From: Amoebophrya sp. A120
Taxonomy: Eukaryota > Protista > Dinoflagellata
Length of the DNA stretch: 64,000 nt
NCBI GenBank assembly: GCA_905178155.1
Contig: CAJINV010000005.1
Span: 8,595,591-8,659,590, forward strand
Direction of reading: 5' to 3'
Shown here one piece after another: positions 1 through 64,000 of this stretch; the stretch's first letter is position 1, and each line of letters opens with the position of its first letter. The translations under genes and the position numbers were made by a program. The notes beneath the pieces were generated by a model. It worked only from the letters and a program-made list of their open reading frames with translations. It was not told the DNA's origin and did not search any database.

Positions 1-2800
1 AACGGCGTTGCGGATCCGGAGGACCTGCTGCAAACTTTTTGGGTGGATGAGGGTCTGGACTCCGAAATTTACCTCGACGCCGTAGTAACGGTGATAGATG
101 TATGAGAGTGCACAAGAACTCCCCCTCGTACTTCTCATTTCTCATGGAAAACATCACCAACTCCAGACTGGTGTCCCTCCCGTTTCTATTATGCATGACA
201 AGCAGCACTACACGCCAGTGTAAGTTTGTCACGCAGTAGAACCGGCACTCGTGCTGATGCTTGTCGTGCCGTGTATGCTATACAAATGAAAGGGAGGGGG
301 AGTCAGTTGTGCACTGTCATATGATGTGACGAACATCGAGAGCCAGCTCCGCGACTACAAGGAAGCGGTGAAGCAACTCTACTGCGCCGACGTCGTATGA
401 ACTGCAAAAGTACCGTACTCGTACGAATCGCATTTATGCATTACAAATTTCTTCTTCAAACTAAAACAGCATGACAAATTTCTTTTGTCATGCTGACCTA
501 ATTTGTATTGCAATACTACGAATGCGATGGTGCATTTGCGGCGCATACGTTGTTCTGTGCAACAAGGTCGACCTGCTCCTACGTCAGCAAGATCTTCATG
601 TGGGAGATGTTGAACAAGCTTCTTGTACAAAGCCCAACAAGAACTTCTACTCTGAGGCAGCTACAACTTCTCACACCTCATCTTCGCAGCAGCTGGAGCT
701 CATTCCCGAGGAGCTTCGACGCTACAATCCAGACGCGGAGTTTCACCGGACCGTGAAGTGCGAGATTGGGCTCGACAAGATTCTGAACCAAAACTCGTTC
801 CGCCAAATAACGGACCGGGAAAAAATGGTAACTAGGCTGCAAAATGCGGAAGAACGGATGCTGGAGTGCGAGGAAGTCGTGGAAGCACAACTGCAAGATG
901 TTGAACGCGTGTGTTTAACGTCGGCCCCGAAGGGGGGACCCTCGCCTGGTCGTGGGGACCACGATGAACAGGGCAAAACAACAGCAATAACAGCAATATC
1001 AAGCGAGAAGAGGACCAAGGGAAACCAGAAAGTGTTCGACGCGGGGGTGGTATCAACTGCAAACGTGTCTGGTCTGGAAGAATGCATGTTTGTCATGCTT
1101 GTCTGGCATGACTCTTAAATCTGTCATGCGCGTTTCCCAAGAGCCGCATTTTTCTGCCATGCAGAAACGCGGTTTGTCATGCAGAATGGGCAACACCTAG
1201 AAGGTCAGAAACTTGTCATGCTGAGCCAGCACTTGTTGCCTCCTCATGATACGCCACCAAGCATCACAAGTTTATTCCCGACCCAGACACATTTGCATTT
1301 CATAGGTGGACCTGCGGCCGCACCTTGCCAACCAGATCAAGCCGATGCTGATCAGCATTCCTATGAATTGCAAAAGTATCGTACTAGTAGAAATCGCATT
1401 ACAAATTTCCTTAGCATGAGAAATAAAATTTGTAATGCGGATTTTTTACCTTAAAAAACAGACTTGTAATGCATGACTGCAATTAGTACGAGTGCGATAC
1501 TTTTGCGATTCATAATTCCGCAGGGCCGCCAAATCTCCTCGGCGGAGGCCTTCGAACGGCTAGTAGGAAAGTATGGAACTGCTCTCAGACGTTACAATTT
1601 CAACTGTCACACGAATTTGTCATGCGAAATAATACTATCAACACTGCCACGATCAAGCTACTTTGCATGACAAATTCTCGACGCGGACGCGCTAAATAGA
1701 GCTAGAATGATCCGCATCAAATCTGTAATGCAAGACGCGCAAGGTCGTGTTCCCTAGCATCATCTGTGCTACCCTTGTGCATCACAAATTCACGTATTAA
1801 CAGTTGCGAATGCAACATTCGAGAATTTGATAAAAAGTGGCTCTGGGAGGACGGCCTGCAGCTGCTGCGGGGAAAGGGAATTTTCCAAACAAGGGCCACA
1901 ACTAGTGCGGATTATGCAAGAAAAAAACTGTGTAAGTGTAAATCTGTGATGCAGAAAATGCAAAACAGTCACACTTGTCATGCCAGACAGCCATGAAGTC
2001 CGATTTTCATGCGTGTTTTCCCTTACAGACCATGCATGACAGGTTTTCTCTGTCATGTAGAGCAAATTTGTGATGCTGTCAGCCAAAGAAAGTTACACTT
2101 ACACACTTTTTTTCCTGGATACGGATGGAATGATGAATAATATTAATATTGCGACCACGTACGCCTTTCAACTGGTTGGCGAGCTTTACGAGGTCGTGGA
2201 GGTCGGGCACCTGTCAAATAATCGAGCAACTGCTGGTGCTGCCGACGTCGTCGGAGAAGGAAATAGAAAAAGTACAGATGCAGCGGGTGTTAAAGCGGCA
2301 AGCTTCTCGAAAAAACAGAGAGTCGAGAGGACTCAGGTTGGGCAGGAGGAGGACCTGGTGGTGGAATTTCAAGAAAAGACAGCGCGTCCTGCGCTCGTAT
2401 CAAGTGCAAAAATGTCTGGGTCTGGATTTGTAATGCAGTTCTTCAAGGACAACAAGATCTGTAATGCATGGATACCATTGGCCAGTTTTTTTGTCGTGCT
2501 GGGTGGCAGTTTGTAATGCTAAACACGAATGAATCGGCAAGGAGCCGAGGGAAATTCCTCATGCTGTCATGCCGTACAAGCAGCAAGTTTGCAATGCAAG
2601 TATCAGCAACACAAGTTTCCAGACCCAGACACTTTTGCATTTGATAGCTCGCGGCGGGGAACAACAACGACAAAATTGTTGAGTCCAAGTTTCTGTTTCT
2701 GGCTTTTCGCTCGGCGGAAAAAAATCCCGATTTTTTGGAAAACAAACTGAAAACGGAACTACTGGCAATCACTACTAGTTGTATCACGACCACGCATTGA
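1..2800 (+). CDS. CobW/COG0523 (ZNG1/CBWD-like) G3E metallochaperone GTPase; 5' part lies outside the window; 7 introner introns
   Basis: Removing TAT..ATA elements at 101-321, 396-547, 1051-1304, 1362-1514, 1572-1832, 1913-2121 and 2398-2646 (each with one 5-bp repeat copy) gives a continuous frame: GVADPEDLLQTFWVDEGLDSEIYLDAVVTVID..EAVKQLYCADVVLCNKVDL..RRYNPDAEFHRT..KWLWEDGLQLLRGKG..FQLVGELYE..KFLFL, with stop TGA at 2798-2800. These resemble CobW and CobW_C motifs. Confidence 0.88.
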
Positions 2801-3608
2801 AAGAGATAGTACCTCCATTACTAGCTGCACTTGCGCAAAATAAATCATGAGAACGATGTTTATTTTTCCAAGCGACGTCGCACACGTCATCATCTGCAAA
2901 GAATTTCAGGCCGGAATAAACTGTTGCTGCCTCGACCAAAGCAGGAAACTTTTTCTGTTACCATGACGTGTTGGAAAGATCATGATCAAAATCACAGAAA
3001 GTCGAGGAAAAAGCTCGGTGTCGTGGAGTCGAAGGCGTTAATCGAAAAGATAAAGATGCAGTACCACGTAGCAGCATTTTATGTTTGATGGGAGATGGAC
3101 ATCGATGACAACAACAGCGATCTTGAAGATCACGGTATTATCATGGACAACTACCCATCATCCTCCATCACAAGCCTCTCAAGAGCTACGTATACTACCG
3201 GCAACTCCATGCTTCGTCTGTATTGTTTTTCTATGAATAGAAGATGACAACACCTCCAGCGATCAAGATCATGGTGCTCTCGTGGACAAGCCATTTGAGA
3301 GCTACGCTGTTTGTTAGCCTGTCGTTGTAAGTCCAGCATCAGTCGATGTTTTGTGAAGATGACTTTGATCATTGATAGAAGTTCTTGTCCCACCAGTTTG
3401 TTGTAGCACCTTTTGCGGCACCTAAGTACGATGTTGAATGAGTTGGAAAACAAAGATTGTTGCTGCTTTACTTCGGGAGTATCAGGTCGGAATAAATAAA
3501 GAACGGTTACTCTATCTTGTGAACCGTATTGCGTGCTGACTCTCTATTTTTTCAACAGCACAAATCCTGCAAGGGGGCGACACCGACAGAGAATATTCAA
3601 TTGTGATC

Positions 3609-6600
3609 ATGGGCGTGTTATCTTCACCTAATGCTAGTACATCTCCCGCCAGGGAAGGTGGACCTGGACGATGGCAGTACTATAATTTGGACGATAAAGA
3701 TGAAGATCTGGACGACAAGAACTTTGATACCACCTTTGTGGTTCCTCCAGTAGGTGACTCTACTACTTCTTGCGGTTGTTCGCCAAGAACAGAAGCAGCC
3801 CTGACCTGGCGGTCGCTTTCTGACGCCCGGATATGGGTGGACTCTCAAACGTTACGTTCTCAACTATTACATGAATTTGTCGTGCAAAACTCCCTTAAGC
3901 CGCCAGATCATCAATGACTGCTTCGCATGACAAACTTCCGCAGGGCCGCTAAAAAACAGCGTTGAAATTATCTGTGCGGCCACGTCTGTGATGCGACAGC
4001 AGCAAGCTTGGCTCTTTGACTGTTGTCGTTCCTGCATTGCAAATTCATGTGACAGTTGAGAGTGTACCTTTTGAGAAGGCCATCCCGGATTCTGCAAACG
4101 TGGGTGACGCCGGAGGACTATGCCGATCTGGTCTGGTACGGGAGTGTCAGGATCGAAATCGACAAATAAATCGCAAAACTTGTAATGCATAAAATGTAGG
4201 GCCCATAAGGCCTGTGTTGGAAAGGAGGCAAATGAGACCGATTGCAAGCCTGTTTAGCCCTAAACATGTACTGCCAGAGTAGCATGACAGGCGCAGTCTT
4301 CTTTGCCTAAACAGCATGACACGCTGGGTTTTGGTGCTCCCAAAATTTGTCATGCGTCACTTGGAAACTGAGGCTCCGACTGGTATCGATTCTCATTTTA
4401 TGCATTACATACAAATTATTTCGATTTTGTTGATTTCGATCCTGACGCTTCCATATCTGGCTCGAAGACAAGGTGGAACAGGTTGCGAAAACGATCGAGA
4501 TTTTTCGAGAAAGTAGTCCACCTCGTGCGTATGACAATGGCAATTCTAAAAATTCTTCTGCGAAGATTGTCCTTGAACAAGACGTGCTGGCTGAGCACAA
4601 AGCAGGTGAGGTTGGCGCAGTAGAACAGAAGAAAAACAAAAGGGTCCGAGGACAGCACTGCCTTGAAAGAATTTCCAAGCAGCTCTGGAACAACCGCGAG
4701 GTCGTGGACGAGGCAAGTGCAACTCCAACTCCAACTCCTGTAGTTCTTACGCAAGACGACCTACTGGGCGAAGATGAGAGGACGGGGACCGCGACCACGC
4801 GGCCGGTGAGGGGGATAGCATCAAGGCCAGACCAGCACGACCTCCAGGACATCAACTCATGGGCCCGCAGCGGGCCAGCTGTGCAGCAGGAGCTACGGGA
4901 TGTTGATCCTGAAGCTGTAGTCCGGGACGAGGACCACGGGGGAGAGCTGGTGGACCGCGACGATGTTGAGCTGCCGTGGGCTGCAAGAACAGCAGCACGG
5001 CAGGGATTTTATTCCAGATATCCATATGCTAGCAGTAAAAATGCAGCAGCTGAAGGTCATGTAAGAAATGTCCAACCTTGTAGCTCTAGCTGCTGTCCCG
5101 GTGAGACGAGCTCTTGCGAGAGAACGGACAAGAGAACCACATCATCTCCGCCGAGATCAAGTTGTCTTCAAAACTCCTTTATAAGTGGCACAACCTCAAA
5201 AAATAATTATTTGCCGTCCCAAGCCGTTGCCGATGCGATAAATGTCGTCGACCACCTGGAAGATCATGCTAGTGGAGGACTACGAGAGGACCACAAACAA
5301 GTCGTCGGGGATGGAAGTCGTAGTCGGAAGGATCTTCATGTTGACCTTCTCCGCCTGCCACTCCTCGCCCCCGCCGATTCCCATCCCAACGCCGCTTTCT
5401 GCGTTTTTTCCGATCCTTGCCTCCTGCACCTTCCGACCTGGGAATTCCGGAATTTGGCGGCCGTCTTCGGTGGAGGATCCCGTACTGCAGCTTCAGAACA
5501 TGCAGGTCTTCCTCGTACCTTGTCGGAAGGACTTATAGATGTTGCTCCTTGTCCTGCATCACAGCAGCATCGGAGGAGAAAGCTAGCCCGCAAGCATTTG
5601 CGGTCGCTGATCCAAAACTTGGTCCAGTATGTCGTCAGCGGCACTTCTGCCGCGTCGATCAGCTGCAATGGAGAAATTCCAGCGGGAGAAATTGGCGAAG
5701 ATACAGCCAGACCTTGCAGGAGCATAATCCAGAGGAGCCACGAAGTCGAAGACGCCACGGCTGCTGCAGGCCATTATCATCAAAACGTGTTCCGAAACGG
5801 GTTTTTGATCAAGCCCAGGAACGGGCTATCCTGTGCAAAAGTATCGTACTCGTATAATTATTGCAGTCATGCATTACAAATTTTTTTCTTGAGGTAAATC
5901 CGCATGGCAAATTGAATTTCTCATACTGGGGAACTTTGTAATGCATTAATACGAGCAGTACGATACTTTTGCAATGCATACGGGCACGACTCCTTTGGCG
6001 TGACGGCGTTTCCGATGGCAGACCTCGTCGCGGAGCTACAACTCCCGAGGGAAAAAACTACAACAGCAAAGGATCATGCGCGACGCAGGGAGGACGGACA
6101 GGGACAGCGGGAGTCGTGCCGCAGTTCTTCGAATTTTCCCACCAAAAAATGTACTTCTAGAGCCGCCAACATGATGAACATGCCGCGTCCACCTCCGAAA
6201 GACACTACAGATGGGTTAACATGTCGTTCGGTAGTTGCACCACGCCGGCCTGAGCAGCAGGATGCAGCCCACCAGCAGCACGAGGACCAGGCTGGCGGTC
6301 AGCACTTCTTGTTCCGGCCGCGTACAATAAAAGTTCCTGCCTCGCTAACGGACCGGGTGTTCACGGCAATCCAGACCGCTTTCTGCATTCGAGGCGGGAC
6401 GACGGGGACCACGAACAAAAACAGCAGAATCCGTGACAGCTGGTGTCGGGAGAACTGGCAGCTGAGTCAGGTGCCGGATGGAGTGGTCCTACAGCCCTTG
6501 TTTGTCACCAGACTATTGTCTAGTACTGATAATGGTAATGGTGAAGAAGATCAAGTTCAAGAAGGAGATTATGCAGGAAGCGGGACCACGCCTCACGGGC

Positions 6601-8886
6601 TTCACGCTGCGTCCACCTCAGCACAGCTGAGCTGCTCCACCGCTGCACCACGGGGTATGGATTGCACAGGTACCGTGCTACAACTTCTAGGGGATGAAAA
6701 GATCGCATTTAGTGCTACTTCTACTTCCCCAATCGAGATAAAAGTGCACGTGGTGGGGTATCAAAAGGAAAAAGTCTCCCTCCCCATATCGAAACGAAAA
6801 TTTTTGATGCTGATTTGTGACCACAAATCAGCCTGCGTACAAGGCAAACGGGACCCACATGGCGCATTGTACAGCGAGTGTGTCACCATGCGTTTTCGCC
6901 TATGTCAGACCTGTTTCTCATGCTCAGCTGCTACCCAGATGCGTACCCAAATGGGCTTAGATAGAATATGCCGAAAAGCTCTTGCTGCAATACAGTGTAC
7001 ACAAATCCAGCAACACGAAAGGCAAAAAAAAAAAATCCAGCAACACAAATTGTCTTTTGAATACGGGGTGGCGGCTTTTTTCACTTTGATATGGGGAAGG
7101 AAGTGGTTGGCGCGACCGTGAAGCAGTACCCGCCGGACATACTTTGGATCGACGGCACGGGGAAGTATGGGAGTGTCAGGATCGAAATCGACAAAATCGA
7201 AAAACTTGCAATGCATGAAATGTACGGCGCGCAAGGTCTGTGTTGGGAAGAAGGCAAATGAGACCGATTGCAAGCCTGTTTAGGGCGGGAAGAAGACGCG
7301 TTGCCAGAGCAGCATGACAGGAGCAGTCTTCTTTGCCCAAACAGCATGACAGACTGGATTTTGCAGCTCCCGAAATTTGTCATGCGCCACTCGAAAACTG
7401 AGGCTCCAACTGGTATCGATTTTATGCATCACAAATTTTTCGATTTTGTTGATTTCGATCCTGACGCATCCATAGGAAAGTGTGGGTCTTTAACCGATGG
7501 AAGCTGGACGACTCTAAGGCACGCGACCGGATTATGGGAGTGTCAGGATCGAAATCGTCAAAGTTACAATAGTTTGCCATGCATAAAATGCAGGGCACGT
7601 AACGCCTGTATTGGGGAACATGCAAATGAGACCCATTGCAAGTCTGTTTAGGGGAAGCCGATGCGCTGCCAGAGCAGCATGACAGGAGCAGTCTTCTTCG
7701 CCCAAACACCATGACAGACTGGATCTGGGTGCTCCCGAAATTTGGCATGCGTCACTTGGAGACTGAGGCTCCAACTGACATCGATTTTGTGCATTGCAAG
7801 TTATTTCAACTTTGTCGATTTCGATCCTGACACTCCCATACGGATTTTTCTCCAGTTCCTTGCAGACCAGCTACGGCGGTACTGGAGTGGAACCTTCGTG
7901 TATCGCAAAAAAAAATTTTACAGTTACACATTGTCTTGCAGGCCAAGCAAGACAGACAAGTTCTGTCATGCCGGATATGCATAGGAGCCTCGTTTCGTAT
8001 GTGTTTTCCCGTAGGATTTCTGCATTGCAAGTTTTCACTCTCATGCAGAGAAATTTGTGTTGCCGAAATCACTACAAGTGTGTAACTGTGACACTTTTTT
8101 CGTGGGATATCGCGGCAAAAAGTTTGGCTTTGGTGGAGGGGATAAACAAGATTCGGAGGAGCAGCTCTCAGTATGATCCAGAGTAAATTCATCATTTCCG
8201 CCGTACTGCACGAACTACACGAGGCCATTATAATACAAGCACGGTTTCTGCACGGCAAAACTTGCCTTCAGTCCTGAAGATATTCTATCAGCATGACAAC
8301 TGGGACTGTCGGGTAAGTTGCAGCTGGTGACACTTGTCATTCATTTTGTCCGTGTCGTGCGGGAAGAAATTTGTATTGCATAGTAGTACTTCTAGAGAAG
8401 AAGGAAAGAGAAGTCGGGCCAGCGAAGAGAACAGTAGTCCACCGGGGCAACAAGAAATTCTTGTCCGTGATAAAAATCATCGTTTCGCTCTTCATAGGCA
8501 AAATGCAAAAGTATCGCACTCGTAGTAAAAGCAATAGTACGTAGGCATGCATTACGTTTCCGACGACCAATCAGCATTACAAATTACATTTCTAAAAACG
8601 GTCTGAGCCAATTTGTAATGGAATCCATACTCGTGCGATACTTCTGCAATGCATACCTCCTGAATGCCGCCTGGATTGGCTGGTTTCTAGCGATTGCCGC
8701 CCAAGATTGGGGGAGATCACGTACCAGGGCGCCGCTTTCGCGACGAATCAGAAACTATATCACGGTACACATCAACTCCACCTCCCCCGGCTACTTTTGC
8801 AGTTCATAATGAGACAATACGACCGTCCGCGCCTGGACATGTCACAACTCATGCACAAGAACAAGCTACATTCGCTAGTACTCTGA
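3609..8886 (+). CDS. TupA-like ATP-grasp domain protein with long low-complexity insertions; about 9 introner introns
   Basis: The spliced reading gives ordered motifs LVWLEDKVEQ, FLIKPRNGHDS, VVLQPL, IEIKVHVVGK and ECRLDWLVSSDCRPRLGEITYQGAA. These resemble the TupA-like pattern (DK..FVIKPNHGS..DYKF..RVDF..FGELTF). Stop TGA at 8884-8886. Introns include 3832-4084, 4137-4455, 5827-5980, 6759-7091, 7166-7474, 7533-7840 and 7901-8109. Confidence 0.65.
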
Positions 8887-9659
8887 CCCCTGTCTCTACT
8901 ACTATCAATCTAAGAAACCCTGTTGCTGCTTATGCCATAGTACAAATGAGGAGGAGGGAGAGCAGTTTGTTGTGCCCTCTCATAAACTATCCAAAAGCAT
9001 GGCCGCCAAACTGTGGGAATTCTTGTGACAAGCTGCAACTTTGTTTATAATACAACAGTTCGCAGATTTGATGATTCTTGCCGAGAGCGACGTGCGCGCC
9101 GTGTGAAGACCGGGGCAGGCGCCTACAGAAAAATCGAGTGTTGGTGCGTCTACAGCTAGATTTACTGCAGTAGCAGGAGCAGCAGCTGCTTTCGATGATG
9201 GAGTTCTATTTCCAGCACAACTTCTAGTTGTAGTGTGAAAATCATACAAAAAATTCGAACAAAATCTCAGGTCGAGCTCGAGCCTCACGGCTCTCTTGCC
9301 GAAATTGTACACAACGTACGGGATCATGTTGTTCATCTTGTTTCTACAATCGGTCGGTAACGATGAAAAAGTGATCCGAAACGAAAATTTTTGCAGCTTG
9401 AAAGTGATCATGATCAAAATCGAAATCGTTCGTGTAGGGAGTTGCATCGATTTGCCACGCAAAACTACCCTAAGCCGCCAGACGCACGATGGCGATCAAG
9501 CTGTCTCGCATGACAAATCTCCGAAGCTGCGCTAAACAGCATCTAAAGCTTTTCCAAATATGGGACGCGAAAGCAGCAAGCTTGCTCCTTTGAGTGTTGC
9601 TGTTCTTGCATGTTACATGCAAGTTCATGTAACAGCTGATAGTGTAACTGATTTGAGAA

Positions 9660-9867
9660 CGCCATACGCGGATGGTCCTCGCGAGTGGGAGGTTTGCATT
9701 ACGAAATCGAAGGGGAACATATAGGCGCCGACGGGGGTTCCGCGGGGCCACTCAACACAGTTGAAGGAAGTGAACACGTTGACGCGCCGTCGTCCAACTA
9801 CTATGCGGACTTCGCTGCAGGTCTGGCGGACGTGTTCTAAATTCCTGCGGGCTGTGTCGTGTGCTAA
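9660..9867 (+). pseudogene. 5'-truncated paralog of the 21113-22042 gene
   Basis: Matches the 3' end of that gene (..gccgtcgtccaactactatgcggacttcgc..ggctgtgtcgtgtgctaa). The downstream flank 9868-10105 plus 18772-20110 parallels 22043-22970. Confidence 0.75.
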
Positions 9868-10109
9868 ATTCAATTGGCACACACGGCCAGGCGCCGGACC
9901 TGGATAAAACCAAGGGTAGAACAAAAAAGCAGGAGCCAATCGTAAGCGTAAGCCGGGTCACGATTTATATATTATAAATATCGTTGCCGTCGTTCCTGCT
10001 GGGGTATTCGACTCTTTTACGAGTTTGACTGCTATCTCTCTGTACTACACGACCTGGAAATAAATGTCCTACTTCCGGATCATGGATCGAGGAATTATAT
10101 CATAATTAG

Positions 10110-10675
10110 TGTTGGACTTTGAACACACCTGCCACACTGAGTGGCCAAAGCTTCTACCTTCGAGAGGTCTCTAACACGTTCAAACACTTCAATCTCTCAG
10201 CAGACAGGGCGAAAGCCTCTGGCTGCGTTGCATCCTGTGAAGATTCATCATGCAAGGTTCACCATAGTCATCACTCCATCACCACAGGCTCTGAGGCTCC
10301 AGATCTCTAGTCATTCTGGGACCTACTTCCCACTCTGTATGGGTGCGATTTTATCAGGGACGGAGGTCCCTGGTAAAGTTTTTATCTAGGTCGGAGCTCC
10401 TTGATAAAGTCTTGATCCAGGATTTGGCTAGATTCTGGACCATTCTGAGATCAGCCAAATCGGTGCCGTAGGAGCCTGCGTAGGGATTTGATCTAGGACC
10501 CGGGTCCCTGGTAAAGATTTTACCAGGGTCGCCGGTCCTTGATAAAATCGATCCGAACCAAGAGAGCCTGATCTACTCAAATTCTTCATCATTTGTATTT
10601 GGAGAGCAGGCATTTCGGGATCTCTGAGAAGCTTCAGTCTTGCGTGGAGGTAGGGTTTAGATCACATGACCAACA
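10110..10675 (-). repeat. 3' LTR of the copia element
   Basis: tgttggactttgaac...catgaccaaca. About 13 substitutions and 2 small indels versus the other LTR by hand count. The adjacent cccctccgc (10676-10684) is a polypurine tract on the minus strand. Confidence 0.95.
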
Positions 10676-10890
10676 CCCCTCCGCAATCGATGCAGTCTGT
10701 AGCCCCTAAGAGTCCTACTCTACCTTGTTCCTAAATAGATATAAAGTTGCATAAATTCCCCTCCTCGGGTCAGAATCCAAAGTCTACAGCGTACAACACT
10801 AAAGCTACTCCACTATCATCGTAGAAACTAGTATAGAAAGAAGCATCAAAATCATCCCCATCATCCGACTGGGCGCCAGGATGAGAAGAG

Positions 10891-13800
10891 TCACAGGAGA
10901 TGACTGGATTGTCTACGTGATGCAAAAGCAGCTTGCGCTGTGGCGCTGAGCATTCCAGCTTCGTAAGTCCATCCGCCTTCATCAAATGCGTCGGCCGGGC
11001 AGAAGACTATACGACTGGCAGCATCTCGCGCACGCAAATAGCGAGAAGCGTAATGCCGTGACTTCGGTTTTGTGTCTGTGCTTTTGGCTGTAGCGATTGC
11101 GGATTGGTTGTCCACCCACAAGATGGCATCATCCAGGGACGGAGATAAGCCGTGCTGCGTTTCTACCATTCTGGTAAGGAGAGGAGCGAAGAAGTCAGCG
11201 AAGTCGTTCTGCTCACTGAGCACAATAGTGTCAGAAGCTGCGACGTACTCGCTTTCCGCCGTCGAATACGCACGCACAGTCTGCCGATTGCTGCGCCAGC
11301 AGATCGGGAAACCGCGGTAGTATATAATCGAGCCGGTGGTAGAACGCATCGTCTTCAAGCAATTCGCGAAACCAGCATCAGAGAACAGGTTCAGACGTGG
11401 CACGTCCCTGCCCTCCGGTACCAACTTCCGATAAATCTCATTGAGCGCCTCTTCTTCCTCTGGACTGTACGATAGTCCCACTTCCTTCGTTGTCAGGAGG
11501 AACTTTATCACTTTCCTACAGGCGTAGGCGATCCTTTTCGTGGCTGGTTTGCTCACGTAGCGAGCTAGAGTGGAAACCGGCACACAAATGTCAGGACGCG
11601 CAGTGGTCGCGATCCATTGCAACGCACCAACTACGGATCTGAGAGGATAATCCTTTAGCTCTTCAAGATCTTCTTCCGTCAGAGCTGACTCGGCAAAATT
11701 CGGAGAACGTACCGGCTTGCCAAGCGTGACAGCGAGCAAACTTCTTAGCAATTTTCTCAATATACTCCTCCATGGTCACACGCACTGACTTGCGCTCCCT
11801 AGAGTAGTACGCAATCGCCCCAAGGAAGTCGAACTTTTGCCACTCGATACCATTGGAATCGGTAAAGAGCTCGACAGCTATCTCACGCCCGGGGACGCGC
11901 GACAGAGTCTTTTGCAATTCGGCACGAAGTTCAGCAAGATCAGGTCCTGCGATCAAGTTGTCGTCGACATAGACAGCAAGCTTGAGAAACTTTCCTGGGT
12001 GCGATAAACTTGGCTTTCTCCACAAACCAGGCGCAGAAGGACAGGGCTCCCAACCTAACTCGGTCAAGATGCTCTCATACTTCTTGAACCAGGCCCGCGG
12101 TGCGTCCTTTAGCCCATAAAGCGCTTTGTGTAGCTTCACGACTGCCGTCTTGTGCTTTGCTGCCTCAGGCAGCCGGCCCGAGGCAATTTCCGCTAGTGAA
12201 ATTTCGTTAAAATGGCGCTAATTCTGGGAATCGTGGGCCGGTTGGTTGGGTGTGGCACCCTTTGGGTGCGCGCCATATTCGGGGCGGAGGGCGCGGCATA
12301 GTGTGGCGCTCCCGCTTTCCGTTTTCCCGGGTGTCGTAAGCTTCCGGGCCGCCTCCCCTGGTTGTGTGTTCTCCCCCGTCCTCTTGGGGGTGGGGGCCGC
12401 TTATCGCTGGGCCCTTTCGCGCGCGCGGCGCCTTGGCTTTTGGTGGTGGCCTGCCCTCGGGTGCTCTTTTCCCCTACCTCGGGGAATGTCTCGGGTCGGG
12501 CCCTTGCCCGGGTCTTCGGTTTTTCTTTGTCCGGCATCTTTCCGAGGGGCGGGGGTCTTTTGGTGTGGTTTGGCTCATAGGGGTTGCTCCTTTGGCCATG
12601 GTTCAAATCCGCCGGGGCCCGGCGCCTTTGCATTTATGGGGGGCGGCGCGCAGCGGGCCCGGCTCTGGAAATCAGGCAGGCGCGAGGCCGGGGCGTTTTG
12701 GTCTTTCAAACACCACCCCGGTCCCGGGCGGTTAATGAAGAGGGTAATCCCGGGGGTAATTTCGGGGGTTAATCTGACCGCAACGAAATCGGGAAGGTTT
12801 CGTTGGTTTTGAAATTAGACCAAAAATTAAACTACAGATTAGACTATAAATTAGCCCACAAATTACCCCAAAAACCCAAGGAGTTAACCTTCCCCCGAGA
12901 GGCAGTCACTCCGCCAGACCATTGGGCTCTCAGTCGGCGCCGTTTGTCCTTAGATGCCCTGCTTTTTCTCGGCAGGCCGGCCGCCCGCAGTTCCCGCCTC
13001 TCGTGGCCTTTGCGTCTTTGAATGGATTCCCCCCGGCCGGCGCCTTTTTCAATTTGCCCCGAAGATTGCAGGGGTGGCGCTCTGGAAACCCACAGACAAC
13101 AGGTCCGCCGGGGTCGTGTTCCGGCCTCCGTTGTGATTTGGCGGAGGCCCTCCACGCGCAGGCTTCGCAGGCTCCTTGGCCTTTCTTCTCTGCCGGGGTA
13201 CCCTTTGGCGCCTTTCCCGGCGCGCGCCTCCCCTTCCGGGGGGCGCAGGGGGGTGCCCGGAGGGCGGCGCCCACGATGACTATGCGCCCCCGGAAATATG
13301 GCGGCAACCCCGGCGCGCTTTCTAGTCGGGCCCCTTTGGCGTCTGCTCTCCTTCGCTTTGGGGATTAGCCAAAAATCAGCCCGGAATTAACGAAATAGCT
13401 TGCCACGGGCCGGCTGCCTGAGCTGCCCAGATGGGTGGCAAGCGGCAATAGACGTCGCGATCTAGCAAGGCATTAAGGAACGCGCTATCGAGATCATGCG
13501 GGATGACGTGATCACCATCTGCGGCTGCAGATACCAGTAGCAGGCGATTAGCTGCATGCGAGACAACTGGCGCGAAGGTGTCAATGTCACCCGATCGATC
13601 AAGATTGCCAAGTACACAGGCTCGAGCTTTATGCGTCCCGTCGCGCTTAACGGTCAGTATGATAGCGATTGGAGGCACTTGCTTCGCGGTAGCTAGCTCC
13701 TCGTCAGAGGCTGGCTCCCACGTCTCATATGCTAGCAGACGAGCTTCCTCCTTGTCAGTCACCTTCTGCCACTTAGGTGCAAGCTCAGGGCCAGGCAATT

Positions 13801-15924
13801 TGACAGCCTTCTCAGCGGAAAGATAAGCTTCCCAGGAGTCAGCATTCGTCAACATCGCTATGGCCTCGGCGATCTCCTCACCATCGTCAAGCATGCCAAT
13901 AGCGCTCCAGTTCGCTGCGGCAAACGCCTCTGCGTTCTTCTTCAACTTTTCGAGCTGTGCTTTTGTGCGCCGAGAGCGTTTCTTCTTATCCTTGGCCCCT
14001 TTTGGACGTCCGCGGCCCGGTTTGGAGGTGCGGTTGCCAGCCACAACCCTCGCCGGTGCGTGACGCACCCTAACAGGACTAGAAGACGCTTCTCGAGCTT
14101 GTTCCCCTCCTCCATTGTTGCTCGCTGCGAGGTTCCCCTCCTCAGCTTGCGACAGTATAGGAGCTTCCGGGGACTCTACTGGACCTTCTTCCTCTCTGTC
14201 CAGTGTCTCCACTTGGAGTTCTAAGCCGGCGGTCGATTCCTCCGCGTGCCCCGCCCCATGAACCTCCAGGCGATGAGCCGAACGAGATTGCGAGTCTAGC
14301 CGTCCAAGCGCGGGTGGAACCGGTTGCGATGCGCCGCCTTGGAGATCTTCCAGGTAGTCCATCTGGACGAAGACTCCCTTCGAACTGGGTAGGAGCCGAG
14401 CGATGTTCTTGGCGAGTATATCCTCCCGGGACTTGACATCGCGAGTAGAATACTCGGCCCACCGATGCCCGTCTCTTGTCCGATCGTCTTGAACGAAGGT
14501 GCCCACGAGCCAGCCCGAAGACTTAGGACAAAGCCCGAGAAACACACCTCGACGAAAGGGCGGACTGAGCTTGGGACCTCCTTGTCCATCTCTGTCCGTC
14601 TTGATTTGTTCACGAAAGTAAACAAGACAACCAAAACGCCTGAGCAGGCCAATGCCTTGCTTCGCACTGTTCCTTCCTGTCCTCTTCTCAAGGATCTCTA
14701 TCGGAGTCTCTCCGTCATGCTCTGGCATCTTTGCATATTTATGCGGCAGCCGGTCCCAACAATCACCGCTGTAGACTATGGCATAGGACCACAGACGGCG
14801 ATCGACGTGAACCAACAGTGTGCGGCAGGAGCCGAACAGCGTCCGCATAAAACGTTCGCAAGTTCCGTTTTGCTCTGGATTGTGAGGAACAGTCGGAGCG
14901 TCACAGATCTGCAGCGATTGCATGACCTTGGTCATGTGCTCACACACTGCCCAGAACTGGCTCATTGTCCCGCCTCAGGAATCACGCGACCTTGTCACCC
15001 AAGGACAGTGACCAGTCTGCGCGAATGCCTTTGGTAATGTCTCCCAACTCCTCCACGCAGTCGCTCTCGTACAGAAGAGGCCTGGCAAAACACTTCTTGA
15101 TGGCATCACAGATACCAACAAGGACACAGGTGTGCTTCATGATAGACATGGGCTTCACACCGACACCGAAGTCAAACGCTAATAATTTTAGTGGTTGAGG
15201 TTTATAATTCTCAACGTTTCTTACTTTCGCATGTGGATTCCTCTGTCCTTTAGTTCTATCGCATTCGGGACCACTGACGTTGAGCCCGTCCACATGGAAA
15301 TGTCCAAGACGTCTGTGTAGCTCTAACTTAGTCAAGTAACAACTACTAGTAGATACCTCGGCGACAGACGTACAGACAAAGCCGTCCGCAGCATCTGCCT
15401 CCTGCAGGTCGAACAAGTTGCAACCAAGGATGGGAAGGCACATTCTGGGACGATTCTTTATGTCCAACACGCGGCCGGTACCAGTGTGAGCAATGGTTCC
15501 GCCGGTGCTGTGAAAGGTAAGCAAGCTCCCATCCTACTTGTGATGTGTTACCTTCACCGAGCCAAGGCGAAATCCTATCAGTGTCCTTTGGTAGATCTTT
15601 GAAATAAACACCATGTCGCAGGTTTAATTGGTTGGGTTGCAGTTCTCCTATAAATCCATCCCGTGCGCCAGCTGTTCCGTTGATGGTACAGCGCCGGCCC
15701 GTGATGTTCTTAAAATCATCAGCGTGCTTTGATAAGTATCTATTTGCACAGCTGTCAACTAGGTTTGCCTGCTTTGCACCTAGGTAGCTGGCTGCACAAC
15801 AATCAACAACAGACAACATAGCGACAGCAGAGTTAACCGAATCTACGAAACTCTTGTAATACACTTCATCCTCCTCAAAATTCAAACAACATCTTCCCCG
15901 TTCCGGATCTTGGTCATCGTCTCC
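10891..15924 (-). pseudogene. pol: copia pol (protease, integrase, RT, RNase H), frameshifted
   Basis: Protease LVDSCANRY; integrase LHRRLGH and PHNPEQNGTCERFMRTL; RT KARACVLG, TFAPV, DLDSAFLNA, KALYGLKDAPRAW, YVDD; RNase H FSDAGFA, STAESEYVA, WVDNQSAI. Confidence 0.95.
12165..13421. mobile_element. GC-rich non-autonomous TIR element inserted in copia RT
   Basis: 22-bp TIR tcaggcagccggcccg(a/t)ggcaa. GCTGCC direct repeat at 12159-12164 and 13422-13427. Removal restores PPIWAA|KHKTAVVKLHKALYG. Confidence 0.9.
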
Positions 15925-18136
15925 TCAGCTCGTTCCGGGCTTGCCGGATCCCGATCCAGCGCTAGCGTCATGCCAGACCCAGGCACCACCCCAGTCCTGG
16001 TAGACCGTGGGTTCACCGAAACCGGTGCACGCGTTGCCCCCTCCTTTGCCTTTGCCTTTGGGTTTCCCACCCGTAGACGCAGCAGCGGTAGGACACTCCC
16101 ACGCGTAGTGACCACAGTCATAGCATTTGTAGCACTGGGTATTCTTCTTGTACTCCTTGAACTTCTTGTCCTTCTTGCCCTTCCCCTTCTTGCGGGTAGA
16201 AGGATCACCGCCCTGGCTTGCGTGGACTTCGGCGGTAATTTTCTTTTTCAGTTTAGTCTTGAAACGCTTGAGAGTTTTTCCAGACATGAAAGCTTTACCG
16301 TCCTCATCGTTACCACTAGCCTGGGGGCGTTTCTTGGAAGCGGCAGTCTTGTCTTCGTCGTACTCAACCGCCGGGAACGCCTTGCCGAAGCTGGAGTTCT
16401 CCACCTTGTGCTCACCGTCCAGGCGGACGGCCCGGGGCGTGGATTCCGGCTATATTCCGGCTATGCATTGGCTAAATTTCTGCGCAGCCCGCGCGGCTTC
16501 CTTCTTCCTTGGGCCTGGGCCGCCCAAGCGCGCGGCGGCACCCTCCTCCCCATGTGTTGGGCAGCCGGGCGGCGGGTGCTTGTCGCGGCTGCATGTGCGG
16601 CCCGCGGCGCTAGTTTTTCGGCAGCCGCCCTAGCCGGGGCGCCGTCCTTGGCCGTTTTAAAATTTAAAAATTCGCAGCGTTTTCTTTCGGAATTTTCCGA
16701 AATTTTGCAGAGGCCGGCCCGCCTGCCCGAAGGAAATTTCTTCCAGAATTCATCCTGTCGCCGCCTGGGCGAGAGGAAAAATTTTAAAAGAAACCTTCGG
16801 CCGGATTCCGGCTAAAATCCGGCTAAATTGAGGATAAATTCCAAAAGAAATTCAGCTAAGTACTCAGCTAAGTACTCAGCTAAGTGCCCGGCTAAATTCC
16901 GGCTAAGTATCCGGCTAAATGTTGGGATAAATGCCGGAACAGGGAAAACGGGAAGGATTTGGGCCCGGGGGCCGTCCGGGCCCTCCGGCCCCCTCCCGAA
17001 GGACCCAATTTAGCAGAGCACTTAGAAGAGTATTTAGAAGAGTACTTAGCAGAGTTTTTTTTGGGGTCTCGACCCGAAATGCGGTCGCGAGTTAGCGAGT
17101 CCGGATGCAATTTAGCAGAGCACTTGCCCGCAGGCCCAGAAGGAATGTCCGGCGTTTTCCAGAAGGGCCTGCTTTGGTGGGTTGTCGGCGTGGCCGTCTT
17201 CGCAATACCGGGGTCGCGGAGTCGGGTCCGTCGCGCGCGGGCCGGGGGCGCTCCGAAGCCGCGCCGCGGCCGGAGTGCGGGCCCCGGGGAGCCCGGCCCG
17301 CCCGCTTCCGTCGTCTACGGAAGAACGGGCCGGAGCCCCAAATCGGAAGGGAGTGCGCCGCCTGGCCGCGCCACGTCCGGAAGTGCGGCCGCGGCCATTC
17401 GGCCTGCGCGCTTCCGGCTTTTCAATTTAGCCAGAAAATAGCGGCGGTTTAGCGCGTTGCCCCGCCCCGGGTCGTCCGCCTGACGACCGTCCTTGATCAT
17501 GGCCTGCAGACGGGTCGCCAACTTGTCACCCATCTGCTGCGTCGTCAGCTGGGCACCGTCCTCGACCATGCGCGCGATCGTGTCCTTGAAACCCCTGGAA
17601 AACATCTTGGGCAGGTAGTCTAAGACGTTCTGGACCTGTCGATCTTCAGGAGCACGAGCTAGGTCGGGCGAAAACACCGCAGGGGACTGGTCCATGACGC
17701 GCTTGACCTTGGCGAGGAAGGAAGGCGGGTCCTGAGGTTGGTCGCGGTCATCGAACTTCATCGATTCGAGACACGCAGCGCGGATTTTCTGCTGGGTCCT
17801 GTTCTGCTGGTTGTAATGACCTTCATCACGCAGCTCCAAATACAACTCTCCGGCATTCAGAATGTTGCAACTCGGGCGAGCGTGCAGCCAGGTCTTACAA
17901 GAACCAGTCAAGGACTTCAGCATCGCGGCTTTCAGGTTGCGCCATTTCTGAGCAACCGCCTCAGCCTGTTGACCGACTCCTCCGGGGAGACCGGGCTGAC
18001 CGAGATTGGCGACGACGTTGTCGAAGTACACTCCTAGTCCGAGGCGCTCGACCTCCTCACGGACAGAGCGATCCCATTCGATCCAGCCAGTCGCATCCGG
18101 CAGCTTCGCGGCGATCTCTGCGGATACCGCAGTCAT
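15925..18136 (-). pseudogene. gag: copia gag, interrupted by the insertion at 16420-17483
   Basis: ORFs 17315-18136 and 15925-16404 join in frame (MIKDG|EHKVENSS) when the insertion is removed. CCHC knuckle CYKCYDCGHYAWEC. Confidence 0.88.
16420..17483. mobile_element. GC-rich non-autonomous TIR element inserted in copia gag
   Basis: 20-bp TIR caggcggacg(g/a)cccggggcg. ACCGTCC direct repeat at 16414-16420 and 17486-17492. Internal 12-bp repeat arrays. Confidence 0.88.
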
Positions 18137-18205
18137 CTTGTTTTCTTAATGAATCTACTGCCACTAGTGTAAGTAGCACAGATTGGCGTCTAAGTCGCAG
18201 CGCAG

Positions 18206-18771
18206 TGTTGGACTTTGAACACACCTGCCACACTGAGTGACCAAAGCTTCTACCTTCGAGAGGTCTCTAACACGTTCAAGCACTTCAATCTCTCAGCAGA
18301 CAGGGCGAAAGCATCTGGCTGCGTTGCATCCTGTGAAGATTCATCATGCAAGGTTCACCATAGTCATCATTCCATCATCACAGGCTCTGAGGCTCCAGAT
18401 CTCTAGTCATTCTGGGACCTACTTCCCACTCTGTATGGGTGCGATTTTATCAGGGCCGGAGGTCCCTGGTAGAGTTTTTATCTAGGCCGGAGCTCCTTGA
18501 TAAAGTCTTGATCCAGGATTTGGCTAGATTCTGGACCATTCTGAGATCAGCCAAATCGGTGCCGTAGGTAGGAGCCTGCGTAGGGATTTGATCTAGGGCC
18601 CGGGTCCCTGGTAAAGATTTTACCAGGGTCGCCGGTCCTTGATAAAATCCGAACCACGAGAGCCTGATCTACTCAAATTCTTCATCATTTGCATTTGGAG
18701 AGCAGGCATTTCGGGATCTCTGAGAAGCTTCAGTCTTGCGCGGAGGTAGGGTTTAGATCACATGGCCAACA
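18206..18771 (-). repeat. 5' LTR of the copia element
   Basis: tgttggactttgaac...catggccaaca, lying just upstream of the gag ATG at 18136. Confidence 0.95.
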
Positions 18772-20400
18772 ATTAGAGCACTACTATTATCGAAGATCGA
18801 GGAACTATAGCTGCAAAGAAAGAAATGCAAATCCTTTTCATCTACAATGCCCGTTCGTGTAACCAGATAGTTTTTTCGAACAAGATTCGGACGCAACGGG
18901 AACGGTAGTGGAGAAGGAGATATCTACTAGAACAACAAGACTGAAACATGTGAGAGGCTGACACCGCCCAGGACGACCAGGTCATCCAGGACGGTAAGTA
19001 GGCTTTGATCGTGACTTTCGGTCTTGATACTCAAAACAATATTTTAAAATTTGCCTCCGCCTCGGTATACAAGAATGTAGAAATTGGGGCGGTATGGTGC
19101 TATATTACAGATCGCCCAACACAGTCGTACAGCACAGCTACCGAATCGCTCACATCAAAAATCGCACTACCACCACTAGCACGTCAAAAAACGCGAAAGA
19201 CCGATGCTACGGGCGCGACCATTCAGATGCGTTTACAAATATTTTTCACAGAAGGGAGAAGCTGAAGGGATATTTTATTTCGAATCGTCGGGACGCGTGA
19301 TTTGTCGGGCAACTAAAACTATATGTACCCAATTCCGGAAAAAAAATGAGCGAGGAATTGTAACAAAGAAATGCAGCAAGCCCCTTCGTCTACAATGCCC
19401 GTGCCAGTTCGTGTATGATTCATTCTATTATCCGCAAGGGCAAGCGTCGCAATAAAGGGCTAGAATTCATCTTGTGGCGGTTGCGAACAATATGCGATGA
19501 CTTCAAAATTTTTCGGTACTACAGCAATTCATCACTAGCTTGCATTACTCATGGGCATAACAAGTACAACTAGCCTTCTTACTCTGAAGATTTCTCCATC
19601 GTGGAGTTTTAAGTTGTTCAACAGCATAGCACCAGTGCGTCTACAACTTCTCGCAGGAGTACTAGACCGCTGGTTGAAATTGAAAACTGAAGGTGGAAAG
19701 TAAAGTATACAAAAGTAGCCATTGAAAGGAAACAAGCAATAAAGTAGTGCGGCCCGACTAAATCTTCTCGAAGATAGAAGTGGACCAGCATGATCGGATG
19801 ATGCTTTAGTATTCAGGTAGAAGTAGAAACAACTAAAACAACATCAACAGCAGCAACAACAACAACAACAACAGCAACCTCCTTTCCGGGTAGTATTACT
19901 TGTACTGTAATTACGCGGGATGTTGATGATGATGAGCAAACGCAAAGAAACGGCTGATAGCGCCTTCTTGTCGTCTTCTGAGAACTTCTGCACTGGCAAC
20001 AAGAAGTAGAGGTACTATCTTTATCCATCATGTTCGAGTTGATGAAGAAGTCGTAAAGAAAAAAAGCCTATTCCTATTGGACGAGGACAACTGTCTCATG
20101 TGTTCTTGTTTTTGTGGTTCGTATTTGTCACAGCGTCGGCCTCGTCGCTGGTTTCTTTTCCAGCGCCGGCTCGAGCGGCTGGGTTTCTGCGAAGTAGATA
20201 CTAGCTCTCGGTGCTGACGATGCTGAAAAAGAAACGATCCGAAACGAAAATAATTTTTTGATGTGTACTCTGTGATGTAAGTAGGAGTCGGTAAGAACGT
20301 AGTGGAAAATTAAAGTTCATCATGCGCAGATGATATTACAGCTTAGCTGCGGACGCAGGAACAAACAGGATCAAAATCGCAAATGCTGTGCTGAAGCGAT

Positions 20401-20482
20401 CATCACAGTAGACTTGGACTTACTATATCTATACACGAGGTCATCACAGTAGACTTGGACTTACTATATCTATACACGAGGT
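20401..20482. repeat. Exact 41-bp tandem duplication
   Basis: catcacagtagacttggacttactatatctatacacgaggt present twice in tandem. Confidence 0.95.
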
Positions 20483-21112
20483 CGGTTTGTTGAAAAATAA
20501 AGATTCCGCTTCATCAGGAGGAGTCGGATTTCCGTTTTTCTCTAGTAGGTGGCAAGAATGAAAAAAATCGGTTACATGAACAACTTCAAGTTTATGTTTG
20601 TCGCCGCTGCTGCCTCATAGTCATCCTGCTGATCGTGATCAAAATTAGATAAATGGCGAAGACATGATCAACATCTGACCGGTGCTTTGCAACTTTTGAT
20701 GTTGTGCGAAAGAACCCAAAGCCAATCATGATCTTTTATCTTGTCGCGACTCGTTCACAGCTATCTATTATTACCAACTCGCGCCTCCTGCTCTCACGAT
20801 TTTTCCTAAATTACAACTACTAGTATAATTTTCTCGCACAACACCTACTTTCGGAAGAAACAAAGCACTTACTTACAACGCTGTCACGTAGAAGCAACTA
20901 AGTTCGCTGAGGACCTCATCTTGGACATTCTTCTTCTTCTTTGTTCAGCACGCCTCACGCGCTTCTATTCGTATTCGTAAAACCTTGAGGTCTTCTGCCG
21001 CTGCTCTTACAAATAAACCCTATATCATTTGTACTTTTCTACTAATTGCAAACGCTACACCTTTTAGCTCATCCCCCCTACTGCTTCTACTGAAGGCGAA
21101 GACTTGACCATC

Positions 21113-22042
21113 ATGATGCGTACGGCGTTTCTGCTCATCGGGTGTTTGTCCTGTAGTTTTCAGTTTCCTGAGGGAATGATTTCTGTCGCAGGATTCGTAA
21201 TGCGCTCAGGCTTGTTGGGAGCGACGGCACGGTTGCCACAAGGAGGACCAAAAGAACGTGCACAGAGCAAGGCCGAGCCGCTGGATCTAGAGATGGGTCT
21301 AGAAGTTCCGGTCGGCCTCGAGCAAGAACCACGCAACTGCCGACGGCCGCGAGCAAGAACCCCGTCTCGCTCGCCTTCGCCTGCGCTTCAACATGCTGGC
21401 GCGCCGTCGTCCAACCCCTATGCGGGCTTCGCCGCAGATCTGGCGGACGCGAGTTCTCCTGGGGGCTGTGCTATGTGGACCCTGGGGGCTGTGGTCAAGT
21501 GCGGCGACATAGTTAATTCCACCATAGGCAAGTACGGACTGCCGCGAGCAGTCAGATCGAGAACCCCGCTTCGCTCGCCTTCGCTTGGAGGTTTGCGCCA
21601 CACATCTGAAGACGCCAACGGGGATTCCGCGGGGCCACCCGACACAATTGTGACAATTGAAGGCAGTGAACACGTTGACGCGCCGCCCTCGTCCAACTAC
21701 GATGCGGACGTCGCCGCAGATCTGGCGGAGGCGAGTACCCCTAGAGGCCGTGTCGCGGGTACCCTGACGAAGTGCGACGAGGACATGGGCACTGCCATAC
21801 GCAACTGCCGACGGCAAGCAAGAGCCCCGGCGTCTCGCTCGCCTTCGCGTGAAGGTTTGCGCCACACATCTGGAGACGCCGGCGGGGATAGGGATTCCGC
21901 GAGGCCACTCGACACGATTGTGACAATAGAAGGAAGTGAGCAAGAAGATGTTGACACGCGGCCGTCGTCCAACGACTATGCGGACTTCGCCGCAGGTCTG
22001 GCGGAAGCCAGTTCCCCTGGGCGGGGCTGTGTCGTGTGCTAA
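21113..22042 (+). CDS. Intronless predicted secreted protein with three internal repeats and a C-terminal CVVC (CaaX-like)
   Basis: Hydrophobic N-terminus MMRTAFLLIGCLSCSF. Three repeats of R..R.P.RSPS...PSSN.YA.FAADLA(D/E)AS.P. Ends GRGCVVC-stop. Confidence 0.75.
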   Translation: MMRTAFLLIGCLSCSFQFPEGMISVAGFVMRSGLLGATARLPQGGPKERAQSKAEPLDLEMGLEVPVGLEQEPRNCRRPRARTPSRSPSPALQHAGAPSSNPYAGFAADLADASSPGGCAMWTLGAVVKCGDIVNSTIGKYGLPRAVRSRTPLRSPSLGGLRHTSEDANGDSAGPPDTIVTIEGSEHVDAPPSSNYDADVAADLAEASTPRGRVAGTLTKCDEDMGTAIRNCRRQARAPASRSPSREGLRHTSGDAGGDRDSARPLDTIVTIEGSEQEDVDTRPSSNDYADFAAGLAEASSPGRGCVVC

Positions 22043-24648
22043 ATTGGTACGCACGGCCAGGCGCCGGACCTGGATAAAAGCAGAAGCCAGTCGTAAGCGA
22101 AGGCCCCCCCCCGGGTCACGATTTATTATAAATATCGCTGCCGTCCTCGTTCCTGCTGGAGTGTTGGACTTTTTACGAGTTTGACACTGCTATCTCACTG
22201 TACTACACGACCCGGAAAAGGTACTGCTCACGAATGGATCGAGGAATTATATTCTTATTATCGAAAAGCGAGGGACTATAGCAAAAGCAAAGAAAACAAG
22301 TAACGCAATAAACCCTTTTGATCTCCAATGCCCGTACCCGTTCGTGTAACAAGATAGTTTTTTCGAACAAGGTTCAGATGCAATGGGAACGGTAGTGGAG
22401 AAGGAGATATCTACCAGAACAAGACTGAAACATGTGAGAGGCTGACACCGCCCAGGACGACCAGGTCATCCAAAGCGGTAGGCTTTGATCGTGACTTTCG
22501 GCCTTGATACTCAAAACAATATTTTAGAATTTGCTTCCTGTTCTAAAAATTTCTCCATCGTGGAGTTTTAAGTTGTTCAACAGGAGCATAGCATCAGTGC
22601 GTCTACAACTTCTCGCAGGAGTATTGACCGCTGGTTCTGATTGAATGAAAACTGAAGGTGGAAAGTAAAGTATACAAACGTAGCCGTGGAGAGAAAAGCT
22701 AAAGCAAAGTATAAGTAGTGCGGTCCCACTATTAAATCTTCCCGAAGATAGAGTTGGGCCATCGCCATTGGATGATGTATAAGTAGGAACAACCAAACAA
22801 CTACACGGGAAGTTGATGTTGAGCAAAGAAACGGCTGGTGGCCCCTTGTTGTCTTCTGGGAACTCCTGCACTGGCAACAAGAAGGGGTACTATCTTTATC
22901 TATCGATCATTTGAAGAATTCGGAAAGAAAAAGGCCTACTGGACGAGGACAACTGCCTCGTGTGTTCTTGGGCGGGGTTTCCAAAGCGGTGGCTGGAGGA
23001 CGGGAGAGCAAGGACATCATCAATGCGGTGCTGCTAATGGGATACCTGCATTTGAAGGATCAGCTGCCGTCGAAGATGGAGGAGTTGTGAGAAGCTAAAG
23101 CGGGGGAACTGGAGGGAAAGAGGAAAAGGGATTGTAGAGGACGAAAAGAAGGATATCTATTTAGGCACTACAAGGTTATAAGCTTATTTACTTATAGATC
23201 TGGCGTCTGACCTGCGGGCGGCTGGAGAATGCAAGAAAGACTTTCTGGAAAAACTAAAGAACGAAGAGACCAAGCACATGCAAACCGAAAACAAAGAGGG
23301 ATAGATATAAAAAGCACTACGTGTATGATTTTTGATTTATTTAAAGGTAAAAGACTACAAGAAAACACTAAGGGATAGAGCGTAGAAACGACATCGAGGA
23401 TTTTTTCGGATCACGTCGTACCTAGGGCGACTGTGTTTCAAAAAATGTAAATCTCGATCGGTCGGCACTCGCTGGAGGTAATGTTCACATCAAAAACGCA
23501 AATCTGTAATGCAAATTTCGAAGAACCCACAGCACAAAATCGGAACATAACTTTTTTACAAATCGTAGATGAAAATGCAACTCAAAGAAGTCGGCTCGTA
23601 GCAAAGGGAAAACAGGATGTCGGTCTCTCGGGAAATCGATCGTGCAAAAAGTGATGTCGTGCAATGCTACAAATGTCGTTTTTATAGAGTTTAAAGCGCG
23701 TTTTCAAATATTAGCTCTTCAAAAATTGTCACACAACTGTCTCCCAGGGTCATGTCGTGCGCTTAAAGAATTCACGGTAGGCACGGTTAGACTTTACCAC
23801 TCGAGTCCGTTTGTTAACAGCTCTCGAGTACATGACCCAAAAAACTGCATGACAGATTTGAAAAAAGACGGTGATGATGATTTAGAGATTTGGAAAAAGA
23901 AGAAAAACAAAAACAAAAACAACACCACGCGATGGGTATTCGAGTTTGAAAATAGGTTTGCTTTGTTTTGATTTTTGTGTTCTACCCTTTGTACGTGACC
24001 AGTAGACAGAGCAAAGGTAAGACTCTCGAGAAATATTTGTTTTTGTGGTTTGTATTTGTTACAGTGTCCTCGACCCCGTCGCTGGTTTTCGTTCCAACGG
24101 CGGCTCGATTATAAAGAACTTCAGGAAGAAGTGCAGTCATGAATTCAACAAAAATGCTGAGATAATAGTTAAGAAAACAAACGACACGCATTGGATAAGG
24201 GCCAGGAACGTAAACAGCTGCTGACACGATTTCAGTAGCATTACAAACAAGAAGAGAAGTAAGAGTGTGTGCTTTATCATAGGCTGGTTTGGACTTGATA
24301 AAAAAGTTTTCGGAGCGGTACGACGTGGTCTCACATCACGATAAAGGTTTCATCTGTAGCGAAGAACGAAGTAGCACTGGAGTGAGAGAACTTATTTACA
24401 GCAGATTTGTGGTGTATCTGATGAAGTAGAAAAAACAACTTCATCGGCGCAAGAACAAGAAGCTACTATTTTTACACGAGAAAGCCAAGAAACGGTTTTG
24501 GTGGAAGAAGAGTCGCACAGTGTTGCGGGTCCTCGTTGGCGTAAACTACAACTACAACGTAAATGCTATGCAAAAGTAGTGCAGTTGTAGCTCTAGCTGT
24601 AGGTGTACTTGAGATCATCTGACTTTGTAATTGCTCAAAGTCATTGGA

Positions 24649-24902
24649 TATGGATTGCAAAAATGTCTGGGTCTGGAAGGTTGGAACTTGTAATGCTAGC
24701 TTTCCATACGTACAGAATCTGTATTGCATAAACAACAAAAGGCGCAGCCTCTTTTCTACAGGCAAAAACGCAACTTCTCATGCGGATTGCCTATGAGAAA
24801 GCGTTCTGGAAAGTTGTCATGCTTGGTTGCATTCGGAACTGTTTCCATCATCCACATTTTAGCATCACAAGTTTCCAGACCCAGACATTTTTACATCTGA
24901 TA
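24649..24902. mobile_element. Introner (family A) in the probable 5' UTR of SPEF1
   Basis: tatggattgcaaaaatgtctgggtctggaa ... ttccagacccagacatttttacatctgata, flanked by ttgga/ttgaa. Confidence 0.8.
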
Positions 24903-24972
24903 TTGAATTGCGCCACCACCCCGTCCGGTAGTTCTTGGGAAATAACTTGGATTTGCACTTCTATCTTCAAAC

Positions 24973-27900
24973 ATGTCGATACGTGCCTCTTATCCTGTGC
25001 AAAAGTTTCGTACTCGTATAAATGCATTACAAATTTCCTCAGCATGAGAAAGAAAATTTGTAATGCAGATTTGCCTTGGAAACAAGATTTGTAATGCTAA
25101 ACTGGCATTTGTACGATACTTTTGCACAGGATACCTCTGGGCCGCCGTCCTCCGCGGTCGTAAAAGCCCGGGAAATATCAACTGCAGAAGTGTCTGGGTC
25201 TGGAAAGACGGAACTTGTTATGCGCATCTCGCAACACAAACAAAAATCTCTCATGCATAGACAGCAAGAGTTGCCCATTTTTTTCACCGGAATAATAGGC
25301 GATTCGTCATGCGGGTTAGGCAATGCCGCAGCTTCTCAAAACCTGTGATGCTAGACCTTGCTTGCCAGACCTTCCGGGTCATGGAAAAACAGCATGAGAA
25401 AAATCTGCATCCTTCCAGACCCAGACACATTTGCATTTGATAGGAAATCGAGTCTGAGGACGAGATATTATCCTGTGCAAAAGTAGCGCACTCGTACTAA
25501 TTGGAGGCATGCATGACAAATTTCCTTTCCAAGGTAAAACAGCATGACAAAATCAATTTTTCGAAGACTACCACTTGTAATGCAATTTATACTAGTACGA
25601 ATATGATGCTAATGCTTTTGCAATTCATAGATACAACGAATCTACAACTGGATGGACGACATCGAGCTTTCGCGCCCGAGGAAAAACATCGCCCGAGACT
25701 TCGCCGACGGGCTTCTTGTTGCGGAAGTTGTTTCACAGTATTTCCCGCGACTAGTCGAGCTTCACAACTACAGCAGCGCCCATTCCCACGCCCTATCAAA
25801 GGTAAAAATGTCTGGGTCTGGAAGATTCCGGGATTTGTGATGCATATTTTGTATGATCCATGACGCATGCAATGCATGATCTAGCATCACAGATTTTTAG
25901 AGGGCTTCCTGATGCCTATTGCGCATAAGAAATGCCCTCTCCGTGCAACACAAACTGGATCCCTGTTGCTGGTCACGCAATGCAGATTTTTTTGGAATCC
26001 AAAGACAGCGTGACAAGTTGCAATTTTCCAGACCCAGACATTTTTGCAATCCATACGCCCAGAAGTCTTACAACTGGAATACCCTGAACAAGAAAGTTTT
26101 GCTATTACAATGAAAAATGCCCCCTCCCCATCAAAACGGAAATCTGTGATGCAATTTTGTGGTCACAAGTCAGCTTTGTGATGCTAGAAGGCAAAAGATC
26201 CGGACTGTAGTGCTGTCTAGCGTGGGAAAGCCTTGCAGCTCCAGGATGACAGGAGGCAACTGGAAGTGGGAAACAGCATGACAGATTGCCTGCAATTTAG
26301 GCCGCAACTTCGTCTCTTGGCCTTCTAGCAATACAAGCCCCCGATTTGTGTACTCAAATACAGCATCACAAATTCGCGCATCTTCCGTTTCCGATATGGG
26401 GTGGGGGGATTTTTCCTTTCGATATTTGCGAAAGCTCGGCTTTCAGTTACACCCCGGAGACATCGACGATGTGATCAAAGCCGTGCCCGGGGCGATAGAA
26501 AAGGTTTCTATATTTTTGTGTTTTTATTCTAAAATGAAGAATTTGATGTCCCTGGCAACATTTCGGACGATCGTGCCAGAAGATTTTCTTCTGCTGCCAG
26601 GATGATCGTGTAGCTCATGCTTGCTGTTGTACCGTTCAGAATGAGATCTTGATCCTATAATTCATGGTGCTGATCGACTACATGAACATGAGTGGAGGGG
26701 TACTAGAAAATGAAAACGTAAACATCATCACAAAATAAAAATGCAGGTGCTCGTCCTCTTGCAACACTACATATCAAATGCAAAAATGTCTGGGTCTGGA
26801 AACTTGTGATGCAAGTCAGGGAAAAATGCGCATAAGTATAGTAATGCACTGCAAAGCATGACAAGTTTTTCCTTGGTTCAGAGTTGCGTACTCCGCATGA
26901 GAAACTGCGTTTCTGCATGACAGGCAATAGAAGCCCTTTGCGGTCGCGCAATACAGAGCTCAGAGTCATGCCGGACTAGCATGACAAATCCCGGAATTTT
27001 CCAGACCCAGACATTTTTGCATTTGATACTACATGGCACGGTACAAAAGAAGAGCTGAGGAGGGGAAGGACCAAAGTGTCATCGAGGCGGAAGAAAATCG
27101 TGCGCCGTCGAGCTCTATCCTACGCAGAAGTATCGTACTCGTAGTGATTGCAGCCATGCATGACAAATTTATTTCTCAAGTTAGACCCGCATATACAAAT
27201 TTCATTTCTCATGCTTCGGAAACTTGTCATGCAATAGAAATAGTTTCTACTAGTACAACGATACTTTTGCACAGGATAAGCTCAAGTAGCCGGCCAGTGT
27301 CCGCGAGAAGGAGCAGCAGCACGACGACGCCAGCAGCTGCTATGGGAGTGTCAGGATTGAAATCGTCAAGGTTAAAATTATAGTTTGTCATGCATAAAAT
27401 GCAGCCCACGAAGTGCCTGTCTTGCAAAAGTAGGCAAGGGGTGCAGATTGTAAGCCTGTTGAGGGGTAGAAACTGAGCTGCTACAAACATTAGCATGACA
27501 AAAGGCGTCTTCCTTACCCAAACAGCATGACAAAATGGATTTCGGTTCTACCCAAATTTGTTATGCGCCACTTGGAAACTGGGTCAGTCACAACTTTCAT
27601 CCATTTTATGCATCACAAGTTATTTCAACTTTGTCGATTTCAATCCTGACACATCCATAGCAGCTGTAGGAGTGCCCAGCACGACCACGAGTGGAGGGGT
27701 CATGAAGTCCGATGTCGCAGCTCCAGGTGGATCCGCAGCTGCGATATGGCAGCGTCAGGATTGAAATCGTCAAAATTGAAATTAGTTTGTCATGCATAAA
27801 ATGCAATGCAGAAAGTGCTTGCCTTGTAGAGTAGGCAAGGGAGGCAGATTGTAAGCCTGTTCCGAGGCGGTAGAAATAGAGCTGCTATTAAAGTAGCATG

Positions 27901-28478
27901 ACTACATCAAAAGGCGCCTTCCTTATCCAAACAGCATGACTACAAACTGGATTTCAGCTCTACTCAAATTTCTCATGCGCCGCTTAGAAATTGGGCTTAC
28001 AACTGGTATCGATTTTATGCATTACAAGTTATTTCAACTTTGTCGATTTCAACTCTGACACATCCATATGCGATGGGGCGAAATAAGGGGTCGATGAATA
28101 AGCTCCATCCGCAGGAGCAGCAGCAAATGGTGAATCAGCAGAACGAAGAATCTATCCTGTGCAAAAGTATCGTACTCGTATAAATGCAAATCTTGCATTA
28201 CAAATTTTTTTCTTAAGGTAAATCCGCATGACAAATTTTATTTCTCATGCTGAGGAAATTTGTAATGCATTTATACGAGTGCGATACTTTTGCAGTTCAT
28301 AGAATCCGCCCTGACAATACAGGAACTGCGGGAGACCATACTCCTCATGAGCGAGAAAATCAAAAAGCTGGAGCAACTGGCTCGGATAAAGGACGCCAAG
28401 ATCGACAATTTGCAGCAGAAATTGTCGCAGACTGCGGGGGGAGGCGGGGTGGGTGGGTCGTCGCTTCTTGCCAGATGA
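24973..28478 (+). CDS. SPEF1: Sperm flagellar protein 1 / CLAMP homolog (CH domain + C-terminal coiled coil); 10 introner introns and 1 GT-AG intron
   Basis: Spliced reading: EDEIQRIYNWMDDIELSRPRKNIARDFADGLLVAEVVSQYFPRLVELHNYSSAHSHAQKSYNWNTLNKKVLRKLGFQLHPGDIDDVIKAVPGAIEKVL..TIQELRETILLMSEKIKKLEQLARIKDAKIDNL. Introns 24991-25133, 25176-25442, 25469-25629, 25794-26055, 26103-26423, 26504-26746 (GT-AG), 26772-27028, 27116-27278, 27341-27659, 27745-28068 and 28153-28301. Confidence 0.93.
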
Positions 28479-29832
28479 GATCTTACAACTTTTACATCAA
28501 AAACGGTAAGAACAGGAGGGCCTGTAGATGAAAAATTCGACTCTTCATATTTATCCCGACCTAGTAGAACTGCTAGTTGTACCGCGTCACTCTCATTTCC
28601 ACATGATGTCTTTTTTTTTCAAGATAGAAGCAAAGGCAAAGCTCCTTCTGCACCTGCAGGATGACCTACAACTTCCATATTATTGACCACCTTTGTTATT
28701 GAACAGTAGCAGAGCAGAAACAAAGACGAAACCATTTCAGCAGAGCAGAAAGACTAAGGCCAGCACTCTGACTGTGCGAGGCAGAATTATTAATAGAGCC
28801 TCGTACAACCCCCTCTACGTGCCGCACGGTGGAGGTCGACGCCGCACAGAAATTATGATTTATTATACAAGCAGAAACAGAACAGACGCCGACGTGGACG
28901 TCGTCGTACAAATAGGTTTTTTTGAATACAAGCGCTGTGGTAGTAATTAAAATTATCTGGTGGTAACCCAAAGAAGCCAAAACCTAATCCTAAAGTACAC
29001 TTGACCTCCACAACTGGGATCATTGTTGGCGGGGCCACGCCGCCTCAATTGGTACTACTAAGTGAAAAAACACACTGTAGTACTTTTTACGCAAAGTACA
29101 TCATGTCGATGTGCAGCTACGACGTCGCACTAGGAGATCAAATTGGTAGTGGCTGGACCTGGAGCCGCACTTGAAATAAAAATGTGTACTCACTGCTGTA
29201 AGGAGTCGGTTGAAAATTAAAGGTCATGCGCAGGCGCAGTTCAGGCGCAGGAACAACCAGGATCAAAATTAATCACAAATGCTGTCAGTGTTGAAACGAT
29301 CATCACACTATACACGACCCGCGTCGGTTTGAAAAATTGCGTTTGTGCTGTCACCCGCCGTCTTGTCGGGTTGATGAGTTTTTACGGTACAATCGAAGAG
29401 CGTGAAAATGAAAATAAATCCAACCCCGAGAGGTCCGATCCGTCCAATCAAAAAGATCAATGGAGGACTGTGCAAAGTCGGAAAGATCAATGGCACTGGA
29501 AAGATCATGGCACTGGAAAAGTGGAAAGATCAATGGACCACGAGGACGCTCAGATAGATCAGTCAGAAGCTTTGTCGTGACACGACCCTTTCCAGCCAAG
29601 CACAGGTACTATTTTGAAAACATCTAGTAGTCATCTACTACAGACGAATTTACACATAACTTTACGCTCCTCTTCACTAGCACAAAACGTATCGCCATCG
29701 GCCTGCTCCTGTAGTAGTACAACTCACCGTAATAAAAGCTGTTTGTAGTACGACGTAAGTTTTCAGAAAATCATACTTGCACCTTTATTTTTGCTCGTTC
29801 CATTTGAAAGGAAAAAGCATCAAATATCGTAA

Positions 29833-31007
29833 GAAAAAGTGTTGACGTTACGGTTTTCAGTTTTCTGGAAAAAGAAATTTTTGTGGGTACTGAGCACCAC
29901 CATTTTAATTTTTTTTTTTCTCGCCGCCGCGCAGCCTCCCTATTTGCCCTTGCGGGGCTCTGAAGTGGTAAAACTCTGGGCGAAGAAGCTAGTGCACAAG
30001 ATGCGAAAACTATGGGGCCCGGCCACAAGATTGCGCCCCTTCAAACTCTGAGATGGCTGCCCAATCCCTGTTCGGGCTCAAGGGCCATGATGGCTCTAGG
30101 CCGGCGGGCCAGGTCCGCGGCACTGCTGACAAGACCCGCCCGCCAAAGCGTCGCAACGATCGGCGCCGGGGATGGGCCTGCTTGGATGGCGGAATATGGA
30201 TCATACCGTGCTGTCTGGATATGATGTTGACGGTTTTTCCGAGTATGGGAAAAATCCGAGGAAAAAATCCACAATTTGACGCCATTTCGAGGCGAAAAAT
30301 TGCAAATCCCGAAAGAACCGTCAACACCTTATCTAGACAGCATGGTATGATCCATTTCCCTTCACTCGAACAGGTGCAAGCACGGGAGCACACTTTTTGG
30401 GCAGACAAATCGAGCATAGCGTGCTGTCTAAAAGGGGTGTTGACGGTTTTTGGGGTCATTTTCATACAGAGCAGCAGGCTTTCGGCAGGGTGAATCGATC
30501 ATACCGTCGTGCCTAGCGAAGGTGTTGACGGTTTTTCGGGTGCCGGCAAATTTTGGGCATTTTGGTACCCAAAATTTGCCCATTTCCCTCATCCTCGAAA
30601 GTGCCACCTTTTCTTCAATCATGGAGAAAATTTGACAAGAGGTCCCAAAAGGTCCGTGATAGAAACTTGCAAAGCCGCACAGAGCTGAACTGGCGGAAAC
30701 GCCATCCAGATGCCAGCTCGTAGGCCCACATGTCCGAGGTTTAGCCACGGCTCGCGGTTTGGGCGTTCTGGCCCGGATCTGAGAGCCGGCGGCGAGGAGA
30801 AGGCACGGCAGGAGGTGGTCCCGGTCGGCGAAGTCCTACGCCGTTATACTTTGTGCACTAGCTAGGTCAAACCAAGTGAACGACTTCGCAGTCCCGCGAG
30901 GGCTAATAAGGGGAACGGGCCGCCTTACAAATCAAAAACATGCCTCCGATACACGCCCAAAAAAAATTTTTTACAACAAACTGAAAACCGTAACGTCAAC
31001 ACTTTTC
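29833..31007. mobile_element. Non-autonomous long-TIR DNA element (Mutator-like architecture)
   Basis: About 29-bp near-perfect TIR aaaagtgttgacgttacggttttcagttt, extending imperfectly for about 170 bp (agctagtgcacaa / ttgtgcactagct). Four internal ~40-bp repeats containing tgttgacggttt, one inverted. No transposase seen. Confidence 0.8.
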
Positions 31008-31327
31008 ACCTTTATTTTTGCTCGTTCCATTTGAAAGGAAAAAGCATCAAAATGTTGCGCAGCTCCATGGTCCTCTTCTCCACCTCCCGCGGAGGTGCAG
31101 TGTTTATTTCTCTACTTTGCGCTGTTTTAATATTCGCCGGGCAACATTACAACAAATCCGTCCACGCTGTCACGTTGCGTCCGTCCTCTGCCCCCTCGTC
31201 GTCGGGTTCAGAAGATCCTGACCTTCCGCTCGAGTACGAGTTCGTCGAAGACGATGATCAGCTCCAGGCGCTCCGGCGCCAATTCCCCGGCTACGTGTTC
31301 GTGGAACAGGATGTGGACGAGGGCATC

Positions 31328-34300
31328 TATATATTGTCAGAAATGGCCATCTTTTGGTAATCACGCAACACAGATTTTTGCATGATCCAGACTAAGCATG
31401 ACAAGTTGCATTCCTCCAGACCCAGACACTTTTACATTTCATAGAGGTCCTACAACACCAAGCACAGCCGCGTCAGCTGTGTATCAAAAGGAAAAATCCC
31501 CCCACCCCATATCGAAATGGAAATCTGTGATGCGGGATTTGTGTACACAAATCGGCTTTGTATTGCAGGAAGGCATCGCGGCCAGATCCCCTGGCTATGT
31601 AGGGGCGTATCGGTCTAGTTGTTCGGCATGGCAAACGGCTCCCCTTTAGGCCCAACAGCATGACAAATCGCCTCCATAATGGGGGCGAAGCTTTTGCCCT
31701 TGTCTTCTTGCAAGACAGATGTGATTTTTTGTGACCTCAAATCAGCAACACAAATTTGCGGAACATGCCTTTTCGATATGGGGAGGGGGGATTTTTCCTC
31801 ACCATACTGCGTAGTAGTATTTTTGCGAACTCCATTACCTTCTCTGTGGCTGTCATCGCACTGCTCTACGGAAGTGTCAGGATCTTCGAAATCGACAAAG
31901 TTCGAGTTGAAATTTTAATCTGTGACGCATAAGATGCCACGCAGAGAAGTAAGTAGAAGTGCGACCCTATGTATTGCAGACAGTACATGTACGAGGGGGG
32001 CAACCGCTTCGAGTCCCGCTGAGGGGCAGGAGTTGGACAGCTGACTAGCATGACAGAATGGAGCTCCTTTGCCTTAAACAGCATGACAGATTTGCTTCCG
32101 GGGCGGGGAAAGTTTATATGTCTTGCGCCGACCACCACTATGTATAAAGTGAAAACGAGAAAAATTGGTGCTGTCGATTTTACGCATGACAAATCAACTT
32201 TGTCGATTTCGGTCCTGGCGCTTCTATAATATGCTCCTGCTCTCAGATTGTTCCACGACGACTAATCCCACGGCTACCCTTGCGTGGGCCCTGACCCACA
32301 AAATAACTTCTAGTCCGCGGGCTGGATCACCACTTGTCGCCGACGGGCCAAATGCTGGTCGCCGCGCCGCCCGGATACCGGGCACCTTATGCAATACAAA
32401 TTTCCCGTACATGTACAACATGCATCACAAATTTCAAAAATTTGGAGCGATCACAAAGTTCAAAAATTTGGGTCGATACAACTTTTGCCTCTCCTCGTCA
32501 TAGCCTACTCCTGACCACGATCGGGCTGGAAATGGGGCCAGCAAGCGAGCAGGCCCCCACAGAGACGACCTTTGCCGACCGCTGGACCGTGTATACAATC
32601 GCGCCGCGACCGGAGAAGAAGGAAGGAGTGTCTTCAACCACGAGGCCCGGAGTCGTGAATGCGCCCAGCAGAAACGATCTCGCACCGCCACTACAGTCCA
32701 GCGGACAGGAGGATCCCGCTATCGGTGTAGCAACCGCAGCGAGAGTGGCGCAAGCGGTGGGCCGCGACGATGCTGGACCGGCGGCATCGGCTGCGGAGGT
32801 TTTCGCGACCCCCTCCTCATCGTCACAAATGCCAACGTTGCCTTCGCACCACGGACCGATGGGGTAGAGAGCGTCGTGATGGAACCGAGAAAGACGAAAA
32901 TCATGACTTTTTTGAGAATAAGGGCTTGAAAATCAAAATATTACGTTTTGCGACTGAACCTTCCGGTATTGGTATCGGTTACGTTGAGCACATTTTTGAA
33001 CCAGAACCATAATTGCTCATCTGGCAGTGCTACTGCTGCTTGTCTTCCTTCATGCTCAAAAGCAACTTTCATAATTCTGCGAAAATTGCAGCCCTGCGTC
33101 TTGTGCTACCAGTTTTGGTCACCACCTCTTTTGCGGTTTGCAAACAAATGCGAAATAGAGAATAAAGATCGACATCGAATGAATGGAAGTAGTTTTTGTT
33201 TGGAATAGTTTCAACCAAATATTTCGATTACCAACTCCTGTTTGCCCACACGAGAAGAGAAATTCTATCCGACGAAAATGACATGAACGAAGGAGAATTC
33301 ATGCCTGGTAAGAGAAAATCCAAAACGAATAGTGCCAACTATCACGATTGCATCGAAGAAAAGGACACAAAATGGAACGCGTATCCCCGTAAAGCCCCCA
33401 ACTGATTTGGAAGCATGCTGCTTTTTTGTTTTTCGTTTTCTGTTGCGGGAAACGCATGACAAATTCGCAGATCGCTTTTTGTTGCGCATGACAAGTTCGA
33501 AGCTTGCCGTCTGTTGCGGGGGATGCATAGCCACAGGCGCAAGTCTGAATCTCATACATAAACAAGAGGAATCTTTACGGGGATACGCCTGGAGGCAACG
33601 CATCTTCTGCAAGTCCGCAAATTCGGCACTGAAGAGCATGATTTGGTTGCCACGGTCCATCCCGCGGATGCGCTCCATTTTCGAGTTCACCGGGAAGTGG
33701 CACGTGCGCCGGCACGTTTCGCTGTGTGTGTTTCAGTTTCTTGCTTTGGATCGTTGGGTCTCACATCAGTTGCACTCGCACAGAGCGACGACAGGAATTT
33801 AGTTCCCTGCGGCGCCAACCAGATAAACGGGCGGAGCAAGAAGGGGCAAAATAAATATTAGGACTTGGGGGCTCAGTCAATGTGCAACCATGGGCCGAGT
33901 GTTCAGGTACATGTTGCAAAAACATTTATCAATTTTGCAAGTCTGCTACTGTTGCTACTAGTCACGACATAAGACTGACAGTCTGCGAAGCTGTGCAACG
34001 ACAACGCGTCGAGTGCGGAACTGCTGCTGCTGCTGTCTTCGACCCATGGTTGCGAGACGATACCTTTTTAGTTTCCTCGACCTTGTTGAGCTTCCGGCTG
34101 ATCTGGTCGCAGTACTGGTTGATCGCGGAGGTGATTCTCTATCAAATGAAAAAAGAAAAACCACTGCAGCCATTAATCACTCACAACACAGCTTGGCTTC
34201 GGTTCCTATTGTTCTCAATTTACTATTGCCATAAAGTGGGAAACAAAACCTAAGAGGAACCGAAACAAAATTGAGCTGCGGATGATGACGGACAGGGGTT

Positions 34301-34643
34301 ATTTCTCATTGGCATATGATTTTCAGATGGCTCAATCCCAAGGCCTCGACTTCGGGGACTGCGTCGTCCGGTTTGCCGCCATTCAGGCGGACACGCTCCC
34401 CGATGTTGTGGACCTGCTTGTCGTTGTAGGCATCCGGCTTGAAATTCAACTTCTTCAGCAGCTGCACCTTGAAGGCGTCGACCGTCATGACGATCAGCTG
34501 TGGGTTTTGTGCACCGGAGCCGCCGTTGTCGAAGTAGACCATCAGATGAAAAATTCACATCGCCATCAGTTTCAATTTGAATTTGTCATGCGCGACAACT
34601 GCTGCAAAAGCTCCCGTCAACAATTCGCAATAGAAGCTGAGGA
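31328..34643. other. Composite captured-DNA insertion flanked by a 42-bp direct repeat
   Basis: 31286-31327 = 34644-34685. Contains copies of 53126-54238 and 62376-63248 plus about 1.3 kb not found elsewhere in the window. Confidence 0.88.
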
Positions 34644-37582
34644 CCCGGCTACGTGTTCGTGGAACAGGATGTGGACGAGGGCATCCTTATAGACAAAACC
34701 GAACCTACAAAGGAGTCTACCCTAGCGCAGGAGAAGCTGGAACAACTCCGTGACGACATTGCCAAAGCATCGCGACCGATTCCATTGACGCTAGAACAAC
34801 TCCGTCAACGCATTCCCGAAGAATCGGAGACGCTGAGAAAACTTATCCTGAGGAAAAAAGTCCCCGACACGACCCCAGAGCTTATTTCGTGCGGATTTGC
34901 ATCTACAGGAGTTACCAATGTGTAAATCTCCATTTCGCGTCTACTTCACGAGCAGAGGCGTGTCTACAGTTGTGGTCTTTCCGCAGTGGAAATCAGTTTC
35001 GATGCTGTAAAAGAAATTACAACTTATTTATTAGGAGATGGCTTTCTGATCCGCGGCTGCGGCTCTCCTTTAGGTCCTCGATAAAGAATTTGCACGACAA
35101 CACTTTTCGAGAACGTTGCTCGACTCCGTCCAAACAACTTCTGGATTTGTGTTGCAGAGTTTCCGCTTGGACTATGGGCACTAGTTGGGGACGTTTTCCC
35201 GCAGGATAGCTCTACGTGAGAAGTTATGAAAAGGACACCATGCGGATGTGGTCTGTTGGTGACGAGCAGCTATTATTTGTTTTTGTGCTCAAGAACAGTA
35301 GATATTATCGTCGAACCTAGAGGAGGTGGAGCGCCAGGTGCTGACTTGTCATGTCAGACTCAGAAGGGTTCTCTTCTTTTTGATAAATATGTATGACTCT
35401 CTTGCCGACTCCGACAAGAATTGTTTTATATATTTTCCGCGTTAACTGCAATTGTGTCTGGATCTGGAAGGATCCAAGCTTATGCTTCTAAGTTTGAATC
35501 GTACAAAAAGAAAAACCTGGAATGCATGAAGTTGAAGCGCAGAAGTTGATACCCGCTTCGTTTTAATTTGTTGCGCGCATTTGAATTTATTGCGCGTGGA
35601 CACTGCACAAGCTTAATCGAAACTGCTGAGAGGCCCAGGCCGATGCGCGCCGCAGTATTGAGTACTGGCGACGTCAGAAGTACTTTAAATGCTCTCAGAA
35701 AACTTTAAGGAGCAGTAGCCCGAACTTCTGGGGCTGCAAAATTATACCTTTGCAGCTGCAAAGGTATAATATAACTTTGCAGGGGCCACAAGAGTTACTG
35801 CGCAGGATCACGCTTAGAAGCCGCACAAATCGCCACATCCTACTTGAGTGCTTCGCCTCCATAAAACTATGCTCACGCACTGGAGAGGGTTTTAGAGACT
35901 GAACGGAAACCGATTGGACAGGAAGAATCGTGCGCCGTGCGCTCCTGCCGCCCACAAGGTACCTAATTTATTCTCAATCTATGTAACGAATTCCAGACAT
36001 CACATTCTAGGCGTCACAAGTAGGACTAGGTCGCGCAGCATCAGCGCGGACCTCGTGAGGGCCGGAATGGGTTAACCACCTCTGTGGCCCCATTTTTGTA
36101 CACAGAATTCCGACAACCGTCGGAATTTGCCCGTGACCGATGCCCAAGCGGACGGTCAGCGAGAGCAGGTGGGGAGGGGCCTAACCTCCCGCGACTGCCA
36201 CGCGCGCGCGCGTTAAGGTCACGTACCGATATGGCGAAGCTGATGACGCTGGTCGCTAATGCAGGTGCGTCCTGGGCGACTGGAGCGCGGGTCGTACGAC
36301 CCGAATTTGGACGAAAGTCCACCGAGGTGGACCATCCCGTGTGCCGACCCATACCGGTAGGCACCGTCTGTGCCACTGGTTCAGCCGGAACCCCTGCTGG
36401 TTGATGCACCTCTGTGCGCACTCTGGCAGGCTAGTAAGGATCTAGGATGTGAGGCTGTGAACGGGGTGCGCTTTGCATGCTTTGATCTGCTTATGCCAAG
36501 GAGCAACTCCGTCCATTACACACTTAGAAGAACCGCGTGCATTTATGAGGATGATTAATTTGACACCACACCGGCCGAGCATAGTTGCAGCCACCTCTGT
36601 GGCGCGTTGACTAGCTAGGAACTGCGCGGCCTAGGTGCATACGACAGCGGGGTCCGATCTATGTCCTCGGTGGTGCGGCGCAATGCGACGAGACAGGACA
36701 GCCGGAGGGCCACCCTGTAGACGCGACAAAGCCGGCGGGATACGCGTGGCGGATGAGGAGCCACAGGGCGGCGATTTCGGATGGGGGTTTGGGCCACGCG
36801 ATCTCGGACTTGTTGCAGCCTCTGTTGCACCCGGCGCGGCGACCTCTCGTCGCAGCGCTGGAGCACGGTTCGACCCACGTCTGTGGGCGGACAAGTGCGA
36901 CGCCCGCAGCCACCTCTGTGGCGCGGACGTCGCGGCGCGGTCCCTGCTGCGCGCCTCGCTGCTGTATCTAGTAGTACACAAGACGCTGCGAAGCAGCGCA
37001 GACACGCCTTTACTGATACAGAGCCGGAGTTCAGCACTACTGTGAAGGGTGTGACCTTTTGACGAGAACATACAAAGTAAAGCTGGCAGCCGTCGAGGGG
37101 CGCCAGCGTTCTGGGGATTTGGGAAGAAGTTTGTGTTCGCGCCAAGATATAGCGAATTCTACCCAAATTACGTCATGGATCAGGTACCACCAGGGCGGAC
37201 TTGGATAAACTTTGGAAGGAGATTCAAAACCAGCAAAAATTCGTCGAAGAACTGCTCAAGGAGCAGAAGGTGGCGGAACAGCTGAGGCGGCAAAAAGAAT
37301 ACAATTCGAACGTGTTGAGGCAGCGGCAAGAAGATTTCGCAGTGCAAAAGCATCGTATATTAGATTCGAGATTCGTACTAGACCACTACAACATTGGTCA
37401 CGCAGTATATTTTTTTAGACAAAAAATTGGAATTTGTCATGCTGAGGACGTTGTGCTATTTTTATTTCGCAAAAAAACAGCAGATGATCTTCATCAACAT
37501 GATATGCTGTATCTGTCATGCTACACTTACTGCGATTTTTGGTGCGACGACTCTTACTTGTGCGGTACTTTTGTACAGGATG

Positions 37583-38591
37583 AAAAGCGGGATATCAACT
37601 GTAAAAATGTCTGGGTCTGGAAGAATCCAACTTGTCATGCTGATTTTGGATTCTAAAAAAAATCTGTATTGCATGAGCAGCAAAGAGAGTCCAAGTTTTG
37701 CTACACGGAAAGAGCATTTGCTACACGGGGGTGCGCAAGAAACCACAACAGAGAAAAAGATCAAGCTCGGGTCGCGCGCGATGCTCGTCCCATTCGTTTT
37801 TTCCGACGGTTCACTTCCTTCATCAGGGCCTTGCTCAACCCTGGACCAGAACGAGTAGGACTAAGGACCCAAGAGGTAGGCACTGTAGCGGAAAGCTGGA
37901 GCAAAACTATTTTCTTGGAAAAAGAACCCAATAGGAGCCGACCTGCGTGGATGGTTACAAAACAGGTAGCTTGGCCCCAAATGGCAATGATCATTGGGAG
38001 CAGCAGAGCGCAGCAGGACCCCGGGACTGCAACAGCTCACCCCTGTTTTAGCTTAGAAATACGCAGTGCGCCGAGTATGCCACTACCTCGACCCCTCAAG
38101 AAAAGAAGTAGCCCCCCCAACTACACACTCGCCGTCCGCGATCAGGATGCGATGCGTACTAACCAACATTGTGCGAACCGAGATCCCGCGGGGCACAGGG
38201 TCTGGGCGGCTCGAAGCAGAACGCGCAGCACAAGCGGGAGACAATACATCCAAAGGTGGGGATGGTCTCAGGTCGTTCAGGTCCGCCAAGGGTTGCGTCT
38301 CGCTATCAGGGTTTCGCCAACTCCGTGGGGGCGTTGCGGGTATCTCCCTAAAACACCAAAACCGGCACAAATTGGGCCGGCAGTCCGGGTAATTGCTCAC
38401 CGAACGGCTTGTATGGCGAATAAGGTGCTCGACGAAGGAAGAAGTAAGCATGTAAGGAGCACCTCCGGTTGGTAGAGCAATCGGCTACCGAGGCACGTCA
38501 GGGGGCGTCGCTACTTCAATTCAATTCAATGCAAAATGTGCATGACAAACCTGGCAATCTGTTCCAGACCCAGACATATTTGCATTTGATA
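37583..38591. mobile_element. Family A introner enlarged by an ~800-bp nested insert
   Basis: tatcaactgtaaaaatgtctggg...cccagacatatttgcatttgata with CGGGA direct repeat. About four times normal length. The insert ends in (ttcaa)3. Confidence 0.75.
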
Positions 38592-41500
38592 CGGGACGCG
38601 AAGGAACAACAACGGAAAAAAGACCTGGAAGTTCTGGAGAGCGAGTTCGCCAAATTGACGAAAGAGTTGGAGCAGCTGCAGCATTACGCACTGGCACCGC
38701 AAAAGCATCGTATAAGTCCGATACTCGTAGACCACTATAACACTGGTCGCGCAGTACAATTCTTTGGACAAAAAATGGAATTTGTCATGCTGACGCTGTG
38801 CTATTTTTATTTCGCAATAAAACCCGCAGATCATGATCTTCATCGTCATATGCTGTATCTACTGTCATGCTACAATTACTGCGATTGTTATGACGAGTCT
38901 TACTTGTGCGGTACTTTTGCACAGGATGAAAAGCGGGAAGCGAAGGAGGAATGGCAATTGCTTGACGAGGAACAGGATCCCGCCATGCGGCAACTTTTCC
39001 AGCAGTCCGCGTCTTCTTCTTCTTCTCGGACTCGCGGCAATTCATCAAAAGCACGGCGGAACATGAGAAGTACTAAATAGAACTCAGTCTGTAAGGACAA
39101 CTACGATGCGTCTCTTTTGCCAACAACTTCTGGCACTTTCATCAAAAAGGAGATCATGTCTAGCAGTATTGGCACTGACCGTGTAGTGGAAAATTATCGA
39201 GGATGAACAAAATCTAAGTCACCCTTTCGCACGAAAGAACCGCAGTCGTGGTAGTGATTCCTGCAACAGTACTGCACTTTTTTTTTTACTGGGTAGAAAT
39301 TACTTCTTTTCTACTTCTCGTGTTTTATCTTCTTTTCTTTACCCGGTGAGAGCCTAGTAGTACGCAAGTGAAGATCATGGACATTATCATTATACATAAG
39401 TGATCGACAGTATTTTTGGAAATCGCATCAAAATCAAAGAGCAGTACGAGGGCGCGCCAAGCACGCACGTACGAAAGAAGCGGCATTTCGATTTTCATTG
39501 AAGAAAAAGAAATAATCACTGTCAGTTGAAAAACGAGAACGGTTGTAATTCTAATTTTGGCGTAGCTTCTGCAGCGCCAACATTTCAAATTTATCGAATG
39601 ATAAACTAAAACAGACACAGATTCCCAGTATGAATTGAAAACTCTACTTTCGGAATTTCAGGATGAGCATAGAGTAAAAGTAATGGCGGGAGCGTAAAGA
39701 TTCACTGCGGTTAAAGAATTCAATATACAAAAAAAGCACGTACGTGCCTTATCTATCAGTCGAAGTAGTTTTGAAGGAAGAACCAAGTAGTTTTGAAAGA
39801 AGAAGTAGTTTTGAAGGAAGGAAGTACTTTGACAGCAATTATCTCCAAGAACAGCTGCAGTTGCACTTTATTATTAAGATTCCTACAACTCAAAATGCGC
39901 GAGCGCGCTAAGAAAGATAGAATCCGTCGTTGTTCAAAAACAGAAAACGCAATACAAATTACTACTAGTTACAGAAAGTGCTTACCTCCGAAAGTGCTTA
40001 CCCCTCTACTACGCCTCGGTGTAGCAGAAGCAAGTTGCGACTTCAGATTTTTGTATTTGAACGCAACAAAACCTAAGATCATCCCAAAAACTACGCTTTA
40101 GACCACACAAAGAAGCAAGCAAGTTAGACGATCGGAACCCGAACACAAAAACTAAAAAATCTACTACTACGACGGTCGAGCTGATGAAGCGTTGTTTCGC
40201 GCCAAAAACGAAATGCGTAACTTTGTCTTGCTACAGGTGACAGGAGGAATAAGCAGCAGTCATTACAAGACTACAAGGATTGCATCTCTAACGAATGAAA
40301 GTGGCTCGCATGCATGTTCTCCGTCGTATGAGTATCGTTATGTGCGTATCTTGTCTTCGTTTGTTTTTGTGAGTACAAAGTGTCTCCGGAATCCAATTCC
40401 ACTACCAAGATGAACAATTAGCTTTTTTGAAAGTCGACAAAGTTGGAATGATTTCTCATGCAGAAATTCCAAGGCATGAAGTGCCTCTCTTTCAGGGATG
40501 GAAAGTGAGGCCGACTGTCGGCCCGTTTGGGATCTGCGATAGAGCTGCTAAAGTAGCATGACAAAAGACGCCTCCTTTCCCTAAACAGCGCGACAAACTG
40601 GATGTAGGCGATGCGGAAATTTGTCATGCACCGCTTGGAAATTGGGCTTCCAACTGGTATCGATTTTATGCATCGCAGATTATTTCAACTTTGACGATTT
40701 CGGTCCTGACACTTCCATATGAAAAACGAGAACGGTAGACATAGAAGATTTATGGAAAAGAACAGAAATGTGAGGGCGCACGGAGAAGGGCAACAAGTGC
40801 TAGTTTTTATTTCCATCAAAAAAATAAAATTATCATGCTTTCGTTTGCAACGCCAACAGTATTATTTATTCAAATTTATTTTTTATAATTTGACTCATGC
40901 TTATTTTGATGAAGTTGAAAACGCGCACTCAAATAGGACCTAAGAGTTAGAGTGAGGCTACTAAGGCGAGCATTATTACTATTCGCCCTCGAAAAAGAAG
41001 AAGAACCGTTGGCACTGTAGTATGTGTATGGGAGTCGTGCGAGGAAGTTGTAGGTAGTAGTACAACTTCTATGCCTGCTACAGAATAGAAGTTGAAGGAT
41101 TTATTTCCCTGATATAATCGGGGCGTCCACGACCGAGATGAGCAGTTTAGTTTTTTGGCAGGAGCAACACCATATTAGTCATGGAATCAGTAGCACCATG
41201 GTCGTGGCAGTACTTGTTCTCAAGAGGCGGAAGTGTTCGCAGCAGGAGTATTCTTATTCATCTTCGACCGGTGTCATTTATTTGGTGCGTGCAACTACTG
41301 CCCTCCACGTACAAGAAGGCGCACTAGTTTCATTGTTGGGGGCTAATACCACGACGTCGGCGCCTAGGTCTACAGTGTGTTGCTACTGGAAATAAAGCAG
41401 AGTTTATTCCTCCTCCTCCTCCTACTGGAAATAAAGCACGCTGTAGTAGATCATGTCGTTGTCGATGTGCTACGAGTACGACGTCGCACTAGAAGATCAA

Positions 41501-42880
41501 ATCGGTAGTGGCTGGAGCCGTCTTTGCAATAAAAATGTGTACTGTGCTGTAAGGGATCCTGGGAATCGGTTGAAAATCAAAGGTTATGCGCAGGCGTAGT
41601 TCAGGCGCAGGATTTATACCAAGATCAAAATCACAAGTGTTGTGTTGAAAAGATCATGATCACAGTAGACCTCTTCTTTACACGACATCACCATCAGCAG
41701 TACGAGGGCGCACCAAGCACGCACGTACAGCTGAAAAACGAGCATGGTAGAGGACATTGAAGATTTATGGAAAAGAACAGCAATGTGAAGGCGTTGTACG
41801 GGGAAGCAGAAGGGCAACAAGTGCTAGTTTTTTTCATCATGAAGAAGGCCGTCTTGTTGCATTTGTATTACAGCACTATCCCAGCTCTGTGGTGATAATT
41901 ATCTGGTAAGAACCCAAAGAATTACAATAAATTCGATGCTCTACTCCGTCGTAGCAGATGTTGTGTGGAAAAGGATCTTGCGCTGGCACAGGTCGTCGCA
42001 TAAGCCGACCTTGAAGCTGATAATGGTGATTATAGAAGACGTTGGGTCTTTATCAGCAACAGCATGGTGATGAAATAATTCGAGAGGAGGAGTGTGGTGG
42101 ATATTCTTGTTCATCGCAAACAAATCCAGGTATGGTAATATTCACAAAAATAGACCATCACACTGTACTCACGCAAAGTATAGCTCATGTCGAGGTGCTA
42201 CTAAACTAAAACGCGTTCTTGTATGTTTAGAACGCGAAGATCATGTGGCTGGGGTCGATGCGCCGTGACGCACGAGAATATAATCTTCAAATCGGTAGTC
42301 GCTCTCGCTGGTGGAGGTGCACTTCCTGCAATACAAATGTGTAGTACTCTGTGCTGTAAGGAAAAGGGCAACTCGGTTGAGAATCAAAGTTCATGCACAG
42401 GCACTGTGCAGGTTCAGAATGAAACAGGATCAAAATCCGAAATGCTTCGTTGAAAAGATCATCTTCACAAACCTGCTCTATACACCCACGTCGGTTCTTT
42501 GAAAAATTCAGATTGTGGTGTCACCCGTCGCTCCTGTCTTGTCAGAAAAGATCAATGGACCACAACAAGGACGCTCAGATCATAGATCAATCTATCAGAA
42601 GCTCGTGACGCGACCTCCAATTACAGGCACTTGTAAAACATCTAGTCTACTATAGACGAACTCACGCATACCTTTACGCTCCTCCAAAGTAGCACAAAAC
42701 CTCTCGTCCCAACAACTAGCACAAAACTTATCAGTATCGGCCTGCTCCTGTAAGTAGTAGCACAATCAACTACTCACCGCATCAAAAGCTGTCTGCAAGA
42801 CGTTGTAAGAAGTTTTCTGCATATATTTTACGCCTTTTTGGCTCGTCGTTGTCGTCCTCCCACCGATAGCAAAAAGCAAA

Positions 42881-45655
42881 ATGTTGCGCTCCATGGTCTT
42901 CCCCACCTCGCGCGGAGGTGCAGTGTTTATTTCTCTTTGCGCTGTTCTTTTCGCCGGGCAGCATTACAACTCCGTCCAGGCTGTCACGTTGCGTGCGTCA
43001 TCTGCCTCGCCATCTGCAGATCCTGACCTCGCCTACATGCCCCCTGAGATGATGGAACAATACAGGCAATACCAATACCAAGAAAACCAAAAGATATCAA
43101 CGGCAAATGTGCGTGGTTCTGGAATAAGAAGAATGCAGAAGACATTTGTGACGCGCCAGTTTTTCCGTCGTGACACAGGCCTATTAGTATCACAGGTTTA
43201 TAATAACATGAGTCGATGTGACTAGAGTCCAAATGTCTAATCCGCATGAAAAATTGCGCCCTCTTGCGGTGACATTAAGTAGGCGCGTTTAAATTTTGAC
43301 GCTGGCCATGCATGACAGATTTTGACATGATGGAAAATTCGTATACACAAAAATAGCATCTTCATTCCAGACCGAGGCTACATATTTGCGACGCATAACC
43401 GTGGCAGCCCGTAACACATTCTGACCTTGATAAGTATCATGCGTAAACAAAACGTCCCCACGTCGGCTGCACAGTGAAGATGGAAATTCCGATGCACAAA
43501 GCAACAAGCCTTGGCTCATGAGTACAGTTTTAAGCTGATGGGACGAGGACCATTTGCATCGTGTGTAGCTGCTAGTGATCAAGCCGCATCACAAAAGATG
43601 ATCGATCACCCTGGTCTGATTCTAGCATGACAAACTTGACGTATCAGACAGCATGGGAAAAAAAAATGCTCCTCATGGGGCAGGGGCTGCGCAGTGAGAC
43701 ATTTTAGGCATGCAGATTTGTCGAAGACAACAAAGCTGCAGTGGGGACGTTTTTACGCAGGATAAGGAGACCTATTTGGTCCACCACCACCCCGATCCGG
43801 CGCTCCGGGCGCTCCGGCGCCAATTCCCCGGCAACAAGATCGTGAAAAAGGAAGTGGACGAGGGCACCCTTATAAGTGCAACCCCAATCGAACCTACAGA
43901 GGAGTCTGCCCTAGTGAAGAAGGAGCTGGAACAACTCCGTGACGACATCGCCAAAGCATCGCGATCATTGCCAAAGCCGGAAGAGCTACGTGATACAAGC
44001 AAAGTGGACAAGGAGCTAGAAGAACTCCGTCAACGCCTTCCCAAAGAATCGGCGGAGCTGGAAAAACTAAGTGCTGCGTATCAACTGCAAACATTTCGGG
44101 TCTGGGACGAGAATGCGAGATTTCGATTTGTCATGCTAGTCTGGCATGACTCTGAGCTCTGTGTTGCATTCCCGCGAAGAGCTCCTCCTCCCTGTCATGC
44201 AAAAACGCACTTTGTCATGCGGAATAAGAATATTACGCAACTCAGAACCATGAAAAAAACTTCAACTTGTCATGCTTGGCAGCGCATCATAGTGAAAGAA
44301 TTCACTACTCCCTTTCTTGCATTACAAGTTAGTTTAATATTCCAGACCCAGACATATTTACAATGCATACTGAGGCGAAACAATCACAAAAGATTCACGC
44401 ACGTACTGAAATGATGCCATATGAATCCGTTCGGGCGGATTGGAAGAAGGCACAAGAACAGCAAGAACTCGTGAAAAAACTCGAGACGCAGGAGGCCGAA
44501 TTGGCGAAAAAATTGAGGCAGCTGCAAGATTACAATTCGAACGTGTTGAGGCAGCGGCAAGATTACGCAGTGCAAAAGCATCGTATAAATTCGAGACAGA
44601 GACTCGTACTAGACCACTACAAGAACATTGGTCACGCAGTATAGTTTTTTAGACAAAAAATGAAATTTGTTATGCTGTTGCTGTGCTATTTTTTCGCAAT
44701 ATTAAAAAAACAGCAGATGATGATCATGATGATGATCTTCATGTACTGATGTGTCTGTCATGCTGCAAATACTGCGATTGTTGCGACGAGCCTTACTTGT
44801 ATACGGTACTTTTGCACAGGATGAAAAGAGGGAAGCGGCGGAACAAGACCGGAAATATAACCTGAAAGAACTGGAGAGCCAGCAGGCCAAATTGACGATA
44901 CAGTTGAAGCAGCTGCGACATTACGCACTGGCACCGCAAAAGCATCGTATAAGTCCGATACTTCTCGTAGAAGACCACTACAACATAATTGGTCGCGCAG
45001 TACAATTTTTTGGACAAAAAATGGAATTTGTCATGCTGACGCTGTGCCATTTTTATATCGCAATAAAACTACAGCAGATGATCTTCATCGTCATATGCTG
45101 TATCTACTGTCATGCTACAAAAATTACTGTGATCATTGATTGTTGCGACGAGTGTTACTTGTGCGGTGCTTTTGCACAGGATGAAAAGAGGGAAGCGGCG
45201 GACGAAGGGGAATTGCCTGAGAAGGATCTCGCCCTGCGGCAGGAGGAGGAATGGCAATTGCTTGACGAGGAACAGTATGAATTGCAAATATGTCTGGGTC
45301 TCCTGGAAGATTGCAACTTGTCATGCTTTTAAATCTGAACCATGCAAGGTTCCGTGTTGCATGAGTGCCATCAAATGCTGTCCGCTTTCGAGTCTGGAGG
45401 GAGGGACTTTCTCATGCAGGATAGGCATGTTGACAGTGACCTCACAGAGTCTGATGTCATGCTGTGTCCCGCATTTTTCCAGACCTCATGGGCGGTCATG
45501 GAAAACCTCCTGCATGACAAGTCTACACTCCTCCAGACCCAGACATTTTTACATTTGATAAACAGGATTCCGCCATGCGGGAACTTTTCCAGCAGGCTCG
45601 CGGCAAGTCATCTTCAAAAGCACGGCGGGAGGGCAAGAAGAGAAGTACTAAATAG
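42881..45655 (+). CDS. Secreted coiled-coil protein, copy 2, with introner introns
   Basis: Signal-peptide-like MLRSMVFPTSRGGAVFISLCAVLFAG. E/K/Q/L-rich heptad exons. Basic C-terminus KARREGKKRSTK-stop. The first introns (43095-43764) are degenerate, so intactness is uncertain. Confidence 0.65.
45276..45560. mobile_element. Family A introner absent from the paralogous gene
   Basis: AACAG duplicated at 45271-45275 and 45561-45565. The paralog has a single AACAG at 38971-38975. Confidence 0.92.
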
Positions 45656-46357
45656 AAGAACTCAGTAGTCGGTGCTGCCAACTACGATGCGTCTCTTTCG
45701 CCAAAAACTTGTTCTGGCACTTTCATCAAAAAGGAGATCATGTCTAGCAGTATTTTTGGCACTGACCGCGTAGTGGAAAATTATCGAGGATGAACAAAAT
45801 CTAAGTCACCCTTTCGCATAAAACCGCAGTCGTGGTAGTGATTCCTGCAACAGTACTGCACTTTTTTTTTTACTGGGTAGAAATTACTTCTTTTCTACTT
45901 CTCGCATTTTATGTTCTTTTCTTTACCCGGTGAGAGCCTAGTAGTACGCAAGTGAAGATCATGGACATTATCATTATANATTACTTCTTTTCTACTTCTC
46001 GCATTTTATGTTCTTTTCTTTACCCGGTGAGAGCCTAGTAGTACGCAAGTGAAGATCATGGACATTATCATTATATTTATAAGTTTTGATCGACAGTATT
46101 TATATTTTTGGAAATCGCATCAAAATCAGACAGCAGTACGAGGGCGCACTAAGCACGCACGTACGTTTTGCGAGAACTACGCCAACATTACAGCCGTGCG
46201 TTTTGAATTCAGTTTTTTTTTGGCATTATTTTCAAAAGAGACCCTGACGCTGTGAGACCCAAACCAGCGAAACACGACGGCAGCGTGGTTTTTTTGTGTT
46301 TCGAATGACGGGAAAAAAATAAGCATACCGTCGTGATTTCGATTTGTGTGTTTTTTT

Positions 46358-47100
46358 GGGGGATCCGCCCGTTCCCCGGGGATCCGCCCGCTGCCCGGGG
46401 ATCCGCCTTCGCCCAGGGGATCCGCCCGCTCCCCGGGGGTCCGCCTTCGCCCAGGGGATCCGCCCGCTTCCCGGGGATCCGCCTTCCCCCAGGGGATCCG
46501 CCCGCTCCCCGGGGATCCGCCCGCTCCCCCCGGGGACCCGCCCGTTCCCCGGGGATCCGCCTTCGCCCAGGGGATCCGCCGGCCCGCTACTCGGGGATCC
46601 GCCTTCGCCCAGGAGCCCGCCCATTCCCCGGGGATCCGGGTTCGCGCAGGGGATCCGCCCGCTCCCCGGGGAGTCGCCTTCGCGCAGGGAATCCCTCCGC
46701 CCATTCCCCGGGGATCCGCCCGCTCCCCGGGGATCCGCCTTCCCCCAGGGGATCCGCCCGCTCCCCGAGGATCCGCCTTCGCCCAGGGGATCCGCCCGTT
46801 ACTCGGGGATCCGCCCGGCTCCCCGGGGATCCGCCCGTTCCCCGGGGATCCGCCCGCGCCCCGAGGATCCGCCCGCTTCCCGGGGATCCGCCTTCGCCCG
46901 GGGGATCCGCCTTCGCCAAGGGGATCCGCCCGTTACTCGGGGATCCGCCCGTTCCCCGGGGGTCCGCCCGCTTCCCGGGGATCCGCCCGCGCCCCGAGGA
47001 TCCGCCCGCTTCCCGGGGATCCGCCTTCGCCCGGGGGATCCACCCTCGCCCCCGGGGGGTCCGCCCTCGCTTCGGGGGGTCCGCCCTTTCCCCGGGGAAA
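46358..47100. repeat. GC-rich minisatellite, ~19-20-bp units (ggggatccgcc + ttcgccc/cgctccc)
   Basis: Dozens of degenerate copies of ggggatccgcc with alternating spacers. Confidence 0.93.
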
Positions 47101-47139
47101 TCCTCCCGGCTGGGGTAGTGCGTACCACGGGAGAACGGG

Positions 47140-50025
47140 CTCCGGAGGAATCCTCTCCGGAATCCCCTCCCGAAATCGACGCTGTGCCGCCGGGGAAAGA
47201 CCGCGAAGGACGGCGCCAATCCGGTCAGAGGATTCCGGAGAGGATTTCGGAATCCTCTCCGGAATCCTCTGTGGAATCCTCCTCCGAAATCGAGGTCGTG
47301 CCGTCGGGGAAAGGGCGCCAAAGACGGCTCAACTTGGGCCAGAGGATTCCGGAGAGGATTTGGGAATCCTCTCCGGAATCCTCTGCGGAATCCTCCCCCG
47401 AAATCGAGGCCGTGCCGTCGGGGAAAGGGCGCCCAAGACGGCTCAACTTGGGCCAGAGGATTCCGGAGAGGAAAGGGCGCGAAACACGGCTCAACTTGGG
47501 CCAGAGGATTCCGGAGAGGATTTTGGAATCCTCTCCGGAATCCTCTGTGGAATCCTCCCCCGAAATCGAGGCCGTGCCGTCGGGGAAAGGGCGCCAAAGA
47601 CGGCTCAACTTGGGCCAGAGGATTCCGGAGAGGAAAGGGCGCGAAACACGGCTCAACTTGGGCCAGAGGATTCCGGAGAGGATTTTGGAATCCTCTCCGG
47701 AATCCTCTGTGGAATCCTCCCCCGAAATCGAGGCCGTGCCGTCGGGAAAAGGGCGCGTCGCGAAAGACGGCTCAACTTGGGCCAGAGGATTCCGGAGAGG
47801 ATTTTGGAATCCTCTCCGGAATCCTCTGTGGAATCCTCCCCCGAAATCGAGGCCGTGCCGTCGGGGAAAGGGCGCCAAAGACGGCTCAACTTGGGCCAGA
47901 GGATTCCGGAGAGGAAAGGGCGCGAAACACGGCTCAACTTGGGCCAGAGGATTCCGGAGAGGATTTTGGAATCCTCTCCGGAATCCTCTGTGGAATCCTC
48001 CCCCGAAATCGAGGCCGTGCCGTCGGGGAAAGGGCGCCAAAGACGGCTCAACTTGGGCCAGAGGATTCCGGAGAGGAAAGGGCGCGAAACACGGCTCAAC
48101 TTGGGCCAGAGGATTCCGGAGAGGATTTTGGAATCCTCTCCGGAATCCTCTGTGGAATCCTCCCCCGAAATCGAGGTCGTGCCGTCGGGAAAAGGGCGCG
48201 TCGCAAAAGACGGCTCAACTTGGGCCAGAGGATTCCGGAGAGGATTTGGGAATCCTCTCCGGAATCCTCTGCGGAATCCTCCCCCGAAATCGAGGCCGTG
48301 CCGTCGGGGAAAGGGCGCCAAAGACGGCTCAACTTGGGCCAGAGGATTCCGGAGAGGAAAGGGCGCGAAACACGGCTCAACTTGGGCCAGAGGATTCCGG
48401 AGAGGATTTTGGAATCCTCTCCGGAATCCTCTGTGGAATCCTCCCCCGAAATCGAGGTCGTGCCGTCGGGAAAAGGGCGCGTCGCAAAAGACGGCTCAAC
48501 TTGGGCCAGAGGATTCCGGAGAGGATTTGGGAATCCTCTCCGGAATCCTCTGCGGAATCCTCCCCCGAAATCGAGGCCGTGCCGTCGGGGAAAGGGCGCC
48601 AAAGACGGCTCAACTTGGGCCAGAGGATTCCGGAGAGGAAAGGGCGCGAAACACGGCTCAACTTGGGCCAGAGGATTCCGGAGAGGATTTTGGAATCCTC
48701 TCCGGAATCCTCTGTGGAATCCTCCCCCGAAATCGAGGTCGTGCCGTCGGGAAAAGGGCGCGTCGCAAAAGACGGCTCAACTTGGGCCAGAGGATTCCGG
48801 AGAGGATTTGGGAATCCTCTCCGGAATCCTCTGCGGAATCCTCCCCCGAAATCGAGGCCGTGCCGTCGGGGAAAGGGCGCCAAAGACGGCTCAACTTGGG
48901 CCAGAGGATTCCGGAGAGGAAAGGGCGCGAAACACGGCTCAACTTGGGCCAGAGGATTCCGGAGAGGATTTTGGAATCCTCTCCGGAATCCTCTGTGGAA
49001 TCCTCCCCCGAAATCGAGGTCGTGCCGTCGGGAAAAGGGCGCGTCGCAAAAGACGGCTCAACTTGGGCCAGAGGATTCCGGAGAGGATTTGGGAATCCTC
49101 TCCGGAATCCTCTGCGGAATCCTCCCCCGAAATCGAGGCCGTGCCGTCGGGGAAAGGGCGCCAAAGACGGCTCAACTTGGGCCAGAGGATTCCGGAGAGG
49201 AAAGGGCGCGAAACACGGCTCAACTTGGGCCAGAGGATTCCGGAGAGGATTTTGGAATCCTCTCCGGAATCCTCTGTGGAATCCTCCCCCGAAATCGAGG
49301 TCGTGCCGTCGGGAAAAGGGCGCGTCGCAAAAGACGGCTCAACTTGGGCCAGAGGATTCCGGAGAGGATTTGGGAATCCTCTCCGGAATCCTCTGCGGAA
49401 TCCTCCCCCGAAATCGAGGCCGTGCCGTCGGGGAAAGGGCGCCAAAGACGGCTCAACTTGGGCCAGAGGATTCCGGAGAGGAAAGGGCGCGAAACACGGC
49501 TCAACTTGGGCCAGAGGATTCCGGAGAGGATTTTGGAATCCTCTCCGGAATCCTCTGTGGAATCCTCCCCCGAAATCGAGGTCGTGCCGTCGGGAAAAGG
49601 GCGCGTCGCAAAAGACGGCTCAACTTGGGCCAGAGGATTCCGGAGAGGATTTTGGAATCACTCTCCGGAATCCTCGGTGGAATCCTCCCCCGAAATCGAG
49701 GGAGTGCCGTCGGGGAAAGGGCGCCAAAGACGGGCCAACTTGGGCCAGGGGATTCCGGAGAGGATTTTGGAATCCTCTCCGGAATCCTCTGTGGAATCCT
49801 CCCCCGAAATCGAGGCAGTGCCGTCGGGGAAAGGGCGCGAAACACGGCTCAACTTGGGCCAGAGGATTCCGGAGAGGATTTTGGAATCCTCGCCGGCATC
49901 CTCTGTGGAATCCTCATCCGAAATCGAGGGCGTGCCGTCGGGAAAAGGGCGCGAAAGACGGCTCAACTTGGGCCAGAGGATTCCGGAGGGGCTTCCGGAA
50001 TCCCCTCCGGAATCCTCCGTGGAAA
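47140..50025. repeat. Satellite with 281-bp higher-order period and internal palindromes
   Basis: Identical ORF fragments recur every 281 bp (48321, 48602, 48883, 49164, 49445). Subunits start acggctcaacttgggccagagg. Confidence 0.95.
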
Positions 50026-51252
50026 ATGTGCGCCGGTTTGCCGGGGCCGCCAGGTTGCTCGCAATCCGCAGCAGACTGTGGCGATTTAAGCACACGAGAC
50101 GCCAACACAGACGCGGCGCGGTTGTGTACACAAACAGCAGCGGAGTCCATGCGCGCGCCGCCTTTTCGGTTGCATTGCGACACATTTTAGCACGACCTAA
50201 GCCGAAGGTTTTCCGGGAAACCTTAAACGACGTTTCCCGAGCGGAGTCCATTGATTTCTGGGTCTCGCAGCGTCATACTCTCTTTCAAAAATTGGGGACA
50301 GCCGGGGCATTTTGAATTCAATTTTTTTTTGGCATTATTTTTGAAAGCTGGGGCGTAGGCATTTTGAATTCACGGCCGGAGTTAACAGCTTTCTGGAGGG
50401 GTAACAGTTACGAATGTAACAGTTGAGGACGCCATAACCTGCTACAATGATATCGCGACTTGGCCCACCGAAATGAAAAATTCGCTTATTTGTTTGTTTC
50501 TTGTTGGTGGTCAAGTTTTTTTGCTTTCTCCACCACAACTAGATCTATTTTATCTTCTTGTGAAAAAAATGTAATTTTAAATTAGTCCCCGATCTATTTA
50601 TATCTTCTTTTCTTGGTCCGGTGACGAGAGCATAGTATGCAAGTGATGGACGTCATAAGTGATCGACATTATTATAACTTTTGGAAATTATCGCATCAAA
50701 ATCAAACACGCAGTACGAGGGCGCACCAAGCACGCACGTACAGTCAGCTGAAAAAAGAGAACGGTAGACAACATTGAAGACTTTTTATGGAAAGCAGCAA
50801 TCATGTGGGGGCGCATGGAGAAGGGCAACAAATGCTGCTTTTTTCCATGATGAAGACCATCATCTTGTTGCATTCGTACATTAATTACAGCACTTCTATC
50901 TGAGCTTGTTGCATCTGTATAATTTATCACAGCACCACCCAGCAGCACGACCGGGTGGCTGGACAATGATGAAGGAATCGAAGTCATCACTTCGTGTTGG
51001 TGTAGTTCTTGCAGCACCAACATCAAAAAAAAAAATATTTCAAACGTATTAACTCTTTCTGAAGACGCGCGCTCCGATAGAAGGACATTCTCATTCATAA
51101 GAGTAAGATAACGTAAGGATAAAAAGAAGTAGTGCTCGCACTACTTATTCCCCCTCGAAAAACAAGCTTCCTGAAGCAGGTGAACCGCTGACCTTGTAGG
51201 AGAGTTGTGCGAAGTTGTTGTAGTACTTCAACTTCTACTATGCCTGGCTGCT

Positions 51253-51504
51253 TATCAAAAGTAAAAATGTCTGGGTCTGGAAACTTGTGATGCTGGGCGG
51301 CGTCTCATGATGAGGCTACAAATGCTGGCTCAGCATGACAAGTTTCTGAGCTCCTAGGTGTTGCCTCTTCTGCATGACAAACTGTGCTTCTGCATCACAG
51401 AAAAACGGAGCTCTTGGGTAACGTGCATGACAGATTTAAGAGTCATGCCAGACAAGCATGACAAACATGAATTCTTCCAGACCCAGACATTTTTACAGTT
51501 GATA
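51253..51504. mobile_element. Family A introner in apparently non-coding duplicated sequence
   Basis: Full TIRs with CTGCT duplication. The paralogous block near 41070-41085 has a single ctgct. Confidence 0.85.
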
Positions 51505-51996
51505 CTGCTACAGGTACTAGATAATCGGTCGTGGACGCCCCGAGGCGTGTCCACTTCCACGACCGACATAAACAAGAACATTATCTGGAAGGGGGTAGTG
51601 GAAGAAAAGACGTCATGAGTGTGAAGTAGAAGACAAAAATGAAAATAAAAAAGCTCCGAAACAGCATGACAGAAATCAAGAACACGAGCGAGGCGACAGA
51701 ATAAACGTGCGGACAAGAGGACAAGTCCCGCACTTCTACAGATTCGAGGTCTTTCATTTTTTTCACTTCTTAAACTCAAGGACAGGACAGAAAAAGGCAG
51801 CAGTCACACCAGCTGGAAAAAACTCCGCGAGTTTGTTTCCAACATCTTCTCGCATTACAAACTTGCTGTTCATCTCCGTCGTAGCAGTTGTTGTGTGGTG
51901 GAAAAGGATCTCACGTACTTCTGATGTAGTTTCTTAGAGCGTAAAAGCGAGATGAGCGTGCGTCTCCACCAGCAGTAACGATCTAGTATTAGTACA

Positions 51997-52254
51997 TATG
52001 ACTTCCTCAAACGTTACAATCTCAAACGTTACAATAGAGTCTGGAATTTGTGTTGCATGATGGGCATGACAGATTCACACAGCGTTCCATCTTTTGCAAT
52101 ACAAATTTCCCCAGATTGTAGTGGGGTTTGGAGCTCCGGAACTTGTCATGCGCAACTACCCTATGAGAGTTGGCTAGATCATGCGCTCTTGCATCACAGA
52201 TTTCCATATTCTATTGTAACGTTATTTGAGATTGTAACACCTGAGCGGGTTATA
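51997..52254. mobile_element. Introner-like element related to those at 1572 and 3832
   Basis: TAT..ATA ends, inverted repeat gttacaatctcaaa..cgttacaatag, multiple GCAT[GTC]ACA. No clear direct repeat. Confidence 0.6.
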
Positions 52255-52923
52255 GGTCGGATTTTTACTTTTTTACCACCGACGCACGAGGAACGTTTTT
52301 GGTTTCTTTTGCGTTTGATTTCCACCGCGCAGGTGGCGCAGTTCGCGTCGCGCAGAAGTTCTTTACCCATGTTGATCCGTTTTGTATTTAGGCGATGAGC
52401 CGGATGAAGATCCCTATCCAAAAATATAAGACGCGCTTCCACTTCTCGAACAAGAAGAAGAGCAGAACGCTGTCTATTTAAGGGCGATGAACGAAGTGTC
52501 TTCAGCAACGTGGTCCTCCTCGCAGCATGAAAATAAAGAAGAAAAGCTGCATAACCTTAAGCACATACCTGAACATAAAGAAGAAGAGCTGCATAATCTG
52601 AACGCGATACCTACTTTTTTTTTCCCTCGCTTTTCGATCTGACGTACGCCTTACTGAACGACCGTGAGAAGTCTTCCCCTATTATGTAGTTGGTTGTACT
52701 TGGAGTCGCACCGTGGTCGTACAAGAACTTTTCCCTATCAACATCTAGTTTGCGACATATTTAATATCGTAGTGGACGGCAGGTTTCTCGCTCTAGTACA
52801 CCAGAAGTCAGTGTAGGCGCCGGCGCCAGAACTCCTGGAAGCGTAGTTCTTGTTTCGCCTATAAGTAAATCATTCGAGCAAAGAACATCGGAAACGTAGA
52901 ATCTGACCCAGGAGAAGGAAAAA

Positions 52924-55900
52924 ATGCAGGGTTCTTGTTCCAGGCAAAAGGGTCTACTTCTACGCGAGGTTATCAAATGTAAAAATGTCTGGGTCTGGAA
53001 GGTGGGTGCAAGACATCTCATGCAGGTTCAACATAACAGATCAGGTCTGGAACGCAGGTTCTAGCATGACAGATTCTGTGAGGTCTGTATCATGCCCATT
53101 CTGCATGAGAGACTCACTCCAAAGTTTGTCAGAAATGGCCATCTTTTGGTAATCACGCAACACAGATTTTTGCATGATCCAGACTAAGCATGACAAGTTG
53201 CATTCCTCCAGACCCAGACACTTTTACATTTCATAGAGGTCCTACAACACCAAGCACAGCCGCGTCAGCTGTGTATCAAAAGGAAAAATCCCCCCACCCC
53301 ATATCGAAATGGAAATCTGTGATGCGGGATTTGTGTACACAAATCGGCTTTGTATTGCAGGAAGGCATCGCGGCCAGATCCCCTGGCTATGTAGGGGCGT
53401 ATCGGTCTAGTTGTTCGGCATGGCAAACGGCTCCCCTTTAGGCCCAACAGCATGACAAATCGCCTCCATAATGGGGGCGAAGCTTTTGCCCTTGTCTTCT
53501 TGCAAGACAGATGTGATTTTTTGTGACCTCAAATCAGCAACACAAATTTGCGGAACATGCCTTTTCGATATGGGGAGGGGGGATTTTTCCTCACCATACT
53601 GCGTAGTAGTATTTTTGCGAACTCCATTACCTTCTCTGTGGCTGTCATCGCACTGCTCTACGGAAGTGTCAGGATCTTCGAAATCGACAAAGTTCGAGTT
53701 GAAATTTTAATCTGTGACGCATAAGATGCCACGCAGAGAAGTAAGTAGAAGTGCGACCCTATGTATTGCAGACAGTACATGTACGAGGGGGGCAACCGCT
53801 TCGAGTCCCGCTGAGGGGCAGGAGTTGGACAGCTGACTACCATGACAGAATGGAGCTCCTTTGCCTTAAACAGCATGACAGATTTGCTTCCGGGGCGGGG
53901 AAAGTTTATATGTCTTGCGCCGACCACCACTATGTATAAAGTGAAAACGAGAAAAATTGGTGCTGTCGATTTTACGCATGACAAATCAACTTTGTCGATT
54001 TCGGTCCTGGCGCTTCTATATGCTCCTGCTCTCAGATTGTTCCACGACGACTAATCCCACGGCTACCCTTGCGTGGGCCCTGACCCACAAAATAACTTCT
54101 AGTCCGCGGGCTGGATCACCACTTGTCGCCGACGGGCCAAATGCTGGTCGCCGCGCCGCCCGGATACCGGGCACCTTATGCAATACAAATTTCCCGTACA
54201 TGTACAACATGCATCACAAATTTCAAAAATTTGGAGCGTACTAAAACCTGTCATGCTAAACTAGGATCGAAGCCAAGTTTTGTCATGCAGAGACCGCATT
54301 TGTACGTCGTGTGCGGGAAATTTACTGTGGATACACGTTTGCTGCGTGGCATTCAGATCCAGAAGACCTACCTGGCGTACAGCGTGCCAGGTTCTCGCAC
54401 GTACCGTGTGCAAAAGTATCGTACTCGTATAAGTGCAAGTCTTGCATCACAAATCTTGTTCCCAAGCCAAAGCAGCATTACAAATTTTATTTCTCATGCT
54501 GAGGAAATCGAAATTTGTAATGCACTTATACGAGTACGATACTTTTGCATTTTAAAGCACGGTAGTCACAATAACTTTCCCCCGCAGTACGCACCTGTGA
54601 CGCGCGAGGACCTCCGCCAGGGCCCACCCCCCCCTGCTGGCGGTGGAGGAGGAGCATTCCTGGGCCAGTTTTCCTTTCTCGGGGGCCTCGCGGGCCGCGA
54701 CAGCAACAGCGACCATGTAGTGCCGATTCCGTCTTTGCAAGAAGCCCAAACCGCCCCGCCGACCACTCAGTTGTACTACGATGCAAATGCGGGGGGCCCG
54801 CCCCCCGGGAGTCGTGTAGAAGCAGTAGAGCCGCGAATATCCACGAAAAAACACCCATCCCCATCCATTTTTCGCATGACAAATACGTGGAATTTATGCA
54901 TGTTTTGCATGACAAATTGGATGGGGATGGGTGTTTCTTCCTGGATAGCGAACCATATTCCCAGGGTTCGCGGCGGCGGGTGGAGAGTATGAACTGCAAA
55001 AGTATCGTACTCGTATAAATGCATGACAAATTCCCTCAGCATGAGAAATGAAATTTGTAATGGGAATTTACCTTGAGAAAAAAATTTGTAATGCATGACT
55101 GTAATACGAGTGCGATACTTTTGCACAGGATAGAGAGGAGCCACAGACCATCCTGCCACCGCATCTGCAGCATATCAAGTGCAAATATGTCTGGGCCGGG
55201 AAGATTGCCAGCAGGTTTGTGATGCAGATTTTGCAGGACCCATGATGCCTGTGATACATGCCCTAGCATCACAGTTTTTTGGAGGGCTTCCCGATGCACA
55301 TTCCGCATGAGAAATGCCCTCACCACGTAGCACAAACTGGACTCCTTTTGCACTTGCTGGTCATGCAATACAATTTTTTTCAGAATCCAAAGACAACATC
55401 ACAAGTTGCAATCTTTCAGACCCAGACATATTTGCAATGCATGCAGCACTTACGTGACCAACAGCAGCAAATGCAGATCGCTCAGGCACCAGCTGGTGGG
55501 CGTTATGATCCTTCTTCTCCAACCTACTCGTCGTCGTCCCCCAGCACTACCGCTGCGGGCGCAGCTATGGATGTGTCAAAGTTGAAATCGACAAAGTTGA
55601 ACAAATAACTTGTAATGCATAAAGTCGATACCAGTTGCAAGCCCAATCTCTAAGCGGCGCATGACAAATTTGAGTAGAGCCGAAATCCGGTCTGTAATGC
55701 TAATGCTGCTTGGGTAAGGGAGACGCCTTTTGTCGTGCTACTTTAGCAGCTCTATTTCTACCCCGAAACAGGCTTACAATCTGCCTCCCTCGCCTACTCT
55801 GCAATACAGGCACTTTCTGCGTTGCATTTTATGCATGACAAACTTTTTTCAACTTTGACGATTTCAATCCTGACAGCTCCATAGCAGCTCTGAGCCAGTT

Positions 55901-58900
55901 GTGGAAACGGTGCTGCGGAACGAACATGCAAGCGCTATCCTGTGTAAAAACTTCCCCACACCATAGTTGTCATGCAAATCCGCATGCTTAAAATGTTTCT
56001 CATTCGGAGCCCCATGAGAAGCATTTTCTAATGCTGTCTTGAAATTTGTCATGCTCCAATCAGCATGAGATACTAGATCTGTAATGCTGCTGAACTAGTT
56101 CAAACAGCACGAGACTACGCGTCCAAATTTGTCATGCGAAACAGCCAAAGCTTGTGGATTTGTCTAGCCGATTCTCCATCTTGACTATGGGGTGGGGACG
56201 TTTTTACATAGGATAAGCGCAACACACCCAGGACTTCTCCGCCCGACCAGGGCCACCTGCAACGGAGTTTCACCAACTCCACGTGGACGACCCACGCCTC
56301 CGCGGTCCTCGTCCGGGCGGGTCGGTAACCATAGCAGCGGCCCGGGCAGCTGCGGCCCGGGTGGCTGCGGCCCAGGCGGCGGGCAACATGCAGGTTTTCG
56401 ATCCCTCGGTAGGACCTTTACAAGGAGCAGACCCAAGTAGTAATATGACCCGGGCTCTTATCCAGGAAAAAAAATGTGTAAGTGTAAGTTTGTAGGTTGA
56501 ACAGCATCACAAATTCGTTTTTGCACTACAGGGAACAAAACCTGTCATGCGCAGCTAGTAAGTGGAAACACGTACTATGATAGTAGTCTATGACGCACTT
56601 CCAGCATAACAAGTGTGACTGTTTTGCATTTTCTGCATCACAGATTTACACTTAGACAGTTTTTTTCTTGCATAGCTCTGTCGCCGGAGGAGCATCAGTA
56701 TTTGCTTCTCACGAACGACGCGTATGCGGACCGGCTATACAGTGCAAAAATATCGTGTTCGTTGTATTGCAATCATGCATTACAAATCTTTTTCTTGAGG
56801 TAGATCAGCACTACAAATTTCATTTCTCACGCTGAGGAGATTTGTAATGCATTTTTTTATACGAGTGTGATAGTGATGCTTTTGCATTGCATAACAGCAT
56901 TACAAAAGCAAGTACTCCGTGTTCTTCGGGGGCGGTATGCTGTGCGGCCTGGCCACGTATCATTTGTAAAAACGTCCCCACCCCAGAGTCAAGATGAGGA
57001 TTTTGCAGCACAAACCTTCAAGTTTTGGGAGCCACACATGACAAGCTCCAGGCTGTAGTGTATGACAGTTTAATAGCAAGGAAGTCGCATAACAAATCCA
57101 TCTCCTTATCCTGTTTACAGCATTACAAGTTCCAAAACACCATGGGAAATGCCTCTCATGGGGATGCGCATTACACATGCTCTTGGTCTTGTGCTTGCAG
57201 ATCTGCATGACAACTCTGGGGTGGGGATGTTTTTACACAGGATACCACGGTCGCGGGCATCATCTGGGCGGCGACCATGGAGCCGGACTTGCGGCCCTTC
57301 TGTATCCTAAGTCAAAACGGGACCCACACCCCATAGTCAATCAGTTGGGAAATCTGCTAGACAAATCTACAGCCTTTGGTTGTTGCGCATGACAAATTTG
57401 GGCTCGACGCAATGTAGAAGTCCTGTGTAGCTGCTAGAGAAGCAGCATCACAGATCTACGAAATCATGCAGATTCGAGCATCGCAAATCTTAAAAAACCA
57501 CGATAAAAAACTTCTCATGGGGCTCCGCATGGAAAACATTTTAAGCATTCAGGCTTGCATGACAAGTATGGGGTGAGCACGCTATTACACAGCATATTCT
57601 GTCCAGTCTCGCTCAATCCGGAGTACAAGTCGCTCTTTCGCCATCCGCACCGGTGCCTGGTGTTGCCGGAAGCGGTTGCAGACTCGTGGTACACCAGCAG
57701 ACTGCTGCAGTTATCAAGTGCAGAAGTATCGTACTAGTAGTAATTGCAATACAAATTACTTCAGCATGACAGAGGAAATTTGGCATGCGGGTTTTTTACC
57801 ATAAAAAAGCAATTTGTAATGCATGACTGCGATTACTACGAGGGAGTACGATACTTTTCCATGTGATAGCAGTCCATCGACACTTATTCCGACGCGTATA
57901 GCGACTCCTTTTGGAATATCCTGTGTAAAAACGTCCCCATACCAGAGTCAAGATGGGAAATCTGCTAGACAAATCAACCAGGTTTGGTTGCTTCGCATGA
58001 CAAATTTGTCCTCGTAGTGCAATCCTGCTTAAGTAGCTTAGCAACATCACAGATCTAGCGCATCATGCTGATTCTAGCATCACAAGTTCCACGACACGAC
58101 TAGAAAACGCCTGTCATGTTGGGGCTCCGCGTGAGAAACTTTTTCGGCATGCAGATTTGCATGACAACTCCGGTGTGGGGACATTTATCGTCAGGATATA
58201 GAAAAACACGCTGCCGGAGAAGGAGAAAATCTACGAACTGATTCGGGACCTTCGCGACAACAACATCAACGAGAATCTGAATCTGGATGTGATCCAAAGC
58301 ATCTTGGTGAAAGCCGAAGAGGATCAGCAGGCCGTGGGAGTGCAACTCGTAGCATCTCCTTCATCGTCTTCGCCAAGCAACCCCGTCATGGCCACCGCGC
58401 CGGCACTACGCTTGTTGTCATTGTCGCCCTCGTGGCCCAGTGCCGGCCTTCGCGTCGTGCCAACATCCTCCGCATCTTCAGGCTCAAGCAGCGCCAGCGC
58501 CGGTTCTACTGCAACTAGAGCTACCCTTTCGTCTTCCGTAAAGGGTGGGGTCGCATTGACCCCCCCGAAGCAGCCGATCTTGGCCCGTTCCCTGACCACG
58601 CAGGACCCGAATCCACCGATCGCGCTACCGACATTAGCACAACAACAGGAAGTTGTAGAACAGCCTGGACAAGGAACCGTGATGGGCTCCTTGCCCAGCA
58701 GCACGGCCGACGGCGACGTCACAGGTGGATCTGCAGTTGTAGCCGCCAGTCCGCTTAGAAGTGCCTTGGCTGCTGGTGCAGTTCATCCGGGCGGCAGGAC
58801 AGCTGCTATCGGGGATGCCACGCCCCCCTTGCTGCAGACTGCGGGTATGCATTGCAAAAGCATCGTACTAGTATAAATCGCATGACAAATCTCCTCAGCA

Positions 58901-61900
58901 TGAGAAATAGAATTTGTAATGCGGATTCAAGTTGAGGAAGAAATTTGTAATGCAGGACTGCAATTACTACGAGTACGATACTTTTGCACAGGATAGCGGG
59001 CAACCCGGCACAAAACACGCTCCCCGTGATGAATTTGCCGCAAATGCTAATCTATCGAATGCAAATAGGGTCGTCTGGAAAGAATGAGATTTGTGATGCT
59101 AGCATTCGATCACGCAAAAATCTGTGTTGCAAGAGAGGCAACAGACACTGCTCAGACTGTTGCCACCCGGAGATGGCATTATTTCTCATGCAGTTTAGGC
59201 ATAAGGAGAAGCAAACCTATGCGAAGGCTGTGATGCTAGAGCATGCGTCAGAGGCATCGGGAGCCATGTACAATTTGCATCACAAAAATGTTCCAGACCC
59301 AGACATGTTTGCACTGGATACGATGAACGAACTCGTTCTGGACAAGATCACGCTCGATCTGTGGTATGCGACTCTGAGCTATGCATTGCAAACATGTCTG
59401 GGTCTGGATTTGTGATGTGGGACTCAAAGGGCGATAAGATCTGTAATGCACGACGAACGCGATTGGTCAGGTTTTTTGTAAAATGTTAAATGCGAATGAA
59501 TCCACAAGAGCTTTAGAGAAACTTCTCATGCTGTTATACCGCACAGACATGAAGCTGCAGCCAGTCTGTAACTAATGCAGGTATCAGCAACACAAGTTTC
59601 CAGATGACACAGATCGGTATTTGCAATGCACATGAGCGAGCGGCTGTCGGCTCCACCGGAGTACGAGAAGCTACATGACGGCGAGAAAACCCAAATTCCG
59701 GACGACCTTGCGCAAGAGGTAGGGACTGCAAAAGTATCGTACTAGTAGAGCTCGCGTGACACATTTCCTCTGCATGAGAAATGAAATCTGTAGTGCGGAT
59801 GTAACTGAAGAAATAGATTTGTAATGCGGGAATGCGATTCTTAGTACGATTGCGATTCTCTTGCAATGCATAAGAGGTGCTGTATGGCGAGAACGCGGAG
59901 GCGGAATACTGGATGCAGGAGCTTCTCACCAAAGCCCTCGTATGCATTGCAAATATCGATCTGGGTCTGGAGACAACTTGTCATGCTAATGTCCGAATGA
60001 TAGTACGTCGCAAACTGCATTGCGGAGCCGCGCATGACAACTTTCTGGGTGGGGGCTACGTGTAGCGTTAAGCGTACCATCACAAATTGCCTTTTTGCAT
60101 GACAAACAAGTGGCATTGTAGACTAGCGCAACAAGCATGACAGACTTTTCTGCATTGTCGGCCGAGCATGACAAACGTGCACTCCTCCAGTGATGACCCA
60201 GACAAATTTGCACTGGATACCTCGACGAGTCTTTTGACTCGCGGGCGTCCACCACCAGCAGTGCAGCCACAGTGAGCTCCGAGAAAGCTTTTGACATCCT
60301 GAAGAAGTCCATGCTGGCCGTATCCTGAGGGAAAATGTCCCCGCCCCAGAGTTGTCATGCAAATCTGCATGCTCAAAATTTTGTCATGCGGACTGGTTGG
60401 TACTTTTCTTGGGGCGACTTGCCGTGGTAGCGCTCGCCTTTTGTATGATGAGGTCGCCGAAAGTGCTTCCTCGCCCACCCCCCGGGGAGGGGATCCTTGA
60501 CCTGTGCCGCTGGGAGCGGGTGTCCACTACATTATGATGATGATGATGATGATGCGGAGCCCCATAAGAAGCATTTTCTAGTCGTGTTTCGGAATCTGTC
60601 ATGCTCCAACCGCCATGATATGCTAGAGCTGCGATGCTGTTGAACTAGCTAAGTAAACAGGATTACACTACGAGACCAAACTTGTCATGCGCTACAACCA
60701 AAGCTGGTAGATTTGTGTAGCAGATTTCACATCTTGACCCTGGGGTGAGGACGTTTCTACTTAGGATAGGCCACTAAACCAGGCAGTGATGTTGACCAAC
60801 AACCACCCCCGCAGAAACTTCGTTTCCTTCTCTACTGGCTGTTTCACGGAGAGACATCCTGGCCGAGAGGAGGATCGTCTGGTGGATCCAGTAGCGAAGC
60901 GGGACAGCAAACTCCTGCTCCGTCGGCTGACGGAGCAGCCGGGGGAACTACAACGAGTGACGAGGAAAAATGCGACTGGTCCAAGTTGCTTGACAACCAC
61001 TGGGTGAGTACGCAAGCGTGGTACCACGAGGAGCGCATGTTCAACCGGTGCTATGAAAATTTGCTGGACAAGTTGGGCAACCACTTCCGCCTCACGAACG
61101 AACTGGAATACGAAACCGAGAAAACCATCCCAGCAAGAAGCGCAAGCACAAGCGGAGCAGGCCAGCTGGCGTCTTCAGAAGGGGCGAAGCACACCGTCCG
61201 TGTGCGCAACTCGCAGCACCACATATCACAACAGAAAATCTCCCCTGCCCATATCGAAACGGAAATCTGTGGTGCGGGATTTGTGTACACAAATCGGCTT
61301 TGTCATGTAGTAGAGGACTGCAGGCAGATACAAAGCCGGAGCAGGGGCGTTTTGGTGTAGGCACCTAGCAAGGCAGGCATATCCTCCGTAGGCCCTACAG
61401 CATTACAAATTGCCTGCAGGACGCGGCGAGGTTTTTGGGTTTGCCTGCTTGCAATACAGAGAAGATTTGTGGTCTCAAATCAGCATCACAATTTTCAGAA
61501 GTGCCCCGGTTTGGTATGGGGAGGGAGGATTTTTCCCCACAATACCACATCTCGCCGACCATGATCGCCTGGGCATTGACGGGTGGTGACATCTCCGCGA
61601 AATTTCAGCAAATCGACGTGGAGGCCCGGTTGAAATCCGTTTTTCGTGTGTACCAGCAGGCGGAACAAGGCACAGAAAAAACGGGCCAAAAACTGTTCAA
61701 CTCAGTCTTTCTAGCGTTTCCGAAAGCCGCAGGCGGCGATCCGATGTTTTTTGGCACCTACGACGATGGGAAATGGTACATCAGTTGATGACGCACCACT
61801 AAACACTTGTTTTTCCGTGCGTAGTTTCTTGCTCCGCATGACAAACTTGTGCCTCTAAGCGGATTTATGCATGACAGTTTCCATTTTCATATTACACCTA

Positions 61901-62780
61901 AATCAATACAGCTTCGTCTTCTACACGAAAGTGGAGTCGATTCATTTCGTGAAAGATGAAGAGAAGGACACCCCGCTATCCACAGAGACCCATCCCCATG
62001 CCCATTCATTTTTTGCATGACAAACAGTGGACTTTATGCATATTTTGCATGGCAAATTGGATGAGGATGGGCGTTTTTTCCTGGATACCCGGCGATGAAG
62101 CACTATGAGGAGTTCACCCACGGTAGCCACGACTATGCCTTGCAAAAATTGACACTGTCGCTGTATCGTGCGCAGTACTATCATGGTGGTAGATCGAGAG
62201 ATGATGGCACATCTACTTAACTTAGTACAAGAAAAAGAAAAACGCGCAAATGTTGAAAGTCGATCATGCCGTTCGGAAAATACATGCTAGAACCTACCTA
62301 TTCACACGCCACAGGCATCTTCTTCTATGCTGATATAAGAACTTTCTCGATCTTCTTGTATACATAGACCAATGCGTCGATACAACTTTTGCCTCTCCTC
62401 GTCATAGCCTACTCCTGACCACGATCGGGCTGGAAATGGGGCCAGCATCAGCAAGCGAGCAGGCTCCCGCAGAGACGACCTTTGCCGACCGCTGGACCGT
62501 GTATACAATCGCGCCGCAACCGGAGAAGAAGCAAGGAGCCGCGCCTTCAAACACGATGCCCGCAGTCGTGGACGCGGCCGGCAGAAACGATCTCGCACCC
62601 CCACTACAGTCCAGCGGACAAGAAGAGGATCCCGTGATAGGTGTAGCAACCGCAGCGAGAGTGGCGCAAGCGGTGGGCCGCGACGATGCTGGATCGGCGG
62701 CATCGGCTGCGCAGGTTTTCGCGACCCCTTCCTCATCGTCACAAATGCCAACGTTGCCGCACCACGGACCGATGGGGTAG
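52924..62780 (+). CDS. Large hypothetical protein with an N-terminal hydrophobic (signal-like) segment; about 25 introner introns
   Basis: Short exons join across TAT..ATA elements (e.g. 52971-53236 GAGGT, 55566-55883 GCAGC, 54838-54948). N-terminal SIFANSITFSVAVIALLLLS. Globular-looking exons (EKIYELIRDLRD, AEYWMQELLTKAL, WYHEERMFNRCYENLLDKL). No domain recognised. Not every junction was verified. Confidence 0.62.
60393..60551 (+). mobile_element. Short retroposon-like insert nested in an introner
   Basis: ATGCGGA duplicated at 60386-60392 and 60552-60558. 3' (ATG)n tail. Absent from the same-family intron at about 55936-56215. Confidence 0.72.
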
Positions 62781-63496
62781 AGAGCGTCGTGTTGGAACCG
62801 AGAAAGACGAAAATCATGACTTTTTTGAGAATAAGGGCTTGAAAATATTACGTTTTGCGACTGACCCTTCCGGTATTGGTATATTAGGCACATTTTTGAA
62901 CCAGAACCATAATTGCTCATCTGGCAGTGCTACTGCTGCTTGTCTTTCTTCATTCTCAAAAGCAACTTTTATTCTGCGAAAATTGCAGCCCTGCTTCTTG
63001 TGCTACCAGTTTTGGTCAACACCTCTTTTGCGGTTTGCAAGCAAATGCGAAATAGAGAATAAAGATCGACATCGAATGAATGGAAGTTTTTGTTTGGAAT
63101 AGTTTCAACCAAATATTTCGATTACCACCACCTGTTTGCCCACACGAGAAGAGAAATTCTATCCGACGAAAATGACATGAACGAAGGAGAATTCATGCCT
63201 GGTGAGAGAAAATCCAATACGAAAAATCACAATCACGATTGCATCGAAGGAAAATAAACACATTTTTGATGTGGTGTTTGATGAATTTGAATCCTGAGCA
63301 ATCGAATAAAATATCAGTCAAACCTTGACGAGAACATATCGCACACGATATTCCGATCCATCTCGATCAGAAAGAGTCGGCTTTTCACACCCATATTGGA
63401 ATCAATCAACATATGAATCTTCAGAATCTGGATGGAATGGGAAAATTGAAAATTGATAGACTCTGTTCCGATTTCTCTAGTTGATTTCTCTATATC

Positions 63497-63990
63497 GATA
63501 TTTCGAATGATAGGATTGATTTTTTTCGAATTTGTGTCATCCATACATCGAATGATTGATGGAGGATTTTTCTATATCGATATTTTCTTTCTTTCTTTCT
63601 TTCCATGTCCGGGCATGGCTTCAAATGTTCAAGGCCCTAAAGAATCCTCTTCATCCATTTTCAACCTGCTCTCTTGATCATCAATTTCCTGCTGCGAGAA
63701 TATATAAGCACCTGAGAATAAACATAAAAATAAAAATAGATCCGAAAAAAAGATTTCGATTGATCTCTGGGTGTGTGTGAAAAGAATTACAATAGCTTTT
63801 TCGGGTCTGGTGAAGATCTAACTCTCCTACAAAATTCGATTTCTTTTGTTAGTGTTCTCTTCTTCTGAATTTCAAATGCAAAAGTGTCTTCTGGATTTCA
63901 AATGTAAGAGTGTCTTCTGATATTTCGAATGATAGGATTGATTTTTTTCGAATTTGTGTCATCCATATATCGAATGATTGATGGAGATTT
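63497..63990. repeat. AT-rich region with an ~68-bp direct repeat about 420 bp apart
   Basis: gatatttcgaatgataggattgatttttttcgaatttgtgtcatccata(c/t)atcgaatgattgatggag near 63497 and 63919. Confidence 0.8.
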
Positions 63991-64000
63991 CAGAAATGTA

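Follow-up and report, generated by a model that had tools for sequence, protein, structure and literature searches.

The window, a 64,000-nucleotide stretch of the genome of Amoebophrya sp. A120, contains genes whose coding sequence is interrupted by short inverted-repeat elements. Removing each element together with 5 nt gives stop-free host frames of 421, 901, 290 and 1193 aa, as against 217, 483, 120 and 298 aa in the unspliced sequence, and these longer frames place all of the hosts on the plus strand. An exon of one host, the SPEF1-like gene, matches the Pfam domain CH_2 (4.6e-18), while the cobW match of another is weak (E 0.00092, below the cut-off). A generic finder recovered 45 elements in the window and 1 in each of two shuffled sequences, so their number is more than chance would yield; degenerate and pseudogene copies in the window (e.g., 8497-8655 and 31-45 kb) were excluded from the gene sets. 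The genes and the elements that occur in both orientations are as follows, with TSD standing for the flanking duplication and X1 for a run that is guessed to be RNA.

24973..28480, plus strand: SPEF1-like gene (CH_2 domain), 281 aa, with 10 elements in the coding part, 1 in the 5' UTR and one GT-AG intron
26504..26746, plus strand: canonical GT-AG intron of the SPEF1-like transcript, required by the length sum; no hairpin (z -0.6)
52925..62800 (end approximate), plus strand: gene of about 1185 aa carrying 25 elements from 7 or more families, plus a GT-AG intron at 61776-61911
24991..25133, plus strand: 150-bp family element, family orientation 'minus', TSD CCTCT; intron 24990-25137 at the fitted register, X1 removal by length sum
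28153..28301, plus strand: 150-bp family element facing the other way, TSD GAATC; the fitted register gives intron 28152-28305, and the X1 piece restarts at 28301 (record 999), as predicted
1362..1514, plus strand: 150-bp family element, TSD ATTCC, in the cobW-like gene (1-about 2800); reading frame only
5827..5980, plus strand: 150-bp family element, opposite orientation, TSD CGGGC, in a 900-aa host frame (about 3600-8190); reading frame only
27745..28068, plus strand: 320-bp family element, TSD TGCGA; X1 removal by length sum
55566..55883, plus strand: 320-bp family element, opposite orientation, TSD GCAGC; X1 joint 55560-55884
54402..54556, plus strand: 150-bp family element with ends TAC / AAA, spliced; joint 54396-54557
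54988..55132, plus strand: 150-bp family element, orientation opposite to 54402, spliced in the same contig; joint 54982-55133

The first six of these elements had been named in a first-pass annotation; their coordinates are exact, each runs from TAT to ATA, and each lies between the 5-bp direct repeats given in its line. Perfect 5-bp repeats border 220 of 297 elements (3 have 4 bp and none has 6 bp, the best repeat pair being taken where several were possible), and in the window genes 34 of 50 elements have perfect duplications. Position counts over a set of 341 elements describe the terminal repeat as a TAT start, seven looser bases and then at least three A, with the 320-bp family having TATGG and no A run. 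This set falls into 21 families, with 45 of the 341 in no family; 113 of 404 locus elements, for which no strand could be called, were dropped. At a locus of a related strain (L107), a 150-bp copy sits between two GAGGA, where the window carries one GAGGA and no copy, and this empty site shows insertion with target duplication. The elements are best explained as non-autonomous DNA elements with inverted repeats, which insert in either orientation and duplicate 5 bp of the target. Internally they are marked by the motif GCAT[GCT]ACA[AG], found 129 times in 12,043 element bases and twice in 8,692 exon bases. The two strands carry it in similar numbers (450 vs. 516), and copies on the same strand are spaced in phase with a period of about 10.3-10.4 bp (mean cosine 0.38 when each family contributes one copy, as against a null of 0 +/- 0.08).

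An autonomous partner with a transposase was sought among long repeat-bounded candidates and 74 long open reading frames (about 0.8 Mb, partly redundant), and none was found. Five of the six long candidates were inspected, the 10-kb one being left out: one was a chance pairing of adjacent elements, and the other four carried unique inserts without a convincing coding frame. Pfam searches of the 74 frames, which represent a tiny part of the genome, gave no transposase, RNA ligase or nuclease. The window also contains an LTR element, inside which lies the single RVT_2 match among these frames. Viral contigs gave no match to the end of the 150-bp family, and the Rfam covariance models for group I/II and other catalytic introns gave none at gathering score in the window.

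The three pairs in the first-pass annotation are confirmed as reverse-complement copies inside plus-strand genes, with global identities of 79-87% as reverse complements and 62-66% on the same strand: 84% vs. 66% for 24991 and 28153, 79% vs. 63% for 1362 and 5827, and 87% vs. 62% for 27745 and 55566. The elements at 54402 and 54988 are related in the same way (80% vs. 64%). Both orientations occur in 17 of 18 families among the 341 sense-oriented copies, at a ratio near 50:50 overall. That both are spliced, as had been claimed, is borne out by X1. Two genes carry 36 elements, in both orientations, and for 35 of them exactly the element plus 5 nt is missing. All of this RNA evidence comes from one run, guessed to be RNA, and consists of two contigs and a loose end. 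In the first contig (1130 nt), the piece coordinates equal the prediction for 11 of 11 SPEF1 elements and one GT-AG intron, an agreement of two length sums and not of single joints. The second, of 3995 nt, matches at 16 of 16 checked coordinates in the gene at 52.9-63 kb, and its 13 singly listed joints include both orientations of the 150-bp family (54402 and 56736 vs. 54988) as well as 55566. The RNA comparison covers the SPEF1-like gene and the 52.9-63 kb gene; the element at 61977 and the pair 1362/5827 lie outside it. In another run, X5, contigs span exon-element borders at a depth equal to that of the flanks (43-59); its joints, obscured by repeats that cross-map, were set aside. Runs X2-X4 gave no exon coverage at 52.8-62.3 kb, and the raw-read runs X8 and X9 matched repeat ends and no exons, blanks that carry no weight as evidence.

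With a perfect duplication the cut can slide along the repeat, and its position is therefore read from imperfect duplications, here from eight informative ones among the 11 in the two genes. Seven of the eight are given below.

24649..24902, plus strand: 5'-UTR element, imperfect TSD TTGGA/TTGAA; the X1 piece ends at 24647 and the RNA retains the left copy through position 4
25469..25629, plus strand: 150-bp family element, imperfect TSD GATAT/GATAC; X1 resumes at 25629 without any other letters and the RNA retains the right copy at position 5
53274..53598, plus strand: element, TSD CTGTG/CTGCG, allowed register 4-7; joint 53272-53603
54177..54333, plus strand: element, TSD CACCT/CACGT, allowed register 4-6; joint 54175-54338
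56736..56893, plus strand: 150-bp family element, TSD CCGGC/ACAGC, allowed register 3-5; joint 56733-56897
60321..60768, plus strand: element, TSD GGCCG/GGCCA, register at most 4; X1 resumes at 60769 without any other letters
62134..62406, plus strand: decayed element lacking the internal motif, TSD ACGAC/GCCTA, z of the fold about -0.3; the sole non-slidable junction, intron 62133-62410

The junction of the last comes from an X1 contig whose loose end stops at 62132 and picks up again at 62411, which sets the register at exactly 4. The remaining intervals are at least 4 for 24649, at most 4 for 25469 and at least 2 for 57917, and register 4 is the only one to fit all eight informative junctions, with a probability of 0.0014 if cuts were uniform over 0-5, uncorrected for the post hoc choice of register. 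The shared register can be written /N-TAT...ATA-NNNN/, with slashes for the cuts. Along the transcript, one cut lies 1 nt upstream of the 5' repeat and the other 4 nt downstream of the 3' repeat. The mirror register, 1, is excluded by all six junctions that have a lower bound, so the polarity follows the transcript and not the element. The end signal is palindromic, yet it is read with polarity.

Among the six registers, register 4 alone gives U at +2 and A at +3 in the sequence, an arrangement that we take to resemble a GU-A 5' splice site. Decay of the repeat is polarised as well. At triplet positions 1 and 2, the 341 elements have 4 deviations at 5' ends, of which three look like false calls, vs. 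23 at 3' ends (p 0.0003), and in families of at least 7 members position 1 deviates in 0 of 273 at the 5' end vs. 9 of 273 at the 3' end (p 0.004). The U at intron +2 is shown to be selectively conserved, more strongly than its 3' counterpart. These two asymmetries, in cut offset and in triplet decay, overturn the earlier proposal that recognition is symmetric.

The ordinary directional signals are absent, as the first-pass annotation had it. At the fitted register GT-AG occurs in 9 of 341 copies; no excess of G was found at +1 (109 of 341, like flanking exon; 18 of 50 in window genes, p 0.17) or of AG at the 3' end (32 of 341), and the 16 combinations of +1 and -1 do not differ from exon dinucleotides (p 0.08). 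Branch-like motifs, proposed as a check in both orientations, are equally frequent on the two strands of the 341 copies (31 vs. 32 and 177 vs. 182), and pyrimidines are not biased towards the sense strand (0.536 vs. 0.537). An A at -7 is present in 50 of 50 elements of the window genes but is replaced in 4 of 341 in the larger set, and any extra conservation of this base is weak (4 vs. 12, p 0.07; 4 vs. 7 of 273, p 0.55). At least 10 end-to-end pairs are predicted in 35 of 36 introns, with z below -3 in 26 of 36. In only 23 of 36, however, does the pairing probability of the terminal triplet exceed 0.5; in 129 of 341 elements no more than 2 of the 5 repeat positions 4-8 match; and 62134-62406, whose fold does not surpass those of shuffled sequences, still has its cut at register 4. 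A test for selection on RNA pairing gave no overall G-U excess (G-U 377 vs. A-C 368); a mild excess of wobble-keeping in the stem (127 vs. 95, p 0.037) does not set it apart from the inner part (p 0.16).

We give an even chance to the reading that the element plus 5 nt is removed at its fixed register by a modified U2/U6 spliceosome, U1-less and guided by the hairpin. Because both ends bear the same palindromic code, either could act as the 5' site. The predicted fold of the repeat would join the ends in place of intron definition by U1 and U2AF, the spliceosome would read N-U-A-U-S as a GUA-like 5' splice site, and the 3' cut would be placed by its distance from the stem and not by AG, with the A at -7 as candidate branch point. 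Since the split into 1 and 4 nt equals the 5-nt duplication, an insertion would be harmless in any sequence and in either orientation. In favour of such a spliceosome, one register that follows the transcript fits all eight junctions, it alone sets U at +2 and A at +3, and the triplet is kept more strictly at the 5' end; GT-AG introns share transcripts with the element introns; A120 has U2, U4, U5, U6 and 83 of 89 spliceosomal proteins, with U1 undetected, in the available text of Farhat et al. (PMC7789003); and the non-canonical terminal-inverted-repeat introns of Fritillaria are described as processed by a changed spliceosome (PMC11282704; PMC13326754). The lack of clear selection on RNA pairing counts for it too, and against an enzyme that reads structure only, with the mild excess of stem wobble-keeping leaving some room for structure-reading. 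Against it stands the free choice of +1 and -1, since the second spliceosomal step is reported to depend on that pair (PMC13326754), as do the want of a branch-point consensus or sense-strand pyrimidine bias, the weak conservation of the A at -7 and the precedent of Euglena, where introns under a comparable positional code are released as circles instead of lariats, the authors favouring non-spliceosomal factors (PMC12501133; PMC11282704).

It is possible, if doubtful, that the spliceosome takes no part and that the hairpin-closed intron is cut at distances of 1 nt and 4 nt from the stem by a structure-guided endonuclease working with an RNA ligase, an idea of the first-pass annotation that resembles what has been proposed for the nonconventional introns of euglenids. 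The near-universal end-to-end folding, the freedom of +1 and -1 and the missing branch motif agree with this, as do the failure to detect U1 in A120 (PMC7789003), the likeness of the staggered cuts outside the stem to the Euglena code 5'-N3CDG...CH'GN5-6/R (slash, cut; PMC12501133) and the release of Euglena introns as circles (PMC11282704). Pairing beside the cuts is often weak, however, as seen in the triplet and at positions 4-8; the poorly folding 62134-62406 is cut at the same register, an overall G-U excess is absent, and no candidate enzyme is in hand. A bolder form, which we consider rather unlikely, is a second, spliceosome-independent mRNA splicing system that reads the palindromic /N-UAU-S...S-AUA-NNNN/ and whose 1+4 stagger matches the 5-bp duplication of the transposase, so that tens of thousands of insertions, whatever the sequence they hit and whichever way they face, are erased from RNA; its enzyme would possibly descend from the machinery that mobilises the elements and binds the phased internal motif. 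Marking of the ends on the DNA had been raised in the first-pass annotation; in the form of a protein on the phased motif and repeats (e.g., a domesticated transposase) that guides co-transcriptional splicing, it seems improbable. Motif enrichment, its presence on both strands and its phasing point to a DNA-bound protein array, but a mobilising transposase explains the motif without a role in splicing, the intron 62134-62406 is spliced without a motif match, and the chemistry is not supplied; the data do not require such marking.

Excision from the DNA itself, IES-like or by a precise transposase, would make the 'RNA' contigs empty DNA alleles. Precise excision also removes an element and one duplication, and X1 is only guessed to be RNA; nevertheless, we find this very hard to credit, as the same contigs also lack GT-AG introns, the X5 contigs cross exon-element borders at flank depth, and the retained letters track the transcript (6 of 6) and not the element. 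Least credible of all is the ordinary spliceosome acting on GT/GC-AG sites from the repeat or the duplication, which the junctions already contradict: no single register from 0 to 6 offers GT-AG in more than 9 of 341 copies, and the non-slidable junction at 62134 is CT..CT, although the joint 52965-53236 can be read as GT..AG. Introners of Polarella and Aureococcus do work both ways by this route, and two-way introners are already in print for Polarella, whose introner classes form spliceosomal introns in either orientation (bioRxiv 10.1101/2020.10.14.339549, in the text available). Two-way use, therefore, does not rule out a spliceosome, contrary to the premise of the first-pass annotation. 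Two-way splicing and the missing ordinary signals stand from that account; symmetric recognition and exclusion of the spliceosome do not.

The elements are the A120-type introner elements of Farhat 2021 (PMC7789003), described there as having a TAT + 7 + AAA inverted repeat and border direct repeats of 3-5 nt. Common to both accounts are the inverted repeat, the short direct repeats, many repeated families, a predicted hairpin, no coding capacity and no conserved dinucleotides, and Farhat et al. proposed an alternative mechanism. In their text the position of the splice sites varies with respect to the hairpin and the border is given as unknown, whereas here one register fits 8 of 8 informative junctions; the word orientation is used in that text for genes only, and not for the elements. 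A fixed register was not found in the available portions of the printed accounts; supplementary figures S14-S25 of Farhat et al. may bear on its novelty, and S23, by its legend, may partly anticipate it. Introners of Polarella and Aureococcus, as described, have GT/GC/GA-AG ends from the element or its duplication and a bias to one orientation, in contrast to the free ends and near 50:50 ratio found here. Closer are the nonconventional introns of euglenids, which are reported to share a MITE-like origin, terminal pairing, slidable junctions from direct repeats, and cuts at fixed distances outside paired triplets with the 3' overhang longer than the 5'. The euglenid code is, however, N3CDG...CHGN5-6/R and not N-TAT-S...S-ATA-N4, the euglenid signature is lacking, and the lineage is unrelated; circles have been shown there. 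Here the joining of the ends by secondary structure is a prediction from folds (35 of 36). The introns of Fritillaria borealis are likewise transposon-derived, with terminal inverted repeats, duplications and non-GT-AG ends, and are attributed to a changed spliceosome, but are said to prefer AG-AC and AG-AT ends with U1 kept and U2AF duplicated, whereas here the first and last bases look random. U2-type introns differ in their GT/GC...AG ends, which are present here in only 9 of 341 copies at the fitted register, and in sense-biased branch and pyrimidine signals, which are not found here.

In Amoebophrya over 60% of the introns lack conserved ends and are spliced nonetheless, and while the elements themselves were already described (Farhat 2021), one common register would put a definite code in the place of 'no splice signal'. 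Such a code fixes the sites for a branch search (A at -7 or -5) and the bases to mutate (+2 U and +3 A), and would let gene finders place tens of thousands of junctions. Beside Euglena, this is a second lineage with cuts measured from a terminal repeat, and an example of a host rendering a transposon harmless in both orientations.

Four plus-strand genes in the window contain 50 elements, 110-450 bp long, that start with TAT, end with ATA, carry inverted repeats and are flanked on the outside by a 5-bp direct repeat. The repeat pattern, TAT followed by seven looser bases and A's, is common to these elements and the introner elements of Amoebophrya A120 (Farhat et al., PMC7789003), which makes that organism or a close relative the likely host. 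Removal of each element plus 5 nt gives reading frames of 421, 901, 290 and 1193 aa, as against 217, 483, 120 and 298 aa unspliced; in the short genes the frame is also kept by +2 and +8, and the longest is opened by +5 only. The SPEF1 assignment of one gene is backed by Pfam CH_2. Three intron pairs had been proposed in the first-pass annotation to be opposite-orientation copies, and this was borne out by reverse-complement vs. same-strand matches of 84 vs. 66% (24991-25133/28153-28301), 79 vs. 63% (1362-1514/5827-5980) and 87 vs. 62% (27745-28068/55566-55883).

When metagenome contigs were scanned with the end of one family, 148 loci were recovered, all from a single assembly, in which the same families are present at up to 93% identity. 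Locus L107 is likely orthologous to the end of the cobW-like gene. It carries two GAGGA with an additional 150-bp copy lying between them, and the window has one GAGGA at the matching site; this empty site establishes the elements as insertions that duplicate 5 bp. Among 297 end pairs at the metagenome loci, located without use of the terminal 8 bases, a perfect 5-bp repeat was found at 220, a 4-bp repeat at 3 and a 6-bp repeat at none. An LTR retroelement in the window has the same duplication length, and some long copies of the 250-bp family (0.6-1 kb) hold unique internal cargo, with intact ends and duplications.

Long copies and other features (window coordinates unless a metagenome locus is named)
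37593-38591, long 250-bp-family copy
L021 632-1465, long 250-bp-family copy
L046 3862-4492, long 250-bp-family copy
L070 11016-11987, long 250-bp-family copy
10110-18771, minus strand, LTR retroelement, TG...CA LTRs of ~565 bp, 5-bp duplication ATTAG, RVT_2 (Copia-type) match; GC-rich, low-quality-looking stretches in its middle
31345-33362, both ends of the 52.9-63 kb gene (about 53126-54238 and 62373-63253) in a near-identical partial copy, middle missing, fused to a fragment of another gene
37200-39000 and 43800-45600, gene duplicates in partial decay, elements without clean ends
46358-50024, GC-rich tandem arrays of GGAATCCTC / GAGGATTCC units with palindromes inside them, perhaps subtelomeric or satellite DNA
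61776-61911, probable GT-AG intron, 5' junction fitting X1

The internal motif GCAT[GCT]ACA[AG] occurs 129 times in elements vs. twice in exons, with a phase of about 10.4 bp. This is a DNA signature for which transposase binding is the simplest account; one spliced intron is without the motif. The longer form GCAT[GCT]ACAAAT, found on both strands and common to otherwise unrelated families (e.g., 28153-28301 and 2398-2646), has same-strand spacing peaks at 20, 31-33, 53, 82-85, 92, 112 and 123-124 bp, and its reverse, ATTTGTNATGC, resembles a Sox-Oct composite site. Within the intron at 61776-61911 lie two phased motifs; it also has a right end like that of an element, at 61891, a 4-of-5 direct repeat, and similarity to known element families that is only local. 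It may be a decayed element that canonical sites have rescued.

The RNA evidence comes from one run, X1, whose RNA status is a guess, argued to be cDNA because GT-AG introns are also missing from the same contigs. The pieces of a 1130-nt contig fall at record positions 17-264, 401-559 and 999-1130, exactly as predicted for the loss of all 11 SPEF1 elements plus 5 nt each and one GT-AG intron. A 3995-nt contig over 52.8-61.8 kb matched 16 of 16 predicted coordinates, its 13 singly listed joints each being an element plus 5 nt. Opposite copies of the 150-bp family are both missing from this one molecule, which upholds the earlier claim of removal in either orientation. Altogether, 35 of the 36 elements of the two RNA-checked genes were supported, 15 of them by single junctions and the other 20 by length sums; element 61977 lies outside the count. 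Removal of the pair 1362/5827 was read from reading frames. An X1 loose end at 53126 matches the chimera at 31345-33362. Two raw-read runs of the same species label, X8 and X9, had over 24400-28700 element ends with other flanks and no SPEF1 exon, as would be expected from a diverged strain having the same families.

For the wider census, the host strand was called by a coding model for 291 of 404 locus elements (leave-one-gene-out check on the window: 41 right, 0 wrong, 9 undecided), giving 341 elements with the 50 of the window. Twenty-one families take in 296 of these, and 17 of the 18 families with at least three members occur in both orientations. The majority orientation summed to 181, vs. 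175.5 +/- 5 expected at 50:50 (p 0.16), for loci selected by one family's end and strand calls that presuppose that the frame is open across the site and that fall short of RNA proof.

In the Fig. 3 legend of Farhat et al. (PMC7789003), the intron border is unknown and called variable, since the duplication lets the junction slide; imperfect duplications resolve its position. The values below cover eight of the 11 imperfect duplications in the two RNA-checked genes.

Left-copy bases of the 5-bp duplication retained in RNA (k), by element start
24649, k at least 4, X1 piece end
25469, k at most 4, X1 piece end
53274, k 4-7, X1 joint
54177, k 4-6, X1 joint
56736, k 3-5, X1 joint
57917, k at least 2, X1 piece start
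60321, k at most 4, X1 piece start
62134, k exactly 4, non-slidable, loose end of one contig

The sole value compatible with all eight junctions is k = 4, and the intron, from cut to cut, is N-TAT-S...S-ATA-NNNN. The mirror register, k = 1, is excluded by all six lower-bounded junctions, so the register follows the transcript and not the element. The two ends also decay differently: deviations at triplet positions 1, 2 and 3 number 2, 2 and 12 at 5' ends and 15, 8 and 4 at 3' ends (341 elements), and within families 0, 1 and 7 vs. 9, 6 and 4 of 273, a contrast significant at position 1 only. Symmetric recognition, as first proposed, is contradicted by both results, and the unlike decay shows that selection maintains the +2 U in the transcript direction; +3 A and -7 A are weaker candidates for constrained bases. 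The decayed copies at 37200-39000 and 43800-45600 may serve as a control set, with decay free of splicing constraint.

Ordinary GT-AG use by the elements and their excision from DNA were both contradicted. At the fitted register, GT-AG is found in 9 of 341 elements, +1 G (109/341) and 3'-end AG (32/341) are no higher than background, and between the 16 +1/-1 combinations and exon dinucleotides there is no clear difference (p 0.08). In the 341 elements, the two strands are equal in branch-like motifs and in pyrimidines, with no sense-strand excess. Folding predicted end-to-end stems in 35 of 36 introns; the pairs adjoining the cuts are often weak (above 0.5 in 23 of 36), and one spliced intron folds no differently from shuffled sequence. 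Overall, G-U pairs show no excess over A-C pairs (377 vs. 368), and among new stem changes the 127 vs. 95 (p 0.037) did not go beyond the inner control.

Removal by a changed spliceosome is the favoured reading, at about even chances. GUA is the 5' splice-site consensus, and the reading is favoured because only the fitted register makes the repeat resemble such a site and because +2 U is the constrained base. It is also favoured because U2, U4, U5, U6 and most spliceosomal proteins are reported for A120, with U1 undetected (PMC7789003, available text), and because Fritillaria offers a precedent in the parts of PMC13326754 and PMC11282704 covered. The spliceosome normally pairs the +1/-1 bases (PMC13326754, same parts), and counting against this reading are the free +1/-1 bases of the elements and the fact that no branch consensus was found in them. 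Both would be accommodated by a nuclease-ligase system, paralleled in Euglena (PMC12501133 and PMC11282704, in part), but no candidate enzyme was seen among the 74 long ORFs scanned, and such a system is considered rather doubtful.

Introner elements, the hairpin and a call for an alternative mechanism were already published for Amoebophrya (PMC7789003, available text), as were two-way introners with ordinary ends for Polarella and Aureococcus (bioRxiv 10.1101/2020.10.14.339549, in the portion covered). The accessible parts of PMC12130899, PMC9860276 and PMC11453091 add nothing on orientation or register, and no published report of near 50:50 use, a fixed register, polar constraint or a phased motif was found in a partial survey, with the supplementary figures of PMC7789003 and subscription papers outside its scope. 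The elements are real and of a described class, apparently with a rule undescribed so far. A palindromic end code would render either orientation usable, with no need for symmetric chemistry.
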